From: Chlorobiota bacterium
Lineage (GTDB): Bacteria > Bacteroidota > Ignavibacteria > Kapaibacteriales > UBA961
Reading direction: 5' to 3'
Length of the DNA stretch: 64,000 nt
Assembly (NCBI GenBank): GCA_039810485.1
Contig: JBDHXA010000005.1
Location: forward strand, 1,192 to 65,191
The notes under the pieces are model-generated. The model saw nothing but the letters and a program-made list of their open reading frames with translations. It did no database searches and was not told the origin of the DNA. How positions within the stretch are numbered: the first letter of the stretch is position 1; each line of letters opens with the position of its first letter. Of the stretch, positions 1 to 64,000 are shown piece after piece. Made by a program: the position numbers and the translations under genes.

Positions 1-2598
1 TATTGCAGTGAGAGAAGCGTCGAAATTTTTTCGTTCATTAAGCTGTAAAAAACGTGAAGCAAAGTACTTGTACGGACACTCGGCATACGTTTCCAAGTCG
101 GTGATAGAATAGGATTTTGTCGAGTATTGTTTAAGAAGGTCAAAAATATCGGCAGGCAGTTCATTCGACAATTTTTCGTTCGCTTTGCCCTTGTTGTCGA
201 GATAAAAATCACAGTATTGCAATGTATCAATAATATGTTTTGGCAAAGACAAATTCATTGTTTTTGCTTGATTTGCGTATAGTGTCATTTCAACTGAGGA
301 CGTTATTGCAGCGAGCCAAGAGCATTGCTGCTTGTCGTTTGAGCAGTTACCTACAATAGATGCCGCACGAATTTGATTGATGGAAAAAATGCGCCCGTCT
401 TCCTTTAGTGTAGAAATTTTAAGCAAAGCATCAATAAAAGGAGAGCGAACAATTTGCTCGCCTTCGTTTTGCGTGCAATAAGAAAGATAAATATGCCGCT
501 CTGGCATATTGTTGCGTTCAAGAATGCTGGATAAAATTTGATAGAACTGCATTCGTTCGGCGCGAATATATCTGTCTTCTGTTTCTGGAAGATCTTTCCC
601 AAGAAATGAGTCGGGGATGTAAGCGGCGGGGAACTCTCCGTCATTCAAGCCGCAGCAAATAATTATTTGAAAGGGTATTCCGCGTGTCTGCTCCAAAGTT
701 GTTACGGTAATTCCATGCCCAGATTTTTCGCGGACTTGATATTTTGCACCTATAACAGCCGTTCGAAATTTTTCTGTAAAATCTTGAAAACTAATTTTTC
801 TCTCGCCAAATCTCTGCTCTTGAATTCCTGCAATTTCATCAAGAAGATTGAGGACTGCCGAAAGCGCTCTTGCGTCCTTTTCTATTTCGGAAAAGATATG
901 CGACCGCTCTGTCGACGATGTAAAAACACGCTCGGTTGCGTGACGATAAAAACTCTCAATAGATTCCTGAATTTTGAATTTTTCAATGATAGCTCGCTTG
1001 ATTAAAAGAGCAATTTCCGACGGCAGGCCGGCAATGTGCAAGTCAGGCAGATTCTCGCAAATTGCTGCAAAATCTAACGCGGCAGTTTGGGCTGAATGAA
1101 GCTCTCTTTCGGCGCGTAGAATGTCGTGCCGATCGGCAAAAGTGTCGTTTTGAAGCCGTTCGAGGCGAATTTGAGTGCGTTTTATCTCATTTTCAAGAGC
1201 GGTTTTCCAACCTTTTTTGCCTCCGTATCGCACGCCGCCCATCAAACGCAAACGCTCGGCTGTGCCGTAAAGATTAGCACTGTCAATCGGTTCTTGATTT
1301 CCATTGCGGACAAATTGCAAATAAGGGTTGTGAATTGCGCGATGCACATCATGTTTGTAAAAACCGCTTAGAATTACATCCAAGATAGAAAATATGGCTG
1401 CGACTACAGGTGATTTAGAAAGTAAAAAGCGGTCGGTTACGTTTGCCGGAATATTATGGACGTCAAATATTTCACGAATTGCATCTGCATAGAGATCAAT
1501 TTGCCTTGTAGCAACACAAATTTTAGATGGATGAATTTTTTCTTCGATAATTAAATGCCTTACGAGTTTGGAAATAGTTATAATTTCGTCAATGCGGTTG
1601 CCTGCAGCCAAAACAGTTATATAATTCGATAGATCTTTGTTGAAAATTTGCCGTTCTGTGTTGAAAAGCCAGCGCCGCAAATACGCGCCGAGGGGTGAGA
1701 ATATGCGGCTATGCAATGATAATTCATCGTTGAATCGAGGTGTTTCATCAAGTTCTTTGATGAATAATCCATTGACGCCAAAGCTTGCAAGGGTATCGGC
1801 AAGATTGCCGAAGAGCGGTCCGTTTTCGCTTGAATAGTCCAAATGAATGGCAATCGGAATATTTGTTTTGGCTAAAGCAATAATAAATTGCGCTTCCGGT
1901 TGCTTAAACTCAGTAAATCCTTCGAAAAAAATTATTGTACGAGGATTGAGGGCGACGGCTTGCGACAAATCGTTCTGTCGAATCAAGCATTCAGTAGTGC
2001 GTTGAAGTATTGCCGGCTTGTCCAACAAATTGTCGCCTAACAATTTCTCGTATTCAGAATATAATGCTGCCAAATCTTCTAGTTTAGGCGCATCTATTGA
2101 GTCTGCGTCGTTAGTTGAAACGCTTTTTTGATTGTCGCCGGCAGTTTTTATATCCTCAAATAAATGATGAGGGGTTATGCCGTCTTCTTTCAAGCCAAAA
2201 ATTACAGATGACAGGCGTTGCAATGCAATCGGCGAAAGCTGCTCTTTTTTTCGACGGAAAAAATGTAAATCAGCATTTTCGCCTGCCTCTTCAAATAGAG
2301 CCAGCCTATAAGCGTCGGAAATAATGCGAAATTTATCAGAATTAGGCGTTAAGCGAAAAAGTTTCAGCACAAGCTGCTCAAAATTGCAAGCTTGTACAGG
2401 AGCAATCGGAGCAGAAGTTTGGGCAAAAATTTCACGCACTATTCGACGCTGCAAGAGTCGCGCTAAACGGCTTGTTGGAACAACCGGAATGAAAGAATCG
2501 AGCCGGTTCAATCTGACTGTTTCTTCAAAAGCAAGTTCAAGCGTTGCTGCCTTCAAACCGGATTCACGATAAGCGTGATTAATTATAAAATAGGACAT
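1..2598 (-). CDS. AddB/RexB-like PD-(D/E)XK helicase-nuclease subunit, partial (3' end runs off the window start)
   Basis: Manual translation of the - strand from the ATG at 2598-2596 gives an uninterrupted, protein-like frame to position 1 (MSYFIINHAYRESGLKAATLE...ETYAECPYKYFASRFLQLNE...). It is missing from the ORF track presumably because there is no stop codon inside the window. The C-terminal end enters a Cys-containing CPYKYF motif typical of RecB-family nuclease domains with an Fe-S cluster. The start lies 1 nt after the stop of the upstream permease gene. Confidence 0.55.
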   Translation of the reverse strand, partial: MSYFIINHAYRESGLKAATLELAFEETVRLNRLDSFIPVVPTSRLARLLQRRIVREIFAQTSAPIAPVQACNFEQLVLKLFRLTPNSDKFRIISDAYRLALFEEAGENADLHFFRRKKEQLSPIALQRLSSVIFGLKEDGITPHHLFEDIKTAGDNQKSVSTNDADSIDAPKLEDLAALYSEYEKLLGDNLLDKPAILQRTTECLIRQNDLSQAVALNPRTIIFFEGFTEFKQPEAQFIIALAKTNIPIAIHLDYSSENGPLFGNLADTLASFGVNGLFIKELDETPRFNDELSLHSRIFSPLGAYLRRWLFNTERQIFNKDLSNYITVLAAGNRIDEIITISKLVRHLIIEEKIHPSKICVATRQIDLYADAIREIFDVHNIPANVTDRFLLSKSPVVAAIFSILDVILSGFYKHDVHRAIHNPYLQFVRNGNQEPIDSANLYGTAERLRLMGGVRYGGKKGWKTALENEIKRTQIRLERLQNDTFADRHDILRAERELHSAQTAALDFAAICENLPDLHIAGLPSEIALLIKRAIIEKFKIQESIESFYRHATERVFTSSTERSHIFSEIEKDARALSAVLNLLDEIAGIQEQRFGERKISFQDFTEKFRTAVIGAKYQVREKSGHGITVTTLEQTRGIPFQIIICCGLNDGEFPAAYIPDSFLGKDLPETEDRYIRAERMQFYQILSSILERNNMPERHIYLSYCTQNEGEQIVRSPFIDALLKISTLKEDGRIFSINQIRAASIVGNCSNDKQQCSWLAAITSSVEMTLYANQAKTMNLSLPKHIIDTLQYCDFYLDNKGKANEKLSNELPADIFDLLKQYSTKSYSITDLETYAECPYKYFASRFLQLNERKNFDASLTAI

Positions 2599-2599
2599 A

Positions 2600-4174
2600 T
2601 CATTTGTTTTTGCCGAGCGAAGTGCGCAGCCGGCGCTCGAGGCGACGTGAAATATAGACGAAAGGCAGCCCAATCAAAAGGTAAATAATTGCAACCTGAA
2701 TGCCTATGCCGAAATAATCATCGAAATATGTTGTGCGCAAACCAGTATATGTTTGCGTCAGTTCGGTGAGGGTTATCATTGAAACTAATGATGAATCTTT
2801 CATTAATGCAATGAAATCATTGGTTACCGGTGGCATGACAATGCGCGCTGCCTGAGGAAGTATCACATGACGAAGCGTTTGCCAATTTGTCATGCCAAGA
2901 GCGATTGCCGCCTCGCTCTGTCCTTTTGGAATGGCCATTAGTCCTGCGCGGTAATTTTCTGCCTCGGAAGCTGCATAGTTTAGTCCGAGTCCAAGCCATC
3001 CGGCAAGAAATGGATTGAGCGCAATGCCAATGCTTGGCAGACCGTAAAAAATTATGAGCAACTGAATGAGCAGGGGAGTGCCACGAATAATCTCGATATA
3101 TGAAACAGCGATAAACTGTATAGGCGGAGGTCCGTAAATACGTAAAACTGCAAGAATTAGACCTAAAATTATGGCAAGTCCCATTGATGAAATTGACACT
3201 GTCATTGTCATGCCAGCCGCTTTGGAGAATAGCGGCATAAACGACCAATACCGCTGCAATCTCTCCCAAAAAGTAAGTGAGGAATGAAGGGAAGACATAT
3301 ATTCTTTGTATTCGGAAGGCGGTATGGCTGAAGGATTGTGATCGCTTAGATAATCAGCCATTGAAGTATTCCATAAATTCCATCTCTCAAGTATCTTGCG
3401 TAGTTTCCCGGAACGTTGAAGAGCAAATATCGCCTCATTAATTTGCTCTATAAGCTTGACATTGTTCTTTTCAACAGCAATGCCGTAGCGAATTGTATCC
3501 AATGGCTGCTCAAGCATGCGCAGTCCGGTTATTGCAGGCACATAATACATTGCCACCGGCTGATCTATCACAAATCCGTCAATTCTGCCAAGCATCAAAT
3601 CTTTGTATCCGTCAATTTCTTGATCATATTGCTTTATGTTGAGATTGTTAGTTTTATTCAAATAGTCCAACGCTTCTGAGCCGGTTAGCGTTCCGACGTA
3701 TTTGTCTCTGCGGCCCTGAATATCGGCGAGCGAATGTATTGTAGTGTCGGCATTGCGAATGACAAGACAGTAGCTGGAGAAATAGTACGGCGCTGAAAAC
3801 AGCGCACCTTCTTGATGCTCTGGAGTAATGACAACGCCGTCAATGACGACATCGTACATATTGCGGTCCAATCCCGGTATTAGTCCGTCCCAAGTATTCT
3901 GCACGTGCTCGGCTTTTATATGCAATTGCTCGGCAATCGCCTCGATAACATCAACATCAAAACCCTTAATGTGTGAAGGATCTTTACGATCGGCAAAACA
4001 GTATGGAGCTCCGCTGCTTGCGTCTGCCCCGAATCGCAAAACTGAAATGCCAAGCTCCTTGTTTGGAGAAAGAGAGGGAGGATTTTCGGCTAAGGCGCTG
4101 CCGCAATGGATATACCAAATGAAAATGGCAGCGACAACAGACACGATAGCGCGAAGAAAGGAATCAGTATTCAT
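2600..4174 (-). CDS. Fused periplasmic substrate-binding domain / permease of a polar amino-acid ABC transporter (GlnH-GlnP/HisM-like)
   Basis: 524 aa. N-terminal signal peptide followed by a family-3 solute-binding region. The C-terminal half is hydrophobic and carries an ABC permease EAA-like region (AASEAENYRAGLMAIPKGQSEAA). Confidence 0.8.
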   Translation of the reverse strand: MNTDSFLRAIVSVVAAIFIWYIHCGSALAENPPSLSPNKELGISVLRFGADASSGAPYCFADRKDPSHIKGFDVDVIEAIAEQLHIKAEHVQNTWDGLIPGLDRNMYDVVIDGVVITPEHQEGALFSAPYYFSSYCLVIRNADTTIHSLADIQGRRDKYVGTLTGSEALDYLNKTNNLNIKQYDQEIDGYKDLMLGRIDGFVIDQPVAMYYVPAITGLRMLEQPLDTIRYGIAVEKNNVKLIEQINEAIFALQRSGKLRKILERWNLWNTSMADYLSDHNPSAIPPSEYKEYMSSLHSSLTFWERLQRYWSFMPLFSKAAGMTMTVSISSMGLAIILGLILAVLRIYGPPPIQFIAVSYIEIIRGTPLLIQLLIIFYGLPSIGIALNPFLAGWLGLGLNYAASEAENYRAGLMAIPKGQSEAAIALGMTNWQTLRHVILPQAARIVMPPVTNDFIALMKDSSLVSMITLTELTQTYTGLRTTYFDDYFGIGIQVAIIYLLIGLPFVYISRRLERRLRTSLGKNK

Positions 4175-4183
4175 AGGCGAAGA

Positions 4184-4975
4184 TTATTTAATGTTTACTC
4201 GCTTCAGAAAACGGCGTGTTCGTTCATCTTTCGGATTTTCAAAGTGTATATCTTCTTCGATGATTTCGATTATTTCGCCTTTGTCCATAAAAATTATATA
4301 GTCCGATGCTTCGCGAGCAAATTGCATTTCGTGCGTTACGACAATCTGCGTCATATTTTCGTGATCAAGCTCGCGCATGACATCTAGTACTTCGCCTACA
4401 AGTTCGGGGTCGAGAGCTGAAGTTGGCTCGTCATATAGCAATACACTAGGCGACATTGCAAGAGCGCGTGCAATTGCAGCGCGTTGTTTTTGACCACCGG
4501 ATAGAGATTCTGGATAGCGGTCTGCAAATTTTCCAAGCCCTACTTTGTCAAGAAATGCCATTGCTTTAGCGCGAGCTTGCTCTGGGCTAAGACCTTGCAC
4601 CGCAACTGGGGCAAGCATAACATTGGCTATTACGGTCTTATGCGGAAAAAGATTGAAATTCTGAAAGACCATGCCAACTTGCTGTCGCAAACGATGAGCT
4701 TTCGACGAAAATTCGTTGGAGAGCTTTTGATATTTGTCGTTGCGCGACAGATTAATATTGTTGATCGTTATCGAGCCCGAGTCGAGAATTTCAAGACAAT
4801 TCATACAGCGCAGAAAGGTTGATTTGCCGCAGCCAGACGGTCCAATAATAGACACCATGTCGCCGCGATGTATCGTAAGCGAGATATTGCGAAGCACAAC
4901 TGTATCGTCAAAACTCTTGACTAAATTTTCGATAGTGATGATTGCCGAAGAACCATTTTGCTGATGGCGTTTCAT
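4184..4975 (-). CDS. ABC transporter ATP-binding protein, polar amino-acid uptake type (GlnQ-like)
   Basis: 263 aa with Walker A GPSGCGKST, ABC signature LSGGQKQR and Walker B LLYDEPTSALD. Immediately upstream, on the same strand, of the SBP-permease gene. Confidence 0.9.
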   Translation of the reverse strand: MKRHQQNGSSAIITIENLVKSFDDTVVLRNISLTIHRGDMVSIIGPSGCGKSTFLRCMNCLEILDSGSITINNINLSRNDKYQKLSNEFSSKAHRLRQQVGMVFQNFNLFPHKTVIANVMLAPVAVQGLSPEQARAKAMAFLDKVGLGKFADRYPESLSGGQKQRAAIARALAMSPSVLLYDEPTSALDPELVGEVLDVMRELDHENMTQIVVTHEMQFAREASDYIIFMDKGEIIEIIEEDIHFENPKDERTRRFLKRVNIK

Positions 4976-5155
4976 AACAGAGCGCCGATGTTAATAATTC
5001 TGATAGCAAATTATGAATAATTTCCGATTTATTCTGCTTCATTGTTCATATTATCTGTATAGTTGCACAAAGCCGTGAGCGAATAAGCAACAACAAAACG
5101 AAGGCAACGATAAAAATCTGTAATTTTGCAACCGCTATTTCTATGATTTTATCTT

Positions 5156-8100
5156 TTGAATATGAAATTTCGCATAGCATTATATGTTGTCTTCTTTCTT
5201 TCCATGCTTATTTCTCCAAAAGTCAAAGCCAATATACATCCGTCGGCTGACGCGCAGATAGACGCTGCGTGGGATGCATGGAATCAAGGCAAAATACAAC
5301 AATCTGAAAAACAGTTTCGAGAAGCTGCAGCATTAAGCCCAAAATCCTTCCGCGCTTTGGCAAGCTTATATGAATTATTGATATATAGGCAAAAATATAG
5401 TGAAGCTCAATCACTTCTTACTCAAATAACCAATCTTGACGAAGATGCTGTTTATCCTTTCTTATTTGCAGTGTGGAATGGATTGTCGTTGACCAACGAA
5501 GATAATATGCCAAATGCAGATGTGATTAATATCATTAAATCACTTTCAGAAGGAGGAAAAAGCGATAAATTAGGAATATTGCGCTCTCTTGCTCTCGAAA
5601 AGTTCGGCACGTACTCATTGCAAATTGGCGATACAGTGAAATCGTCGTCTTCGTTCAATAATCTTGGCGCAATTGACGCTTGGGCTGTAATTGGCCCGTT
5701 TGAGAATATTTCAGAATCCGGCTATGAACGAGTATTTCCTCCGGAAGGAAAATTCGACTTTGCCGCTGTGTTTCAAGGCAAAAATAATATACCTGTTCGA
5801 TGGTTTGACATTCCTGCAATTCGACGAGATAAATGGATTGACTATGAATATTATTATTCTGTGGGTTCTGATATCTACTATGCCAATTCCTATGTGTACA
5901 GTCCGGTGCAACAGTCGGCATATTTTCGCATTGGCGTTTCCGGATCATTGAAAGTATTTCTTAACGACGCTCTAATAATTCAAGATGAAGATGAAAAAAA
6001 CAATGGTTATGACACATATATTGCGCCTATAACACTTAATGTCGGCTGGAATCGTGTGCTTATCAAAACCGGAAGCGGAGAAGTTTCCCGCAACAATTTT
6101 GCCGTTCGCATTACCGATATTGCCGGATACCCTTTGGAAGGACTTCGCATCGAAACCAAACAACAATCATACAAACCAAGCACATCTAATCAAAGCCCGT
6201 CTCTTATTCCTAATTTTGCTGAAGAATATTTTCGTAAATATCAGCGCAAATATGCAAACGATCCGCTTGCCGTTATGCTGCTTGCAAGCACTTATATACT
6301 TAATGACAAGCATGCTGAGGCAGAAACGATTTTGCTCGAAGGTCTTAAAGCTCGGCCAAATGCTCCATTCTATTTGTCGCTATTAACAGAAGCGTACTCT
6401 CGAGCGAACAAAACAGATGAATTGCAATCAACTCGGGACAAGCTGTACAAAACCGATTCGCTCAATGCAAACGGCATAATTACAAGATTTGTAGAGAAAT
6501 TGCAAAATTCTGAATTTGATGCTGCTGAAACTCTTCTCCGGAATTATGAAGCAATCTATGGTGTAAATCCAACTAATTTTGCCCTACAAATACAATTATA
6601 TGGAAAGAAATCACAAAAAGACAAATCAACTGATGCTATTGAAAAAGCTTACAGTCATTTTCCGCATGTTTGGGAATTTGTATCTGCATTCGCCAATATT
6701 GTGATGGAACGCTCGCATGATCGGGACAGCGTGCTCTCGATTTTAAACCATGCTTTGCTCCAAAATGCAACAGCCGAACATTATTGGGATATTGCAGCCA
6801 TAAATTTGTCTTTTTCGGATGTCAAGAAATGGGATGAATGTGTGCGTAAATCATTAGATGTACAGCCGGTTGCATGCGGATATTATCAGGCGGCCGCAGA
6901 GCAGTATTTAACGATGCAGAAACCCGATAGCGCTTTGCCTTTCATACGACGCGCCTTAGAAATAAATCCGCAAGCGGGAAATTTTCATCTGACTCTTGGT
7001 CATGTTTATCGCGCAAAAAATGACACTTCGGCAGCAATAAAAGAGCTTCAAAAGGCTATTCTCTATAATCCTATAGATTTCGACACACGTGCCGAACTTC
7101 GCTCTTATCAGGGGAAACCCTCCTTGTTTTCTCACTTTAGTTCGGCAAAGACCGACAGCATTATACGCAATGCTCCTATTGCATCAGATTATCCAGACAA
7201 AGAATATGCGATTTTATTCGAAGAACAAAATCGAATTATTTACGAAAATGGCGCTTCAGAATACAAGATGGAAATGATAGCAAAAATGTTTACTTCCGAT
7301 GCGATAGACACATGGAAAGAATATTCTATCACTACATCAAACGCAAGCGACGGCTATTCAATAGAAAAAGCTGTGTCGATAAAATCTGATGGCACAGAGG
7401 TAAATGCCGATGTTTCAGGACAATACATTGTATTTAAGTCGCTAGAAATCGGCGACGTTATTCAAATACGCTGGAGAGTTCGGAGTTATAATGGCGGCAG
7501 ATTTTCTAATAAATTTTGGGATTCCTATATACTCAATGGCAATATACCAATTAAATACATCAGATTTGCCATGCTTGTAGCAGATTCAATGAAATTCGAT
7601 TACCGTGTTCGAAACTCTGGAATTGAGCCGAAAATTATCCGCACTGCCGACGGAACTTTATATGAATGGACTTTGCGAGAAGATGCGCCAATTGAAGATG
7701 AAATCGGCATGCCTTCATGGTATGAAATAGGAAAAGATCTTGAGTTCTCAAGTATTAGGTCTTGGAGCGATATTGTGCAATGGTATCTGGAGCTTACGCG
7801 CTCGCAAGTAAAATCGTCGCGTGAAGTGCGCGAACAAGCTAAGCTGATACGAGATTCTTTAGGGTCATCTGCAAATGAAAATGACATTATCGAAGCGATC
7901 TATACATATATTACCCAAAATATACGCTATAGCAGCATACCGTTTCGCCAATCTGCTTTTATTCCGCAAAAAGCACGCACTGTGCTTACTACAAAAATTG
8001 GCGATTGTAAAGACCTTTCCACGTTGTTTATAGCAATGGCCACAGAATTTGGAATAAAAGCTCATTATGTATTGGTGAACACATTTGACTTGGGTTATAC

Positions 8101-8956
8101 TCGGCAGAATCCATTGCCAACTCCTTGGGCTTTCGATCACTGTATTGTATCTGTTGAAATTTCGGGAAAAATATGGTATGTTGATTTAACGGCGCCTGAT
8201 TTTGCGTTGGGATCTGTTCCAGATGGTTTATTAGGCACTTTTGCATTAGTGATTCGAGATGGAGTTAACCAGCCGACAACCTTGTCAAGGTCGCTTTTTA
8301 TAAAAAACAATATCTATAGAAATACAAAAATTGATTTGGATGAAGATGGAAATGCAAACTTTACAGTAGTTTCGGAACGGAGCGGATGGCTTGCAGCAGG
8401 TATGAGAACTAATTATAGAGAAAAATCTCAAAAAGAGCGTGAGAAAATGTTGAGCGAAACTCTTTCGGAGATTTATCAAAATGTAGAGATGAGCGAACTC
8501 TCTTTTGACAATATTGCTAATACGCAAGAAAACTTGAAGTATTTGGCAAAATATGGAGTATCTGACTTAACAACCGAAGCAGGCAGCTTTTATGTGATGA
8601 AAATGCCTTGGTCAGAAGTGTGGTCGCCAAGTCCTGCTTTTACTCTTGAAAAGCGCATATATCCGTTAGATTACCCGATGGATGCCGACACTATCCAAGA
8701 AACACTTATCATCAAACTGCCAAAAGGTATGAGATTAATGGAAATTCCAAAAACGGTAAAAAAATCATCTCCTTTTGCAGATTATTCAGTGCAGTATTCC
8801 AATGCAAACGGTATATTTAAAGCGGAACGAACATTAGTGCAAAAAAGAGGATACATAAGACCGGAAGAATATCTTCAATTCAAAACTTTGTATAATTCTA
8901 TTGTCAAAGAAGATGGCAGACAAGTATTATTTAAAAATGCAAATGAAGGTAATTGA
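5156..8956 (+). CDS. Large secreted TPR-repeat protein with C-terminal transglutaminase-like cysteine-protease domain
   Basis: 1266 aa with an N-terminal signal peptide and multiple TPR-like helical repeats (residues ~30-650). Transglutaminase-core Cys motif IGDCKDLSTLFIAMATEFGIKAHYVLV lies near residue 950. Divergently arranged from the ABC operon. Confidence 0.7.
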   Translation: MNMKFRIALYVVFFLSMLISPKVKANIHPSADAQIDAAWDAWNQGKIQQSEKQFREAAALSPKSFRALASLYELLIYRQKYSEAQSLLTQITNLDEDAVYPFLFAVWNGLSLTNEDNMPNADVINIIKSLSEGGKSDKLGILRSLALEKFGTYSLQIGDTVKSSSSFNNLGAIDAWAVIGPFENISESGYERVFPPEGKFDFAAVFQGKNNIPVRWFDIPAIRRDKWIDYEYYYSVGSDIYYANSYVYSPVQQSAYFRIGVSGSLKVFLNDALIIQDEDEKNNGYDTYIAPITLNVGWNRVLIKTGSGEVSRNNFAVRITDIAGYPLEGLRIETKQQSYKPSTSNQSPSLIPNFAEEYFRKYQRKYANDPLAVMLLASTYILNDKHAEAETILLEGLKARPNAPFYLSLLTEAYSRANKTDELQSTRDKLYKTDSLNANGIITRFVEKLQNSEFDAAETLLRNYEAIYGVNPTNFALQIQLYGKKSQKDKSTDAIEKAYSHFPHVWEFVSAFANIVMERSHDRDSVLSILNHALLQNATAEHYWDIAAINLSFSDVKKWDECVRKSLDVQPVACGYYQAAAEQYLTMQKPDSALPFIRRALEINPQAGNFHLTLGHVYRAKNDTSAAIKELQKAILYNPIDFDTRAELRSYQGKPSLFSHFSSAKTDSIIRNAPIASDYPDKEYAILFEEQNRIIYENGASEYKMEMIAKMFTSDAIDTWKEYSITTSNASDGYSIEKAVSIKSDGTEVNADVSGQYIVFKSLEIGDVIQIRWRVRSYNGGRFSNKFWDSYILNGNIPIKYIRFAMLVADSMKFDYRVRNSGIEPKIIRTADGTLYEWTLREDAPIEDEIGMPSWYEIGKDLEFSSIRSWSDIVQWYLELTRSQVKSSREVREQAKLIRDSLGSSANENDIIEAIYTYITQNIRYSSIPFRQSAFIPQKARTVLTTKIGDCKDLSTLFIAMATEFGIKAHYVLVNTFDLGYTRQNPLPTPWAFDHCIVSVEISGKIWYVDLTAPDFALGSVPDGLLGTFALVIRDGVNQPTTLSRSLFIKNNIYRNTKIDLDEDGNANFTVVSERSGWLAAGMRTNYREKSQKEREKMLSETLSEIYQNVEMSELSFDNIANTQENLKYLAKYGVSDLTTEAGSFYVMKMPWSEVWSPSPAFTLEKRIYPLDYPMDADTIQETLIIKLPKGMRLMEIPKTVKKSSPFADYSVQYSNANGIFKAERTLVQKRGYIRPEEYLQFKTLYNSIVKEDGRQVLFKNANEGN

Positions 8957-9056
8957 TATATTTGCGCCATGTTATGCCAATATCAAGCAAGACAGCGATT
9001 GTATTTATACAATATAAAAGATTTAACCCAAGACATTAGAAATTAGGAGGAAACGC

Positions 9057-10832
9057 ATGAATTTCAGAAAACGAAGCGCGCATTGCGGAGAAATACGAGT
9101 TGAACATGTAGGAAAAATGGTAGTTCTCAATGGCTGGGCTGATTCGGTGCGCGACCACGGCGGAGTTATTTTTATAAATTTGCGCGATCGCTATGGCATA
9201 ACACAAGCAGTTGTTCTGCCGGATATTCAGCCAGAATTAGCGGTGCGCGCACGAGAGATAAGAGCAGAGTTTGTGCTTTGGGTTTCCGGCGAAATTCGGA
9301 TGCGCGAGAATCCAAATCCAAAAATTCCTACCGGCTTGGTAGAAATTGTTGTTGGCGAACTCGGCGTGATAAATGCTTCGGAAGTGCCTCCCTTTGAAAT
9401 TATGGATGAACAGCTTGCAAGCGAGGAAAACAGATTGCGATATCGTTATTTAGATTTGCGGCGACCCGGACTGCAAAAGAATTTCATTGTTCGCAGCAAG
9501 GTATATCAAATTGTTCGGCATTATTTTCACAATCATAATTTCATCGAAGCAGAAACGCCAATCCTTACAAAATCAACTCCTGAAGGAGCGCGTGATTATC
9601 TTGTGCCAAGCCGAATTCACAAGGGATCGTTTTATGCGCTGCCGCAATCTCCCCAAATTTATAAGCAACTCTTGATGATTGCAGGTTTTGACAGATATAT
9701 GCAAATTGTAAAATGCTTTCGCGATGAGGATTTGCGCTCTGACAGACAGCCAGAATTTACACAAATTGATCTTGAAATGTCTTTTATAACGCAAGATGAC
9801 ATTATCGCAGTTGCTGAAGGTATGATTGGTGAATTATGGAGAGAAATTCTTGGAATTACTATTGAATTGCCATTCCGCCGCATGAGTTTTCACGAGGCAA
9901 TGTCAAAATATGGCTCCGACAAGCCAGATTTGCGATTTGGCATGGAGCTTCATTCAATAACCGATATTGTGCGAAACTCCGAGTTTTCGGTATTTTCATC
10001 GGTTGCTGCTCAGGAAGGAAGTGCTATTATAGGAGTAAACGTAAAGGGCGGCGCTTCTTTATCGCGGAAATCGCTTGACGAGCTGACTGAATTTGCAAAA
10101 AAATATGGCGCAAAAGGTCTTGTGTGGATGAAATACGCCGATGGTACCGTACAGTCGCCAATTGCAAAATTCCTTACAGATCAAGAAATTGAAGCGTTAA
10201 AATCGGAATTCATGGCAGAAGATGGGGATTTAGCGCTCATAGCCGCCGACAGTTGGGAAAGATGCTGCTCTATCATGGGCGCAATTCGCGTGGAAACTGC
10301 GCGCAGAACAGGCATTCTTGAATCAGCACGTTCAACATTTTCTTTCCATTGGGTTACAGAATTTCCGCTTCTCGAGTATGCGGAAGAAGAAAAAAGATAT
10401 GTGGCGCGACATCATCCCTTTACTTCTCCAATGGTTGAAGATATAGATAAGTTAATAACCGATCCATTATCTGCTCGCGCTATTACTCACGATTTAGTTG
10501 TCAATGGTTATGAAGTAGCCGGCGGAAGCGTTAGAATCCACGACAACAGTGTTCAACAAACAATGTTTGATCTTTTAGGCATGAGCAAAGAGGAATCTGA
10601 AACAAAATTTGGCTTTTTGCTTTCAGCACTTCGTTATGGAGCGCCGCCGCATGGCGGCATTGCTTTTGGTTTTGACCGTCTTTGCATGCTTCTTTGCGGC
10701 ACAGAAAATATTCGCGATGTTATTGTTTTTCCAAAAACAACAAGTGCTTTGTCATTGATGGACGGCTGCCCATCTGATGTGTCGGAACACCAGCTAAAAG
10801 AACTTGGCATTAAGCTTGCGACAGCAAAATAA
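9057..10832 (+). CDS. aspS: Aspartyl-tRNA synthetase
   Basis: 591 aa. Class II aaRS motifs FRDEDLRSDRQPEFTQIDLEMSF and GGSVRIH...GAPPHGGIAFGFDRL. Strong AGGAGG ribosome-binding site 9 nt upstream. Confidence 0.95.
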   Translation: MNFRKRSAHCGEIRVEHVGKMVVLNGWADSVRDHGGVIFINLRDRYGITQAVVLPDIQPELAVRAREIRAEFVLWVSGEIRMRENPNPKIPTGLVEIVVGELGVINASEVPPFEIMDEQLASEENRLRYRYLDLRRPGLQKNFIVRSKVYQIVRHYFHNHNFIEAETPILTKSTPEGARDYLVPSRIHKGSFYALPQSPQIYKQLLMIAGFDRYMQIVKCFRDEDLRSDRQPEFTQIDLEMSFITQDDIIAVAEGMIGELWREILGITIELPFRRMSFHEAMSKYGSDKPDLRFGMELHSITDIVRNSEFSVFSSVAAQEGSAIIGVNVKGGASLSRKSLDELTEFAKKYGAKGLVWMKYADGTVQSPIAKFLTDQEIEALKSEFMAEDGDLALIAADSWERCCSIMGAIRVETARRTGILESARSTFSFHWVTEFPLLEYAEEEKRYVARHHPFTSPMVEDIDKLITDPLSARAITHDLVVNGYEVAGGSVRIHDNSVQQTMFDLLGMSKEESETKFGFLLSALRYGAPPHGGIAFGFDRLCMLLCGTENIRDVIVFPKTTSALSLMDGCPSDVSEHQLKELGIKLATAK

Positions 10833-10887
10833 TAATATATGGTCAACAGTGAACTTATTGTTTTATACAGAATATAATTTATAACTG

Positions 10888-11826
10888 ATGTCTAAAACAG
10901 AACCACCACAAATTGCTGCAAATTTAGAGCGGCGAGAATTTTTTCGTTTAGCAGCGGCTGCCGGAGCTTTTTTGATGTTCGGAAATATTGGTGCCGCGCA
11001 ACAAAAGAATAGATTGAACGCCACACAAAATGATACGGATAAAGAAGCAACAACTTGGTACATATTCGATCATATTATTACGTACGCAAGAGCTAATGGA
11101 TTTTCAGAATATCCAATCGGCGAATTAATGGGCAAGATAGGAAAGGTCTTTATTGCAACTCCTTATGTTGGCGGCACGCTCGAAGGATCTCCGGAAAAAT
11201 GCAGAATAGATCTCACAGGAATGGATTGCGTAACTTTTTTCGAGGATGTTCTCGGCATTTCTCGCATGTTAAAAAAGGGGCGATCAACATTCGATGATTT
11301 AACAAAGGAAATAACCTACTCGCGATATCGTAACGGTAAAATTGACGGCTATCTTTCACGGCTTCATTATACTTCTGATTGGTTCGCCGATAACGAAGTC
11401 AAAAAAATAGTTAAAAATATAACTCCATCTTTAGAAGGAGCAATAGATTTTCCGATCAATGTTTCTTATATGTCGCAACATCCTCATTTTTATCCTCCGC
11501 TTGATGCAGATCCTTCTTTGGTTCCTAAAGTAGCTGAAATAGAACGTAAAATCAATTCTGCAAAACATTGGTATGTGCCATCAGCAAATGTAAAAGCTAT
11601 TGAATCTCAATTAATGACAGGTGATATAATTGGAATTGCAACTAGCAAAGAAGGTCTTGATTATGCTCATACGGGTTTAATTTTTAGAGATGAACACAAT
11701 CGCTCTCGTTTCTTACACGCCTCATTAGATAAAAAACGCGTGTTTTTAGATAAGACGATTTCTGGCTATTTAAAGGGTATGCCAACCCATCTTGGCATTA
11801 CTGTAGTTCGACCGCTTAATGTCTAA
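10888..11826 (+). CDS. TAT-signal secreted protein, DUF1460-like (putative amidase-like fold)
   Basis: 312 aa. Twin-arginine-like N-terminus (ERREFFRLAAAAGAFL). The remainder resembles DUF1460-family proteins, and this family assignment is from memory only. Confidence 0.45.
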   Translation: MSKTEPPQIAANLERREFFRLAAAAGAFLMFGNIGAAQQKNRLNATQNDTDKEATTWYIFDHIITYARANGFSEYPIGELMGKIGKVFIATPYVGGTLEGSPEKCRIDLTGMDCVTFFEDVLGISRMLKKGRSTFDDLTKEITYSRYRNGKIDGYLSRLHYTSDWFADNEVKKIVKNITPSLEGAIDFPINVSYMSQHPHFYPPLDADPSLVPKVAEIERKINSAKHWYVPSANVKAIESQLMTGDIIGIATSKEGLDYAHTGLIFRDEHNRSRFLHASLDKKRVFLDKTISGYLKGMPTHLGITVVRPLNV

Positions 11827-11843
11827 CCAATGTACAAAGTATT

Positions 11844-11890
11844 GCCTCATATTGTAAATAGTTTATGTAATATGAGGCATTATTCTTTTC
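11844..11890 (+). terminator. Rho-independent terminator after the DUF1460-like gene
   Basis: Inverted repeat GCCTCATAT...ATATGAGGC (9-bp stem, ~17-nt loop) followed by ATTATTCTTTTC. Confidence 0.6.
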
Positions 11891-12012
11891 TAAACTTACG
11901 AACTTACTAAACCATTTCAACTTAGAAACATCGGCTATATTTTTCGTATATTACTTATATAAATTGCGACAAAAACAATCCGGTATTCAAACAAGAAATT
12001 AAGACTAAAAAA

Positions 12013-12126
12013 ATCGTATATTCGAACAGATAATCACGACAGATATTGTCGTATATTTTTAGAAGATTTACGACTTTTGTTGTCGGATATATCAGCGGTC
12101 AATCACGACATATCAAGTCAGATATA
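12013..12126. promoter_or_regulatory. Four direct repeats of a 9-bp motif (ATCGTATAT, GTCGTATAT, GTCGGATAT, GTCAGATAT) spaced 34-36 bp, in the 840-bp region upstream of the nar operon
   Basis: Read directly from the sequence at 12013, 12048, 12082 and 12118. The same motif occurs in reverse-complement form upstream of the bcr-like operon (30641-30775). Confidence 0.45.
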
Positions 12127-12666
12127 AATTTCATATTTATTATAAATATCAACAGGTTATATTATTGTGCTATATTTGAAAATTAAAGTTGCTCACTAAG
12201 AAAAATTTCTTGCTTTTACTCCGTTTAATTCGTAATTTGCATTATAAATTTTCAGAACAAATATAAAAGAACGCTATATTAAAGAGTGTCAACAAACCCT
12301 CAAAGAGTGCTGATGTGATAAGTAATTATTTCACAGATAAAAAGCTCGTTTCTTAAAGTTTTCTTTTACTCAAAATATTTTTTCGTTTCTTTAAATATAG
12401 TTCGAATTCAATTTTTGTTTCATCAATCGTGACATTAAATTCCTAAACTATTTGTTAGAATCGTAAAATCAGTTTCAATGTTGTTAAGGTTGAATACATA
12501 ATGTTAGGTCAAACTAGTTTTGAATAGAAGTTGTATCTACGATAAATTCAACTTTTTTTATAAACATCTAGAACAAAATAATGTTATTAGCATTGCTGGA
12601 AAAACTTGCACAAAAACCCAATTTGTTTGCTTAAACTAATATTGTCTATATAATTTGTAGAAAATC

Positions 12667-13530
12667 ATGAGGCATTTATCACTTTATTTTACGGCGTTCT
12701 TAATCTTAATAATTGGCTCTGCTACAGAAACGACAGCACAAAATGGCGAGGCGGTTTTTAATCAATATTGTAGCGCATGTCATAAGGTTGGAGGAGGCAG
12801 ATTAGTCGGTCCCGATCTCATGGGTATAACATCAAAAAGACCTGTAGATTGGTTGGTAAAATGGACACAATCTTCGCAAGCTCTTGTAAAGAGCGGAGAT
12901 CCTGAAGCAAAGAAAATTTTTGACGAGTTTAGTGGAATGATTATGCCCGATCAGAATATTCCTGAAGCTGATATAAAAAGCATATTTGCCTATATAGATA
13001 CTAAAAGTTCTTCATCTAATACTGCTTCTGCATCTGAAACTCCAAAAGCTCCTGCCTCGAATGCATCTGATAAAGCAACTCCTGAAGATATTGCAATAGG
13101 ACGAAGCATTTTTATCGGCTCACAACGATTAGCAAATGGCGGTCCTGCATGCATATCATGTCATAATGTTAATTACAAAGACGTATTGCAGGGTGGCTTG
13201 CTGGCAAAAGATTTAACAGACGTATTTAGCCGTATGGGCGGTGATGCCGGACTGCAAGGAATTCTGGGTGCTCCGCCATTTCCAGCTATGACACAAGCAT
13301 ATAAAGACAAGCATATAACAGATAAAGAATCTGCGTATCTGATAGCATTTCTAAATAAGGTTAATAAAGATACTGCAAATCAATCTGTAGCTTCTTATAA
13401 TATATTGCTCGTTGGAGGTGTTGGAGGAGCATGCGGACTCCTTTTGTTAATATTAGCGATTTGGCATGGAAGAAAAAGATTTGCCGTGAAAAAATCTATC
13501 TTTAACAGACAATTAAAATCATCTTTTTAA
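12667..13530 (+). CDS. Membrane-anchored dihaem c-type cytochrome (NarC-like) encoded immediately upstream of narG
   Basis: 287 aa. Signal peptide, two CxxCH motifs (CSACH, CISCH) and a C-terminal hydrophobic anchor (LLVGGVGGACGLLLLILAIW). Its position directly before narG parallels the Thermus narCGHJI arrangement. Confidence 0.75.
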   Translation: MRHLSLYFTAFLILIIGSATETTAQNGEAVFNQYCSACHKVGGGRLVGPDLMGITSKRPVDWLVKWTQSSQALVKSGDPEAKKIFDEFSGMIMPDQNIPEADIKSIFAYIDTKSSSSNTASASETPKAPASNASDKATPEDIAIGRSIFIGSQRLANGGPACISCHNVNYKDVLQGGLLAKDLTDVFSRMGGDAGLQGILGAPPFPAMTQAYKDKHITDKESAYLIAFLNKVNKDTANQSVASYNILLVGGVGGACGLLLLILAIWHGRKRFAVKKSIFNRQLKSSF

Positions 13531-13551
13531 TACATATTATATATAAAGAAT

Positions 13552-16500
13552 ATGAGTTGGATAGAAGACATTATCTCTCCACAAACAAGAAAGTGGGAAG
13601 AATTTTACCGCAACCGTTGGCAGTATGACAAAGTAGTGCGAAGCACTCACGGTGTAAACTGTACCGGTGGATGTTCCTGGAATATTCACGTGAAAGACGG
13701 TATCGTTGTTTGGGAAACTCAAGCCCTCGATTATCCGCTTTTGGAAAATACATTACCGCCTTACGAGCCGAGAGGTTGTCAGCGCGGTATTTCTTACTCA
13801 TGGTATTTATACAGTCCTATCCGTGTTAAGTATCCATTGATGCGTGGTGCTTTGATGGACTTGTTTAATAGTGAGAAAAAAGCTGTCGATGGCGATCCCG
13901 TTAAAGCATGGGAAAACCTTCAATCCAATCCTGAAAAACGCAAGCGTTATCAGAGAGCAAGAGGTAAAGGCGGTTTCAGACGCGCCAAGTGGGATGAAGT
14001 GCTCGAACTGATTGCAGCAGCAAATCTTTATACTATTAAGAAATACGGACCTGACAGAATCATCGGTTTCTCACCAATTCCTGCTATGTCTATGTTGAGT
14101 TATGCAGCAGGCGCTCGTTACCTTCAATTGATGGGTGGCGTAAACCTTAGTTTCTACGATTGGTATTGTGATCTTCCGAATGCATATCCTGAAATTTGGG
14201 GCGAGCAAACAGACGTGTGCGAAAGCGCTGACTGGTATAACTCTAAGTTCTGCGTTTCTATGGGTGCTAACCTTGGAATGACAAGAACTCCCGATATTCA
14301 CTTCTTCTCTGAATCAAAACATAACGGAACTAAAACCGTAGTAATGTCGCCTGACTTCAGCATGGTTGCAAAACACGCTGACCAGTGGATTCCTTGTCAT
14401 GCCGGCTCAGATGGCGCTTTCTGGATGGCAGTAACTCATGTTATCTTAAAAGAATATCATGCCGACAGACAAGTTCCTTATTTTATGGAATATGTTAAGC
14501 GTTACACCGATTGCCCGTTTCTTGTGGAACTTGAAAAAGTAGGAGACAATTATCGTCCGGGAAGAATGTTGCGCGCTAATCGTGTAGCTAAATATAAAGA
14601 CGTTGAAAATGGCGACTGGCAATTTTTGAATGTTGATTCTGCTTCAGGCAAATTAGTTTGTCCGAAAGGAACAATGGGTAGTCGTTGGGCAAAAGAAAAT
14701 AGCGGTAAATGGAATTTGAAATACGAAGATTTTCTTGACAATACCTCTTATGATCCATCATTGACTTTATTAAATAAGAGCGATGATGTGTATCAGGTTG
14801 AATTTGTTGAATATGGAATGGATAAAACTGCGCTTCGCGGAGTTCCTGTAAAAATGGTTGAAACAACAGACGGTAAAAAAGTTCCTGTTGCAACTATTTA
14901 TGACCTTACTATGGGTCAGTATGGCGTAGGCAGAGGATTGAAAGGCGAATATCCTTCTTCTTATGATGATGATAAACAGGCATACACTCCGGCATGGCAG
15001 GAAATTTTTACCGGTGTTGGAAGAAAGACCGTTCTCAAATTTGCTCATGAATGGGCTGATACTGCTGAAATCACTAAGGGAAAATGTATGGTGATTGTTG
15101 GCGCTGCCATCAACCATTGGTTCCATGGCAACCTGATGTATCGCGCTGCTATCATGGCTCAAATGCTGACAGGATGCAACGGTGTGAATGGCGGTGGAAT
15201 GAACCACTATGTAGGACAGGAAAAATTAGCTCCGGTTGATTCATGGGGAACAATCATGGCAGCAAAGGACTGGGTCCCTGCAAACCGCTTGCAACAAGGT
15301 CCTATCTGGCATTACATCAACTCCGACCAATGGAGATATGATAACAACCAGATGGACTACAACAGTGTTCCGAAAGACAATAAATTTTCACAGATGCACT
15401 CTGCCGACTGGACGGTTATGTCTGTTCGTAACGGATGGATGCCTTTCTATCCGCAATACAACAAGAGCAATCTGGATGTGGTAAAAGATGCTATGGCAGC
15501 AGGAGCTAATGATGATGACGCTATCAGAAAATATATTGTTGAGAAACTGAAATCGAAAGAATTATTGCACTCTGTGGCTGATCCTGATGCAGACGTAAAC
15601 TTCCCCCGTAACTGGTTTATATGGCGCGGAAATGCCTTGATGTCAAGTGCCAAAGGACATGAATACATGCTTGACCATTACCTCGGAACGCATACAAATA
15701 AAATTGCTGACGAAGTTGCTCAGGAGCATGTTCATGATATTATCTGGCGTGAAGCGCCTAAAGGCAAAATGGATTTAGTTGTGGATATTAATTTCCGCAT
15801 GGATACTTCTGCGCTTTATTCAGACATTGTGTTGCCAACAGCTTCATGGTATGAGAAAGCAGACTTAAACTCAACTGACTTACACTCATTCATTCACCCA
15901 CTTTCAGCAGCAGTTGCTCCTGTTTGGGAAGCAAAAAGCGATTGGCAGATATTCCAGGCAATAGCCAAGCGAGTAAGCGAGTTGGCTGTTACGCATCTTC
16001 CTAATCTAGTGAAGGACGTAATCAATGCGCCTTTGTCTCACGACTCTGCCGATGAAATTACTCAACCTCGTATGCTCGACTGGGCAAAAGGCGAGTGTGA
16101 ACCGGTTCCCGGAAAATCAATGCACAAGTTAGTGTTCGTGGAAAGAGATTATACGCAGATTTACAATAAATACATTTCACTCGGACCAAACATTAAAACC
16201 AATCAGTTAGGCGCACACGGAGTGTCTTACATGGCGGATGATGTTTATGCTGAAATGCTGGAAGACAAACGCCACGTTCAGAAAGTAAATGGAGTGGAAT
16301 ATCCTTCGGTAAAAGAAGACGTGGAAGCGGTAAATGCAGTATTAACACTCTCTACGCTTACCAACGGAATGTTGAATGACAGAGCATATAAAATCATGGA
16401 AAAGAAAACCGGATTGGTGCTTGCTGATTTAGGAGAAGGAAGTAAAGATGTACGTATTGATTATAAAGATTTACAAGCACAGCCAAGAAGATACAACACT

Positions 16501-17175
16501 TCGCCATTGTGGTCAGGGTTGATGAATAACGGTCGTGCTTATTGTGCATATACTTACAATGTGGACAGATTGGTTCCCTGGAGAACATTGACAGGTCGTC
16601 AGCATTTCTACTTAGATCATGACGGCTACATTGCCTTCGGAGAACATCTTGCAACATACAAACCATCTCCAACGCCTCAGGTTTATGGTGATTTGCGTAA
16701 AACAGTCAATGACGGAAAAGCAAGAATGTTGAATGTACTTACTCCTCACGGAAAATGGCATATTCACTCGACTTATGGCGATACACTGCGAATGTTAACG
16801 CTGTCGCGTGGTATTGAGCCTTGCTGGATGAGTGAAGAAGATGCAGCAGCACTGGGCATTAAAGACAACGACTGGGTAGAAGTATATAACGACCACGGAG
16901 TGTATTGCACACGCGCTTGTGTGAGTGCAAGGATTCCAAAAGGTGTTTGTATCGTTTATCACTCGCCTGAAAGAACTTATACTGTTCCTAAATCGCAGGT
17001 TAGAGGCAATAGGCGCGCAGGCGGACACAACAGTTTTACACGTGTACACCTGAAGCCAAATCTGATGACAGGAGGTTACGGACAGTTCTCCTATCACTTC
17101 AACTATTGGGGACCTGTTGGGGTAAATCGTGATACTCACGTTTTAGTAAGAAAAATGGAAAAAGTTATATTTTAA
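13552..17175 (+). CDS. narG: Respiratory nitrate reductase alpha subunit
   Basis: 1207 aa. N-terminal FS0 cluster motif [11 protein letters not shown] and length and content typical of NarG. No TAT signal, so the catalytic site faces the cytoplasm. Confidence 0.95.
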
Positions 17176-17187
17176 TACAAAAAAACT

Positions 17188-18678
17188 ATGGATATAAGAT
17201 CACAAGTTTCAATGGTTTTTCATCTCGATAAATGTATCGGATGCCACACATGTTCTATTGCTTGTAAAAATATCTGGACTGATCGCAAAGGTGCAGAATA
17301 TATGTGGTGGAACAATGTTGAAACAAAGCCGGGCACGGGTTATCCCACAAAGTGGGAAGACCAAGAAATTTACAGAGGCGGCTGGGAGAAAAATGGCGAC
17401 ACCGTGTCGCTCAAAGGTGCCGGTAAATTTAAAGGGTTGAAAAATATATTTCATAATCCGCATTTGCCTGTTCTCGATGACTACTATGAGCCATGGACCT
17501 ATAAGTATCAAGATCTATTTACAGCTCCGGAAGGTGATGACCAGCCGACTGCACGTCCTGTGTCTCTCATAACTGGAGAACATATAGAAGTGCAGGCTGG
17601 CCCAAATTGGGATGATGATTTAGGCGGCTCTCCTGATTATGCACGTCAAGACGTTAATTTGAATGAACTTTCTGCTGCTGAACAAGAAGCAATGTTTCAG
17701 CTTGAAAGGATGACATTCTTCTATCTGCCAAGAATATGCAATCATTGCCTCAATCCTGCTTGTGTGGCTTCCTGCCCTTCTGGAGCTATTTACAAACGAG
17801 GTGAAGATGGCGTTGTATTGATTAATCAAGAGCGTTGCCGTGCATGGAGAATGTGTGTAACTGCTTGCCCATATAAAAAGAGCTATTACAATTGGCATAC
17901 CGGCAAATCAGAAAAATGCGTTCTTTGCTATCCGCGTTTGGAATCTGGGCAAGCGCCTGCATGTTTCCACTCATGTGTGGGCAGGATTCGCTATTTGGGT
18001 GTTATGCTTTATGATGCTGACAGAATACAGCAAGTTGCATCGGTTCCCGAAGACCAATTAGTAGATGCGCAAATGGATATTTATTTAGACCCATTTGATC
18101 CGGTAGTAATCAAGCAAGCACGCTTAAATGGCATAGCAGATTCAACTATTGAAGCAGCTCAAAAATCACCTGTGTATAAATTCGTAAAAGAATGGAAGCT
18201 CGCTCTTCCGTTGCATCCGGAATTTAGGACTTTGCCTAATCTGTTCTATGTGCCTGCGCTATTGCCAACAATGGCAACAGTCAGCAATGGCGTATATGAT
18301 TCAACGAGTGCTTCGTTGTGGAATGGAGTTGAAAAAAATCGTTTGCCTATGAAATATCTTGCATCACTTTTTTCGGCAGGCAACACCGATAAAATCGTTG
18401 AAGTTATGAAACGCTTGATGGCTGTGCGGATGCATAGAAGAAGCACTACCGTTGGAGATGTGACCACAATGGAAGTCGCTTCATCATTGAAAGATGCTCA
18501 AATTGACGGAGAAATTGCTGATGCAATATTCCGACTAACATCATTGGCAACCTTCGACGAGCGATTTGTAATACCTCCAGCCCATCGTGAAGAGTCAATA
18601 GAAATGCTTGAAAACACTGCAGATGTAAAAGGAAATACCGGTTTCGGATTCAAAGAAAGACCCGCTCGAGGATTATAA
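17188..18678 (+). CDS. narH: Respiratory nitrate reductase beta subunit (Fe-S)
   Basis: 496 aa with several Cys clusters (CIGCHTCSIAC, CNHCLNPACVASCP, CRAWRMCVTACP). Translationally coupled to narG. Confidence 0.95.
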   Translation: MDIRSQVSMVFHLDKCIGCHTCSIACKNIWTDRKGAEYMWWNNVETKPGTGYPTKWEDQEIYRGGWEKNGDTVSLKGAGKFKGLKNIFHNPHLPVLDDYYEPWTYKYQDLFTAPEGDDQPTARPVSLITGEHIEVQAGPNWDDDLGGSPDYARQDVNLNELSAAEQEAMFQLERMTFFYLPRICNHCLNPACVASCPSGAIYKRGEDGVVLINQERCRAWRMCVTACPYKKSYYNWHTGKSEKCVLCYPRLESGQAPACFHSCVGRIRYLGVMLYDADRIQQVASVPEDQLVDAQMDIYLDPFDPVVIKQARLNGIADSTIEAAQKSPVYKFVKEWKLALPLHPEFRTLPNLFYVPALLPTMATVSNGVYDSTSASLWNGVEKNRLPMKYLASLFSAGNTDKIVEVMKRLMAVRMHRRSTTVGDVTTMEVASSLKDAQIDGEIADAIFRLTSLATFDERFVIPPAHREESIEMLENTADVKGNTGFGFKERPARGL

Positions 18679-19383
18679 ATGGATCAATATTATCATTATA
18701 ACATATTAGCTGATCTGTTCAGATATCCCGGCTCTAATTTTATCGAGATACTGAATAATTGCAAAGAAGTATTAGAAAATATAAGTTCAGAAGCATCGCA
18801 AGAATTTAAGGTGTATTACACCTATATGATTGAATGCACAGAAGATCAGCGCGAAGAATTATATACTAAAACTTTTGACGTTCAACCAATTTGTTATTTA
18901 GATTTAGGTTATGTTATTTTTGGCGAGGATTATAAACGCGGGGCTTTTCTGCTGAATATGCAGCAAGAACAACAAAAAGCAGGAAATGATTGCGGAACAG
19001 ATTTGCCTGATAATATTTGCAATGTTCTTACTTTTTTCTATAAAACAAACAACCAGCAAATTGTGAATGAATTGGCAGTCAAGATTCTTATTCCCGCAGT
19101 TGAAAAGATGATTGCAGAATTTGCGCAAGCACGGGTTGAATTGAAAGTCAATGTGTTAAAAAAGCTTCATAGCGCTATTATACAAGAAGAACTCAATCAG
19201 GGAAACGTCTATCAGAACGCATTTAAAGCGCTTTTGCAAGTCCTAAAAAAAGATTTCAAAGATGTTAGTTTTGAACAAGAACATGATACTATCATTAATC
19301 TTCAGCATCACAAATCATTCTTTGGAAAACAAAGCGTAAATATTGAGATAAACAATTTAGTTAGTAATTATCAACTTGATTAG
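18679..19383 (+). CDS. narJ: Nitrate reductase assembly chaperone (delta subunit)
   Basis: 234 aa acidic protein in the canonical position between narH and narI. Its start overlaps the narH stop. Confidence 0.8.
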   Translation: MDQYYHYNILADLFRYPGSNFIEILNNCKEVLENISSEASQEFKVYYTYMIECTEDQREELYTKTFDVQPICYLDLGYVIFGEDYKRGAFLLNMQQEQQKAGNDCGTDLPDNICNVLTFFYKTNNQQIVNELAVKILIPAVEKMIAEFAQARVELKVNVLKKLHSAIIQEELNQGNVYQNAFKALLQVLKKDFKDVSFEQEHDTIINLQHHKSFFGKQSVNIEINNLVSNYQLD

Positions 19384-19385
19384 CT

Positions 19386-20111
19386 ATGACAAATACTTTG
19401 CTGTTCATTGTTCTGCCTTATGCAGCGCTTCTAATTTTTTTGATTGGCTCAATATATCGCTATATGAGCAAACAATTTAGCGTGTCTTCTATTTCATCGC
19501 AATTTTTAGAGAGCAGGCGACTCTTTTGGGGCAGTCAGCCATTCCATTGGGGTTTATTTATATTATTTTTTGGACATTTAACGGCTTTTCTCTTTCCTCG
19601 GGCAGTATTGGCGTGGAATGGCGAACCAATGCGTCTACTTATATTGGAAATATCTGCTTTTTCCTTTGGTTTGCTATCGCTGATTGGAGTATTACTTCTA
19701 ATCCTTAGAAGATTCTCCAATAGTCGTGTTCAAATTGTTACTAGTAAGATGGACATTGTAGTTTATGTGATTTTACTCATACAAATAATATCGGGATTAT
19801 TGGTTGCTTATGACAATCGTTGGGGATCTTCTTGGTTTGCGGCGTTTGTAACTCCGTATCTTCGCTCAATATTTGTGTTTGATCCTCAAATGGAAGCAAT
19901 AGTCAGCGTAAATTCTCTGTCTCTTAAAATACATATTGTTTCGGCATTTACACTTATTGGCCTTATACCATTTACAAGGTTTATGCATTTCTTGGTTTAT
20001 CCTTTAGATTATTTGTGGAGAAATTATCAGCAAGTAATCTGGAATTGGGATAGAAAGAGAATTCGCACTTCGCGCTCTCATTCTGAGGGTCACGCATCTA
20101 TGAATAACTAA
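19386..20111 (+). CDS. narI: Respiratory nitrate reductase gamma subunit (dihaem b membrane anchor)
   Basis: 241 aa, five hydrophobic helices, conserved His in helices 2 and 5 (HWGLF, HFLVYP). Last gene of the narGHJI block. Confidence 0.85.
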   Translation: MTNTLLFIVLPYAALLIFLIGSIYRYMSKQFSVSSISSQFLESRRLFWGSQPFHWGLFILFFGHLTAFLFPRAVLAWNGEPMRLLILEISAFSFGLLSLIGVLLLILRRFSNSRVQIVTSKMDIVVYVILLIQIISGLLVAYDNRWGSSWFAAFVTPYLRSIFVFDPQMEAIVSVNSLSLKIHIVSAFTLIGLIPFTRFMHFLVYPLDYLWRNYQQVIWNWDRKRIRTSRSHSEGHASMNN

Positions 20112-20169
20112 AATTATTCTTACACGCTAATTATTATTGATTAAAATTCAAAGGTATTAAATATAGATT

Positions 20170-20838
20170 ATGGTTAATCTTAAAGAGTTAGCCAAAACGG
20201 ATCCTATTAAACGAAATGCAGAAAAAGGACTTGAACAAGTTGAAAACTCACCTATGGATCCACCTTCGGCTTATGAACAACCGAGAGTATTGAAAAATGA
20301 TTCTGAAAATATGGGAAATGCATTGCAGATTTTGATGGACGAGCATAAAAATGCTTTGACTAAAATTGAAAGTTTTGAGAAGGCTTTAGTAGAATTCAAA
20401 TCAAGTGGATATAAACTTGACAAGAAAATGAACGAAATATTCAAGGAGTTCTTTAGTTTCCTTGACAATGGTTTATTTCCTCATAACAGCAAGGAAGAAA
20501 AAGCGCTTTTTCCCACTCTCCATAAAAAACTCATTGAAGTAGGAGAACATGGAATAGGAGAAAATCCAAGGACTGCCATTGACGTAATGGAAGATGATCA
20601 TATTAAGTTTATACAATTAGGAGCTTTAACATTTAATTTTCTTGGACTTGCCACTCGTATTAATGATGAGAAATCGCGCGTTTTTATATTGGACACTGCC
20701 TACGAGAATGGACGCGAATTAATTGAATTATTAAAGCTTCATATATTCCGAGAGGACTACACTCTTTTTCCGCTCGCGCAAAAACATCTGTCGAAAGAGG
20801 AATTAGATAATATAGAAAAAGAAATGAAAAAATATTGA
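20170..20838 (+). CDS. Hemerythrin-like (HHE cation-binding) domain protein
   Basis: 222 aa with repeated H/HxxxE-type motifs (MDEHKNAL, FPHNSKEE, MEDDHIKF, HIFREDY). Sits between narI and narK. Confidence 0.55.
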   Translation: MVNLKELAKTDPIKRNAEKGLEQVENSPMDPPSAYEQPRVLKNDSENMGNALQILMDEHKNALTKIESFEKALVEFKSSGYKLDKKMNEIFKEFFSFLDNGLFPHNSKEEKALFPTLHKKLIEVGEHGIGENPRTAIDVMEDDHIKFIQLGALTFNFLGLATRINDEKSRVFILDTAYENGRELIELLKLHIFREDYTLFPLAQKHLSKEELDNIEKEMKKY

Positions 20839-20875
20839 TGAATTGCATATTGTTAAAGTAATTCATCAATTATGT

Positions 20876-21068
20876 ATGAGCCCACTCCGAAAAGTCGTGT
20901 AATATTTCAAATCAAAGAAAACATGGTGAAAAAGTACAGTTTTTACTCGTTTTCAAGTGAAAAACGTCAAAAAACGACTTTTTTAGCTCTTGAAAGATAA
21001 GTTTTTTTGAAAAATAGCGAATCTTTTGTCTGCAATTTTTATGAAATATCTTTTCGGAGTGGGCTCAT
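20876..21068 (+). mobile_element. MITE-like non-autonomous element, copy 1 (193 bp, 19-bp perfect terminal inverted repeats ATGAGCCCACTCCGAAAAG)
   Basis: Left end ATGAGCCCACTCCGAAAAG at 20876. Right end CTTTTCGGAGTGGGCTCAT ends at 21068. No ORF inside. A second copy, ~87% identical and in inverted orientation, lies at 59111-59302. Confidence 0.7.
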
Positions 21069-21131
21069 GTATAATAAATATAAAAGTTATAGCAGAAATT
21101 AATTTTCTTGAAATATGTCTTATTAATATGT

Positions 21132-21158
21132 AAAGTCCATAGCCGGTTAACAGAACCG
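21132..21158 (+). terminator. Rho-independent terminator
   Basis: GCCGGTT-AACAG-AACCGGC hairpin followed by TTTTTTTT. Confidence 0.65.
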
Positions 21159-21240
21159 GCTTTTTTTTACTGATAAAAATTATTTGCCTCTTTCTCATTG
21201 CGTTCATTATAATATTTATAAATAACTTAGTGGTTGTTTC

Positions 21241-22719
21241 GTGAAATCTTATCGTATTCTTATACTCAATTTACTTGCTTTTACCGTATGCTTTGCCGCA
21301 TGGATGATAAATGGCGTTTTAGTAACGTTTTTAACCAATAACGGCATATTTACTTGGAATGCAGAGCAAATTGGATGGCTACTAGGGGTGCCGGTTTTAG
21401 TTGGTTCAATACTTCGGCTTCCAGTGGGTATGCTGACAGATAAGTTTGGCGGCAAATGGGTAATGACTGCAATTCTGCTTCTGAGCGCAATTCCTATGTA
21501 TCTTTTATCCATTGCTAATAGTTACAGCTCGTTTCTATTGCTAAGTTTTGGCTTTGGATTGTCTGGAAGTTCTTTTGCCGCGGGAGTTGCGTATGTGTCA
21601 TTATGGTTTTCAAAGGATAAACAAGGTACTGCACTAGGAGTATTCGGCGCTGGAAATGTTGGAGCTGCACTAACAACTCTTTTTGCTCCAAGCATATTAG
21701 GATGGCTTACGCACAATGGGGCCAATCTTAACGAATGGCGAACACTCCCAAAACTTTATGCTCTTTTACTAGTGCTAACTGCAATTGTATTTTTTGTTTT
21801 TTCAAAAAATAAAAAGCCTGATGTAATTCGTTCTTTTAAGCAGCGTTTTGATCCATTGAAACAAGTGCGCGTTTGGCGTTTTGGATTGTATTATTTTTTC
21901 GTTTTTGGTAGTTTTGTTGCCTTAACGCAATGGCTTATTCCTTATTATGTTAACGTATATTCTATGACAATTGTTGCCGCTGGCTTTATGACTACCGCAT
22001 TCAATTTGCCTGCCGGATTATTGCGAATTGTTGGAGGTGTTTTAGCTGACAAAATTGGAGCAAGAGTAGTTCTATATTGGGTGTTGGGAATATGCATTGT
22101 ATGTCTTTTATTTCTTTTTCCGCCAAGAGTTGAAATTCAAACGCCTGGGCAAGGAATTATGGCTGGCAAATCAGGTGTTGTGAAAAGTGTCGCAGAAAAT
22201 GAAATTGTTTTGACCGACCCTAATAATCCTAACCAAAACACTGCGTATCCATTGCAGCCAAAAGAAGGTCCAATTGAAATTCGTTTTGGAATTCATCATA
22301 ACCAAGAGGGATTTTTACCTTTGCCTTCTACTGTTACTTGGCATGAGTCGCAAGTAACAGAAGGTGAAAAAGTATCCAAAGGACAATTGTTGGCAAAGGG
22401 TATAACTCATATTTATTTCCAAGCAAATAAATGGATTTTTACAACTTTTGTATTTATCATTGGCATTATGATGGGCATTGGCGGCGCCGCTGTATTTAAA
22501 CATATTTCAAGTTATTATCCTGGTGATGTAGGAACAGTAGGTGGAATTGTAGGAGTTATTGGCGGTTTGGGCGGTTTTATCGATCCAATAATTTTTGGAT
22601 ATCTATTGAAATTTACTGGAGTATGGACTTCTTCATGGCTTTTCCTATTTGTTTTAGCAGCCATTAGTATGGTTTGGATGCGTCTTACTATCAAGCATAT
22701 TATAGTTGACAAAGGTTAA
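21241..22719 (+). CDS. narK: MFS nitrate/nitrite transporter with an unusual ~100-aa hydrophilic insertion
   Basis: 492 aa. Twelve-helix MFS layout; the N-terminal half is typical of the NarK/NNP family (GMLTDKFGGKWV). Adjacent to the nar operon. Residues ~295-400 form a non-hydrophobic insert between helices. Confidence 0.8.
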   Translation: MKSYRILILNLLAFTVCFAAWMINGVLVTFLTNNGIFTWNAEQIGWLLGVPVLVGSILRLPVGMLTDKFGGKWVMTAILLLSAIPMYLLSIANSYSSFLLLSFGFGLSGSSFAAGVAYVSLWFSKDKQGTALGVFGAGNVGAALTTLFAPSILGWLTHNGANLNEWRTLPKLYALLLVLTAIVFFVFSKNKKPDVIRSFKQRFDPLKQVRVWRFGLYYFFVFGSFVALTQWLIPYYVNVYSMTIVAAGFMTTAFNLPAGLLRIVGGVLADKIGARVVLYWVLGICIVCLLFLFPPRVEIQTPGQGIMAGKSGVVKSVAENEIVLTDPNNPNQNTAYPLQPKEGPIEIRFGIHHNQEGFLPLPSTVTWHESQVTEGEKVSKGQLLAKGITHIYFQANKWIFTTFVFIIGIMMGIGGAAVFKHISSYYPGDVGTVGGIVGVIGGLGGFIDPIIFGYLLKFTGVWTSSWLFLFVLAAISMVWMRLTIKHIIVDKG

Positions 22720-23619
22720 GATATAATAATGAATATGCGATTAAAACATGAACTATCGCTTCGCTGACATTTGAAATTACAAAAGAACATAAATGATTGT
22801 AAAATAATCAAATGGTAATTATTATAATATTGCAAAACAAGCAGTTGAAAACATAATAATAAGTGATGAAATGATTGTTAAAACTAACCTACTACCTGAT
22901 AACTCCACTTTGAAATTAGTTGAGATAATTTTTAATTACACAGATAGTTATCAAGGAACAATAATTGATAAAATGAAAATATAGAAATATTGTCAGTGGT
23001 AAATTCTTTTTTTATGAGCACCCCAAATTAAATTAGAAAACTTATTTGTATCCGAGACAAAATGTTTTTTACTTCGATTTAAAAATTTTATATCAGTCTC
23101 ATAATCAAAAGAATCAGATTGATAGTTTTAAGTGTGATGTTGTGAAGAGTAAATAGGTATTTTTAAAGTGTTCGACAGGATCGAAAAGGAAGTTGTATTG
23201 GTTGAAGACGACAAACACTAAATTATATAATTCCAACCCTTATTGATGAAAATAAAGGAAACGATTGCTTAAAATACATTGCAATACCTATTGCTGTAAA
23301 ATTCAACAATAGGATGGTGAAGATTTTTATGAAGTTGCAAGGCTTTTTCACAAAATAATAGTTTCAGATGTTTTAATGGAAATAATTAGGTAAATAGAGA
23401 AATAAAATATTGTGAAATAACAATTGCATGTTTGTAAAGTACTCATATTTATTAGTTGTTATAAGCACTGTAAGCTCAATTGTCGATATGCAACCTTTTT
23501 CCAATTTCCATCCCATTATTTCGCCAAACCCCGATATTAAAAATAATTCCCTTCGTTGAATTAGACAAAATTTTGGAAATTTATTTTTCATCGTGAGATT
23601 TGCACTCAAATGATGTTAT

Positions 23620-24663
23620 ATGAGACAGCAGCTAATTGAGACAATTCGAGATCTTTCGCCTGCCTACTTTGCAATGGTGATGGCTACTGGTGTAGTATCT
23701 AGTGCCTCGTTTTTTATGGAAATGTATGCAATATCGTATCCATTATTTTGGATAAATATTTTCCTCTATTTATCACTTTGTGTTGCAACTGCCTTAAGAA
23801 TTTTAATGTTCCGCTCTTATGTTGTGCAAGATTTATTGGATCATGTAAGAGGCATGGGTTTTTTTACTATTGTTGCTGCAACGTCATTATTAGGCACACA
23901 GTTTATTCTTCTCGAGGGAAACTATCATATTGCTAAGATTTTATGGTTTGTTGCCATATTATTTTGGATAGTTATCACTTATTCTATTTTTACAAATCTA
24001 ACTATCAAAAAAGACAAACCATCGTTTTCAGATGGAATAAATGGATCATGGCTGTTGGCGGTTGTTTCTACCCAAAGTTTGGCAGTATTAAGCTCTAAAC
24101 TTTCGATGCATTTTGTAACCTATAAGCTTGTGCTCAATTTTTTTGCATTTGCTTTATGGCTTTGGGGTGGAATGCTCTATATTTGGATGATTTCTTTGAT
24201 ATTTTACCGCTATACTTTTTTTAAATTTTCTCCAAGCGATTTGACTCCACCGTATTGGATTAACATGGGAGCAATGGCAATATCAACTTTAGCCGGTTCC
24301 TTATTGATAATCAATACGCCGAATGCTCCTTTTCTGTTTTCAACACTGGCATTTCTAAAAGGATTTACTATATTCTACTGGGTAACGGGCACTTGGTGGA
24401 TACCGATGCTTTTTATTCTTGCTTTTTGGCGACACATTTACAAAAAATTTCCATTGCACTACGATCCATTATATTGGGGTGCTGTATTTCCGTTGGGAAT
24501 GTATACTGCTTGTACATTTGAGATGGCAAAAGCAATGGATCTTGAATTTTTGCTGCCAATACCTAAATATTTTATCTATATTGCATTATCAGCATGGACT
24601 GCAACGTTTGTGGGATTTGTTGTAAATGTGATTAAGAAATTCGTGCCAATTGCAAAAGCATAG
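23620..24663 (+). CDS. TDT/TehA-family (SLAC1-like) anion transporter
   Basis: 347 aa polytopic membrane protein (~10 helices). N-terminal region resembles tellurite-resistance/C4-dicarboxylate transporter family proteins. Confidence 0.45.
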   Translation: MRQQLIETIRDLSPAYFAMVMATGVVSSASFFMEMYAISYPLFWINIFLYLSLCVATALRILMFRSYVVQDLLDHVRGMGFFTIVAATSLLGTQFILLEGNYHIAKILWFVAILFWIVITYSIFTNLTIKKDKPSFSDGINGSWLLAVVSTQSLAVLSSKLSMHFVTYKLVLNFFAFALWLWGGMLYIWMISLIFYRYTFFKFSPSDLTPPYWINMGAMAISTLAGSLLIINTPNAPFLFSTLAFLKGFTIFYWVTGTWWIPMLFILAFWRHIYKKFPLHYDPLYWGAVFPLGMYTACTFEMAKAMDLEFLLPIPKYFIYIALSAWTATFVGFVVNVIKKFVPIAKA

Positions 24664-24742
24664 TTATCCAATATTGTAAAATTTGTGGCAGTGTAATTCG
24701 TTACTATTAGCTATAATTACCTAAAATTTGTAAATAGTTGAA

Positions 24743-25726
24743 ATGCTTATAGATTCTTATGGCAGGGCGCATGATTATCTGCGCATCTCAATCACCGATA
24801 AATGCAACCTTCGCTGTTCATATTGTATTCCATACGATTTGCCGCATGGATTCTATGCCAACTCTCAACGCCTTACACCCGAAGAAATATACACAATTGC
24901 AAAAGTATTCGTTGGATTGGGAGTTAAAAAAATACGAATAACAGGCGGAGAGCCGTTGGTGCGCAAAGAATGCAGGAGAATACTTCAGATTCTTTCCGAA
25001 TTGCCGGTCGAAATTGTTCTTTCAAGCAATGGAGTTCTGATAGATGAATTTCTTGATGATTTAATAAAGCATCGCATCAGTTCTGTAAATATCAGTTTAG
25101 ATTCGCTGAAAGAAGAAACTTTCAATGCTATTACTCGAAGAAATCAGCAAAAAAGGGTGCTGGCAAATATTAATTTGTTGCTTAAACATAATTTTCATGT
25201 TAAAATTAACACGGTTGCAATGCGAGGAGTTAATGATCATGAATTTGTAGATTTCGTAGCGATGACTCAAAACTCACCGCTCGACATTCGCTTTATTGAG
25301 TATATGCCTTTTATCGGAAATGGCTGGAGCAAGGAAAAAGTTATAACGAAAAATGAAATACTGGATATTATAAGCGATTCATTTTCTTATGATAAAATTG
25401 AAGATGCCGCGCACAGCACTTCAAAAAATTTCAGAGTGAAAAACGGGTCTGGAACTTTCGGAATTATAACAACAATGAGCGAGCCATTCTGTGGAGACTG
25501 CAATAGGTTGCGATTAACAGCCGATGGCAAAATAAAAAACTGCTTATTCGGAAAGGAAGAAATAGATCTGATGACAGCTTTGAGAAACGGCGAAGATATA
25601 ATATCTCTGATTTATCAATCAGTTAAAAATAAATATGCTGTTATGGGAGGCCAGTTCGATAAAGGATATCAATTAATAGAAACAGAAGATATTGTAAATC
25701 GCAGCATGATTGGAATAGGCGGATAA
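24743..25726 (+). CDS. moaA: GTP 3',8-cyclase (radical-SAM Moco biosynthesis protein A)
   Basis: 327 aa. Radical-SAM CNLRCSYC motif and C-terminal second Cys cluster CGDCNRLRLTADGKIKNC. Confidence 0.9.
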   Translation: MLIDSYGRAHDYLRISITDKCNLRCSYCIPYDLPHGFYANSQRLTPEEIYTIAKVFVGLGVKKIRITGGEPLVRKECRRILQILSELPVEIVLSSNGVLIDEFLDDLIKHRISSVNISLDSLKEETFNAITRRNQQKRVLANINLLLKHNFHVKINTVAMRGVNDHEFVDFVAMTQNSPLDIRFIEYMPFIGNGWSKEKVITKNEILDIISDSFSYDKIEDAAHSTSKNFRVKNGSGTFGIITTMSEPFCGDCNRLRLTADGKIKNCLFGKEEIDLMTALRNGEDIISLIYQSVKNKYAVMGGQFDKGYQLIETEDIVNRSMIGIGG

Positions 25727-25728
25727 AA

Positions 25729-26913
25729 ATGTTAACAATGCCAAGCGTAGCTGAAGCAAAAAAAATATTGTCGAGCAATATCATTACATTGCCCGATGAA
25801 GAATTGCCTATAATTGGAGCTCTCGGAAGAAACGTAAGTCAAGACATTTATGCGCCAATAGATGTGCCCTCATTCGATAATTCTGCAATGGATGGTTTTG
25901 CGCTTAATTATCAACAAGGAAATTCGAGCTATAAAATTATATCGCAAATTCAAGCTGGGGACAGTGCGCTTTATCGTCTTAATACCGATGAAACAGCTCG
26001 GATTTTTACTGGTGCGCCAATGCCGCAAGGCGCAGATACGGTCATTCAACAAGAATTAGTTGAAATTCATAATGATGAAATTTCCTTTGATGAAAATAAT
26101 ATTTTCAAAGGTGTCAATGTGCGTTTACGCGGCTCTCAATGCAAACAAGGCGATAAAATTCTACTGAGCGGAAGTAAAATTACTCCAGGTTCTGTAGCTT
26201 TGTTGAGTTCGGTTGGCATGAGAAAAATACGGGTGCATCAACAACCCAAAGTTGCACTTATAGTAACCGGAAACGAATTAATCGAGCCCGGAAAGACATT
26301 GCAACACGGTCAAATTTATAATTCTAATGAACCGGCTGTTCTATCATATCTTGCTTTATTGGGTATAACCAATACAATTTCGGTGCAAGTGCGAGATAAT
26401 CTTTTTGATGTGCAATATCAACTATCAAGAGCTTTGCAACAATGCGATGTGCTAATTATAACAGGCGGGATTTCCGTAGGTGAATACGACTTTGTATATC
26501 AAGCGCTTATCAATGAAAATGTGAAACCCCTATTTTACAAAGTAAAGCAAAAGCCCGGAAAACCGCTTTTTATCGGAATGAAAGAAAATAAACACATTTT
26601 TGCTTTGCCGGGTAATCCTGCCGCTGTCCTCAGTTGTATTAATCAATATGTAAAACCTTGTTTGCTCGGAATGCGCGGTGAAAAGGAGTCATTTCGCCCT
26701 TCTGTATTATTGCCTTTATCTCATAATTACACAAAAAAAACACCTTTGACAAATATCTTAAAGGCAAAAGTTTCACATAGTGAAGCAACAATTCTTAGCG
26801 GGCAAGATTCCTTTAATTTACAATCGTTTAGCGAGGTAAACGCTTTCGTCGTTCTCTACGAGGAAGATGCATCGAAGCAAAAGGGTGAAAAAGTAGAAGT
26901 ATATTATTTATAA
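25729..26913 (+). CDS. moeA: Molybdopterin molybdenumtransferase
   Basis: 394 aa. MoeA N-terminal and MoCF-binding domain (ITGGISVGEYDFV, ALPGNPAA). Confidence 0.9.
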   Translation: MLTMPSVAEAKKILSSNIITLPDEELPIIGALGRNVSQDIYAPIDVPSFDNSAMDGFALNYQQGNSSYKIISQIQAGDSALYRLNTDETARIFTGAPMPQGADTVIQQELVEIHNDEISFDENNIFKGVNVRLRGSQCKQGDKILLSGSKITPGSVALLSSVGMRKIRVHQQPKVALIVTGNELIEPGKTLQHGQIYNSNEPAVLSYLALLGITNTISVQVRDNLFDVQYQLSRALQQCDVLIITGGISVGEYDFVYQALINENVKPLFYKVKQKPGKPLFIGMKENKHIFALPGNPAAVLSCINQYVKPCLLGMRGEKESFRPSVLLPLSHNYTKKTPLTNILKAKVSHSEATILSGQDSFNLQSFSEVNAFVVLYEEDASKQKGEKVEVYYL

Positions 26914-26921
26914 TGTAAACG

Positions 26922-27656
26922 ATGGAACATCATCTGCAAATATTGCTGTTTATTTTGATGCCGCTTGCAGCTTTTCTCTATTCTTCTGTTGGGCATGGCG
27001 GCGCCAGCAGCTATATTGTGTTATTAACGTTATTCGGCTTTTTGCCAGCAGAAGTACGCCCCGCCGCATTGGTGTTAAATATTGGCGTTTCAGCCATCTC
27101 ATTTCTTACCTTCCATCGAAAATGCGATTTTCCTTACAAGTTTTTTTTAATTCTGATATTATTTTCAATTCCGGCAGCTTACTTGGGCGGGACATTTACC
27201 CTCGATGCAAAAGTATATCAAAAAATTCTTGGGCTGCTGCTTCTATTGCCGATTGCCAGATTGTTTAATCTTTTCAGAGTTAAAGAGGGCAAGCCCGTTC
27301 CTAAAAATTTTCTTCTGATAGCTTTTCTATCATTTTCTATTGGATTTATCTCGGGAATAATAGGAATAGGAGGCGGCATTTTACTGTCGCCCATATTAAT
27401 ATTCTTTGGTTGGGCAGATTTAAAACAAACTGCAGCTATAAGCGGTTTGTTTATATTCCTAAATTCTATTGCAGGTTTGCTGGGAACAGGAGCAACCAAT
27501 TTTTCATGGCTGCCACATTTTGAATTAATTATTCCGCTTACATTAGCAGGCGGAATTGCGGGCGGTTATTTAGGAGCAAATAAATATTCTCCGCCGGCTA
27601 TGAAATATGCGCTTGCAATAGTACTGTCTATAGCATCAGTAAAATTTCTGATTTAA
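26922..27656 (+). CDS. TauE/SafE-family (DUF81) anion exporter-like membrane protein embedded in the Moco operon
   Basis: 244 aa, ~8 helices, with duplicated Gly-rich motifs (VGHGGASSYIV, IGIGGGILLSP) typical of PF01925. Confidence 0.65.
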   Translation: MEHHLQILLFILMPLAAFLYSSVGHGGASSYIVLLTLFGFLPAEVRPAALVLNIGVSAISFLTFHRKCDFPYKFFLILILFSIPAAYLGGTFTLDAKVYQKILGLLLLLPIARLFNLFRVKEGKPVPKNFLLIAFLSFSIGFISGIIGIGGGILLSPILIFFGWADLKQTAAISGLFIFLNSIAGLLGTGATNFSWLPHFELIIPLTLAGGIAGGYLGANKYSPPAMKYALAIVLSIASVKFLI

Positions 27657-28255
27657 TGCCTGCAGACAACGTTGATATTTTTATTACTGCCGGCGGCAAA
27701 AGCTCGCGTATGGGGCAAGATAAAGGATTGGTGCACATAGCAGGTAAGCCAATGATTCTGCATATTGCCGACACATTAAAAGCACAGCATCATATTTTTA
27801 AGGTCATTGCAAATTCTGACGAATATAAAAAGTTAGGTTTGAACGTCGTGCCAGATATTGTGTGTGAAAAAGGTCCAATGGGAGCGCTTTATGCTGCGTA
27901 TTACTATTCTCAAAATGAATACGTAATGATTCTCGGTTGTGATACGCCTTTTATTCCATATTCTGCATTGCTGAGATTGATAAATAATACTAATACGAAT
28001 AGCATTACAGTTGCTGGCATTCACTCCAAGATCAATCCTCTTTTGGCGGTATACCCCGCATATTATAGACAAGAAGTAAAAAGGCGCATTGAAAAAAACA
28101 ATCTAAAGATGCAGGATTTTATAGATCACTCAAATTATCGTGTGATTGAAATGGATGACATTCTGCAAAAATTTCCTGACGGATTTTTTAATTTTAACGA
28201 AAAGAAAGATTTAGAGCAATGGAGCAACATGCAAACTCATCAAAAGTTAAAATAA
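27656..28255 (+). CDS. mobA: Molybdenum cofactor guanylyltransferase
   Basis: 199 aa. N-terminal NTP-transferase motif ITAGGKSSRMGQDKGL. Confidence 0.8.
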   Translation: MPADNVDIFITAGGKSSRMGQDKGLVHIAGKPMILHIADTLKAQHHIFKVIANSDEYKKLGLNVVPDIVCEKGPMGALYAAYYYSQNEYVMILGCDTPFIPYSALLRLINNTNTNSITVAGIHSKINPLLAVYPAYYRQEVKRRIEKNNLKMQDFIDHSNYRVIEMDDILQKFPDGFFNFNEKKDLEQWSNMQTHQKLK

Positions 28256-28479
28256 TTGCTTTTGGTATTGCTGCGGAAAAAATGAAAACCAATATTATGT
28301 ATGCCGACGGTATTCATGATATTCGTTCGCTTCGCTCATGGCTTGCCACACAATATCCGGCTTTAAAAGATTTGAACCTTTCAATTGCAATTAATAAAAA
28401 AATTGTTCAAGAATCTGTAGATATAAGCATACCTGAAAATGCCGAGATTGCTCTTTTGCCTCCATTTTCAGGCGGGTAA
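28219..28479 (+). CDS. moaD: Molybdopterin synthase sulfur-carrier subunit
   Basis: Small protein ending in the diagnostic C-terminal Gly-Gly (…LPPFSGG). The annotated ATG overlaps mobA by 37 nt, so the true start is uncertain. Confidence 0.7.
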   Translation: MEQHANSSKVKIIAFGIAAEKMKTNIMYADGIHDIRSLRSWLATQYPALKDLNLSIAINKKIVQESVDISIPENAEIALLPPFSGG

Positions 28480-28485
28480 TAAGAT

Positions 28486-29586
28486 ATGATGCAACGCTTT
28501 GAACGTCAGATAAATTTGCGCGGCTTCGGTGTTGAAGGTCAGCGGCGGCTCATGCAATCTTCTGCTTTGATTGTAGGAGTCGGAGGTCTTGGATGTCCGG
28601 CCTTATTATATTTGGCTGCAGCTGGAGTCAAAAGAATTGGTATAGCAGATGGCGATATCGTCAGCATGTCTAATCTTAACAGACAAGTGTTGTTTGGGAT
28701 AGGCGATAATCATAAAAAAAAGACAGAAACAGCAGCCATATTTATCCGCGAAAAATATGATGATGTTCAAATTGATGAATACTCATTTTATTTGGATGTG
28801 AGCAATTCGCTCGATATTATCTCGCAATACGATATTGTGCTTGATTGCACGGATAATTTTTCAGTGAGGTATATGGTAAATGATGCTTGCTTATTGCTGA
28901 ATAAGCCGGTTATTTATGGCGCTATTTACGAGTATGAAGGACAAGTGAGCGTTTTTAATATTCAAAATACTGACGGTTGTTCATATAATTATCGAGATTT
29001 GTTTCCTGATCCTCCTGACAGTTCACAAATTCCTAACTGCAATGAAACTGGAGTTCTTGGAGTTCTTCCTGGTATAATAGGCACGATGCAGGCAGCAGAG
29101 ACAATCAAAATTTTAAGCGGCATTGGAACTTCTCTTTCGGGGAAAGTATTGTACTATAATATCGAATATCAGCAGTTTTATGATATGGATATTATCAAGT
29201 CAGCAATTGGTTCGTGCAAAGCGCCGCAAAACATGGATGAGTTTTGCAATCATGATTATTCTCTCTCATGCTCTGTTACAAAATCTATTGACTGGAATGA
29301 AGCAAAAAAAATCTACAACGAGAAGCCAGACCAAACCATCTATATAGATGTGAGAGAATTGGATGAATTTCCCAAAGTTTCAGCAATTGAATGTCTCATA
29401 TTGCCTATGTCATTGCTTCCTGATGAATGTTATCGTTTATCGGAAGCATCTAATCTCTTAATATTTTGCAGAAGCGGTATAAGAAGCGAAAAAGCCGCTC
29501 AAATGCTTCAATCAAAATTCCCACAGAAAAGCATCTATTCAATAAAAGGCGGAGTTCTGAGCAAACTATCACCGATATATTCATAA
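28486..29586 (+). CDS. moeB: Molybdopterin-synthase adenylyltransferase (ThiF/MoeB E1-like) fused to a C-terminal rhodanese domain
   Basis: 366 aa. Nucleotide-binding GVGGLGCPALLYLAAAGV, a CxxC pair, and a C-terminal rhodanese active-site loop (FCRSGIRSEKAAQ). Confidence 0.85.
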   Translation: MMQRFERQINLRGFGVEGQRRLMQSSALIVGVGGLGCPALLYLAAAGVKRIGIADGDIVSMSNLNRQVLFGIGDNHKKKTETAAIFIREKYDDVQIDEYSFYLDVSNSLDIISQYDIVLDCTDNFSVRYMVNDACLLLNKPVIYGAIYEYEGQVSVFNIQNTDGCSYNYRDLFPDPPDSSQIPNCNETGVLGVLPGIIGTMQAAETIKILSGIGTSLSGKVLYYNIEYQQFYDMDIIKSAIGSCKAPQNMDEFCNHDYSLSCSVTKSIDWNEAKKIYNEKPDQTIYIDVRELDEFPKVSAIECLILPMSLLPDECYRLSEASNLLIFCRSGIRSEKAAQMLQSKFPQKSIYSIKGGVLSKLSPIYS

Positions 29587-29591
29587 TAAAA

Positions 29592-30032
29592 ATGCAACAC
29601 AAACCAAAAAATATATTTATACAAGGACCAATTACTGCTCAAAAAATAGCTGACAGCATTTCAGGGCATAGCACAAAAACAGATATTGGAGCACATAGCA
29701 TTTTTCTAGGTCAAGTGCGCGCCGATAGTAATGAGCAAGGAACTGTTGAGGCAATTGAATACACTGCATACGAAGAAATGGCGCTTGAAAGAGCGCATGA
29801 AATTCGCGAAGAAATCTTTGTAAGATTTGAATTGAATTGCATGCATATTTACCATAGCTTGGGAAAAGTTAAGGCAGGCGAAATTTCTCTCTTTGTTTTC
29901 ATTTCATCCAAGCATCGCAAAGCGGCTATTAAAGCGTGCGAGGAAGTCGTCGAGCGAATTAAAAAAACGTTGCCAATTTGGGGTAAAGAGATTATGCAAG
30001 GTAATAAATCTACGTGGAAAGAGAACAACTGA
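29592..30032 (+). CDS. moaE: Molybdopterin synthase catalytic subunit
   Basis: The ORF-track start at 29466 overlaps moeB. The internal Met at 29592 (MQHKPKNIFIQGPI…) gives a ~146-aa MoaE-sized product immediately after the moeB stop. Confidence 0.8.
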   Translation: MQHKPKNIFIQGPITAQKIADSISGHSTKTDIGAHSIFLGQVRADSNEQGTVEAIEYTAYEEMALERAHEIREEIFVRFELNCMHIYHSLGKVKAGEISLFVFISSKHRKAAIKACEEVVERIKKTLPIWGKEIMQGNKSTWKENN

Positions 30033-30640
30033 TTTCGAAGCAATGTTTGAAAAATTTGGCACAAAACAAACAATAACGCATGCAAGCAAACGAAAGATTG
30101 AACGTTTTTTTATTTCCGATGATGCTTTAAAATAAAATATCTGCTCAATTTGTAGCAATGATTGATTGAATAATTATTGAAAATATCGTAATCGGGCTAT
30201 TTTCTAAAAACCACAGAGCGCAAAGTCCATTCATTTTACAGCCATCCATTCAAATTCAAAACATCAAAGTTTGCCGTCTATTCTGACATCAAAATTGGAA
30301 GTTTTAGCTATACAGACACATCCAACAGACGAGATTTACTAAGATTCCTTCACAAAAATCTCAATCTAATAAGTAATTGTAAAAACTTACAAAATAAATG
30401 AATATTATTTCTTACTATGCAGCCAATTGTAATTTGTAAAATAATTTACCGATGTTTGACTCTCATATTTTCATTTAAGGATTGTAAAAATCGAATTAAA
30501 ACTGCATAAATAAATTGAATTGTTAGATCGAAAAATCTTATTTCAATTGCATCTTTTCTATAAAAAACATCATTTCTTATTTATAGAATTTTACCAGCCG
30601 ATCTATGAGTAAAGTTAAATATATTGTTAAAGTAAAGAAT

Positions 30641-30775
30641 ATATCCGACTATAAACAAAGTATAAGCGTTGCTCGGCATTATTTTAATATCCGACAAAAT
30701 AAAGCGTATAATAATTACTTGCAAAGATATAATAGCCGACAAAAGTAATCATGTTTTATATTTATAATATCTGAC
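30641..30775. promoter_or_regulatory. Four direct repeats of ATATCCGAC / ATATCCGAC / ATAGCCGAC / ATATCTGAC, spaced 46, 45 and 35 bp, in the 980-bp region upstream of the bcr-like operon
   Basis: Read directly at 30641, 30687, 30732 and 30767. Reverse complement of the GTCNGATAT repeats upstream of the nar operon. Confidence 0.45.
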
Positions 30776-31011
30776 TAGAAAAAGAGTATTTGCAAATCGT
30801 GTAAATTTATGAAAAACAAGGTGAAAGCAAAATATAAGTTAATGTTTGATTGCCTGTAAAAAATTGGAAAAATGAACTTTTTTCAATATCTTTATTTTAC
30901 TTTTTACACAAAATCATCGTTGTATAAGCAGAACTGAATAAAATATTGTGCTCTTTGAAATTCTCAATTGAGCAAAAAAAAACAAAAATGTGATACTTTT
31001 TTTCAAAAACA

Positions 31012-32202
31012 ATGTCTATGTATAATATTAATCAATTAATCAATCGTTGCGAAGAACTAGCATTTGATTTAGATTATAATTGTGCGAAAGAGTGGAAAAA
31101 CGAAGATCCATCTCGTGTACTAGTTGGATATATGCCTATTTATTTCCCGCGTGAAATTGTCCATGCAGCCGGCGGCATGACGGTAGGCATTTTTGGCGGC
31201 GGAGATAGAAAGCAAATTATTAAAGGCGACGCATATTATCAGTCATATATTTGTCATATTCCAAGAAGTATTATAGATATGGCGCTTGACAAACATTATG
31301 ACAGCTTCGACGGTTTTATCTTCCCTTCAATATGTGATGTACTGCGAAATCTATCAGGAATTTTCAGACAAAAAGGTTTTGGAAAGTTTGTAAAGTATAT
31401 GGATTTTCCTCAAAATTTTCTACCGGAAGTTGGCGGTGTCTACTATCAGGACGAGATGCGCCATGTACTGCATTATATCAAAGAAATTAACGGAGTGGAA
31501 GTTACAATTGAAAAACTAAACCGTTCAATAGAGTTATATAATAGAAATCGTCGTCTTATTGCATTAATTTACGACATTCGCCAGAAATATCCTTGGAGAT
31601 TGTCTATGAAGGATTGGTATCATATTTTGCGAGCAGGCACTGTCATTCCGGTAGAGGAACATAATGAAATACTACAGCAAATCGCAGATTATATTAGGGA
31701 TGAAGTAGGAAAACCACAGGATAAGATTAAAGTGGTGCTTTCTGGTGCTTTCTGCGAACAGCCTTCTGTCGGTCTTATTCGCTCGATTGAAGATGCTGGA
31801 TGCTACATTGTAGATGATGATTTGCAATTAGGTTCCAGAATGATTATCGGTGATATTGATGCCACAACAGACAGTCCGCTGGCTGCAATAGCTAATGCTT
31901 ATATCAGTCAGAGTCAATACTCTTCCTCAATATATGATGTAGAAAATCCTAAAGAATACCGATTAGCTAAAATTGTGGAGGACAGAGGAGCCGACGGAGT
32001 TATTTTTGCTTCTGCCAGCTTTTGTGATCCGAGTTTGCTCGATGCCCCAATTTTTCAAAATGCCTTTGATAAAATGGGCATTCGATACATTGCTTTCCAA
32101 TTCAGCGAAAACATTAATCAGTTTAAGGTAATCAAAGAACAAGTAGGCGCATTTTCCGATTCCATTAAATTATGGGAAGATGAACCTGTACCCGTTGAAT
32201 AA
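31012..32202 (+). CDS. 2-hydroxyacyl-CoA dehydratase/benzoyl-CoA reductase family subunit (BcrC/BadD-like by size and position)
   Basis: 396 aa HGD-D family protein. First of four genes in a C-B-A-D-like order. Confidence 0.7.
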   Translation: MSMYNINQLINRCEELAFDLDYNCAKEWKNEDPSRVLVGYMPIYFPREIVHAAGGMTVGIFGGGDRKQIIKGDAYYQSYICHIPRSIIDMALDKHYDSFDGFIFPSICDVLRNLSGIFRQKGFGKFVKYMDFPQNFLPEVGGVYYQDEMRHVLHYIKEINGVEVTIEKLNRSIELYNRNRRLIALIYDIRQKYPWRLSMKDWYHILRAGTVIPVEEHNEILQQIADYIRDEVGKPQDKIKVVLSGAFCEQPSVGLIRSIEDAGCYIVDDDLQLGSRMIIGDIDATTDSPLAAIANAYISQSQYSSSIYDVENPKEYRLAKIVEDRGADGVIFASASFCDPSLLDAPIFQNAFDKMGIRYIAFQFSENINQFKVIKEQVGAFSDSIKLWEDEPVPVE

Positions 32203-32236
32203 AACCAAGTTATGTATAATATATAAATAAAAAAAT

Positions 32237-33523
32237 ATGGCAAAGGAAGTTATAAAAGAAAGAAGCATGATCCTTCAAAAAGAAATGATTGAAGGTCTCT
32301 TTAACGATTTGGAAAAAGCCCATGAAACAGGAAAAAAAGTATGCTATACTTTTGTTCCGGGAAATCTTTCCGAACTGATAAGAACTTTTGATATGCTACC
32401 GGTGTATCCCGAAATTAATGCACTGCAAAGCGCAATGCGTAAAAAATCAGCCGCGTATATCAAGGAAGCCGAGCGCCACGCACATTCTGAAGACGTATGT
32501 ACGTATGTAAAATGCGACGTTGGGATGTTGATGAAAGGAAACATTGGACCTACCGGACAAAAACTTCCGCCACCAGATATTCTCTTGCTTAGCTACACTG
32601 GTTGTTTCACTTTTATGAAATGGTTTGAAACGCTCAAAAGAGAATATCCAAACGCTACAGTGGTAATGATTCATACGCCATATCAAGAGAGTGGCACAAT
32701 GACGCCCGAAATGATAAATTATATGGTGAAGCAAATGAACGAGGAAGTAATTCCAAAAATGGAACAGGTCTCCGGCGTAAAATACGACGAAGAAAAACTC
32801 AAAAGTATTTTGGAACATTCGAAAGAAGCAGAAGATTGGATTACTAAAATATTTGACACCACCAAACATAAACCATCACCGATAGACGCTTATTTTGCCG
32901 GAGTATATTACATCGGACCAATTAATATTGGTTTCAGAGGCACGCCTGAGGCAGTTGAATATTATAAAGAATTGTATAATGAAATTCAGGAAAGAATTAG
33001 ATTAGGATTGGGACCTGTTACCCCGGAAGGTGAAATGCACGAGGAAAAATATCGGCTTGTAGTAGAAGGACCGCCAAATTGGACAAGTTTCCGTGAGTTC
33101 TGGAAAATATTCTATGATATGGGAGCTGTAATTGTTGCTTCGTCCTACACAAAAGTTGGAGGAGTATATGATCTTGGGTGGCGACACGACCCAGAAAAGC
33201 CGCTTCAATCTCTAGCCGAATATTGCATGAATTGCTATACAAACTTAAATATTCCGCAGCGCATAGATTTACTTACAAAATGTATTACTGAATATCAGGC
33301 GGACGGATATGTAACAAATTCAATAAAAAGCTGCAATTCATTCTCGGCAGGCCAGTTGGCTATGATGCGAGAAATTGAAGACCGCTTGGATATTCCGGTT
33401 GGATTTATTGAATCTGATTTAGTTGATCCTCGATATTTCTCATATTCTAATATAAAAAATCGTTTAGAGTCCTATTTTCAAATGTTGGCGCAGCGTAAAA
33501 TGATGGAAGCGCAAGAAGCGTAA
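32237..33523 (+). CDS. 2-hydroxyacyl-CoA dehydratase/benzoyl-CoA reductase family subunit (BcrB/BadE-like by size and position)
   Basis: 428 aa HGD-D family protein with Cys-containing segments. Second gene of the block. Confidence 0.7.
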   Translation: MAKEVIKERSMILQKEMIEGLFNDLEKAHETGKKVCYTFVPGNLSELIRTFDMLPVYPEINALQSAMRKKSAAYIKEAERHAHSEDVCTYVKCDVGMLMKGNIGPTGQKLPPPDILLLSYTGCFTFMKWFETLKREYPNATVVMIHTPYQESGTMTPEMINYMVKQMNEEVIPKMEQVSGVKYDEEKLKSILEHSKEAEDWITKIFDTTKHKPSPIDAYFAGVYYIGPINIGFRGTPEAVEYYKELYNEIQERIRLGLGPVTPEGEMHEEKYRLVVEGPPNWTSFREFWKIFYDMGAVIVASSYTKVGGVYDLGWRHDPEKPLQSLAEYCMNCYTNLNIPQRIDLLTKCITEYQADGYVTNSIKSCNSFSAGQLAMMREIEDRLDIPVGFIESDLVDPRYFSYSNIKNRLESYFQMLAQRKMMEAQEA

Positions 33524-33547
33524 TATCTATTTAGAAAGTAAAAAATT

Positions 33548-34975
33548 ATGAAAAAATATTTTTTAGGAATTGATCTTGGCTCTACTACTTCGAAAGCAGT
33601 TATTGTCAACGAAGCCGATGAAATTGTTGGCAGAGGTATCACAAATACCAGAGCAAACTACAAAGTAGCCGCAGATATAGCTCGCGAGCAGGCAATCTAT
33701 GACGCTCGCTTCAATCTGATTGAAAAAAGGATGAAAGACAGCATTGCAGGCAGATCAGAATTTAAAACTTACATGAAGGATTTGCGAAGCGTGTTTCAAT
33801 ACTGTCAGTTCAGAAGAAGAATGGACAGTTTGGAAAATATGCTTATTAAAACCGCTTCTGAATCAACACATCCTGAACGAGACACTATTGTAGAACGCCT
33901 TAAATCCATTATTGGCATTATTCGGCCGCAAATGCGTCATGAATTTATTCATGAAGGACTTGGCAGTAAAAATCAATTTTTCAGAGATATTGTCAGTGAA
34001 AAATATAATACCGAAGTCAGCAAAATTGAACCGAAATATTATGAGCCGTTAATGCTGGCATTTGACAAGAGCATTACGCCAATTGAAAATGAAATGGTGG
34101 ATTATTCTTTCAAAGAATTGGTGCTTGAATCAATGAAGATTCTGGAAGAAAAGTACGAAGGATTGGCTGACGAAAGAGAAGACGGAGGGAAAGAGTCGTG
34201 GTATTATGATGAAATGAACGCAGTAAAAAACGAATATAAAAATATTGAGCACACTCTTCGCTCGCATATCGAAGAAATAGCTGACGAGGAGATTTATATT
34301 GCAAAGATGGTTGGAACAGGATACGGAAGAGCGTTGCTGCCTTTCCCGGAAGATTGCATCAAGTCGGAAATCCTTTGCCATGCCTTTGGCGCTCATGCTG
34401 TTTTCCCGGGAACAAGAACAGTGCTTGATATCGGAGGTCAGGATACAAAAGCCATTCAAGTGGATAAATATGGCTTGGTTACAAGCTTTCATATGAATGA
34501 CAGATGCGCTGCGGGATGCGGCAGATATTTAGGATACATTGCCGACGAATTCGGATTGTCGCTCAACGAGTTAGGACCAGAGGCAAACAAAGCAAAAAAA
34601 GAAACGACAATTTGTTCGACATGCACTGTTTTCGCCGGAGCTGAAATAAAGGAATTGCTGCACAACGGCGAACAAAAGCCAGATATTCTGGCTGGACTTC
34701 ACAAATCTATTGTTCAACGAGCAATGTCGCTCATTGCACGTTCGGGTGGAGTAAGAAACGAATTTACTTTTACTGGCGGAGTAGCAAGGAATGAAGCTGT
34801 ATTGAAGTACGTGAAAAAAATGGTGATTGACTCCTATGGCGAAGTAACGATGAATATTCATACTGATTCAATTTTTATGGGCGCTTTGGGCGGCGCTATG
34901 TTTGCACGCCGAAATATAAGCACCGAACTGCCAAAAGGCACTATGATTAGAGAAACTGGCGACGTTAATAATTAA
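33548..34975 (+). CDS. BadF/BadG/BcrA/BcrD-type ATPase, long form (BcrA/BadF-like)
   Basis: 475 aa. Acetate/sugar-kinase-fold phosphate-1 motif GIDLGSTTSKAV and Cys pair CAAGCGRYLG typical of Fe-S-bridged activase ATPases. Has a ~190-aa insertion after phosphate-1, as in the large ATPase subunit of class I benzoyl-CoA reductase. Confidence 0.7.
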   Translation: MKKYFLGIDLGSTTSKAVIVNEADEIVGRGITNTRANYKVAADIAREQAIYDARFNLIEKRMKDSIAGRSEFKTYMKDLRSVFQYCQFRRRMDSLENMLIKTASESTHPERDTIVERLKSIIGIIRPQMRHEFIHEGLGSKNQFFRDIVSEKYNTEVSKIEPKYYEPLMLAFDKSITPIENEMVDYSFKELVLESMKILEEKYEGLADEREDGGKESWYYDEMNAVKNEYKNIEHTLRSHIEEIADEEIYIAKMVGTGYGRALLPFPEDCIKSEILCHAFGAHAVFPGTRTVLDIGGQDTKAIQVDKYGLVTSFHMNDRCAAGCGRYLGYIADEFGLSLNELGPEANKAKKETTICSTCTVFAGAEIKELLHNGEQKPDILAGLHKSIVQRAMSLIARSGGVRNEFTFTGGVARNEAVLKYVKKMVIDSYGEVTMNIHTDSIFMGALGGAMFARRNISTELPKGTMIRETGDVNN

Positions 34976-34988
34976 AGGAAACAATACA

Positions 34989-35843
34989 ATGGAAAATTCA
35001 ATTTATACAATGGGCATTGATGTTGGCGGCAGTTATGTTAAAACTGTTCTTATGCGCTATAATAAAGAGAGCGGACAACATCAATTAGTAGACAAACAAA
35101 CAGAAAAAATCAGAAAAAGAAATCCTAAAGATGTGGCTCACGACTCCATCGAAATGATTCTAGAACGCAATAATCTCAATTATGACAAGGATATTGCCTA
35201 TTTAGCTTCGACTGGAGAAGGCGAAATGGTCGAGAGAAAAACAGGACATTTCTACAGCATGACAACTCACGCTCGTGGCGGTGTCTTTTTCCATCCCGGC
35301 TCAAAAACAGTTGTTGATATGGGCGGCTTGTATGTTCGCGCAATTAAAATTGACGAACGCGGCAAAGTTCTGGATTATAAAATGACCGGTCAATGCGCCT
35401 CTGGTTCCGGACAGTTCATTGAAAATATATCACGATATCTTGGTTTGGCGGTAGAGGAAGTAGGAGATATTTCCATGCAAGCCGACAATCCCGAAGTTCC
35501 ATCAGGCATTTGTGCTGTTTTAGCAGAGACCGATGTTATTAACATGGTGTCCAAAGGAGCTTCTACACCCAATATAATCAAAGGCATTAATATATCTATC
35601 GCGCAAAGAGTTGTTAAACTTTTAAGCTCTCTAAAAGCAGAGTCGCCGATTATGTTGGTTGGAGGCATGGGCATGAATAAAGGAATGATCCAAGCTATTG
35701 AAGAGGTTGCTTCAGAGAATAAAAAAAGCAAACTTGAGTTTGTGTCGCATCCCGATGCAATCTTTTCAGGGGCTATCGGAGCTGCATTGTGGGGCGGCTA
35801 TCGCTATTATGTGCTTAAAGAAAAAGAAAAGCAAGCAGCATAA
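34989..35843 (+). CDS. BadF/BadG/BcrA/BcrD-type ATPase, short form (BcrD/BadG-like)
   Basis: 284 aa with GIDVGGSYVKTVLM and CASGSGQFIE motifs. Confidence 0.7.
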   Translation: MENSIYTMGIDVGGSYVKTVLMRYNKESGQHQLVDKQTEKIRKRNPKDVAHDSIEMILERNNLNYDKDIAYLASTGEGEMVERKTGHFYSMTTHARGGVFFHPGSKTVVDMGGLYVRAIKIDERGKVLDYKMTGQCASGSGQFIENISRYLGLAVEEVGDISMQADNPEVPSGICAVLAETDVINMVSKGASTPNIIKGINISIAQRVVKLLSSLKAESPIMLVGGMGMNKGMIQAIEEVASENKKSKLEFVSHPDAIFSGAIGAALWGGYRYYVLKEKEKQAA

Positions 35844-35887
35844 GAAATGGCTGTTTTTTCATAAACTGACTATAATGACTGATTGTA

Positions 35888-37636
35888 ATGGTGAATACAC
35901 TGCAATCCGCAACAATTCCGGGCAAGGCAAGGCAGAATATAGCAGTAATGCTTTCGGAAAATGCTGAAAAATTTGCTGAAAAATTTATTTATTGTGAAAA
36001 AAATCAAAACAATGAATATAAAGGGATTTTGTGGAAATCGTTTTATAATGATGCCCTAAATATAGCATGGAATCTGAAACAATCTGGGATTAAGAAAGGA
36101 ACTAAAGTTGTTCTTTACTGTCCTAATTCTCTCAATATGCTACTTGCTGAATTGGCTATTATGTCAATAGGTGCTATAGCTGTTCCTATCTTTGCCTATT
36201 TCAAAAAAAATACGTCAGAATTGCTGATAAATCATTCTGATGCCGAGTTCGTAATTTTAGCTGGTCAGTTTCAACTCAATGAAATGAGTCATGATCTACC
36301 CAAAATAAAATTAGTGTGGTCATTTGATGATGTTGAGAATAATACTCCTTTTGCAGTTCAAAAATTTGCCGATTTATTAAAAGATCGAAACGACATTGAT
36401 TTTGCCTTAGATATTAAAGCGCAGCCGAATGAAATATGTCTGAATATGTACACTTCTGGCACTATGGGGATTCCCAAATGCGTGCAGCTTACACATCAGA
36501 ACATTCTTTCGCAGCAAGCATCAATTCACACGGTCTTAAATGTGACGGCAGACGACAGGTTCCTTTCCTATTTGCCTTGGCATCATAGCTTTGGCGGAAT
36601 TTTTGAATTATTCAGCGCATTACACAATGGAGCTACATATTATTTAGAGAGCAGCTTTGGAAAAGATGCCAAATCCATATTTGAAAATTGGAGAAAAGTT
36701 CTGCCAACAGTTTTCTTTAGCGTCCCAAAGGTTTATCAATCTCTTTTTGAGCTGGCCAAAGAAAGCATAGAGGCCGAAAATGTTTTTTTTAATTCAGGGC
36801 TCAAATTCATTTTTACAGCTGCTGCAGCATTGCCTCAGCGACTATCAGATGAGTTTGAAAAACGTGGCATTGCCGTAATCGAGGGATGGGGGCTTACAGA
36901 AACATCGCCTTGCTGCACTCTCACAAATCCTAAGCTAAAACGCGAATCTGGAGTGGTTGGCATGCCTATTCCCGGCGTGAAAGTTCGAATTGCCGACGAT
37001 GATGAGATTCAAGTAAGCGGTCCTAATGTGATGGCTGGTTATTACCAAAATCCAGAGGCAAATGCTGAAGCATTCACTGAAGACGGCTGGTATAGAACTG
37101 GTGACGTCGGCGCAATTACTGAAAATGGATTAAAGCTTGTTTCAAGAAAAGATCGAATTTTTAAACTGTCAAACGGAGAAAAAGTAATTCCGACAGACTT
37201 AGAAAAAGCTATTGAATTAAAATGTCATTATGTGCAATATGTTGTTGTTGCAGGAAGCGGCGAAGAATATCCCGTCGCTTTAATATTTCCGAATAGAAAA
37301 CTGCTTGAAAATCCTGATCTTACGTTAAATACAGAGCAACAATGCGCTTGTCCGCAAAATATTAGCGAAATGGGGCGCTGTTTGCCGACCTGTCTTCAAT
37401 TGGCAAATGATTCAATAGGACAAAAATTCGCAAAAGTCAAATCTGTTGCAATTATAGACGATGTGCTTTCACTAGACAATAACATGCTGACTCCTTCAAT
37501 GAAAGTTGCGCCTAAAAACGTTGTGGATAAGTATAAAACCCATTTAAAGAATCTTTATGGCGATAATGTGCCAACTGATGAAGAAGTGTATATCATTGAA
37601 TTAGAACCTAAAAACAATTTGAAGCGATGTATATAA
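35888..37636 (+). CDS. AMP-dependent acyl-CoA synthetase/ligase
   Basis: 582 aa with AMP-binding signature YTSGTMGIPKCVQLTHQN. Substrate unknown; an aromatic or alicyclic acid is plausible from context. Confidence 0.85.
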   Translation: MVNTLQSATIPGKARQNIAVMLSENAEKFAEKFIYCEKNQNNEYKGILWKSFYNDALNIAWNLKQSGIKKGTKVVLYCPNSLNMLLAELAIMSIGAIAVPIFAYFKKNTSELLINHSDAEFVILAGQFQLNEMSHDLPKIKLVWSFDDVENNTPFAVQKFADLLKDRNDIDFALDIKAQPNEICLNMYTSGTMGIPKCVQLTHQNILSQQASIHTVLNVTADDRFLSYLPWHHSFGGIFELFSALHNGATYYLESSFGKDAKSIFENWRKVLPTVFFSVPKVYQSLFELAKESIEAENVFFNSGLKFIFTAAAALPQRLSDEFEKRGIAVIEGWGLTETSPCCTLTNPKLKRESGVVGMPIPGVKVRIADDDEIQVSGPNVMAGYYQNPEANAEAFTEDGWYRTGDVGAITENGLKLVSRKDRIFKLSNGEKVIPTDLEKAIELKCHYVQYVVVAGSGEEYPVALIFPNRKLLENPDLTLNTEQQCACPQNISEMGRCLPTCLQLANDSIGQKFAKVKSVAIIDDVLSLDNNMLTPSMKVAPKNVVDKYKTHLKNLYGDNVPTDEEVYIIELEPKNNLKRCI

Positions 37637-38838
37637 TCAAATCAACAGATAAAATGAAAACAATAATGGGCGAATATTTTCGCTCATTAGAAACAGGTGA
37701 AAAGAAGATTGCTTGGTGCACCAGCGTCGGACCTGCCGAACTTCTGCGATCATTTGGATTTGAAGTGTATTTTCCGGAAAATCACGGAGCATTGTTGGGA
37801 GCGACACGCACAGCTATGGATGTAATTCCAGAAGCAGTAAAAAGCGGATATTCTGGTCATGTATGCTCATATACAACTGCTGATATTGGCTCATATTTAA
37901 GAAATGAAACACCGCTAAAAAAGCACTATGGTCTGAAAGGACATCCCAAGCCAGACATAATCGCTTTCAACACCAATCAGTGCAGAGAAGTTCAAGATTG
38001 GTTTTATTTCTTTGCTAACGAGTTTGACTGTCCAATTGTAGGCATCACACCTCCGCGTCATTTGGAAGAAGTTAATCAAAAAGAAGTGGATTTGGTGGTT
38101 GAACAGTTCAAAGAAATGATACCGACTTGCGAGCATGTAAGCGGGCAGAAATATGACGAGGACAAATTCAAGGAAACTGTTCGCTTAAGCAAAGAAGCAA
38201 CGCTGTTGTGGCAAAAGGTTCTGAAAACTTCTACAGCCATGAACGCCCCAATCAGCTTCTTTGACGGCACAATCCACATGGGTCCGATTGTAGTGCTTCG
38301 TGGAACCCAGATTGCCAAAGATTATTACGCTGAATTGCTTGCCGAGCTTGAAGAAAATGTAAAAAATAATATTGGATTTCTGCTTAAAGCGAGAACGCGA
38401 ATCTTCTGGGAAGGAATGCCAATTTGGGGCAAACTTCGTATGCTGAGCGATTTATTTAATTCTAACGGAGCCGCAGTTGTTGCTTCAACCTATTGCAGTA
38501 GCTGGGTGTTCGATAAATTTGACGAGAACGATCCATGGAATTCGACTGCCAGAGCATACACGGAAATTTTTATCAATCGCGGCGAGAAGGCTAAAATGAA
38601 AATGCTGGGCGACTGGTTCAAGGAATACAGCATTGACGGCATTGTGTATCACGATTCAAAAACATGCTTTAATAATTCCAATGCCAAGTTTGGCATGCCG
38701 CAGCGCTTGAAAGAAATAACAGGAATTCCGGCGTTAGTTATTGAAGGTGATCTATGCGATTTAAGATTCTTCAGCGAGGGTCAAAGCATTACAAAAATTG
38801 AAACCTTTTTAGAACAGCTTGAAGAAAGCAAAGTATAA
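37627..38838 (+). CDS. Third 2-hydroxyacyl-CoA dehydratase-family (HGD-D) subunit
   Basis: 403 aa. N-terminal region WCTSVGPAELLRSFGFEVYFPENHGA is typical of the family. It has no partner second subunit directly adjacent and precedes the reductase-activase fusion. Confidence 0.7.
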   Translation: MYIIKSTDKMKTIMGEYFRSLETGEKKIAWCTSVGPAELLRSFGFEVYFPENHGALLGATRTAMDVIPEAVKSGYSGHVCSYTTADIGSYLRNETPLKKHYGLKGHPKPDIIAFNTNQCREVQDWFYFFANEFDCPIVGITPPRHLEEVNQKEVDLVVEQFKEMIPTCEHVSGQKYDEDKFKETVRLSKEATLLWQKVLKTSTAMNAPISFFDGTIHMGPIVVLRGTQIAKDYYAELLAELEENVKNNIGFLLKARTRIFWEGMPIWGKLRMLSDLFNSNGAAVVASTYCSSWVFDKFDENDPWNSTARAYTEIFINRGEKAKMKMLGDWFKEYSIDGIVYHDSKTCFNNSNAKFGMPQRLKEITGIPALVIEGDLCDLRFFSEGQSITKIETFLEQLEESKV

Positions 38839-38840
38839 AA

Positions 38841-40685
38841 ATGAACAACAATCATAAAATACGGGTCGGCATTATTGGCTTAGGTCCTGTCGGAATGATT
38901 TTGGCTGTCAAACTTCAACAGGCGGGCTGTGAAGTTGCTTTGTGCATTCGAAACGAAATAAAGCGTATCAAAATTATTAATGAAGGCATAAAACTTGAAA
39001 ATGTCTTTAATGATACGGCATGTTTCTCTCATGTTTATAGCAATATTGAAGATTTTGCGCAGTTAGATCTTGATTACCTCATATTTGCTGTAAAATCCTA
39101 TCACGTACCAGCTTTGCTTGGCGCTGCTTCTGCTCTAATCACCGAGAAACTCTCCATAATTGTCGCGCAAAATGGCATTGACACCGAACAGCTCTATGTG
39201 CATACATTCGGAGAAAGCAAATTAATCCGCATGGTGATAAATTTTGCTGGCAATCAAATCAATCCAAATACGGTAAAGGTAAGTTTTTTTACTCCGCCAA
39301 ATTATTTAGGCTCAATTAATGACAACCGTAGAAAAGAAGCTGACTTGCTTGCTGAAATGCTAACATCGGCTAATTTAACAACCGAAGCAATAAGCGCTTT
39401 TGACTTAGTTAAAAAAGTTTGGCAAAAAACAATTCTTAACTCTTCGCTAAGCGCTTTGTGCGGCGTTGGCAGATTAACGATGGCTGAGGCAATGTCTGAT
39501 CCGGATACTGTAGAATTGATAGAGCAAACGATCAATGAAGCAGTATTGGTGGCAGAAACCGAGAAAATCAAATTCGATGATAATTTTATCAGAGAATGTA
39601 TGCGCTATCTAAAAAAAGGAGGCGATCACTTCCCTTCGTTAGCACTCGATTTGATAAACGGCAGAGAAACCGAAATTGAATTTTTTAATGGAAAAATCGT
39701 TGAATACGGCCGCAAACATTATGTGCGCGCCTCTCTAAATCTGTCATTTACCAATATGGTAAATGCGATGACTAATAAGAATATTATTTCGAGAATGCCC
39801 GGTATTACCAATGACGTCAATAAAAAAATTCTCAAAAAGGGGCTGACAGTCAGCAGTGAATCTCTCAATCAGTATAAAAGGTCGGATTGTTTCCTAGGTA
39901 TTGACTTAGGCTCTGCTTACACCAAATTTACTGTAATAGATGACAATGGCAGTGCATTGTTCAGATATTTTCTTCCGACGCTAAATAGCGACAAGCAGGC
40001 GTTCAAAAACGTAATGCAAACAATAAGCTCCAATTTTAACATCAGTTATAGTTGTGCCACCGGCTATGGACGCAAGCATTTTAATTTGTCGGATATTGTC
40101 AAAACAGAAATAAACTGTGCATCGGCAGGAGTGTCGTTCGCTCATCATGGTGAAAAAAACATAATTGATATTGGCGGTGAGGACATCAAGATAATTCGCT
40201 GTGATAATGATAATAATGTGCAAAACTTTTACATGAACGATAAATGCGCCGCCGGAACCGGCGCATTTCTTTCAGAAATCGCCGAGCGTGCCGCAATTAA
40301 CATTGCAGAAATGAGCGCTCTTGCCTCTTTGTCAAGTTACGAGAAGGAACTTAATAGTTTTTGCACAGTTTTTGCCAAAACCGAAATTATGAATTGGATT
40401 TTTGAAGGTATGTCCCTTGAGGATATTTCAAGAGGCGTCTATAATTCTATTGCCAATAAAATTGCCAAAATGAGAATAGATCCCGGAATTCCAACATTCA
40501 TGATCGGCGGAGTAATTGCCCATCATCCATATCTGAAACATATCTTAGCCGAAAAATTTAATCTTAAAATAAATATTGTGGAAGCTCCGCAATACGTTGT
40601 GTCATATGGTGCTGCAGTTATTGCGGCAAAAATGTACAATAAAAAAGAAAAAGCAGAATTGGAATTAATTGAAGCAGAAAGTTAA
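38841..40685 (+). CDS. Fusion protein: N-terminal ketopantoate-reductase (PanE/ApbA)-like NAD(P)-dependent 2-oxoacid reductase domain + C-terminal BadF/BcrA/HgdC-type activase ATPase domain
   Basis: 614 aa. Residues 1-~320 carry a Rossmann motif (VGIIGLGPVGMILAVKL) and a PanE-like C-terminal domain. Residues ~345-614 carry GIDLGSAYTKFTVID and CAAGTGAFLSEIAE, the activase hallmarks. Confidence 0.65.
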   Translation: MNNNHKIRVGIIGLGPVGMILAVKLQQAGCEVALCIRNEIKRIKIINEGIKLENVFNDTACFSHVYSNIEDFAQLDLDYLIFAVKSYHVPALLGAASALITEKLSIIVAQNGIDTEQLYVHTFGESKLIRMVINFAGNQINPNTVKVSFFTPPNYLGSINDNRRKEADLLAEMLTSANLTTEAISAFDLVKKVWQKTILNSSLSALCGVGRLTMAEAMSDPDTVELIEQTINEAVLVAETEKIKFDDNFIRECMRYLKKGGDHFPSLALDLINGRETEIEFFNGKIVEYGRKHYVRASLNLSFTNMVNAMTNKNIISRMPGITNDVNKKILKKGLTVSSESLNQYKRSDCFLGIDLGSAYTKFTVIDDNGSALFRYFLPTLNSDKQAFKNVMQTISSNFNISYSCATGYGRKHFNLSDIVKTEINCASAGVSFAHHGEKNIIDIGGEDIKIIRCDNDNNVQNFYMNDKCAAGTGAFLSEIAERAAINIAEMSALASLSSYEKELNSFCTVFAKTEIMNWIFEGMSLEDISRGVYNSIANKIAKMRIDPGIPTFMIGGVIAHHPYLKHILAEKFNLKINIVEAPQYVVSYGAAVIAAKMYNKKEKAELELIEAES

Positions 40686-40688
40686 CAA

Positions 40689-41885
40689 ATGAAAAAAGCG
40701 AATTCATTAACACAAGAAGCAAGAATACCTTATGGAACATGGGGCGCAAGCTATTTTCCAGCTTGGCAGAGTTCTCCCTTAGCCGAGGTGAATATAGGCC
40801 AGTTTGCTGGTGAATCTATGGCGCGAATTTTATCCAAGAGAAGAGTTTCCACTTCGCATTTGGATTATCTGATGATAGGTTCAACCGTGCCTTGGCATTT
40901 CAAATTTTGGAATGCGACGGTTGTGGCTAATTGTATGGGAAGAAGGATTCCGGGTTTCCATATTGAGCAAGCTTGCGCAACGGGTTTGCAGGCTGTAGTG
41001 TTGGCTGCTATGCAAGTACAGTCTGGAGCAAGCGAAACAGTAGGAGTTTTGACATTCGACAGAACGAGTGATTCGCCTGCAAGCGTTTTCCCTGAAAGAA
41101 GGGCTTATCGCAGAACAGAAGTAATGAGTGATGTGTGGGACAATTTCGGCTTTGACCCTTCTACCGAAAATGCTATGATTAGTTCGGCAGGTAATGTTGC
41201 AAGGAAATATAAAATTGACAGAAAAGAAACTGATGAACTCACTGCATATCGTTACCAGCAATACTTTGAGGGGAAAGAAAACGGATTCCTTAACCGTGTA
41301 GCTATGCCCTTAGAAATATTGAATGTGCAAGGGAAATCAATGGGTATTATTAGCGAAGATGTGGGCGTGAGAAAAATTTCTCTTGATTCCCTTCGTGCCA
41401 TGAAAGACCTTGATACTTGCGTAACAAGTGGCACACAAACTCATGCCGCCGATGGAATGGCAACTTTGCTTGTAACATCAGTAGATAAAGCGAAGGAAAT
41501 CAGCCCAAGACCTGAAATTAATATAAGTTTTGTGGCAAAAACAGAAGTTCGCGTGCTGCCATCATGCATGCCGGAAGCTCCCGCTTTTGCTGTCAAAAAA
41601 TTATTAGATAAAACAGGGCTTAATTTGGAAGATATGGCCGTTGTAAAAGATCATAATCCTTTTGCAGTCAATGATGCAGTATTCTCAAAAGTGATGAATT
41701 ACGACTGGAAAAAAATGAATAACAACGGAAGCCCTTTAGTCTGGGGACATCCGCAAGGCCCTACGCTAACACGAGTTATCATTGAAGCTTTGGAAGAGGC
41801 GGTTGATCTTGGGGGCGGCTATGTTTTAGTGTTTGGCTGTGCTGCCGGCGATGTGGGAATTGCTTCAATTTTTAAGGTAAACTGA
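40689..41885 (+). CDS. Thiolase-family acyl-CoA C-acyltransferase-like protein
   Basis: 398 aa. Active-site Cys region ACATGLQAVVLAAMQVQSGA and C-terminal thiolase-like GSPLVWGHPQGPTLTR. Confidence 0.55.
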   Translation: MKKANSLTQEARIPYGTWGASYFPAWQSSPLAEVNIGQFAGESMARILSKRRVSTSHLDYLMIGSTVPWHFKFWNATVVANCMGRRIPGFHIEQACATGLQAVVLAAMQVQSGASETVGVLTFDRTSDSPASVFPERRAYRRTEVMSDVWDNFGFDPSTENAMISSAGNVARKYKIDRKETDELTAYRYQQYFEGKENGFLNRVAMPLEILNVQGKSMGIISEDVGVRKISLDSLRAMKDLDTCVTSGTQTHAADGMATLLVTSVDKAKEISPRPEINISFVAKTEVRVLPSCMPEAPAFAVKKLLDKTGLNLEDMAVVKDHNPFAVNDAVFSKVMNYDWKKMNNNGSPLVWGHPQGPTLTRVIIEALEEAVDLGGGYVLVFGCAAGDVGIASIFKVN

Positions 41886-41895
41886 CAAAAACGAT

Positions 41896-43986
41896 ATGAA
41901 GAAATCAATAAGAAAATCAACACTTGAAGCCCTTGGATTGGGAACAGTTTCGGATATATTCAATAATGGGAAACTGCCTATTTCTTTAGAAGAAATGGTT
42001 GATAAGGTTTTTGGAGATAAAAATAATAGAGGTGCAATGGTCATTTCCGGTGCCGGTGGAATTGTTGGTGCCGGAAAAGTGATGCAATTCGCTTCAAGGC
42101 TTATGGAGTTTGATGTTCCAATCATTGCATTGGATTTACCGGGTGCGCCTGACGGAATTGCAAAACAGTACAAGGGTTTGCAGGCTTCTTTTGGAACGGA
42201 AGGAGCTAACAATATCATGAAGAACATTATTAAATTGAATTATGATGGAAGTACATTGCCTACAACTTTAAAGCAATACAACCCTAAGTTTTTACTTGAA
42301 GCCATTCCCGAAAAATTAGAACTGAAAAAAGCACATTATGCTTTGTTTAGAAAGGAGTTTCCTGATATTCATATTTGGTCTGTAACTTCAGGTTTTCCTT
42401 CCAAGGAATTAGGCGTTGGCATTGCTCATCCTGCATTTCCGCATGAGATAAACAAAATTTTTGAAATTGTTGAAGAAAAGCCGTCGGTACACACGCATCT
42501 GTTGTGGGCGATGGGTTTGATCCCCATGCAGGTTAGCGATGATTGGTCTTTTGTGCTTGATGTCTTTTTCTGCGGTTTGTTGCAGGCAAGCATCCAATTT
42601 TGTAACTATACCAATACACCATATTGGAAAGCTGATAAATATATTCGCCAAATTCTTGGACCAAATCCTTTTAGAGCGCATGATGTGATTGGCGCAAAAG
42701 GGTCTAATTTCCTGACATGGTCATGTTTATATCATCTGGGAAAAGAATATGGAGAACTCTTTGACCCAACAGCAGAGCTTACAGAAAGAAAAGACAGTGG
42801 ACAAAATTGGTATCCCGCCAATCATTTAAGACCACTAGTAAACTGGCATTTGGATGGCGAACAGAGCGAAGAACTCAAAATCATTGTATATGGCGCATTG
42901 ATACAGATGACAACTATCATGCTGCATGAGAATCGCTCTGATCTAAGCACAATGTCGGCAATCGGCGAATTATGCGCCCAATTTACAAAAGGAGTGCCGG
43001 CTGTTATCCGCAAAATGGGAACAGAAAAGGCATTGGATTTAGTGGAAAAATATCATCGCCTTGTGCCTTTGGCTGCCAAAACAAAATGGTATCCCGATAC
43101 TTTGCAGAATCTGAACACGGCAGAATGGCAGCAGTTGTATGTAAACGCAGAGCATGACGGCACAAATGGTTATGTCTGCATTAGCAGAGAAAGCTACAAC
43201 TATGATGTAAATGAAGAACTCAACCGTGCCATTGACTGGTTACATAAGGAAGGAATCAAAAAGGTGGTTCTAACTTCTGACTTCCATTTCTCGACACAGA
43301 TGGTGGGAGCGGATACCACAGAGTTCTTCCCTGCTGTAACCAACAGCGATATTGGAGAAAAAATATCTTCGGATTGGTCAAAAACAGCTCGAAGATTTTA
43401 CAATGAGTTTGAAACATCCATAGGTTTTGTGAATGGCAAGAGATGTATGGGTGGAATGTTGGAACTGATGATGCACTGCCAATATCTTATTGCACCTGAA
43501 CAAGTAAAATTTGCAATGCCGGAAGTAACACTGCCGGTGATTCCCGGAATGGAGGGCTGTCATTGGGTCTTTAGAAAAACAAGCAAAGAAAATCAAGCCA
43601 AAATGCTCGATTTGCTTCTGAACGGAAAGCAAATTAATGCGAAGCAAGCGCAAGGTTTTCTTGTAGATTACACAAGCTCGCTTAATGATTGTTTGGCAAT
43701 GGCAAAGAATATTCTCGAAAATGGCGAAGCCTCATTGCCAAAGCGAAAAATTACAGAAGATGCAATTCCCGAAATTGCATCTGAAATAGAGAAAATAACA
43801 TTGTCAGATAATCCGCAATTTTTGTCAGCACAAAAAGAGATAGCCAATTGCATTATTGCTTCCTGCAATACAACCGCAGAAGAAGCGCTGCAAATTCAAG
43901 CGAAAATATCGGCTAAATTTATGTCCGACCAATTATTTCGCAAAGGGAAAATAGGGGTTGAATATGATAAACTCAATCAAAACTAA
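41896..43986 (+). CDS. 3-hydroxyacyl-CoA dehydrogenase / enoyl-CoA hydratase-like fusion protein
   Basis: 696 aa. N-terminal Gly-rich dinucleotide fold (MVISGAGGIVGAGKV) and C-terminal crotonase-like segment (GKRCMGGMLELMMHCQYLIA). Domain order is inferred without alignment. Confidence 0.5.
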   Translation: MKKSIRKSTLEALGLGTVSDIFNNGKLPISLEEMVDKVFGDKNNRGAMVISGAGGIVGAGKVMQFASRLMEFDVPIIALDLPGAPDGIAKQYKGLQASFGTEGANNIMKNIIKLNYDGSTLPTTLKQYNPKFLLEAIPEKLELKKAHYALFRKEFPDIHIWSVTSGFPSKELGVGIAHPAFPHEINKIFEIVEEKPSVHTHLLWAMGLIPMQVSDDWSFVLDVFFCGLLQASIQFCNYTNTPYWKADKYIRQILGPNPFRAHDVIGAKGSNFLTWSCLYHLGKEYGELFDPTAELTERKDSGQNWYPANHLRPLVNWHLDGEQSEELKIIVYGALIQMTTIMLHENRSDLSTMSAIGELCAQFTKGVPAVIRKMGTEKALDLVEKYHRLVPLAAKTKWYPDTLQNLNTAEWQQLYVNAEHDGTNGYVCISRESYNYDVNEELNRAIDWLHKEGIKKVVLTSDFHFSTQMVGADTTEFFPAVTNSDIGEKISSDWSKTARRFYNEFETSIGFVNGKRCMGGMLELMMHCQYLIAPEQVKFAMPEVTLPVIPGMEGCHWVFRKTSKENQAKMLDLLLNGKQINAKQAQGFLVDYTSSLNDCLAMAKNILENGEASLPKRKITEDAIPEIASEIEKITLSDNPQFLSAQKEIANCIIASCNTTAEEALQIQAKISAKFMSDQLFRKGKIGVEYDKLNQN

Positions 43987-43992
43987 AACGCA

Positions 43993-45051
43993 ATGAAAAA
44001 ATTACAACAATGGCAAATGACTGAACTGAAAGCTGACTTCAAGTTGGTTGAGTCAGAAATACCTTCGCTTAAAGAAGGCGAAGCTTTGATAAAAGTGGCC
44101 GGATGCGGCGTATGTCATACCGATCTAAGCTTTTGGCACGACGGAGTGCGAACAAAGAAAGAAATGCCTTTGACCCTAGGGCATGAAATCAGCGGAACTG
44201 TCATTGACGGTCCTAACCATTTGAAAGATAAGAATGTTATCATTCCCGCCGTGCTGCCTTGCGGCGACTGCGAACTATGCAATAAAGGCAGGAGCAATAT
44301 GTGTCAGAATCAATTAATGCCGGGCAATGACTTCCACGGAGGTTTCGCATCGCATATCGTGGTGCCGCACAAATTTTTGTGCCCTGTTCCTGATGCTGTT
44401 TTGCAGAAATATAAATTAGAGGAATTGGCTGTAATAGCCGACGCCATTTCAACTCCGTATCAGGTTTTAAAAAAATCAGAATTAGAAAAAGGTGATTTAG
44501 CTATATGTATTGGTGTTGGTGGTGTAGGAGTGTATGGTGCTCTGATAGCAAAAATCATGGGTGCAAAAGTGTTGGCTATTGACATCAACGATGAAAAGTT
44601 AGAGAAGGCAAAGAACAACGGTATTCATGCCACTCTCAATTCAAAAGGAATGGATACCAAGGAAGTTAAAGCCAAAGTAAAAGAAATTGCGAAAGAATTG
44701 GGCGCACCGAAGTATGGCTGGAAAATTTTTGAATTTTCTGGCACAACACCAGGCCAAGAACTAGCGTTCAATCTTTTAGCCTTTACATCAACTCTAAGTA
44801 TAGTTGGCTTCACAATGAGTAAATTAGAGCTCAGATTAAGCAACCTTATGGCTTTTGATGCGAAAATTATCGGTACTTGGGGTTGCAAGCCCGAACTCTA
44901 CGCAGAAGTTGTTGATTTGATTTCATCAGGCAAATTGGATATTAAAGATTTCGTACAAATATTTCCTATGAGTAAAATCAATGAAGTATTTCAAAACACT
45001 TTAGCACATAAATACACCAAGCGTTCTGTATTAATTCCAGATTTCAATTAA
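43993..45051 (+). CDS. Zinc-dependent medium-chain alcohol dehydrogenase (Had-like candidate)
   Basis: 352 aa with GCGVCHTDLSFW and GHEISG Zn-ligand motifs and a Rossmann GVGGVGVYG motif. Confidence 0.85.
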   Translation: MKKLQQWQMTELKADFKLVESEIPSLKEGEALIKVAGCGVCHTDLSFWHDGVRTKKEMPLTLGHEISGTVIDGPNHLKDKNVIIPAVLPCGDCELCNKGRSNMCQNQLMPGNDFHGGFASHIVVPHKFLCPVPDAVLQKYKLEELAVIADAISTPYQVLKKSELEKGDLAICIGVGGVGVYGALIAKIMGAKVLAIDINDEKLEKAKNNGIHATLNSKGMDTKEVKAKVKEIAKELGAPKYGWKIFEFSGTTPGQELAFNLLAFTSTLSIVGFTMSKLELRLSNLMAFDAKIIGTWGCKPELYAEVVDLISSGKLDIKDFVQIFPMSKINEVFQNTLAHKYTKRSVLIPDFN

Positions 45052-45074
45052 ATAAAAAATATTAAACAATAGAA

Positions 45075-46178
45075 ATGGAAGCACTAAAAAATCATAACAT
45101 AGTAGAAGGGTATCAATACACCGACATTCTTTTTGAAAAAAGACCTTGTTTAAGCACAGATGGAACACATGTTGAAGGTTTATACAATGCTTGGATTATC
45201 ATCAATAATCCCAAGCAATATAACTCTTATACCACCAAGGCGGTAAAAGAAGTAATTCTTGCCTTTGGCGAAGCATCCAATGACAGAAGCGTGGTTGCAG
45301 TCGTATTTACCGGCGCGGAGGACAAAGCATTTTGCACAGGTGGAAATACAAAGGAATATGCAGAATATTATTCCGGCAATCCGCAGGAATATTCGCAATA
45401 CATGCGTTTATTCAACGATATGGTATCGGCTATTCTGAAATGTGAAAAGCCGGTAATCGCTCGTGTAAACGGGATGAGAATTGGTGGCGGTCAAGAAATT
45501 GGGATGGCTTGTGATTTTACGGTAGCAAGTGATTTGGCTCGTTTTGGTCAAGCAGGACCGAAGCACGGAAGTGCCGCTATTGGCGGAGCAACAGACTTTC
45601 TGCATTTGTTTGTCGGGGTGGAAAGGGCAATGTATTCGCTCTCTTTGTGTGAGCCATGGACAGCCCATCAAGCTTTGAACTTTGGATTGATTACAGACAT
45701 TGCACCTGCATTGAAAGTGGATGGAAAATTTATTCCGAATCCATTGGTAAACATTGAAAAATATGCTGATGAATATGGCAGGGTAATTTTTGGAACAATG
45801 AAAATAGGCGATGAATTAGCAAAAGGAAAAGAGTTGATGGCAAAAGGTGAAATTGATTTGTCTAAACTAGATGAAGTTGTAAATCAGTTGATTGCCAAAC
45901 TGTTGCATACTTTTCCGAATTGTTTGAGTAAAACACTTTCAGAGGTTCGTAAGAAAAAATTAGAGCATTGGGACAAAAACAAAGAAAGTAGTCGTGAATG
46001 GCTTGCATTGAATATGATGTCAGAAGCGAAGGCAGGATTCAGAGCCTTCAATTACGGACCCAAAAATGATAGAGAAGTGGACTTCATAAAACTTCGTCAG
46101 TTGTTGGCAGAAGGACACGAATGGAATGATGATTTGCACCACGCTATTTCTCCACAATTTAAAACAGAAAACGTATAA
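45075..46178 (+). CDS. Long crotonase-family enzyme (enoyl-CoA hydratase/hydrolase; Oah/BamA-like by size)
   Basis: 367 aa. Crotonase fold (VVAVVFTGAEDKAFCTGGN) with a ~100-aa C-terminal extension. Confidence 0.6.
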   Translation: MEALKNHNIVEGYQYTDILFEKRPCLSTDGTHVEGLYNAWIIINNPKQYNSYTTKAVKEVILAFGEASNDRSVVAVVFTGAEDKAFCTGGNTKEYAEYYSGNPQEYSQYMRLFNDMVSAILKCEKPVIARVNGMRIGGGQEIGMACDFTVASDLARFGQAGPKHGSAAIGGATDFLHLFVGVERAMYSLSLCEPWTAHQALNFGLITDIAPALKVDGKFIPNPLVNIEKYADEYGRVIFGTMKIGDELAKGKELMAKGEIDLSKLDEVVNQLIAKLLHTFPNCLSKTLSEVRKKKLEHWDKNKESSREWLALNMMSEAKAGFRAFNYGPKNDREVDFIKLRQLLAEGHEWNDDLHHAISPQFKTENV

Positions 46179-46180
46179 TT

Positions 46181-46954
46181 ATGGAAAAGATTAAACTTAG
46201 TTATTCGCATAATAATACGGTTGCCAATATTGTTTTGAATGACGGTAAAGGCAATGTCTTGGACAATATAATGATGTTAGAACTATTGGATTGTTTTGAG
46301 GAGTTTAAAAAGAACAAAAACCTAAAATTAATTACTTTTCAGGGCGAAGGCAAACATTTTTCTTTTGGTGCAAGCGTGGAAGAGCATACTAAAGAAAATG
46401 CGGGAATGATGTTGAAAACTTTCCATAAAATATTTTTTACATTGATGGATCTCAATATTCCAACAATGGCAAAAATTTCCGGTCAGTGTTTGGGAGGCGG
46501 TATGGAATTAGCTGTTTTCTGTCATTTTTTATTTGCCGATAAAACAGCCAAAATGGGACAGCCGGAGATTGTTTTAGGAGTTTTTCCGCCGCCGGCATCC
46601 ATCATTTTGCCAGAAAAAATTGGTTTGTCGAGAGCAGAAGAACTATTGCTTACAGGCAGAAGCATAAATGCAGAAGAAGCGCTAAGATTTGGCTTGGTTC
46701 ACAATGTATTCGATGACAAAGAAACGTTAAACAACGGAGCTAACGAATGGATCGAAAAGAATATTCTGCCAAAAAGCGCGTCTACGATTCAATTTGGAGT
46801 GAAGGCGGCTCGTACAAAATTTAATGATATTTTATCCAAAAATTTACCAAAATTAGAACAGATCTATACCCACGAGTTGATGGAAACCAAAGATGCCAAC
46901 GAAGGCATCAGCGCATTTTTGGAGAAAAGACAGCCGGCTTGGGTGAATGAATAA
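46181..46954 (+). CDS. Enoyl-CoA hydratase (crotonase family; Dch-like by size)
   Basis: 257 aa with the oxyanion-hole region GQCLGGGMELAVFCHFLFADKTAKMGQPE. Confidence 0.75.
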   Translation: MEKIKLSYSHNNTVANIVLNDGKGNVLDNIMMLELLDCFEEFKKNKNLKLITFQGEGKHFSFGASVEEHTKENAGMMLKTFHKIFFTLMDLNIPTMAKISGQCLGGGMELAVFCHFLFADKTAKMGQPEIVLGVFPPPASIILPEKIGLSRAEELLLTGRSINAEEALRFGLVHNVFDDKETLNNGANEWIEKNILPKSASTIQFGVKAARTKFNDILSKNLPKLEQIYTHELMETKDANEGISAFLEKRQPAWVNE

Positions 46955-46969
46955 TAGCAATTCTGAAAA

Positions 46970-48796
46970 ATGATTATAGATAGCGCAGTTATAAAATTTG
47001 CAGGCGATTCCGGCGACGGAATGCAATTGGCAGGTACATTATTTACTGACAATGTTGCACAAATGGGCAATGCCATCGCAACATTCCCCGATTTTCCTTC
47101 TGAAATAAGAGCGCCGCAAGGAACATTAGCCGGTGTATCCGGCTTTCAGATCCATTTTGGCGCAACAAACGTGCATAGTCCAGGCGATGCGCCAGATGTA
47201 TTGGTTGCCATGAATCCTGCCGCATTGAAAGCTAATATTCATAATTTGAAAGCGAATTGCTTAGTATTGGTTGATGGCGATTCATTTGGCAAAAGAGATG
47301 TTGAAAAAGCTGGCTTTACAAGCAACCCATTGGAAGATAACTCGCTTAGCGGATACAAGACTGTTGCTGCACCAATAACATCGCTTACGAAAACGGCGGT
47401 GGCCGATTTAGGGCTTGACAATAAATCAGCCGACAGATGCAAGAATATGTTTACACTCGGCATGATTCTATGGCTTTTCAATGAACCGCTCGACTATACA
47501 GTCAATTTTTTTGAGCAGAAGTTTAAAAAAAATCAGATTATTGGCGAGGCAAATAAAAGAGCATTAAAGGCGGGATATAATTATGCTTTGACAGCCGAAA
47601 TCATAAAATCGTCATATAAGGTGATGCCGGCGCAAAAAACTCCAGGAACGTATCGGAATATGACGGGAAATCAGGCGGCAGCATGGGGATTCATGGCTGC
47701 GGCCGAAAAAGCAGGAAAGCTGCTGTTTCTTGGTTCTTATCCGATTACGCCAGCAACGGACATAATGCAAGAAATTGCTAAGCATAAATGGTCTGGCGCA
47801 AGAGTATTTCAAGCGGAAGATGAAATAGCTGGAATTTGTTCTGCCATCGGCGCTGCTTTTGCAGGAAACATCGCTATAACCACCACTTCCGGTCCTGGCA
47901 TGGCTCTCAAAACTGAAGCTATTGGCTTGGCAGTAATGACAGAAATGCCAATCGTAATTGTGAATGTGCAAAGAGGCGGGCCGAGTACTGGCTTGCCAAC
48001 CAAAACCGAGCAAAGCGATTTAATGCAGGCAGTATGGGGAAGAAACGGCGAAAGCCCTGTGGCTGTATTGGCTGCAAGCACTCCTTCGGATTGCTTTGAT
48101 TTCGCTTATGAAGCTGTCCGTATAGCTGTGGAACACATGACGCCGGTAATACTATTGAGCGAGGGTTATCTTGGCAATGGTGCTGAGCCATGGAAAATAA
48201 AGAAATTGGCAGAATTGCAGGAAATTAAGCCTCGAACTATTGAAACTTACGTTCCTGACTGGAAACCGTATAATCGCGAAGCCGATAAACTTGCGCGTTA
48301 TTGGGTTGCGCCCGGAGTTGCCGGAATGCAGCATCGCATCGGCGGATTGGAAAAAGACGAATTTACAAGTGGCGTATCGCACAACCCCAAAAACCATGAA
48401 AATATGGTAAGTATAAGGCAGGAAAAAATTAATAAAATAGCAGATTATATTCCGTTGCAGAAAATAAAAGGAAAAAATGCAAAAAAACTGCTTGTTATCG
48501 GCTGGGGAGGGCAATTCGGAATTTTACTTGGTGCCGTAAAAGAATTGCAAAATGAAGGGCTGGATATTGCGCTTGCTCATTTTAATTATATTAATCCTCT
48601 GCCAAAAAATACGGCAGAAATATTTGGAAAATTTGAAAAAATTCTCGTTTGTGAATTAAACAAAGGTCAGTTTGCCAATTATTTGCGGGCAGTGTTGCCA
48701 CAGTTTGCATACGAGCAATATAATAAAGTTCAGGGGTTGCCTTTTACTATAAAAGAATTAAAAGAAAAGTTTACAAAAATACTATCTGAAATATAG
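46970..48796 (+). CDS. korA: 2-oxoacid:ferredoxin oxidoreductase, fused gamma/alpha subunit
   Basis: 608 aa. N-terminal gamma-domain motif AGDSGDGMQLAG, followed by an alpha domain. Confidence 0.85.
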   Translation: MIIDSAVIKFAGDSGDGMQLAGTLFTDNVAQMGNAIATFPDFPSEIRAPQGTLAGVSGFQIHFGATNVHSPGDAPDVLVAMNPAALKANIHNLKANCLVLVDGDSFGKRDVEKAGFTSNPLEDNSLSGYKTVAAPITSLTKTAVADLGLDNKSADRCKNMFTLGMILWLFNEPLDYTVNFFEQKFKKNQIIGEANKRALKAGYNYALTAEIIKSSYKVMPAQKTPGTYRNMTGNQAAAWGFMAAAEKAGKLLFLGSYPITPATDIMQEIAKHKWSGARVFQAEDEIAGICSAIGAAFAGNIAITTTSGPGMALKTEAIGLAVMTEMPIVIVNVQRGGPSTGLPTKTEQSDLMQAVWGRNGESPVAVLAASTPSDCFDFAYEAVRIAVEHMTPVILLSEGYLGNGAEPWKIKKLAELQEIKPRTIETYVPDWKPYNREADKLARYWVAPGVAGMQHRIGGLEKDEFTSGVSHNPKNHENMVSIRQEKINKIADYIPLQKIKGKNAKKLLVIGWGGQFGILLGAVKELQNEGLDIALAHFNYINPLPKNTAEIFGKFEKILVCELNKGQFANYLRAVLPQFAYEQYNKVQGLPFTIKELKEKFTKILSEI

Positions 48797-48797
48797 A

Positions 48798-49817
48798 ATG
48801 GAAACTGTATCATACTCGTACAAACCAAAGGATTATGCGAGTGATCAAGAAGTTAAATGGTGCCCGGGTTGCGGGGATTATGCCATTATTAATGCTGTGC
48901 AAAAAGCATTTTCTGAATTAAATTTAAAAAAAGAAGACACAGCGATTATTTCAGGTATAGGATGCTCGTCAAGATTTCCATATTATATGGATACATTCGG
49001 TTTCCATACTATTCACGGTAGGCCTGCCGCTGTTGCAACCGGCGTCAAATTGGCAAATCCTCGTTTAGATGTATGGATTGTCAGCGGCGATGGAGATTCT
49101 CTCGCAATAGGAGGAAATCATTTTATACATTTGATAAGAAGAAATATAAATGTAAATTTATTGCTGTTTAATAATGAAATATATGGATTAACCAAAGGGC
49201 AGCACTCGCCAACAACTAAAAAAGATGTTTTAACAAAATCTGCACCATTTGGAACAATTGAAACCCCGTTTAATGTGGGTGAGCTAACGCTTGGAGCGCA
49301 AGGACAATTTTTTGCGCGCGTTCCTGACACCGATGTGAAATTAATGACCAAAGTATTCGTAGAAGCCGAAAAACATAAAGGAACATCCATCGTGGAAGTG
49401 CTACAAAATTGCGTGATATTTAATGACAACACTCACGAGTTTATAACGGCCAAAGAAAACCGCTTGGATAATCAAATAATTCTGGAACATGGCAAACCCA
49501 TGCTTTTCGGAGCAAACAACAGCAAAGGGCTTCGGTTGAACGGACTTGAAATTGAAGTCGTAACAATTGGAGAAAATGGCATTGTTGAAGAAGATTTGCT
49601 TGTGCATGACGCTTATGCAAAATCTTCTGCATTGCATAGAATGTTAATACAAATGAAAGCGCCAGAGTTCCCTGTTGCAATGGGCGTTATCAGAAATACT
49701 TCTGCACCGGTTTTTGACGAAGATTTTCACGAACAAATAAATCAAGGAAAAAATACGCCAAAAATTCATTCTGTAGATGACATGTTTTTTAGTGGAAATA
49801 CATTTGAAGTTAAATAA
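48798..49817 (+). CDS. korB: 2-oxoacid:ferredoxin oxidoreductase beta subunit (TPP/Fe-S)
   Basis: 339 aa. CPGCGDY motif and TPP-binding GDGD region. Confidence 0.9.
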   Translation: METVSYSYKPKDYASDQEVKWCPGCGDYAIINAVQKAFSELNLKKEDTAIISGIGCSSRFPYYMDTFGFHTIHGRPAAVATGVKLANPRLDVWIVSGDGDSLAIGGNHFIHLIRRNINVNLLLFNNEIYGLTKGQHSPTTKKDVLTKSAPFGTIETPFNVGELTLGAQGQFFARVPDTDVKLMTKVFVEAEKHKGTSIVEVLQNCVIFNDNTHEFITAKENRLDNQIILEHGKPMLFGANNSKGLRLNGLEIEVVTIGENGIVEEDLLVHDAYAKSSALHRMLIQMKAPEFPVAMGVIRNTSAPVFDEDFHEQINQGKNTPKIHSVDDMFFSGNTFEVK

Positions 49818-49831
49818 ATTGGAACACTACA

Positions 49832-50179
49832 ATGGCTATTAAAATCACTGACGACTGTATCAACTGCGGAGCTTGCGAGCCCGAATGTCCAAACAATGCT
49901 ATCTATGCAAATGCCGAACCTTGGACAATGGCAGAAGGAACAAATATCACATCCGATTTTACTTTGTTTACTGGTAAAACGATTGATGCTTTTGAAGAAC
50001 AAGAGCCAATATCTGACGAGTTTTATTACATCGTAACAGATAAGTGCACAGAATGTGTAGGTTTTCACGATGAACCGCAATGTGCTACAGTTTGCCCGGT
50101 AGATTGTTGTTTGCCTGATCCTGATCATCAAGAAACAAGAGAAAAATTGGAAGAAAAGCAGCGGCGACTGCATGAATAA
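49832..50179 (+). CDS. 2[4Fe-4S] ferredoxin with internal insertion
   Basis: 115 aa. CINCGACEPECP and CTECVGFHDEPQCATVCP cluster motifs. Confidence 0.85.
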   Translation: MAIKITDDCINCGACEPECPNNAIYANAEPWTMAEGTNITSDFTLFTGKTIDAFEEQEPISDEFYYIVTDKCTECVGFHDEPQCATVCPVDCCLPDPDHQETREKLEEKQRRLHE

Positions 50180-50199
50180 AATTATTTTTAAACTGCAAT

Positions 50200-50802
50200 A
50201 TGAATAATGCTGCTGTTGTAATTTTAGCCGGCGGGCAATCCCAAAGAATGGGATTCCCTAAATTGCTTCTACCATTCAGCTGTAATAATAATTTTATTGA
50301 ACAAATCGTTTCAATTTACCTGCAAGTTATACGGGAAGATATATTTATTATTTTGAATGAAACAGTGAAAAATAATAATGCGAATTATTTTTCTCAGATG
50401 CAAGGTGTAAATATAATACTTAATTCTTCTCCAGAACTCGGCAGAACATTCTCCATTAAATTAGGATTAGAAAGAATAAATGCAAACAAGATATTTATTC
50501 AAAATACGGATAATCCATTTGTAACCAAGAAATTATTGTACGCTTTAATTTCTCAGCGGACTGAAAACGGCTATGTGTCACCTTTAATAAACGGCAAAGG
50601 TGCGCATCCGATTTTGCTTTGCGGCGAAGCAATTGAAACAGTCAAAAATGCCTCAAATGAACTTAGTTTAAAAGATGTTTTAAGTTCTTGTTATCGTAAG
50701 AATATTACAGTGAATAATGCGTTGTTTACTGTAAATATTGACACACCAGAGATATACAAACAATATTTTCCTGATTTGCAATTTCCATTGCAGTATATAT
50801 AA
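50200..50802 (+). CDS. mocA: MobA-like NTP transferase; candidate molybdenum cofactor cytidylyltransferase
   Basis: 200 aa with ILAGGQSQRMGFPKLLL. Adjacent to XdhC and the XDH-family enzyme. It is a second MobA-type gene, separate from the one in the Moco operon. Confidence 0.65.
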   Translation: MNNAAVVILAGGQSQRMGFPKLLLPFSCNNNFIEQIVSIYLQVIREDIFIILNETVKNNNANYFSQMQGVNIILNSSPELGRTFSIKLGLERINANKIFIQNTDNPFVTKKLLYALISQRTENGYVSPLINGKGAHPILLCGEAIETVKNASNELSLKDVLSSCYRKNITVNNALFTVNIDTPEIYKQYFPDLQFPLQYI

Positions 50803-50804
50803 TA

Positions 50805-51611
50805 ATGGAAAATGAAAATTCGCATAATGTGCAAAGAATTAAATCGGCTCTTTGCATCATTGTAGAAACAAAAGGTTCAACGCCTCGCAAAGCGGGAACT
50901 AAAATGCGAGTATACGAAAATCGTAAAATTGAAGGGAGCATTGGCGGCGGAGCATTCGAAAAAAAAGTTGTAGAAAACGCCGTTATTCAAATCGAAAAAG
51001 GAATTCCCTGTTTGTTTGAGCATCATTTATTGCAAGAGCATGAGATGTGTTGCGGAGGAAGCGTAAAAGTGTATATTGAACCAGAACTGCAAAAAAATCA
51101 TTTAATCATTTTTGGCGCAGGTCATGTTGGACAGGAATTGGCGAAACAGGCTTTGGGAGCAGAGTTTGAAGTGAGTGTCTATGATGATAGAGAAGAATTC
51201 ATTCAGCAAATTACAGATGTAAAAATTGATATTCAATGCTTGGATTTTGCTGATGCTTTGAAACAAATTTCATTTAATGAAAACACGTATATAGCTATCC
51301 TCACTTACCGACACGATATAGACAGGGCGTTACTTCGATATTGTTTGCGAAAAGATAGAGCCTATCTCGGATTTATTGGTAGCCAACGAAAGATATTAGT
51401 TACAAGGAAAATGATGCTACAAGAAGGCATTGCAAGTGAAGAAGAATTGGATAAAGTGGATATGCCGATAGGGTTGAACATTGGTGCTGAAACGCCTTTT
51501 GAAATTGCTGTGAGTATCATTGCTAAAATGATAGCAGTAAAAAATAAAGAGCGAGTGAATACGATAAATCAAATTAAAGACATAGAACAATGCATAAAAG
51601 AACAGCCATAA
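50805..51611 (+). CDS. xdhC: XdhC/CoxI-family Moco-insertion accessory protein
   Basis: 268 aa. Rossmann-like IIFGAGHVGQELAK. Confidence 0.75.
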   Translation: MENENSHNVQRIKSALCIIVETKGSTPRKAGTKMRVYENRKIEGSIGGGAFEKKVVENAVIQIEKGIPCLFEHHLLQEHEMCCGGSVKVYIEPELQKNHLIIFGAGHVGQELAKQALGAEFEVSVYDDREEFIQQITDVKIDIQCLDFADALKQISFNENTYIAILTYRHDIDRALLRYCLRKDRAYLGFIGSQRKILVTRKMMLQEGIASEEELDKVDMPIGLNIGAETPFEIAVSIIAKMIAVKNKERVNTINQIKDIEQCIKEQP

Positions 51612-52312
51612 TCACAGGAGCAGCAAAGGGAATCGGAAAATCCATTGCACAAAGGCTTTCACAAGAAGGCTACTATTGTGTGTTGGTGGATGTGGATGAA
51701 GCGAATGGAAAAATGCTCGCTCAGGAATTAGGAAATAATGCTTCTTATTACAAATGTGATATCAGTAATGAAACAGAAGTGAAAGCACTTTTTGCTTCTT
51801 TGGAAAGTGTAGATGTTTTGGTCAATAATGCAGGTATCATTCGTGATAATATGATATGGAAAATGTCGGTAGAAGATTTTGATTTGGTTACAGACATTAA
51901 CCTGAAAGGAACATGGATGATGTGTCGTGAAGCAGCAATAAAAATGAAAGAACAAAAGAGTGGGAGAATTGTAAACATTGCTTCACGTGCTTGGTTAGGA
52001 AATCCGGGTCAGTCTAACTATGCGGCTTCAAAAGCCGGTGTGGTAAGCCTTACAAGGGTTTTAGCTTTGGAGTTAGGGAAATATGGTGTTTTGGTCAATG
52101 CCATTGCACCCGGTTTGATAGACACTCCTTTGGCACAAGGGTTAGCCAATGAAGTGAGAGAAAAACTCATTCAGGCGCAGCCGACAAAAAGCATGGGGAC
52201 ACCCGAAGATGTGGCGCAGGTTGTCGCTTTTCTTTGTGATGTAAAGACACAATTCATAACAGGCCAAACGATTTATGTGGACGGAGGAAAAAGTATAGGT
52301 GCCGGATTATAA
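51590..52312 (+). CDS. Short-chain dehydrogenase/reductase (FabG-like)
   Basis: 240 aa. TGAAKGIGKSIA cofactor motif and catalytic YAASKAG. Confidence 0.85.
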   Translation: MHKRTAIITGAAKGIGKSIAQRLSQEGYYCVLVDVDEANGKMLAQELGNNASYYKCDISNETEVKALFASLESVDVLVNNAGIIRDNMIWKMSVEDFDLVTDINLKGTWMMCREAAIKMKEQKSGRIVNIASRAWLGNPGQSNYAASKAGVVSLTRVLALELGKYGVLVNAIAPGLIDTPLAQGLANEVREKLIQAQPTKSMGTPEDVAQVVAFLCDVKTQFITGQTIYVDGGKSIGAGL

Positions 52313-52323
52313 AATGAAAAACC

Positions 52324-55116
52324 ATGAGAAAGATAAATTTAAAAATCAACAATAAACCCTTTACGTTTCTGGCAGAAGATTCAGAAATGCTATCTCATGT
52401 AATACGTGAGCGTGCAGGGCTTACAGGAACTAAAGTAGGATGCAGTCAAGGTAGTTGCGGTGCGTGTACGGTCATTGCAGATGGTGAACCTGTGCTGAGT
52501 TGCATCACGCCTGCATTCCGATTTGATAATGCTGAAATACAAACAGTAGAAGGTCTTGCAGAAAATGGAACTCCTGATTTATTACAGGAATTATTTGTAC
52601 AAAAAGGTGCTATCCAATGTGGTTTTTGTACTCCCGGAATGGTATTGACTGCTAAAGATTTTGTGGATAAGAACCCCGATGCATCTACGCAAGATATTAA
52701 AGAGGCTTTATCAGGAAACCTTTGCCGTTGCACCGGTTACAAGAAAATTATTGAAGCCGTAACAGAATATACCGAACTTAAAAAACAAGGAGTTGAACAT
52801 TTACCGCCTGTTGAAGAAAACAGTAAAATTATCGGTATTGGCAGACCCTATATTGAAGCAGAAAAGAAGGTATTGGGCAAAGCACTTTATGCAGATGATT
52901 TGCAATTTAGAAATCTACTTTACTGCAAATTTTTAAGAAGTACACACGCTCATGCACTCATCGAAAACATTGATATTTCAGAAGCAAAGGCAATGGAAGG
53001 TGTAGTTTATGTTGCGATAGGAAATGATTTGCCGGAGAAGTTTGGTGTGTTGCCGGTATCTCATGATGAAACCGCTATGGCTATTGAAAAGACACGCTAT
53101 TTTGGAGAAATAGTGGCAGCCGTAGCAGCAGAAAGTTTTGAAATTGCCGAAGCTGCTTGCAAGAAAATAAAAGTAAAATACCAACCTCTCAGAACCTATT
53201 TCAACATTGAAGATTCAATTCATGATGTGGGAGATAATGCTAAGATTCATGAGCATTGCAAGTTCAACAATAACATTCATAAAAAGGCAGAATTGCGTTT
53301 TGGAAATCAAGAAGAAGCTTTTAAAAATTCGGATATTATTTCTGAAATGGAATTTGATGTAGAAGGCGTTTCACATGCTTTTACAGAACCCCATTCAGCA
53401 ACAGCCTATTGGGACGAAAATGGATTAACGATTCATACGGCTACACAAGTTCCACATTATTTGCATAGAGCCTTAGCCAAAGTAATGCAAGTGCCTTTGA
53501 GTAGAGTGCGTGTTATTAAACCCTATGTGGGTGGCGGTTTTGGTGGTAAGAGTGATCCTTTTCCTCACGAAATGATTATTTCTCACATTGCCCGAAAAAC
53601 AGGCAGACCGGTTCGTTCTACCTTTACAAGAGAAGAAGTTTTTTTGAGTAACCATGGAAGGCATCCTTCTAAGTTCAAAATGAAAATCGGTGCTGACAGC
53701 AATGGTATGTTGAAAGTGTTAGATGCTGATGTAGCTATTGATGGCGGTGCTTATGGCAGTTTTGGAGTAGTTACTTCCTACTACAATGGCGTGCTATTGC
53801 AAGCTCCTTATGAGATAAAAGATTTTGGTTTTAAAACCTATCGTGTTTATACCAACAAACCTCAATGCGGTGCAATGCGTGGGCATGGTGCGGTGAATAC
53901 ACGCTTTGCAGCCGAGTCGTTGATAGATGATATTGCACATCGCTTGAACATAGACCCTTGCGAGATACGGTTAAAAAATTTCTACAAAGAAAATGTGATT
54001 ACCATCGGGCATTTCAGAATCACATCCAACGGCAGTAGAATGGCGTTGCAGCAAGTGATGGAGCGTTCCGGTTGGAAAGAAAAAAGAGGAAATCTTCCTG
54101 CAGGGCGAGGCATTGGTGTGGGTTGTGGCTTCTTTATAAGCGGCAGTGCATTGCCTATTATTTGGAATGAATATCCGCAAACTGTGGTGCATTTGAAATT
54201 GGATTTTGATGGTCGGATTTTGATTTCTTCCGGTGCAAGTGATATTGGTCAAGGAAGCGATACGATGCTGGCAATGGTTGTGGCTGAAACAATGGGAATT
54301 GATATGCAAAAAGTGTTTGTGTTGGCTGCCGATACTTTACTCACACCTGTTGATTTGGGAAGCTATTCCAGTCGGGTAACTTTTATGTGTGGCAATGCAG
54401 CAAAGCAAGCAGCAGAGAAACTAAGAGCAGAAATTTTAGAAGCTGTCTCCAAGCGAAAAGAAATGGCAATAGAAGAATTATACATCGAAAATAGCCGTGT
54501 TCGTTCTAATGATAATAGTGTTAATCTGGAATGGTTAGAAGCGGTTGATATGGCAACGGCTCATCGAGGTGCATTGACGGTAAGTGGCAATTATATTTCA
54601 CCCAAATTAGGAGGAGATTTCAAAGGCTCTGGAGCGGGTTTAAGTCCTTCCTACAGCTTTGGTGCTTGCATTGCAGAAGTGAATGTAAACAAACAAACCG
54701 GACAAGTGGAAGTGCTAAATGTTTGGGGTGCGCATGACTGCGGAAAAGCCCTGAATCCATTGGCAGTGGAAGGACAATTAGAAGGTTCATGGCACATGGG
54801 AATAGGGCAGGCATTGAGCGAAGAAATGAAATATTATGATGGACTTCTGCTTAATAATAATTTCTGCGATTATAAAATTCCTACCACTTTAGACACACCC
54901 GAAATTGATACTAATATCATTGAGTCAGGCGACCCTGAAGGACCTTATGGAGCAAAAGAATGTGGTGAAGGTGCGCTGCATCCGGTCATTCCGGCTATTG
55001 CTAATGCTATCTTTAATGCTTGTGGAGTGAGGATAACAAAATTGCCAATTAAAGCAGATGAAGTGTTAGCACAGATAAAATCTAATATGAAAACACAAAT
55101 GAATAAGGTTGATTAA
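52324..55116 (+). CDS. Xanthine-dehydrogenase-family molybdoenzyme, fused [2Fe-2S] (gamma-like) + molybdopterin-binding (alpha-like) subunit; 4-hydroxybenzoyl-CoA reductase HcrC-HcrA-like
   Basis: 930 aa. N-terminal ~160 aa carry two 2Fe-2S motifs (GCSQGSCGACTV, CGFCTPGM, CRCTGY). The remainder is an aldehyde-oxidase/XDH large-subunit region with the Moco motif GGGFGGK. Confidence 0.85.
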   Translation: MRKINLKINNKPFTFLAEDSEMLSHVIRERAGLTGTKVGCSQGSCGACTVIADGEPVLSCITPAFRFDNAEIQTVEGLAENGTPDLLQELFVQKGAIQCGFCTPGMVLTAKDFVDKNPDASTQDIKEALSGNLCRCTGYKKIIEAVTEYTELKKQGVEHLPPVEENSKIIGIGRPYIEAEKKVLGKALYADDLQFRNLLYCKFLRSTHAHALIENIDISEAKAMEGVVYVAIGNDLPEKFGVLPVSHDETAMAIEKTRYFGEIVAAVAAESFEIAEAACKKIKVKYQPLRTYFNIEDSIHDVGDNAKIHEHCKFNNNIHKKAELRFGNQEEAFKNSDIISEMEFDVEGVSHAFTEPHSATAYWDENGLTIHTATQVPHYLHRALAKVMQVPLSRVRVIKPYVGGGFGGKSDPFPHEMIISHIARKTGRPVRSTFTREEVFLSNHGRHPSKFKMKIGADSNGMLKVLDADVAIDGGAYGSFGVVTSYYNGVLLQAPYEIKDFGFKTYRVYTNKPQCGAMRGHGAVNTRFAAESLIDDIAHRLNIDPCEIRLKNFYKENVITIGHFRITSNGSRMALQQVMERSGWKEKRGNLPAGRGIGVGCGFFISGSALPIIWNEYPQTVVHLKLDFDGRILISSGASDIGQGSDTMLAMVVAETMGIDMQKVFVLAADTLLTPVDLGSYSSRVTFMCGNAAKQAAEKLRAEILEAVSKRKEMAIEELYIENSRVRSNDNSVNLEWLEAVDMATAHRGALTVSGNYISPKLGGDFKGSGAGLSPSYSFGACIAEVNVNKQTGQVEVLNVWGAHDCGKALNPLAVEGQLEGSWHMGIGQALSEEMKYYDGLLLNNNFCDYKIPTTLDTPEIDTNIIESGDPEGPYGAKECGEGALHPVIPAIANAIFNACGVRITKLPIKADEVLAQIKSNMKTQMNKVD

Positions 55117-56065
55117 AATTAAAATTATGGAAACATTGCAAGCAACATATATCAAAGTGAAGTCGGTAGCAGAAGCTATTGAAAAAATAAATGAGATACC
55201 CAATACCATTTTTGTGGCAGGTGGTACCGATGTGTTTGTCAATAAGCAGCAAGGAAATATTGATGCAGACTGTTATCTTGATATTTCCGGAATAGACGAA
55301 TTGAAAACTGTAACTATTCACTCTGACAGATTAGAAATTGGTGCGACTGTAACTTTAGAAAAGATTTCAAAATCAAAAGATGTAGAAAAATATTTCCCGA
55401 CATTAATAGAAGCGGCATTGGCAGTAGCAACTCCTGTCATCCGTAAGACTGCAACTATTGGAGGCAATATTTTGTGCGAAAATCGTTGTTTCTATTATAA
55501 TCAAAGCGACTGGTGGCGTGAGTCTGTTGGGCATTGCCTGAAATGCAACGGAGATATTTGTATCGCATCCGGAGGAAAGAAAAACTGCTTTTCAAAATTA
55601 GTAAGTGATACGGCACCCGTTTTAATAGCTTATGGTGCTTCCGTAAATTTAATTAACGCAAGTGGAGAAAGGAAAGTGCCTTTAGAAAGCTTATACACCG
55701 GTGATGGCGTGGACTCTGTCAATTTAGATAAAAGGACTTTAGTAAAATCTATCGAGATTCCTTTTAGCGATAAGAAAGTAATTTTTAAAAAACTCAGACC
55801 CAGAAAAACATTAGATTTTACTTCATTGACAACAGCAGTTTCCCACAATGCCAATGATAATTTGAGAATTGTTGTTGGTGGTGTTGATCCAAAGCCAATA
55901 ATTGTTGAAGGCAATTTGAAAGAAATAGCAGTAGATACATTAGTAACAACAGCAGTGAAAAAACCTAAGGCAGTAGAGAATGATTTTTATTCACGCACTT
56001 ACAGAAAAGAAATGATTAGAGTATTTGTGGAAGAAAGCCTTTTTCTATTAAAAATTAAAAATTAA
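55109..56065 (+). CDS. FAD-binding subunit of the XDH-family enzyme with a Cys-rich insertion (HcrB-like)
   Basis: 318 aa. CO-dehydrogenase-flavoprotein-like FAD domain (FVAGGTDVFV). Insertion CENRCFYYNQSDWWRESVGHCLKCNGDIC has five Cys, reminiscent of the extra [4Fe-4S] loop of the 4-hydroxybenzoyl-CoA reductase beta subunit. The start may instead be Met at 55127. Confidence 0.8.
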   Translation: MIKIKIMETLQATYIKVKSVAEAIEKINEIPNTIFVAGGTDVFVNKQQGNIDADCYLDISGIDELKTVTIHSDRLEIGATVTLEKISKSKDVEKYFPTLIEAALAVATPVIRKTATIGGNILCENRCFYYNQSDWWRESVGHCLKCNGDICIASGGKKNCFSKLVSDTAPVLIAYGASVNLINASGERKVPLESLYTGDGVDSVNLDKRTLVKSIEIPFSDKKVIFKKLRPRKTLDFTSLTTAVSHNANDNLRIVVGGVDPKPIIVEGNLKEIAVDTLVTTAVKKPKAVENDFYSRTYRKEMIRVFVEESLFLLKIKN

Positions 56066-56075
56066 AAATTAAAAA
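56047..56075. repeat. Short tandem heptamer repeat (AAAAATT)x4 at the 3' end of the flavoprotein gene
   Basis: Read directly: aaaattaaaaattaaaaattaaaaatta. Confidence 0.5.
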
Positions 56076-56122
56076 TTACGAATTAAGAATTGGAAATTTT
56101 AAAAAAATAAAAACTAATAATT

Positions 56123-56632
56123 ATGAACAAAGTAGTAGAAGTATTAACTCAAGAACACGAAAACATTAAACGAGTAATTGACAATACACACAAGCTTGTT
56201 GCAGATATACTTTCAGGAAATGCAGAATTAAATGTAATGCATGAGCGTATTGAATTTTTTAGAAAATATGCAGATGGTTATCATCATCACAAAGAAGAAG
56301 AAGTGTTGTTTCCTGAAATGATAAAAAGGAATGAAATACTTGAATTTGGCGTTATCCATGAGATGCTTCAAAACCACGAGGACTTTAGAGAGATGCTGGC
56401 AGAGTTAGAAGAATTAGTAAATGACGGAGATGCTGAAGGTGCAAAGAAAAAATTTGAAGCTTATGCAGAAGCCTTATTGGAGCATATTGCTGTAGAAGAC
56501 GAAGAAGTATTTCAAATAGCTGAAACCATTATGAGCGAAGACGAATTGCTTACTGTTTTATATCGTTTTGAAGACTGCGACAGAGAGTTGGGAATGGATG
56601 AAAAAAAGGAGTGGGAGGAAAAGATAGAGTAA
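56123..56632 (+). CDS. Hemerythrin-like domain protein
   Basis: 169 aa with HENIKR, YHHHKEEE, HEMLQNHEDFRE and EHIAVEDEE metal-ligand-like motifs. Confidence 0.55.
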   Translation: MNKVVEVLTQEHENIKRVIDNTHKLVADILSGNAELNVMHERIEFFRKYADGYHHHKEEEVLFPEMIKRNEILEFGVIHEMLQNHEDFREMLAELEELVNDGDAEGAKKKFEAYAEALLEHIAVEDEEVFQIAETIMSEDELLTVLYRFEDCDRELGMDEKKEWEEKIE

Positions 56633-56689
56633 AAAAGATCGTTAAATGTTAAAGAAAATAGTATTGCTACAATCTAACCTTATTATCTT

Positions 56690-57598
56690 GTGATTAATAT
56701 AACTCATAAAAGCCCAACACTACGTAAAGCAACAGCGCAAGCGATTGTGAAAGTTAGTAAGGAAGAAACTATCCAAGCGATTGTTGAAAAGCGCGTGCCA
56801 AAGGGCGATGTTTTTGAAATGGCAAAGACTGCTGGTCTGTTCGCCGTTAAGCGCACCAGCGATATAATTCCCGATTGTCATCCATTGCCAATCGAATTTA
56901 CTGCTGTACGCTATGAAATCAAAGAATTAGAATTGCATATAGAGATGGAAGTGCACACTATTTACAAAACAGGCGTTGAAGTCGAGGCAATGCATGGCGC
57001 TTCTGTTGTAGCTCTCACTATATATGATATGCTCAAACCCATTGACAAAGGCATTGAAATAAACTCCATAAAGCTAATAAAAAAATCAGGCGGAAAATCC
57101 GATTTTATCGACAAATTCAGGAAAGATCTGAAAGCTGCAGTAATCGTATGCTCTGATAGTATTTCTGCAGGGCAAAAAGAAGATAAAGCAGGCAGGGCAA
57201 TTATAGAAAAGCTCAATAGTTGCGATATAGCAGTTTCGGATTATATCGTAATACCGGACGATTTGGATGAAATTAAAAATAGAGTTATATCTCTGGCGCC
57301 TCAGAACGATATTATTATCCTTACCGGAGGAACTGGTCTTTCGCCGCGCGATATGACGCCTGAAGCACTGAAACCGCTGTTAGACAGAGAAATACCCGGG
57401 GTGATGGAAGCAGCAAGAAATTATGGACAAGAACGAACTCCTTATTCCATGTTGTCAAGAGGAGTTGCAGGGCTGATAGGAAATACTTTAACGCTCGCTT
57501 TGCCCGGATCAACAAAAGGCGCACAAGAGTCAATGAATGCTTTATTTCCGGCAATTTTGCATATTTTTAAAGTTATAAACGGGAGACGACACGAATAA
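56690..57598 (+). CDS. Bifunctional MoaC (cyclic pyranopterin monophosphate synthase) / MogA-MoaB-like protein
   Basis: 302 aa. N-terminal MoaC-like half. C-terminal MoCF-binding domain with TGGTG motif ([13 protein letters not shown]). Confidence 0.8.
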
Positions 57599-57640
57599 TC
57601 TATTTTCTTAGTTATTGAACCACATTAGTTAAACATAAAA

Positions 57641-58024
57641 ATGATTGCAACGAATTTTGGCGAGAATTACCTTTTATATGAAAATATGGAAATTTGGGAA
57701 GTAAAATCATTCCCTGAATTTTTTAAAGCTCATGAAAATTTATTAGAAATATTTGAATCTGAATACGGTTTTCCTTTTGATAAAATTGATGCGCAAAAAA
57801 ACTTTGACGAACCCGATATTATGATTATTTCAAAATTATTGGATTATTTCGGCGATAAACATTTCTTTGTGTTTTCATATAATGATGCAAATCATAATGA
57901 GTTGAAAAAATTACAAGATCAAAAAATAATTAACTTCGGAATGGATATTTATGTTATTCATCCTTCAAGAATTTATGTTTTAGAGATGGATAAGACAAAA
58001 GATATGCGCATGTATGACCGCTAA
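57641..58024 (+). CDS. Hypothetical protein
   Basis: 127 aa ORF with no recognisable motif. Codon usage is similar to its neighbours. Confidence 0.35.
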   Translation: MIATNFGENYLLYENMEIWEVKSFPEFFKAHENLLEIFESEYGFPFDKIDAQKNFDEPDIMIISKLLDYFGDKHFFVFSYNDANHNELKKLQDQKIINFGMDIYVIHPSRIYVLEMDKTKDMRMYDR

Positions 58025-58039
58025 TTCAGTGGGGTTGCT

Positions 58040-58441
58040 ATGTCTATGCTAGATATTTTTCAAAAAAAAAATCTACGGTATTATCGCCTTGTCATTTATG
58101 CTGTTGTATTGACTTATATTTGGGTGCAGTATAAATTCAGTTCTGACGACTTGACCTACGATAATGGACAAATAAAAATAGTTGGACAGCACGTAAACGG
58201 AAAAGATGAAGGAACTTGGACTTGGTTCTATGAAAATGGGAATAAGCGAATGCAAGGAGATTTTCTGCATGGCAAGCGTCAAGGCGTTTGGACTATTTGG
58301 GATTCAAACGGCATAAAACTGACGGAGAGCACATATCATAACGATAAATTAAACGGCAAGTTTATTCGCTGGGATGCGCAAGGAAATAAAATCAGCGAAG
58401 AAATATATCAAGACGATAAATTAGCCGGTTCGAAAAATTAA
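58040..58441 (+). CDS. MORN-variant repeat (YwqK-like) protein
   Basis: 133 aa. N-terminal helix, then repeated G-x-W / NG-K repeats (GTWTWFYENGNK, GVWTIWDSNGIK, GKFIRWDAQGNK). Confidence 0.5.
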   Translation: MSMLDIFQKKNLRYYRLVIYAVVLTYIWVQYKFSSDDLTYDNGQIKIVGQHVNGKDEGTWTWFYENGNKRMQGDFLHGKRQGVWTIWDSNGIKLTESTYHNDKLNGKFIRWDAQGNKISEEIYQDDKLAGSKN

Positions 58442-58770
58442 GTAAATAAGAACAAAGAACAATTCGATTGTAATATATCTGAAATTGACAAGCATGAATA
58501 AATGATGCAATAGGTTGAAATATAAACTATGACACGATAAGCATTAAAGAGCAGCAATTGAACTCTATGACTGAAGAATTCATGTTGTCTACCTATATAC
58601 ACCAGTTATGCGTCACCCTATCCTACCACTCGTATAACCATCCACATTAAAATAATTTGACAAAACCTTCTTAAATGATTTGTCCGATAAAAATTATATC
58701 GTAATATTGCATTATTAAAATTAAAGAGATTGTCGGAGCAACTAAAACAGACCATTTTACACATAAATAA

Positions 58771-59058
58771 AATCAAATCGCTACAATAGCAAAAGCGTTG
58801 GGACACCCTACAATGATTGCAATTATTGAGTATTTGATGAAAGTAAATGCTTGTATTTGTGGCTAAATTGTAAACGAACTACCATTAGCACAGCCAACCG
58901 TTTCGCAACATTTAAAAGAACTCAAAAACGTGGGACTGATAAAGGGTAACATTGAAGGCAATGCAATTTGTTACTGCATTGATGAAAAAACTTTCAATGT
59001 ACTGAAAGAATATTTTTCAAAAATCATCTTAACCGTAACCAATCAAAAATGCTTTTAA
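58771..59058 (+). pseudogene. ArsR/SmtB-family transcriptional regulator, disrupted (no ATG at the conserved N-terminus; in-frame TAA at 58864-58866 inside the CxC metal-site motif)
   Basis: The frame translates to …[53 protein letters not shown]…, which matches the ArsR HTH signature [11 protein letters not shown]. Confidence 0.55.
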
Positions 59059-59110
59059 AAGTTATATACTTTCCATAATCGCAATATTGCAATAAAACAG
59101 AATAAATCAA

Positions 59111-59302
59111 AGAGCACACTCCGAAAAGGTGTTTTATAAAAATTGCAGACGAAAGATTCGCTGTTTTTCAAAAAACATATCTTTTAAGAGCTATAAAAGT
59201 CGCTTTTTTGCCGTTTTTCTCTTATAAAATGAGTAAAAACTGTACTTTTTCACCATATTTTCTTTGATTTGAAATATATCCGACTTTTCGGAGTGGGCTC
59301 AT
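59111..59302 (-). mobile_element. MITE-like element, copy 2 (192 bp; inverted relative to copy 1; one terminal inverted repeat is degenerate)
   Basis: AGAGCACACTCCGAAAAG at 59111-59128 and CTTTTCGGAGTGGGCTCAT at 59284-59302. The interior is the reverse complement of copy 1 at ~87% identity. Confidence 0.7.
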
Positions 59303-59339
59303 AAATGATTTTACAAAAACAAACCTTTCATCCAAAGAT

Positions 59340-59558
59340 ATGGCATTATGCGAATTTGCCAAGATTCAGACAATACACCCTCAAAAAAATATTGAAATAA
59401 TTAGTGCATTGAGAAATAATGGATTTAACGACAGAGAAATATTAGATGCTACTTTAGTTGTTTCATATTTCAATTTTGTAAATAGAATTGTTCTAAGTTT
59501 GGGTTTAGAAGTTAATATAGATGAAACAAAAGGATATCATTATGAAGCTAGCATTTAA
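59340..59558 (+). pseudogene. C-terminal fragment of a carboxymuconolactone-decarboxylase/AhpD-family protein
   Basis: 72-aa ORF (…REILDATLVVSYFNFVNRIVLSLGLEVN…) resembling only the last third of AhpD/CMD-family proteins. Starts 37 bp after MITE copy 2. Confidence 0.45.
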
Positions 59559-61074
59559 AATAAGTCTTAGTATAAAAATTGCAATTTTAACAGGAATAAC
59601 TTTTATGCTCCTTTTCGAGTTTTTGATTTCATTTTTTAAAAACAAAAATATTGATGATTTTAAAAGGTATTCTCAATCTCGACTTGTCGAAAATGCTAAA
59701 TTAATTGCTGCAAATATAGATGGAGATGACCATAGAAAGGCAATTATGATTGATGATTCAGCAAAAATTTACTATACTAAAATTCAAAATATTTTAAATA
59801 AAAGTAAAATATCTTTAGGAATTAAAGAAGAAATTGCTTCTATCTTTCTTCATAATGAAAGCACATCTTGCTATGGAGTAATGTCTAATGTAGACACAAT
59901 TGCAAGGCAAGGATGCTCTTTCAGGGATACAAGTTTAAAATTTGTTTTTAAGGAATCTTTCAAAAAAAATAAGCCAATTTCATCAGACATTTATAGCGAT
60001 AGAGACGGAACTTGGCTGTCTGGATTTGCGCCTATCATAGATAAAAAAGGGAATGTCGTTGCTGTTTTAGAATTAGATCTATCCTTCAATGAATATAATG
60101 ATAAATTAAAAGAATTTACAAGTTGGACAATATATTTTAGAATATTTGGAATTATTATATCAATCATTATTGGAATTTTACTCGGATTATTTATTGGTAA
60201 ACCTTTGTCCAACTTATCAAAGAAAATGAGTTTACTCGCAAATGAAGAAAAAGCAGAAGAATATAAAGTGCCAATACTTAAAAAAATCTTTCCTGATGAA
60301 AGTACTTCATTAATACATAGCTTTAATTATATGTCTTCAAAATTGAGTAAATTACTTTTTGAACTACATAAAGCCAATGAGCAGTTAAAAGAATTAGATA
60401 AGTCTAAATCAGTTTTTCTTTCTTTAATTTCTCACGAACTACGTACTCCTCTTACCGGTTTAGGTTTTATAGATTTATTGCATCGTGATAACAGTTTTAA
60501 TCAGGACGATTTTGAATTAATAGAGAATATCAGAGATAGTTATCTAAGGATTAAAGATTTTTCTTTGTCTGCAGAAAATTACATTAAAGCTCTGAATTAT
60601 AGGGCTATGATTGAAGATAAAACTAATTTATTTTTTGTTATTACGGAAATATTGCAAAACGTCAGATTAAAATACACACGAGAAATAACTCTTCAAGATT
60701 TTGTTGAGGATATTGTAATTTATTTTAATGACTTCATTTTTGAAGAGATTTTGACAAAAGTAATTGAAAATGCTATAAAATATTCTGAACAAACAGCAGA
60801 GATAGTTGTTAAATTGAAAATAATAGATGACTATTTCATAAAAATATACATAATTGACAAAGGAATCGGTATTAAATTTGAAAATTTGCACAAAATTTTT
60901 GAGCCATATTTTGTAAATGATATTGATTCTCATTCTCAGGGTTCAGGAGTAAGTTTAGCAATATGTAAAGCTTACATTAACAAATACGATGGGGATATTT
61001 CAGTCCATAGTGATGGTATGAATCAAGGCTCTACTTTTGTTATTAAATTAAAAAGAGTAAATACGGGGAATTAA
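59521..61074 (+). CDS. Sensor histidine kinase with periplasmic sensing domain
   Basis: 517 aa. Two transmembrane helices flank a ~150-aa extracytoplasmic domain. HisKA H-box LISHELRTPLTGL and HATPase_c G-boxes (GIGIKFENLHKIFEPYF, GSGVSLAICKAY). The start may be at 59542. Confidence 0.8.
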   Translation: MKQKDIIMKLAFKISLSIKIAILTGITFMLLFEFLISFFKNKNIDDFKRYSQSRLVENAKLIAANIDGDDHRKAIMIDDSAKIYYTKIQNILNKSKISLGIKEEIASIFLHNESTSCYGVMSNVDTIARQGCSFRDTSLKFVFKESFKKNKPISSDIYSDRDGTWLSGFAPIIDKKGNVVAVLELDLSFNEYNDKLKEFTSWTIYFRIFGIIISIIIGILLGLFIGKPLSNLSKKMSLLANEEKAEEYKVPILKKIFPDESTSLIHSFNYMSSKLSKLLFELHKANEQLKELDKSKSVFLSLISHELRTPLTGLGFIDLLHRDNSFNQDDFELIENIRDSYLRIKDFSLSAENYIKALNYRAMIEDKTNLFFVITEILQNVRLKYTREITLQDFVEDIVIYFNDFIFEEILTKVIENAIKYSEQTAEIVVKLKIIDDYFIKIYIIDKGIGIKFENLHKIFEPYFVNDIDSHSQGSGVSLAICKAYINKYDGDISVHSDGMNQGSTFVIKLKRVNTGN

Positions 61075-61076
61075 AA

Positions 61077-61664
61077 ATGGATTTCTTTCAATCAAAAGAA
61101 CATATAATTACTGAATGGATTGAAAATTATTCCGATTCTCTCTATTCGTGGGCTTTTTATAAAACTTCACATAGGGAAACAGCAGAAGATTTGGTTCAGG
61201 AAACTTTTATCTCTGCTTTCCAGGGAATTGATAAATTTGAAAATAAAAGTAATCCAAAAACTTGGCTTTTTTCAATACTTAATAATAAAATCTACGACCA
61301 TCACCGACAAAAATTTAGAAATCAATTATCAAATAATTACGAAAAAGAATTTAAAACAGAAGAAAATATTTTCAACGATTTTTTTGATGAAAATGATAAA
61401 TGGATTAGAGAAAAAAGACCTCAAACTTGGGACGAAACACAGAATTTACTTGATGATAATGATTTTTTAAATGTTTTGAATTACTGCATGGAAAATTTAC
61501 CTGAAACATGGTATTCTTCTATTCAGGCAAAGTATTTAACTGAAAAAGACAGCAAGGAAATCTGTAAGGATTTGGGAATTACTCCGTCTAATTACTGGCA
61601 GATATTGCATAGAGCCAAGCTACAATTGAGACAATGTATAGAACAGAATTGGTTCAGGAGATAA
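61077..61664 (+). CDS. ECF-type RNA polymerase sigma-70 factor
   Basis: 195 aa. Region 2 (AEDLVQETFISAFQ) and region 4 HTH (SKEICKDLGITPSNYWQILHRAK). Confidence 0.85.
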   Translation: MDFFQSKEHIITEWIENYSDSLYSWAFYKTSHRETAEDLVQETFISAFQGIDKFENKSNPKTWLFSILNNKIYDHHRQKFRNQLSNNYEKEFKTEENIFNDFFDENDKWIREKRPQTWDETQNLLDDNDFLNVLNYCMENLPETWYSSIQAKYLTEKDSKEICKDLGITPSNYWQILHRAKLQLRQCIEQNWFRR

Positions 61665-61665
61665 A

Positions 61666-61956
61666 ATGAAAAAAATGATGATAAAAATAATGAATTTACT
61701 TATGCTTTCTTGTAGAAAAGCAACAGAACTGATTGATAAAAAAATACACTTCAAGTTATCAACAAAAGAAAATTTTCAGTTAGTGCTTCATAAGAGTATG
61801 TGTGATGCCTGCACAGCTTACGAAAAGCAAAGCTTAATTATTGACAGAGTTTTGAAACAAGAAAAAGAGATAGATCAGCATATCATAAAACATAAACCCA
61901 CAGAGCAATTTAAAACAAATCTTATCAATAAATTTAAAAATAAAAAAGGAAAATAA
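61666..61956 (+). CDS. Putative anti-sigma factor (small, HxxxCxxC zinc-type motif)
   Basis: 96 aa, translationally coupled to the ECF sigma gene. Contains LHKSMCDACTAY. Assigned from context. Confidence 0.4.
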   Translation: MKKMMIKIMNLLMLSCRKATELIDKKIHFKLSTKENFQLVLHKSMCDACTAYEKQSLIIDRVLKQEKEIDQHIIKHKPTEQFKTNLINKFKNKKGK

Positions 61957-61958
61957 TA

Positions 61959-62312
61959 ATGAAAATACTTTTAGTTATCAATGATGCACCCTATGGGAAC
62001 GAAAAAGCGTATAATGCTCTTCGTCTTGCGATGACCTAGCAAAAGGAACATTCAGAAATAGAAGTAAGAATTTTCTTAATGGCAGATGCAGTATTATGTG
62101 CCTTACCAAATAACAATACACCAAATGGTTATTATAATATTGAACGAATGATGAAGAGCGTATTAAGCAAGGGCGGTAAAGTTAAAGCTTGTGGCACTTG
62201 TGCTCAAGCTCGTGGTGTTTTCGATTTAGTCTTTATTGAAAGCATAGAAAGAAGTAATATGATTGAATATACGAATTGGGTTGTTGAATCCGAAAAAGTA
62301 ATAAATTTTTAA
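61959..62312 (+). pseudogene. DsrE/YchN-like family protein interrupted by an in-frame TAG (62037-62039)
   Basis: MKILLVINDAPYGNEKAYNALRLAMT*QKEHSEIEVRIFLMADAVLCALPNN…KACGTCAQARG. The TAG falls where family members have an ordinary sense codon. The ORF track reports only the downstream 77-aa part. Confidence 0.5.
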
Positions 62313-62336
62313 AAGAAATTCTTTAAATGATAGATG

Positions 62337-62363
62337 AGCCCTTCCATTCCGAAGGGCTTTTTT
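62337..62363 (+). terminator. Rho-independent terminator
   Basis: AGCCCTTC-CATTC-CGAAGGGCT hairpin followed by TTTTTT. Confidence 0.7.
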
Positions 62364-62463
62364 AATTTTATAAAAATATTTTTCAACTCTTTGTCAGGTT
62401 TTAAAAATCTCAACGACTATTCCAGAAATAATTGATTTGTATAATTTTTTTTGGAGAATTGAG

Positions 62464-62922
62464 ATGAATAACAAACTAACAAAAACACTCACCGCAGGTG
62501 TAATAGCAACTGTTGCAATGACAATGGTTATGTTTATGGCTCCTCTTATGGGATTGCCAAAAATGAATGCGGCAGCAATGTTGTCAATGATGCTCGGAGT
62601 TCCTGTAATTGTCGGATGGCTCATGCACTTTATGATTGGGATTATTTTTGCCTTTGGATACTCATTCTTGTTTGCCAAAGTTCTAAGTAAGGTCTCAAAT
62701 ACAATCCTAAAGGGAGTAATTTATGGTTTTGTAGTTTTCGTTTTTGCTCAAATTATGATGCTTGCAATGGGTTTAATACTTCCAATGCCACAAAGTAATG
62801 ATAATATGGGCTTATTGATGTTAGGTAGTATTATAGGACATATTGTCTTTGGAATAGGAATAACTGAAGTGTTAACTGCAAGAAAATCATTAAGTAACAT
62901 AAATTTAGCAAATTCTAAATAG
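62464..62922 (+). CDS. Small integral membrane protein, unknown function
   Basis: Four predicted transmembrane helices. GGAGA ribosome-binding site 7 nt before the ATG at 62464, which is preferred over the track start at 62437. Confidence 0.4.
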   Translation: MNNKLTKTLTAGVIATVAMTMVMFMAPLMGLPKMNAAAMLSMMLGVPVIVGWLMHFMIGIIFAFGYSFLFAKVLSKVSNTILKGVIYGFVVFVFAQIMMLAMGLILPMPQSNDNMGLLMLGSIIGHIVFGIGITEVLTARKSLSNINLANSK

Positions 62923-62931
62923 GAGAAAAAT

Positions 62932-63453
62932 ATGAAAACCACAATAATCATGGCATTAATCATTTTAGCAATTTCTGGATTCGGGCTAACTTCATGCTCA
63001 AAAGACAATGCTACTAATCCAACACCACAAGAATTTATTGCAAACGACAGCACTTTTAAAGATTTTATGAGTTGGACTTTAGTAAAAACAATTCAAGGTG
63101 TTGACCCATTCTTAGCGGCATCAGGAGCACATGCAGGAAACGATTCGACAGTAGTAAGAAAGGTATATGTTAAAAACAACCAGAACAGAGTAAATGGATT
63201 GTTTCCCGTAGGCACTATCCTTGTTAAACACTCAAGTAATCCTGCAGGGACAGTTAATGAATTTACTGGAATGGTAAAGAGAGGTAATAGTTTTAATCCT
63301 TCAGGAAATGACTGGGAATGGTTTATGCTAATGCCAGACGGAACGATTGCAACTCAAAATGGTATGAAAACAAGGGGTGCTAACTTAATGAATGGTATGT
63401 GTGTCGGTTGCCATAGCGGAAATAAAACTCAAGATTATGTTTTTTCTAAATAA
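62932..63453 (+). CDS. Lipoprotein with single C-terminal CxxCH haem-binding motif (cytochrome P460-like candidate)
   Basis: 173 aa. Lipobox LTSC, and CVGCH 17 residues from the C-terminus. AGGAGA ribosome-binding site upstream. Confidence 0.45.
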   Translation: MKTTIIMALIILAISGFGLTSCSKDNATNPTPQEFIANDSTFKDFMSWTLVKTIQGVDPFLAASGAHAGNDSTVVRKVYVKNNQNRVNGLFPVGTILVKHSSNPAGTVNEFTGMVKRGNSFNPSGNDWEWFMLMPDGTIATQNGMKTRGANLMNGMCVGCHSGNKTQDYVFSK

Positions 63454-63484
63454 TTTATTTATAATTTTTTAAAGGAGAATTTCT

Positions 63485-63802
63485 ATGAAAAAGGTAAAAT
63501 TTATAATAGCGATATTTGCAATAATGATATTAGTTGCAAAGCCACAATTAACAAAAGCCCAAGAAACAAAAGATTTAAAAGAGCATGTTTGCACAACTGC
63601 CTGTAAAAATGGTTGCGTTTATGCACATGGTGAAAAAGGTCATGTCTGCACTGATGCTTGTAAAAAAGCAATGACTAATAAAACAAACTCAACTAATACT
63701 TTAAAAGACCATGTATGCACTTCAGCTTGCAAAGACGGAAAATGTGTCTATGCTCATGGCGAAAAGGGGCATGTCTGTACAGAAGAATGTAAAAAGAAGT
63801 GA
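63485..63802 (+). CDS. Small secreted Cys/His-rich protein with two tandem ~38-aa repeats
   Basis: 105 aa with signal peptide. Repeat unit LK(E/D)HVCT(T/S)ACK(N/D)G(K)CVYAHGEKGHVCT(D/E)(A/E)CKK occurs twice. Good ribosome-binding site upstream. Confidence 0.5.
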   Translation: MKKVKFIIAIFAIMILVAKPQLTKAQETKDLKEHVCTTACKNGCVYAHGEKGHVCTDACKKAMTNKTNSTNTLKDHVCTSACKDGKCVYAHGEKGHVCTEECKKK

Positions 63803-63825
63803 TTATTAATAATTCTTTAGTTTAA

Positions 63826-63853
63826 AGCCCTATCTATTTTGGTAGGGCTTTTT
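63826..63853 (+). terminator. Rho-independent terminator
   Basis: AGCCCTATC…GTAGGGCT hairpin followed by TTTTT. Confidence 0.65.
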
Positions 63854-64000
63854 GATTTAATCAGATTCATATTTCAATTGTGCTGATATTTAATTTTCTA
63901 AAATTAATAAATAAAGATCTGAAACCTGTTTAAGCTTTCTTAAAGCTATACAAGTATCTGCTTCCGATTCTAATTCTAAATTTGATTTATATCTATTTTC

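Follow-up and report, generated by a model that had tools for sequence, protein, structure and literature searches.

A reductase-activase fusion beside a lone HGD-D subunit in the benzoyl-CoA reductase operons of uncultured Bacteroidota

The stretch of DNA analyzed here, referred to as the window, is 64,000 nucleotides long and contains a gene for a 614-aa protein in which a 2-oxoacid reductase domain is joined to an activase-type ATPase. The preceding gene encodes a single subunit of the HGD-D family, here called HGDD3. The question raised by this locus is whether such a fusion is real and, if so, what it would do in an operon that separately encodes a complete benzoyl-CoA reductase (BCR).

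Gene layout, reality and distribution of the fusion

The features considered are the following.

31012..35843, + strand: bcrC, bcrB, bcrA and bcrD, Thauera-type class I benzoyl-CoA reductase (NCBIfam profiles)
35888..37636, + strand: AMP-forming acyl-CoA ligase, 582 aa (Pfam AMP-binding, 232.6 bits, and AMP-binding_C_3)
37627..38838, + strand: HGDD3, lone catalytic-type HGD-D subunit, 403 aa (Pfam HGD-D, 198.9 bits, full-length)
38841..40685, + strand: whole fusion gene, 614 aa (ApbA, ApbA_C and BcrAD_BadFG domains)
38841..39785, + strand: N-terminal half of the fusion, residues 1-315, PanE/ApbA-family NAD(P)H-dependent 2-oxoacid reductase domain (ApbA and ApbA_C)
39786..39884, + strand: inter-domain linker, residues about 316-348 (low conservation, low pLDDT)
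39885..40685, + strand: C-terminal half of the fusion, residues 349-614 and stop, HgdC/HadI-type archerase/activase ATPase (BcrAD_BadFG)
40689..41885, + strand: thiolase, 398 aa (Pfam Thiolase_N and Thiolase_C)
41896..43986, + strand: 3-hydroxyacyl-CoA dehydrogenase/enoyl-CoA hydratase-like (HCDH/ECH) protein, 696 aa (weak 3HCDH_N and ECH_1/ECH_2)
43993..50179, + strand: had, oah, dch, korA, korB and, from about 49832, a 2x[4Fe-4S] ferredoxin (profiles/motif)

The gaps between ligase, HGDD3, fusion and thiolase are -10, 2 and 3 nt, the first being an overlap of the ligase stop with the HGDD3 start. The bcr genes score 417, 661, 409 and 323 bits with TIGR02263, TIGR02260, TIGR02259 and TIGR02261, and the downstream context scores 451 (TIGR03201), 595 (TIGR03200), 224 (TIGR03189) and 638 bits (OAFO_sf); the ferredoxin motif starts at 49856. 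A 4-hydroxybenzoyl-CoA-reductase-like Mo enzyme is also encoded within the island. Among ORFs of at least 150 aa in the 64-kb window, the only other HGD-D genes identified with Pfam are bcrC and bcrB. The ligase is the only CoA ligase in the operon. Its best NCBIfam matches are fatty-acyl-type ligases, with scores below cut-off, and no benzoate-CoA-ligase model appears among the best 25 matches listed; it is a candidate activator of a 2-hydroxy acid.

The preliminary description of this DNA had proposed the PanE/ApbA-activase fusion, the 403-aa HGD-D protein lacking an adjacent paralogous partner, and the acyl-CoA ligase directly upstream. All of these were confirmed, including the exact ORF coordinates and the quoted motifs. 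It had also proposed a second, distinct module within an island: the module is indeed archerase-dependent and distinct from BcrCBAD, yet the identity of the island as a benzoyl-CoA reductase operon had been missed. The possibility, raised there, of a gene pair merged by a frameshift was excluded: at least 120 clusters from NCBI, JGI, ENA and Logan assemblies, at 66-100% identity, encode an uninterrupted fusion of about 600-646 aa that retains each of the three domains, and it is likewise intact in 34 GTDB species genomes. The fusion is real and conserved in many uncultured Bacteroidota.

There is next to no chance that the fusion arose from an error of assembly or sequencing, or that its ApbA half is an ordinary pantothenate PanE placed there by accident. 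In some loci the two halves are separate genes overlapping by just 4 nt, which a single-base error could merge, and the source databases call the protein "2-dehydropantoate 2-reductase". However, the intact fusions come from different assemblers, the conserved 32-residue linker is missing from the split genes, every NCBIfam PanE equivalog model scores below its own cut-off, and the linkage with HGD-D and activase is retained in fused and split versions alike. Both ideas are effectively refuted by the intact fusions across clusters, genomes and conserved loci.

The search for the same fusion and its neighborhoods, as the preliminary description had suggested, found it to be recurrent. All 32 genome loci whose sequence extends upstream of the HGDD3/fusion pair carry bcr genes there, and had-oah-dch follow downstream in 29 of 34. 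The pair invariably belongs to a Thauera-type class I BCR operon, with the CoA ligase immediately before it. Peptides of the fusion itself served to retrieve the 34 genome loci, and every one comes from Bacteroidota or Ignavibacteria, so that this synteny is in large part a reflection of common descent. A CoA-activating gene lies directly 5' of the HGD-D gene in every locus with upstream sequence; it is an ADP-forming acyl-CoA synthetase, at the position of the AMP-forming ligase, in the Vicingus-type loci and in L039 (loci with this swap: L002, L016, L018, L030 and L039). In L020, a thiolase and an HCDH/ECH gene are inserted between the HGD-D and fusion genes. Among loci with gene calls, L001 and L041-L043 have a thiolase directly 3' of the fusion or activase gene, and clearer homologues of the 696-aa protein (668-672 aa) are found in L001 and L002. 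The four-gene unit (ligase or synthetase, HGDD3, ApbA, activase) is kept through swap, split or fusion, and insertion.

No description of the reductase-activase architecture was found in the literature searched, in line with its being called undescribed at the outset, and a published family survey reports only catalytic-subunit/archerase fusions (PMC7317905). The fusion and the single dehydratase-type subunit are a previously undescribed extra module in a benzoate-degradation operon.

Sequence and fold of the fusion and of HGDD3

Pfam assigns ApbA to residues 9-149 (70 bits), ApbA_C to 189-310 (92 bits) and BcrAD_BadFG to 352-595 (118 bits), all above gathering cut-offs; in NCBIfam, TIGR00745 (apbA_panE) scores 157.7 bits against a cut-off of 141, and TIGR00241 (acyl-CoA dehydratase activase) 175.8 against 125. 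Across 36 homologues, the invariant residues of the ApbA half are GxGxxG (G13, G15, G18), N111, K196, N200, S266, D270 and E278, which line up with catalytic motifs seen in structures of the ApbA family. By sequence and fold, the nearest solved structures are 2EW2 of E. faecalis and the D-mandelate dehydrogenases 8WL1, 3WFI and 5X20, the latter leading true ketopantoate reductases by a small margin. The D-mandelate dehydrogenases of Enterococcus faecium (3WFI/5X20) and Lactobacillus brevis (8WL1) have the same Lys/Asn/Ser/Asp/Glu catalytic motifs, although identity is just about 20-24% and, unlike the fusion, none of these members of the ketopantoate-reductase family is joined to another domain. 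In addition, 3WFJ and 5X20 are NADH complexes, whereas in the fusion the beta2 loop has Arg37-Asn38 in place of an acidic residue, which suggests a preference for NADPH.

The activase motifs are located at residues 353-367 (GIDLGSAYTKFTVID) and 469-480 (CAAGTGAFLSEI). The solved relatives of this half are, best first, HadI 4EHT (135 bits), MbdQ, HgdC 1HUX and DCCP-R 7YYL. C426 and C469 are invariant and align with both cluster cysteines of HgdC, and the ASKHA phosphate/adenosine motifs (D355-G357-S358, D443-G445-G446-E447-D448 and G556-G557-V558) are likewise invariant. The two halves are each complete, with catalytic and cofactor positions retained.

The halves are separated by a linker of roughly 32 residues, the least conserved internal stretch of the fusion (mean 0.56, residues 326-350). 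In the AlphaFold model (pTM 0.52), pLDDT falls below 50 at residues 296-323, where the ApbA_C domain gives way to the linker. In L041-L043, ApbA (321 aa) and activase (265 aa) are separate genes of the same operon with an ATGA overlap, and in L039 they are 128 nt apart; L040 has a 569-aa fusion without the linker, and L038 a different, Pro-rich one. A nicotinamide hydride donor, moreover, cannot directly reduce the one-electron [4Fe-4S] cluster of an activase. The earlier proposal that the covalent link couples substrate reduction to electron injection is not supported by these observations. Given the split, linker-less and other-linker versions, the fusion is read as a stabilized functional partnership (co-expression, co-localization) rather than an obligatory coupling device.

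HGDD3 clearly belongs to the catalytic (alpha, HadB/BzdO) class. Among solved structures it scores highest with 3O3M_A, the alpha subunit HadB (167 bits), then with MbdO and BzdO; its NCBIfam profile scores are 216 bits for HadB, 161 for BcrB and 73 for double_cubane. The AlphaFold model (pLDDT 82, pTM 0.85) presents TM-scores of 0.88 to HadB, 0.83 to MbdO/BzdO, 0.76 to DCCP and about 0.70 to beta/gamma subunits. HGDD3 and HadB share the PEN motif (E51) and a Val where BzdO has His131. Eight cysteines are invariant or nearly so among 39 family members. Of these, C80, C119 and C347 align with C95/C128/C380 of BzdO and with the HadB ligands (cluster ligands from PMC11971306), and are predicted to bind a [4Fe-4S] cluster.

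A possible dehydratase pathway and its alternatives

The ligase, HGDD3 and the fusion, probably with the thiolase and the hydratase/dehydrogenase, may well form a ketyl-radical module of the 2-hydroxyacyl-CoA dehydratase (HAD) type with an arylpyruvate as likely substrate, a reading we hold tentatively. Using NAD(P)H, the ApbA half would reduce a 2-oxo acid to its (R)-2-hydroxy counterpart, which the upstream ligase would convert to the CoA thioester. The activase half would dimerize around a bridging [4Fe-4S] cluster held by C426 and C469, accept a single electron from the ferredoxin encoded in the operon (KorAB to Fdx) and, upon ATP hydrolysis, inject it into the [4Fe-4S] cluster of HGDD3 (C80, C119, C347). 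HGDD3, presumably a homodimer, would then generate the substrate ketyl radical, eliminate the alpha-hydroxyl and release an enoyl-CoA, from which the hydratase/dehydrogenase and thiolase would remove C2. The most likely substrate is phenylpyruvate or 4-hydroxyphenylpyruvate from Phe/Tyr, which would pass via aryllactyl-CoA to cinnamoyl- or 4-coumaroyl-CoA. Beta-oxidation would yield benzoyl-CoA or 4-hydroxybenzoyl-CoA for BcrCBAD or the 4-hydroxybenzoyl-CoA-reductase-like enzyme, both island-encoded.

This reading draws on the tight adjacency of the four canonical HAD-pathway functions and their persistence through rearrangement, the proximity of HGDD3 to HadB by sequence, profile and fold, and the invariance of the ApbA catalytic residues and the activase cluster and ATP motifs. 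An aromatic substrate is suggested by the bcr genes upstream, had-oah-dch downstream and the Mo enzyme, and by the resemblance of the ApbA half to D-mandelate dehydrogenases, which act on aromatic 2-oxo acids. That the ligase serves the module is suggested by its being the sole CoA ligase and by its NCBIfam matches; however, it could simply be the operon's benzoate-CoA ligase. The thiolase and HCDH/ECH protein are no independent support for cinnamoyl-CoA beta-oxidation, because breakdown of 3-hydroxypimeloyl-CoA and crotonyl-CoA needs both too. Also against a dehydratase, HGDD3 falls far short of the HadB equivalog cut-off (216 against 750 bits), five further invariant cysteines (C31, C135, C168, C290 and C377) have no role in the model, and no beta-type HGD-D gene is adjacent to HGDD3 in any locus, whereas all characterized HADs are, to our knowledge, alpha/beta heterodimers.

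HGDD3 and the activase half could instead constitute an ATP-consuming, BCR/DCCP-like reductase of a benzoyl-CoA analogue or ring intermediate (e.g., by reductive dehydroxylation or substituted benzoyl-CoA reduction), with the ApbA half performing an adjacent keto reduction. This is unlikely overall, yet it would account for the strict embedding of the pair in the BCR operon, for pairwise scores against BcrB (about 157-159 bits) nearly equal to those against HadB, and for C31, C135 and C168, common to HGDD3 and the BCR catalytic subunit MbdO and not found in HadB. Equimolar activase and dehydrogenase, as imposed by the fusion, also suit stoichiometric electron delivery better than a catalytic activator, and HADs need only catalytic amounts of activator. 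Furthermore, one HGD-D protein with its own activase is the DCCP/DCCP-R layout (PMC7317905). Nevertheless, profile and fold scores favor HadB, HGDD3 scores below the cut-offs of all BCR models (161 against 486 bits for TIGR02260), the known ring intermediates are beta-substituted and offer no obvious substrate to an ApbA-type 2-oxoacid reductase, and the four-gene unit of L039 has a thiolase, not bcrD, in front of it, although that contig is short and bcr may lie further off.

The same locus, with no bcrC in the 3.6 kb of upstream sequence covered, argues against HGDD3 pairing with BcrC, rather than with itself, in a second BcrC-sharing enzyme with the fusion activase as dedicated injector. 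We regard such pairing as improbable, even though HGDD3 is of the catalytic alpha/BzdO class without a partner gene, bcrC, the sole beta/gamma-type HGD-D gene of the operon, is present there in nearly all loci, and the known family members whose catalytic cluster has three Cys ligands form heterodimers (PMC11971306); it would fit dehydratase or reductase chemistry alike, and is not an independent functional model. A reverse shunt is very improbable: glutaconyl-CoA, from the glutaryl-CoA that the lower benzoyl-CoA pathway yields, would be hydrated to 2-hydroxyglutaryl-CoA and converted via 2-hydroxyglutarate to 2-oxoglutarate, regenerating the substrate of KorAB, which supplies BCR with two low-potential electrons per ring. 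The inferred stoichiometry is exact (one glutaryl-CoA per benzoyl-CoA, two electrons per 2-oxoglutarate), korAB and ferredoxin are in the operon, and Vicingus-type loci have a reversible ADP-forming CoA synthetase and an acyl-CoA dehydrogenase whose second-best NCBIfam match is the Desulfococcus-type glutaryl-CoA dehydrogenase Acd (278 bits, below cut-off). PanE-family enzymes, however, strongly favor reduction, and NAD(P)+-linked 2-hydroxyglutarate oxidation is uphill; in addition, most loci have an AMP-forming ligase, irreversible toward the thioester, the window contains no glutaryl-CoA dehydrogenase, and nothing indicates C5-dicarboxylate specificity.

Relation to known systems and to benzoate degradation

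The proposed dehydratase module matches LdhA/HadA/HadBC/HadI of Clostridioides difficile, the (R)-2-hydroxyisocaproyl-CoA dehydratase system, in its four functions: besides a D-2-hydroxyacid dehydrogenase and an enzyme for CoA activation, these are a catalytic HGD-D subunit whose [4Fe-4S] cluster is bound by three Cys and an ASKHA activase whose bridging cluster sits on two Cys. Among solved structures, HGDD3 is best matched by HadB and the activase half by HadI. Unlike the Had system, the module has no gene for a beta subunit (HadC), its dehydrogenase is activase-fused and of PanE/ApbA rather than 2-Hacid_dh fold, CoA activation is by a ligase instead of a transferase, HGDD3 has the five extra cysteines, and the surrounding operon is one for benzoyl-CoA in a respiratory (nitrate-reducer) setting, not for fermentation. 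In Clostridium sporogenes, phenyllactate dehydratase (FldABC), together with the dehydrogenase FldH and the initiator FldI, converts arylpyruvate to (R)-aryllactate, aryllactyl-CoA and cinnamoyl-CoA. This is the chemistry proposed for the module, the two being compared here at the level of the described reactions, with the same differences in subunit composition and fusion; the Fld system is cited in a passage of PMC13416013. Whereas the Fld product undergoes reduction to phenylpropionate in the reductive Stickland branch, that of the module would be beta-oxidized to benzoyl-CoA and dearomatized.

The double-cubane cluster protein DCCP of C. hydrogenoformans with its reductase DCCP-R, like YjiM/YjiL, also pairs one HGD-D-family gene with one activase gene, both DCCP and the ATPase serving it being homodimeric (PMC7317905). 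HGDD3, however, lacks the 7-Cys motif of DCCP, scores 73 bits on NF040772 against a cut-off of 350, retains W30, the Trp that fills the lost sub-cluster space in BzdO (PMC11971306), and is nearer in fold to HadB and BzdO. Class I BCRs (BcrCBAD, BzdNOPQ, MbdONQP) belong to the same superfamily in both components, HGDD3 aligning with the catalytic subunits MbdO and BzdO, and its three cluster cysteines with theirs, and the module, encoded in the bcr operon, probably uses the same ferredoxin supply. It differs in having one activase gene instead of two and no gamma/N-type partner, and the complete BcrCBAD set is encoded separately beside it.

In a nitrate-reducing reactor, a dominant Flavobacteriales MAG is reported to have expressed peptidases, peptide uptake systems and enzymes of anaerobic benzoyl-CoA degradation (PMC8099898), which fits an amino-acid source of benzoyl-CoA. 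If the dehydratase reading is true, the module would feed amino-acid-derived acids into the anaerobic benzoate pathway.

The benzoyl-CoA gene row and its surroundings

On its plus strand, the window carries a single densely packed row of genes at 31012-50179, identified by a survey of ORFs of at least 150 aa and, for the shorter ferredoxin ORF, by its Cys motifs. The row, with the evidence by which each gene was assigned, is as follows.

Genes of the row at 31012-50179 (window positions, strand, assignment)
31012-32202, +, bcrC (TIGR02263, 417 bits)
within 31012-35843, +, bcrB (TIGR02260, 661 bits)
within 31012-35843, +, bcrA and bcrD (NCBIfam matches)
35888-37636, +, AMP-forming acyl-CoA ligase, 582 aa (family match)
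37627-38838, +, HGD-D protein HGDD3, 403 aa (family match)
38841-40685, +, fusion protein FUS, 614 aa (Pfam and NCBIfam)
40689-41885, +, thiolase (family match)
41896-43986, +, dehydrogenase/hydratase-like protein, 696 aa (family match)
from 43993, +, had (TIGR03201, 451 bits)
after had, within the row to 50179, +, oah (TIGR03200, 595 bits)
within the row to 50179, +, dch (family match)
within the row to 50179, +, korA and korB (family match)
from about 49832 (ORF 49832-50179), +, 2x[4Fe-4S] ferredoxin (Cys motifs)

The row thereby amounts to the full Thauera-type class I benzoyl-CoA operon, with bcrCBAD, had, oah, dch, korAB and a ferredoxin gene. It is adjoined by respiratory narGHJI and molybdenum-cofactor genes, which lie upstream at 13552-20111. 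The presence of a benzoyl-CoA operon beside narGHJI points to a denitrifying aromatic degrader. The best-matching homologues are labelled MAG Bacteroidia or Flavobacteriales, and the host is an uncultured member of the Bacteroidota, a phylum that is not commonly linked to ATP-dependent ring reduction. Downstream of the row (52324-56065), a 4-hydroxybenzoyl-CoA-reductase-like molybdenum enzyme is encoded, whose [2Fe-2S] gamma and Mo alpha subunits are joined in one 930-aa protein that, with 818 bits, falls short of the TIGR03194 cut-off (994); the gene for the beta subunit follows. Among the related loci from other genomes and contigs, the fused gamma-alpha form is also found in L041 and L042, and in L040 the two subunits are encoded separately. 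Hemerythrin-domain genes are present on both sides of the island (20170-20838 and 56123-56632) and recur directly 3' of hcrB in L041 (15779-16264) and L042 (16042-16566); they may serve to sense oxygen or to protect the oxygen-sensitive enzymes of the island.

Several members of the row deserve separate description. The 696-aa protein has a weak 3HCDH_N match (E 8e-4) and a weak ECH match, both of which are strong in its counterparts in L001 and L002 (668-672 aa); this pattern marks it as a divergent bifunctional enzyme of beta-oxidation. The ferredoxin ORF, directly 3' of korB, has two Cys-rich motifs, a canonical CxxCxxCxxxCP and an extended one (CTECVGFHDEPQCATVCPVDCC), and its product likely carries electrons to both BcrAD and the activase half of FUS. 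According to pairwise alignments, the BcrC of the window (31012-32202) and MbdN have no cysteine where BzdN has the double-cubane ligands C36 and C263, so the [8Fe-9S] cluster described for BzdN may be missing from Thauera/Mbd-type gamma subunits. A scan of 30500-50400 for promoters and terminators, made with a sigma-70 consensus that is not appropriate for Bacteroidota, gave site counts equal to those of shuffled controls.

A reductase fused to an archerase

The preliminary description proposed that FUS joins a ketopantoate-reductase-like (PanE/ApbA) domain to an activase-type ATPase, or archerase. This architecture stands, and both halves were confirmed by Pfam domains above the gathering cut-offs: ApbA (PF02558) at residues 9-149, with 70.0 bits against a cut-off of 22.2, ApbA_C (PF08546) at 189-310, with 92.1 bits against 22.7, and BcrAD_BadFG at 352-595. 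FUS also passes the NCBIfam cut-offs of TIGR00745 (157.7 bits, cut-off 141.35) and TIGR00241 (175.8 bits, cut-off 125.4), the latter aligned over residues 352-594 and profile positions 3-248 of 248. At least 120 clusters from independent NCBI, JGI, ENA and Logan assemblies, with 66-100% identity and lengths of about 600-646 aa, each contain all three domains, and the intact fusion is present in 34 species-representative genomes, which together rule out a frameshift or assembly artefact. In a library clustered at 50% identity, the ApbA-activase layout was evident in three fused representatives among the best 150 matches, which indicates that the FUS family is compact.

The reductase half is closest, in both sequence and predicted fold, to the solved structures of E. 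faecalis 2EW2 and of the D-mandelate dehydrogenases (8WL1 from L. brevis; 3WFI and 5X20 from E. faecium), with true ketopantoate reductases close behind. Residues G13, G15 and G18 (the GxGxxG motif), N111, K196, N200, S266, D270 and E278 are the same in all 36 homologues compared and match the catalytic motifs of 2EW2, 8WL1 and 3WFI in the alignment; the catalytic Lys, Asn, Ser, Asp and Glu positions are those we take to correspond to the numbering of E. coli PanE. None of the NCBIfam PanE equivalog models assigns FUS to its family, the best being NF005091 with 115.6 bits against a cut-off of 252, and the others score still lower relative to their own cut-offs. The activase half matches the solved structures of HadI, MbdQ, HgdC and DCCP-R (DCCP being the double-cubane cluster protein). 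Its ASKHA ATP-binding motifs (DLGS, DIGGED and GGV) are invariant, and C426 and C469, both kept, correspond to the cysteines that ligate the cluster in HgdC (1HUX) and HadI (4EHT). It is accordingly classed by homology as an acyl-CoA dehydratase activase, or archerase, with a predicted inter-subunit [4Fe-4S] cluster on C426/C469, and both halves of FUS look functional from their conserved residues.

It had further been claimed that the fusion mechanistically ties substrate reduction to electron injection, and this part does not hold. In L041-L043, from marine Flavobacteriales, the same operon has two genes, overlapping by ATGA, for a 321-aa ApbA protein and a 265-aa activase; in L039 the two genes are split, 128 nt apart; L040 has a 569-aa fusion with no linker, and L038 a 609-aa fusion with a different linker and no HGD-D gene beside it. 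Within FUS itself the linker is poorly conserved, and the AlphaFold model has a pTM of 0.52, with pLDDT below 50 at the domain boundary (residues 296-323). Given the split, linker-less and long-linker forms, the unconserved linker and the low-confidence boundary, the evidence argues that the fusion records a partnership rather than a new coupled mechanism. The L038 fusion (1164-2993) is 39% identical, lies on a contig with a GC content of 0.51 and adjoins NifU and cysteine desulfurase genes; given the lack of a nearby HGD-D gene, it is regarded as an orphan relative.

The literature search found no paper describing an ApbA-activase fusion, and the fusions in the family survey by Jeoung and co-workers are of catalytic subunits with archerases only (PMC7317905). 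A PanE-type reductase tethered to an archerase is a new domain combination for the archerase family.

The catalytic-type protein HGDD3

The sequence search gave the alpha subunit HadB as the best solved match of HGDD3, with 167 bits, followed by MbdO and BzdO. The AlphaFold model (pLDDT 82) presents TM-scores of 0.88 with HadB, the only 2-hydroxyacyl-CoA dehydratase (HAD) available among the solved structures for this comparison, 0.83 with MbdO and BzdO, 0.76 with DCCP, and about 0.70 with beta/gamma-type subunits. C80, C119 and C347 are invariant and align with the HadB ligands and with C95, C128 and C380 of BzdO, which are the three ligands of its catalytic [4Fe-4S]-OH2 cluster (PMC11971306). 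W30 of HGDD3 corresponds to the Trp of BzdO that takes up the room left by the lost sub-cluster (PMC11971306), the PEN glutamate is also kept (E51), and the position of BzdO His131 is occupied by Val, as in HadB. Sequence and model thus assign HGDD3 to the catalytic-class HGD-D fold, with three predicted [4Fe-4S] cysteine ligands.

This assignment does not extend to any curated equivalog. HGDD3 scores 216.3 bits against the cut-off of 750 of the HadB model NF052455, 161.2 against 486.55 and 71.9 against 448.6 with the subunit B models of class I benzoyl-CoA reductase (BCR), TIGR02260 and TIGR03191, and 73 against 350 with the double_cubane model NF040772; by these scores it belongs to none of the HadB, BcrB and double_cubane families. 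A bona fide bcrB (661 bits) is encoded separately. As the preliminary description had it, HGDD3 stands alone: no second, paralogous HGD-D gene adjoins it in the window or in about 40 related loci, the other HGD-D genes being bcrC and bcrB.

Five further cysteines of HGDD3 (C31, C135, C168, C290 and C377) are invariant or nearly so in the family. C31, C135 and C168 are also present in the BCR catalytic subunit MbdO but absent from HadB. With eight conserved cysteines in all, and with C290 at a double-cubane ligand position of BzdN and DCCP (L4) and C31 next to another (L1), a double-cubane [8Fe-9S] cluster was considered. As a classification it was rejected: the cysteine spacings of HGDD3 (48, 38, 15, 32, 121, 56 and 29) differ from the seven-cysteine motif of DCCP, CX19CX18-19CX29CX166-170CX32-34CX32C (PMC7317905), no cysteine is present at L5 (BzdN C293), C31 is one residue off the L1 register, W30 is kept, and the NF040772 score is low. 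Some other extra metal site in HGDD3 is conceivable.

Conservation and proposed function of the module

When the window proteins were mapped onto the related loci by tblastn, bcr genes were found upstream of the HGDD3-FUS pair in all 32 genome loci with upstream sequence, had-oah-dch downstream in 29 of 34 loci, and a CoA-activating gene directly 5' of HGDD3 in every case. In the Vicingus-type loci and L039, an ADP-forming synthetase takes the place of the AMP-forming ligase in the same position, and in L020 a thiolase and a dehydrogenase/hydratase gene are inserted between HGDD3 and FUS. The four-function unit therefore survives gene rearrangement among loci; since FUS-derived peptides were used to retrieve these loci, all from a single phylum-level group, part of the synteny reflects inheritance and not independent evolution.

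The Vicingus-type loci have no had-oah-dch within 10 kb. They carry a 155-aa ORF between the HGD-D and fusion genes (L002 9486-9953, L003 8058-8525), for which no Pfam or NCBIfam match was found, together with caprolactamase-like hydantoinase A/B (HydA/HydB), RidA, an acyl-CoA dehydrogenase, an HMG-CoA-synthase-like/DUF35 protein and a thiolase. As clues to the substrate these extra genes gave no clear pointer, all their scores being below the cut-offs.

Since a reductase, CoA activation, a catalytic HGD-D protein and an archerase, all adjacent, make up the parts list of a HAD pathway, the module is read from its gene content as HAD-like, with a reductase of the D-2-hydroxyacid-dehydrogenase type. 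The ferredoxin and KorAB of the operon would be its natural electron source. The substrate is most plausibly an arylpyruvate, each argument for this being circumstantial: the module has its fixed place within a benzoyl-CoA operon; genes for beta-oxidation lie interleaved with it; for a Tyr-derived product, an enzyme resembling 4-hydroxybenzoyl-CoA reductase is available; only one CoA ligase is encoded, and no benzoate-CoA-ligase model appears among its best matches listed; the reductase half is nearest to aromatic 2-oxoacid reductases; and a related Flavobacteriales population is reported to express both peptidases and the anaerobic pathway of benzoyl-CoA (PMC8099898). The beta-oxidation argument is weakened by the fact that the lower benzoyl-CoA pathway, too, requires the thiolase and the dehydrogenase/hydratase. 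A candidate route would lead from arylpyruvate through aryllactyl-CoA and a cinnamoyl-type CoA ester to benzoyl-CoA.

Two alternatives to this reading are serious, namely that the HGDD3 module is an ATP-stoichiometric reductase of a benzoyl-CoA analogue, and that HGDD3 borrows BcrC, encoded in the same row, as its partner subunit. A reverse shunt regenerating 2-oxoglutarate would fit the presence of korAB in the operon, yet is unlikely on thermodynamic and ligase-type grounds. Returning to the arylpyruvate reading, its fullest form is one we put forward tentatively, and consider rather doubtful as a whole: HGDD3 would be the founder of a beta-less, probably homodimeric, archerase-dependent ketyl-radical class, with five extra invariant cysteines, two of which (C31 and C290) lie at or beside positions of former double-cubane ligands that line the acyl pocket; through HGDD3 and an archerase tethered to a dehydrogenase, nitrate-respiring Bacteroidota and Ignavibacteria would have the above route, hitherto undescribed, from Phe/Tyr-derived arylpyruvates, and the BCR operon of these abundant necromass scavengers would then be primarily aromatic-amino-acid catabolic.

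The literature search found neither a third HGD-D/archerase module nor a HAD-like module in Bacteroidota BCR operons. Within the known HAD/BCR superfamily, the module is set apart by its partner-less catalytic subunit, its PanE-type reductase and the reductase-archerase fusion. Archerase-dependent enzymes (HADs, class I BCR and DCCP) are the known means by which cells use ATP to bring electrons to potentials below the normal biological redox window, and a catalytic HGD-D protein with no electron-relay partner subunit would, if true, change their accepted minimal architecture. Knowledge of the substrate would correct the current database names '2-dehydropantoate 2-reductase', 'lactoyl-CoA dehydratase subunit alpha' and 'benzoyl-CoA reductase subunit B'. 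Many uncultured Flavobacteriales, Vicingaceae, Saprospiraceae and Ignavibacteria, found in denitrifying and anammox reactors, groundwater and oxygen-poor sea water, have the module as a fixed part of their benzoyl-CoA operon. The substrate of the module would reveal what these widespread heterotrophs channel into anaerobic ring reduction, likely protein-derived aromatic amino acids rather than pollutants.

Follow-up and report, generated by a model that had tools for sequence, protein, structure and literature searches.

A Two-Gene Molybdenum Enzyme of the 4-Hydroxybenzoyl-CoA Reductase Type in a Benzoyl-CoA Pathway Cluster of a Chlorobiota Bacterium

Closest Described Systems

[quoted passage not shown] HcrABC has the same cofactor-binding modules as the enzyme described here, namely Mo-MCD, two [2Fe-2S] clusters, FAD, and, within the FAD subunit, a further loop for a [4Fe-4S] cluster. 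No other solved structure comes near it as a match to our alpha and beta modules. The genomic partners of the Thauera system, a ferredoxin, KorAB, and class I benzoyl-CoA reductase (BCR), are also those of our cluster, and the direction of electron flow that we predict is the same. However, HcrABC is encoded by three genes and our enzyme by two, with gamma and alpha in one polypeptide; our loop has two additional invariant cysteines (C117 and C140) relative to HcrB; and the host belongs to the Bacteroidota, not to the Proteobacteria, with a function that is predicted. The donor of 4-HBCR is reduced ferredoxin, and its [4Fe-4S] cluster sits in the extra loop (PMC12771579; PMC11760930).

Other systems share parts of this design. 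The aldehyde oxidoreductase of Desulfovibrio gigas (MOP; PDB 1VLB/1SIJ) has the same single-chain layout of two [2Fe-2S] clusters, linker, and Mo domain and aligns co-linearly with residues 17 to 700 of our fused protein; however, it is oxidative, lacks both an FAD subunit and a [4Fe-4S] cluster, and is far less similar (321 bits over its full length). Escherichia coli PaoABC and a Methylobacillus aldehyde oxidase (PDB 5G5G, 5Y6Q) have a four-cysteine [4Fe-4S] loop at the same fold position, but PaoABC works oxidatively and its similarity to our enzyme is much lower. PaoABC is periplasmic and carries a Tat signal. Four cysteines bind the [4Fe-4S] cluster in the FAD subunits of PaoB-type aldehyde oxidoreductases (preprint 10.64898/2026.07.15.738685). 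The urolithin C dehydroxylase of Enterocloster (Ucdh/UcdCFO) likewise belongs to the xanthine oxidase family and dehydroxylates phenols reductively, taking off the hydroxyl that stands para to an electron-withdrawing carbonyl, but it consists of three separate subunits with 32.7% identity to 4-HBCR, has no [4Fe-4S] loop, and uses NADH, not ferredoxin, and a substrate that is not a CoA ester (PMC12771579, PMC11760930).

The Fused Gene and Its Partner

Both the 930-aa open reading frame and the FAD-subunit reading frame downstream of it are present where the sequence-only reading had placed them, and comprise the following features.

52324..55116, + strand: fused hcrCA-like gene for 930 aa, with a gamma module (two [2Fe-2S]) followed by an alpha module (for Mo-MCD)
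52324..52767, + strand: gamma-like module spanning aa 1-148, including both [2Fe-2S] cysteine motifs
52768..52827, + strand: gamma-to-alpha linker of ~20 residues (YTELKKQGVEHLPPVEENSK), without an extra domain
52828..55113, + strand: alpha-like Mo-cofactor module, aa 169-930
55127..56065, + strand: hcrB-like FAD subunit, 312 aa, Pfam FAD_binding_5
55475..55597, + strand: Cys-rich insertion of the FAD subunit, aa 117-157 (CENRCFYYNQSDWWRESVGHCLKCNGDICIASGGKKNCFSK), with predicted [4Fe-4S] ligands C121, C137, C145, and C154

The claimed fusion of a two-[2Fe-2S] module to a Mo subunit with a GGGFGGK motif is borne out by Pfam domains (Fer2/Fer2_2 at aa 3-147; the a/b hammerhead, Ald_Xan_dh_C, with MoCoBD_1 and MoCoBD_2 at aa 185-859) and by motifs: C40-x4-C45-x2-C48-x11-C60 and C99-x2-C102...C134-x-C136 in the gamma-like module, and TATQVP (with its conserved glutamine), GGGFGGKS, AMRGHG, and GAKECGEG in the alpha-like module. 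In a residue-level alignment AMRGHG and the glutamine of TATQVP are common to HcrA, and the glutamate of GAKECGEG aligns with HcrA Glu726. The alignment with HcrC stops at residue 147 and that with HcrA begins at residue 169; the fusion is a plain head-to-tail join of two polypeptides that are, as the earlier reading held, separate in Thauera, where they form chains C and A of 1RM6. Such a join sets a fixed stoichiometry, and we expect it to leave the route of the electrons as it is. We found no twin-arginine motif at the N-terminus of the 930-aa protein and therefore predict a cytoplasmic enzyme.

The FAD subunit, previously given as 318 aa, most likely starts at ATG 55127 (312 aa) rather than TTG 55109 (318 aa), because the public gene call (312 aa) and the N-termini of homologues agree on the shorter form. 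Its AF2 model (pTM 0.83) has 1RM6_B as top fold match; the low-pLDDT segment is 118-157, and the cysteine loop is modeled at pLDDT <50, too low to confirm a cluster geometry. The quoted cysteine-rich string (CENRCFYYNQSDWWRESVGHCLKCNGDIC) is present, but Pfam profile mapping and the low-pLDDT segment give, relative to loop-less FAD subunits, an insertion of ~40 residues (aa 117/118-157) rather than 29, and of the five cysteines quoted, C117 and C140 fall outside the ligand positions of HcrB in the alignment, whereas the fourth ligand equivalent, C154, was left out. The proposed correspondence with HcrB itself holds position for position: the insertion aligns without gaps to residues 122-155 of T. 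aromatica HcrB, with equal loop length and identical C-x15-C-x7-C-x8-C spacing, so that C121, C137, C145, and C154 correspond to HcrB Cys122/138/146/155. We presume these to be the [4Fe-4S] ligands of HcrB, a numbering that reportedly goes back to Unciuleac et al. 2004; the conclusion is independent of it because all five HcrB cysteines of the region have counterparts here, one shifted by a residue. The four cysteines are invariant across 60 homologues and HcrB, as is a YNQ-x2-WWR motif of the beta subunit, and the loop cysteine pattern is retained in 119 of 120 homologues. A cluster-binding loop had been called the hallmark of 4-HBCR; this goes too far, as oxidative PaoB-type FAD subunits (5G5G_B, 5Y6Q_B) have one too. 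Their spacing, C-x9/11-C-x8-C-x18-C, differs, and the diagnostic feature is HcrB-type cysteine spacing rather than the presence of a loop.

Relationship to 4-HBCR

4-HBCR is the nearest match of the enzyme in every comparison. Among PDB structures the Mo domain scores 603 bits against HcrA (1RM6_A; next structure 247) and the FAD subunit 142 bits against HcrB (1RM6_B; next 67). Across 752 aa the Mo domain shares 41% of its residues with T. aromatica HcrA, and the FAD subunit is ~32% identical to HcrB in a multiple alignment. Neither of the outcomes that would have spoken against the sequence-only reading, a cysteine insertion out of register with the HcrB loop and a Mo domain grouping with aldehyde oxidoreductases or purine hydroxylases, was observed. 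In a neighbor-joining tree of 50%-identity representatives our Mo domain falls in one clade with HcrA; our lineage is a clade distinct from the Proteobacterial HcrA cluster. The gamma-like module matches HcrC residues 5-148 with 138 bits and has slightly higher scores to small subunits of nicotinate dehydrogenase and quinoline oxidoreductase; other small subunits thus match it at least as closely as HcrC does, which counts against a 4-HBCR assignment.

The best NCBIfam models are the 4-HBCR equivalogs TIGR03194 for alpha (818 bits, cut-off 994.55; XdhA next at 559) and TIGR03195 for beta (214 bits, cut-off 404.55), and gamma scores 157 bits against the corresponding cut-off of 257.8. All three modules fall under these cut-offs, and the TIGR03194 cut-off is passed only by the HcrA cluster itself (1302 bits), all sister lineages scoring 771-960; orthology of function is therefore not guaranteed, and 4-hydroxybenzoyl-CoA is a predicted substrate.

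Gene Neighborhood and Distribution

The window, by which we mean the whole 64-kb stretch of DNA analyzed, encodes the following neighbors of the reductase pair.

31012..35843, + strand: bcrC, bcrB, bcrA, and bcrD, for an ATP-dependent benzoyl-CoA reductase of class I (Thauera type), predicted to consume the product
43993..46954, + strand: had, oah, and dch, for modified beta-oxidation and ring cleavage in the benzoyl-CoA pathway
46970..49817, + strand: korA and korB, two-subunit 2-oxoacid:ferredoxin oxidoreductase, which would regenerate reduced ferredoxin
49832..50179, + strand: Alvin/YfhL-type 2[4Fe-4S] ferredoxin, 115 aa with a ~32-residue insertion, the predicted electron donor
50200-50802, + strand: mocA-like cytidylyltransferase (TIGR03310, 104 bits, best match but below cut-off)
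50805-51611, + strand: xdhC-like Moco insertion chaperone (Pfam XdhC_C, XdhC_CoxI)
51590..52312, + strand: SDR (FabG-like), 240 aa, Pfam adh_short_C2, directly upstream of the 930-aa gene
56123..56632, + strand: HHE hemerythrin-domain protein (Pfam PF01814), a conserved downstream neighbor
56690..57598, + strand: bifunctional MoaC/MoaB of molybdenum cofactor biosynthesis (NF002947, 404 bits, cut-off 285)

The reductase pair and the genes for BcrCBAD, Had/Oah/Dch, KorAB, ferredoxin, MocA, and XdhC form one co-directional cluster with minimal gaps, and NarGHI is encoded upstream of it. We regard the cluster as a complete one for degrading aromatics anaerobically, and the host, an uncultured bacterium, as a likely nitrate respirer. 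Family cut-offs are exceeded by two bcr genes (TIGR02260, 661 bits; TIGR02261, 323 bits), two of the had/oah/dch genes (TIGR03201, 451 bits; TIGR03200, 595 bits), korAB (TIGR03710, 638 bits, cut-off 482.75), and the ferredoxin (NF033683, 100.6 bits, cut-off 86), which also matches 2FGO, 1BLU, and 1RGV. Below their cut-offs are TIGR02263 (417 bits, just under 421), TIGR02259 (409 bits, cut-off 578), TIGR03189 (224 bits, cut-off 292.5, the best match for its gene), and PorB_KorB (251.6 bits, cut-off 261.9). The mocA-like gene contrasts with a MobA-like gene at 27656. MocA-like, XdhC, ferredoxin, and KorAB genes do lie upstream of the pair as had been reported, and the SDR gene stands between xdhC and the fused gene; this SDR may serve the lower pathway as its 3-hydroxyacyl-CoA dehydrogenase. 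Within the window we recognized no benzoate or 4-hydroxybenzoate-CoA ligase, the sole AMP-binding enzyme being FadD-like, nor did we see an O-demethylase gene or any other peripheral gene.

Each of the 120 closest homologues is a fused protein of ~930 aa with both [2Fe-2S] motifs, and of the related genome loci that show the two domains, 72/72 have a single fused reading frame. Species genomes encoding the loop-bearing partner number at least 578, most of them Bacteroidota metagenome-assembled genomes (MAGs), and the fusion also occurs in Ignavibacteriales, Kiritimatiellia, and Acidobacteriota; many carriers are, by their record titles, MAGs from bogs, boreal lakes, and groundwater. The fusion, which had been presented as remarkable, is therefore the usual form throughout a very large lineage of Bacteroidota, common and already annotated, with JGI and NCBI records labeling such proteins 4-HBCR alpha (some homologues carry the NCBI label "aldehyde oxidase"). 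Among related loci of at least 17 kb, true benzoyl-CoA pathway genes lie within 10 kb at 29 of 47 and are absent from that distance at 18. KorAB/Fdx accompany the pair at 10 related loci and PFOR at 8; at 80 related loci we find SDR (51, often with a thiolase), HHE (39), XdhC (37), and MocA (36).

Proposed Function and Alternatives

The sequence-only reading of a ferredoxin-driven dehydroxylating reductase feeding BCR is supported in part, agreeing with the similarity to HcrA and HcrB and with the shared cluster; in view of the sub-cut-off scores and the lack of a recognizable aromatic acid-CoA ligase in the window, its substrate we infer from context. [quoted passage not shown] KorAB would oxidize 2-oxoglutarate and reduce the adjacent Alvin-type 2[4Fe-4S] ferredoxin, which would hand over electrons one at a time to a [4Fe-4S] cluster in the beta-subunit insertion, bound there by Cys121, 137, 145, and 154. 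From this cluster the electrons would run through FAD and both N-terminal [2Fe-2S] clusters of the 930-aa protein to Mo-MCD in its C-terminal module, the inverted electron flow known for Thauera 4-HBCR. At Mo-MCD the para-hydroxyl of 4-hydroxybenzoyl-CoA would leave as water, and the resulting benzoyl-CoA would pass to BcrCBAD and on to Dch, Had, and Oah, all from the same cluster, with nitrate, through NarGHI, as the likely terminal acceptor.

An enzyme of the same type and electron path may instead act on another para-hydroxylated aryl-CoA, such as protocatechuoyl-CoA, vanilloyl-CoA, or a different phenolic acyl-CoA that stems from lignin or humic matter, whose product would then enter the benzoyl-CoA pathway. 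We regard such a paralogous dehydroxylase as the less likely case: it is in keeping with the sub-cut-off modules, an identity to HcrA of just 41%, the separate clade, the missing ligase, the bog, boreal-lake, and groundwater carriers, and the loci (18/47) where BCR genes are not nearby, and Ucdh, a second reductive family member that acts on another phenolic compound, came to light only recently (PMC12771579). Set against it are a neighborhood that is consistently that of the benzoyl-CoA pathway, with no O-demethylase or peripheral genes seen in the window, and the Mo-site motifs common to our enzyme and HcrA; equally sub-threshold sister lineages are routinely annotated as 4-HBCR, which is annotation and not evidence.

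That the pair is a PaoABC-like or other oxidative Mo hydroxylase or aldehyde oxidoreductase lying near an aromatic cluster by coincidence is already disfavored and seems to us very improbable. Oxidative enzymes can have [4Fe-4S] FAD subunits, a fused PaoABC-like protein has been reported from Flavobacteriaceae (preprint 10.64898/2026.07.15.738685), and the "aldehyde oxidase" labels would fit; however, PaoB scores 56 bits where HcrB scores 142, PaoC scores 205 where HcrA scores 603, the cysteine spacing is of the HcrB and not the PaoB type, the FeS module has no Tat signal, and the genes are tightly embedded among, and recurrently linked to, benzoyl-CoA pathway and ferredoxin-reducing genes. 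We reject with near certainty the idea that an assembly error or frameshift created the fusion in an organism with separate hcrC and hcrA: the fused form is universal among the homologues and readable loci above, which come from independent assemblies and sources, and the 930-aa protein recurs, identical or at least 90% identical, in 13 cluster members.

The 4-HBCR-type pair is thus a molybdenum enzyme of a known kind, here encoded by two genes, and not a new kind of enzyme. A notable by-product of this analysis is the wide spread of the benzoyl-CoA pathway in Bacteroidota.

Domain architecture and sequence features of the enzyme

The genes considered here encode a two-subunit molybdoenzyme and lie one directly after the other on the forward strand.

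52324-55116, + strand: fused gamma-alpha gene, 930-aa protein (ORF; Pfam domains)
55127-56065, + strand: FAD subunit (beta), 312 aa from the more likely start, ATG 55127; FAD_binding_5

The 930-aa protein contains Fer2 and Fer2_2 domains at aa 3-147, which form the gamma module, followed by the a/b hammerhead, MoCoBD_1, and MoCoBD_2 domains of the alpha module (E-values of 2.5e-28, 1.4e-76, and 2.2e-72), all of which exceed the Pfam gathering scores. Both canonical [2Fe-2S] Cys motifs are present (aa 40-60 and aa 99-136), as is the sequence GGGFGGK. [quoted passage not shown] The conserved Gln and the catalytic Glu near the Mo center are residues of known function in the xanthine oxidase family. 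The second gene encodes a FAD_binding_5 domain (Pfam: PF00941, E-value of 7e-40), and a start at ATG 55127 agrees with both the public gene call and the N-termini of homologs, which makes 312 aa more likely than the 318 aa first assigned to this subunit. The two proteins and their maturation genes have the features of a xanthine oxidase family enzyme, namely a Mo module, two [2Fe-2S] motifs, a FAD subunit, the Gln and Glu residues, and MocA-like and XdhC genes nearby.

The gamma and alpha modules are a single chain, in contrast to the three separate subunits of HcrABC and HbaBCD. The stretch between the end of the HcrC-like alignment (aa 147) and the start of the HcrA-like one (aa 169) shows the join to be a plain linker of ~20 residues (YTELKKQGVEHLPPVEENSK) that brings no further domain. 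The fusion is therefore an architectural variant in which domains are neither lost nor gained, and the same FeS-linker-Mo layout occurs in the single-chain aldehyde oxidoreductase of D. gigas, which is co-linear with aa 17-700 of the query.

The Cys-rich loop of the beta subunit

A phmmer search of the PDB with the beta subunit returns HcrB as the best match (142 bits), followed at a distance by the FAD subunits of Methylobacillus aldehyde oxidase (67 bits) and E. coli PaoABC (PaoB, 56 bits). The query and HcrB align without gaps through a loop of equal length and share the spacing C-x15-C-x7-C-x8-C (query aa 121-154, HcrB aa 122-155). HcrB and the query family share, without variation, the four cysteines C121, C137, C145, and C154 as well as Y124-N-Q and W129-W-R, and the Cys spacing is kept in 119 of 120 closest homologs. 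The [4Fe-4S] ligands of HcrB are reportedly Cys122, 138, 146, and 155 (Unciuleac et al. 2004); however, our conclusion about the loop is independent of this numbering, because HcrB has only five cysteines in residues 25-308 (117, 122, 138, 146, and 155) and all five are matched in the query, one with an offset of a single residue. The alignment supports the presence in the query of the additional four-Cys loop typical of 4-HBCR, which is predicted to bind a [4Fe-4S] cluster.

The extent of this loop had been underestimated. Relative to FAD subunits without a loop, the insertion comprises ~40 residues (aa 117/118-157) instead of 29: 208 residues are mapped on 167 positions of the Pfam profile, the NCBIfam XdhB-type models end at aa 115, and the low-confidence segment of the AlphaFold2 (AF2) model spans aa 118-157. 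The Cys-rich string of 29 residues originally described is present but lacks the equivalent of the fourth ligand, C154. The AF2 model of the beta subunit has a pTM of 0.83, and its top fold matches are FAD subunits of the family. The loop itself has a pLDDT below 50, as is expected for a model built without a cluster, and the geometry of the four cysteines is not informative. Foldseek against the PDB ranks the Thauera subunit (1RM6_B) first, but all FAD subunits fall at TM-scores of 0.66-0.73, which adds little to the sequence evidence. The loop (55475-55597) also contains C117 and C140, which are invariant in 60 Bacteroidota homologs; neither has a positional equivalent in T. aromatica HcrB, which has Tyr at position 141 and a Cys117 that is offset by one residue.

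Relationship to 4-hydroxybenzoyl-CoA reductase

The Mo module alone matches HcrA with 603 bits (41% identity over 752 aa), whereas scores to other solved structures are much lower: quinoline 2-oxidoreductase, 247 bits; 6-hydroxypseudooxynicotine dehydrogenase, 233 bits; CoxL, 229 bits; glyceraldehyde oxidoreductase, 215 bits; and R. capsulatus XDH, 214 bits. The 4-HBCR alpha model TIGR03194 is the best NCBIfam model (818 bits), ~260 bits above the next, XdhA (559 bits). The query and HcrA also fall in one clade of a neighbor-joining tree, which was built from BLOSUM distances without bootstrap or other support values and is read for coarse grouping only. By these comparisons the query alpha module groups with HcrA and apart from CODH, the aldehyde oxidoreductases, and the purine and N-heterocycle hydroxylases. 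Neither a mismatch between the Cys insertion and the HcrB loop nor a placement of the Mo domain in another family was found.

All three modules score below the curated 4-HBCR equivalog cut-offs.

Scores of the query modules against NCBIfam 4-HBCR equivalog models
Alpha, TIGR03194: score 818.2, cut-off 994.55
Beta, TIGR03195: score 214.1, cut-off 404.55
Gamma, TIGR03193: score 156.9, cut-off 257.8

As a calibration of the alpha model, the cluster representative of Thauera HcrA scores 1302 and the other HcrA-like sub-lineages all lie at 771-960, whether they are fused or split. The gamma module shows no particular affinity to HcrC: it scores 161 bits against the nicotinate dehydrogenase small subunit, 151 bits against QorS, and 138 bits against HcrC, which may be due simply to the limited resolution of this small, conserved domain. 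Isofunctionality with 4-HBCR consequently rests on context and not on a curated threshold, and our literature searches found no biochemically characterized member of this lineage. We conclude that the query protein, as judged from sequence comparison, has 4-HBCR as its closest relative and is predicted to act likewise.

A close relationship to PaoABC was weighed against this assignment. PaoB-type FAD subunits also have a four-Cys loop; however, its spacing (C-x9-C-x8-C-x18-C in PaoB and C-x11-C-x8-C-x18-C in the Methylobacillus subunit, 5Y6Q_B) differs from that of the query. PaoA carries a Tat signal for its periplasmic location, and no twin-arginine motif occurs at the N-terminus of the 930-aa protein (MRKINLKINNKPFTF), in which the [2Fe-2S] domain begins at aa 3-4. 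On the scores, the Cys spacing, and the missing Tat motif, a PaoABC-like identity was rejected. PaoB-type enzymes nevertheless bear on how the loop is interpreted: they have a [4Fe-4S] cluster in the FAD subunit yet are oxidative (preprint 10.64898/2026.07.15.738685), which weakens the original argument that such a loop implies the reductive direction. The only other characterized reductive member of the family, urolithin C dehydroxylase (Ucdh), is without the loop and NADH-dependent (PMC12771579, PMC11760930).

Distribution of the gamma-alpha fusion

All 120 closest homologs (NCBI, JGI, ENA, and Logan assemblies; 68-100% identity) are ~930 aa in length and have both FeS motifs; members of the cluster at ≥90% identity include MBX2984784.1 and MCZ2131282.1. 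Beta-loop patterns, scanned against a single genome of each species, picked up relatives in at least 578 genomes. The best 80 of these are nearly all Bacteroidota metagenome-assembled genomes (Flavobacteriales, Chitinophagales, Saprospiraceae, Vicingaceae, and others); pathway clusters related to that of the window occur in many Bacteroidota assemblies of these four groups and also in an Ignavibacteriae assembly. In 72 of 72 loci in which both modules are visible, a single gamma-alpha ORF is followed directly by the beta gene. The uniformity of these homologs and loci rules out a frameshift or assembly artifact, and the fusion is real and not unusual. With the Mo domain alone as query, 10 of the best 150 matches are fused (1.84 billion representatives at 50% identity searched), and the HcrA-like clade of the neighbor-joining tree mixes fused with split forms. 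Ignavibacteriales, Kiritimatiellia, and Acidobacteriota have fused forms as well; two of these already bear the NCBI name "4-hydroxybenzoyl-CoA reductase subunit alpha", as do many Bacteroidota members in JGI. Literature searches returned nothing relevant on a fused HcrCA. The query is a new representative of an enzyme type that is already known, and it belongs to a very large, already annotated Bacteroidota lineage. The sequence-only reading was essentially right about the likeness of the enzyme and its genomic setting, but overrated both the fusion, which is common across this lineage, and how diagnostic the loop is.

Genomic context

The fused gene and the beta gene stand at the end of a long cluster of closely spaced genes with one common direction, which we list together with an upstream nitrate reductase locus.

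12667-22719: respiratory nitrate reductase locus with cytochrome c, NarG, NarH, a 234-aa ORF, NarI, hemerythrin, and a NarK-like MFS transporter
31012-35843, same strand as the fused gene: BcrC, BcrB, BcrA, and BcrD of benzoyl-CoA reductase (BCR); BcrB and BcrD above model cut-offs
35888-37636, same cluster: AMP-binding CoA ligase, 582 aa, FadD-type likeness
37627-40685, in the BCR cluster: lone HGD-D-family subunit (403 aa), then an ApbA::activase fusion (614 aa)
Same cluster, next in order: thiolase
41896-43986, same cluster: FadB-like protein, 696 aa
Same cluster: Had and Oah (both above cut-off) and Dch, by NCBIfam models
Same cluster: KorA (above cut-off) and KorB
49832-50179: Alvin/YfhL-type 2[4Fe-4S] ferredoxin, above cut-off
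50200 and 50805, same cluster: MocA-like gene and XdhC gene, then an SDR
After the beta gene, same cluster: hemerythrin, then MoaC/MoaB

The fused gene is associated on the same strand with genes of the benzoyl-CoA pathway (BcrCBAD, Had, Oah, and Dch) and with KorAB and a low-potential ferredoxin. The MocA-like, XdhC, ferredoxin, and KorAB genes described from the sequence are indeed all in the upstream cluster. For the genes at 50200 and 50805, TIGR03310 and XdhC are the best models, though both score below equivalog cut-offs; the XdhC Pfam domains exceed threshold. The ferredoxin matches 1BLU, 2FGO, and 1RGV, the last of which is the T. aromatica ferredoxin. It has 115 aa compared with ~80 for the Alvin/YfhL type and contains an insertion of ~32 residues (aa 30-61) between the first cluster motif and the remainder of the protein.

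Taken as a whole, 31012-57598 encodes a complete anaerobic benzoyl-CoA pathway of the Thauera type (BcrCBAD, Dch, Had, Oah, KorAB, Fdx, and the 4-HBCR-like enzyme) in the genome of an uncultured member of the Bacteroidia. A model search recognized no benzoate- or 4-hydroxybenzoate-CoA ligase within the window, and the only AMP-binding ligase of the cluster resembles the FadD type, unlike the models for those ligases. In the 614-aa fusion, aa 8-312 form an ApbA/PanE ketopantoate-reductase-like domain and aa 352-595 a BcrAD/BadFG-type activase ATPase, and the adjacent 403-aa subunit (2-hydroxyacyl-CoA dehydratase/BcrB-like) has no partner subunit in the BCR cluster. Orthologs of this pair, 50-70% identical, occur beside Dch/Oah or SDR/thiolase in seven of the related loci (L020, L022, L028, L035, L038, L073, and L079), and the pair may act in the lower pathway as a radical enzyme activated by ATP. 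The 696-aa protein has a weak match to a 3-hydroxyacyl-CoA dehydrogenase NAD-binding domain (aa 52-193) and a divergent crotonase domain (aa 434-670), a domain order opposite to that of FadB; this protein probably serves beta-oxidation in the pimeloyl-CoA branch. Two proteins with HHE hemerythrin domains are encoded, one directly 3' of hcrB (56123-56632) and one at 20170-20838. The former may be a sensor of O2 or NO or a protector of oxygen-sensitive Fe-S/Mo enzymes.

In the upstream locus NarG matches TIGR01580 above cut-off (1461 bits), and the 234-aa ORF at the position of NarJ has no family match. This locus is followed by a full set of Moco biosynthesis genes (MoaA, MoeA, a MobA-like gene, MoeB/ThiF, and MoaE). 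Of the nucleotidyltransferases, a MocA-like one (MCD) is near xdhC and hcr and a MobA-like one (MGD, 27656) near nar and moa, which fits the xanthine oxidase family and DMSO reductase family enzymes each having their own cofactor branch. The nar locus points to nitrate-linked degradation of aromatics.

GC content drops from ~0.40 in the cluster to 0.28-0.33 downstream, at 58000-64000. The genes of this stretch look unconnected with the cluster and encode a MORN-repeat protein, a histidine kinase, an ECF-type sigma factor, DUF6789, and a cytochrome P460-like protein, so that a catabolic island may end here. A promoter and terminator scan of 50-60 kb found 35 and 7 candidates compared with shuffled expectations of 35.4 and 6.2; it is silent on operon boundaries because the sigma-70 consensus misses Bacteroidota promoters.

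Conservation of the gene neighborhood

The best 80 of the at least 578 genomes were examined 10 kb to either side of the locus. Their neighbor genes include SDR (51/80), hemerythrin (39/80), XdhC (37/80), and MocA (36/80). True benzoyl-CoA pathway genes (BcrA-D, Had, Oah, or Dch) are found at 38 of the 80 loci and at 29 of the 47 loci that are at least 17 kb long, with cross-hits from a HadB-like gene and the activase fusion excluded from the BcrB, BcrA, and BcrD tblastn counts. The other 18 long loci have no pathway genes within the 10-kb flanks, a distance that undercounts the association, given that BcrB is 22 kb from hcrB in the window. KorAB/Fdx genes occur at 10 loci and a 1175-aa PFOR at 8. 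By guilt by association, the recurrent neighborhood strongly supports a function in benzoyl-CoA metabolism that draws on a low-potential ferredoxin as donor. The PFOR is a NifJ-type pyruvate:ferredoxin oxidoreductase that flanks hcrCA-hcrB at locus L015 (6761-14629), where nearby BCR genes are absent; the same arrangement, sometimes with an adjoining DUF302 protein, is found at L018, L019, L024, L037, L053, L063, and L075, which suggests an alternative ferredoxin-reducing partner.

Proposed function and implications

Reading cluster occupancy, electron donor, direction, and substrate by homology onto the observed modules, ligands, motifs, and neighbors, we propose that KorAB would reduce the ferredoxin, which would in turn reduce the predicted [4Fe-4S] cluster of the beta loop. 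Electrons would then be carried by FAD, the two [2Fe-2S] clusters of the N-terminal module, and Mo-MCD to 4-hydroxybenzoyl-CoA, which would lose its para-hydroxyl group while the thioester stabilizes the intermediate, and BcrCBAD would receive the benzoyl-CoA. The sole effect expected of the fusion is that the gamma and alpha modules would be fixed at 1:1. For the dehydroxylation by 4-HBCR, Birch-type one-electron and two-electron mechanisms have both been proposed (PMC12771579).

We also considered that the fused Bacteroidota lineage is a distinct ferredoxin-driven aryl-CoA dehydroxylase with substrates of its own, e.g., lignin- or humic-derived para-hydroxy or dihydroxy benzoyl-CoAs, and regard this as unlikely. 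Were it true, the xanthine oxidase family would gain a third functional type among its reductive enzymes, which, together with its conserved partners (SDR, hemerythrin, and class I BCR), would mark hundreds of uncultured Bacteroidota species from lakes, bogs, groundwater, and wastewater as unrecognized degraders of phenolics under anoxic conditions. For enzymology the finding matters little. The preferred, 4-HBCR-like assignment gives the query the same cofactor set, ligand pattern, and predicted electron path as the well-studied Thauera enzyme, and the fusion is a simple architectural variant of which databases already contain many examples. Heterologous expression might be easier with a two-polypeptide 4-HBCR.

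The finding is more useful for ecology. At least 578 species-level genomes encode the loop-bearing beta partner, and in the best 80 a class I BCR is often alongside. A 2024 survey reported bcr/bam genes as absent from 37 representative genomes of the FCB superphylum (PMC10936416), and we found no paper in the literature searched that ties these Bacteroidota families to the benzoyl-CoA pathway. The breadth of benzoyl-CoA pathway genes in Bacteroidota, seemingly unrecognized in that literature, is the more interesting by-product of this analysis. If these clusters are active, the Bacteroidota would be a guild that has been overlooked in the anoxic, nitrate-linked degradation of aromatic compounds.
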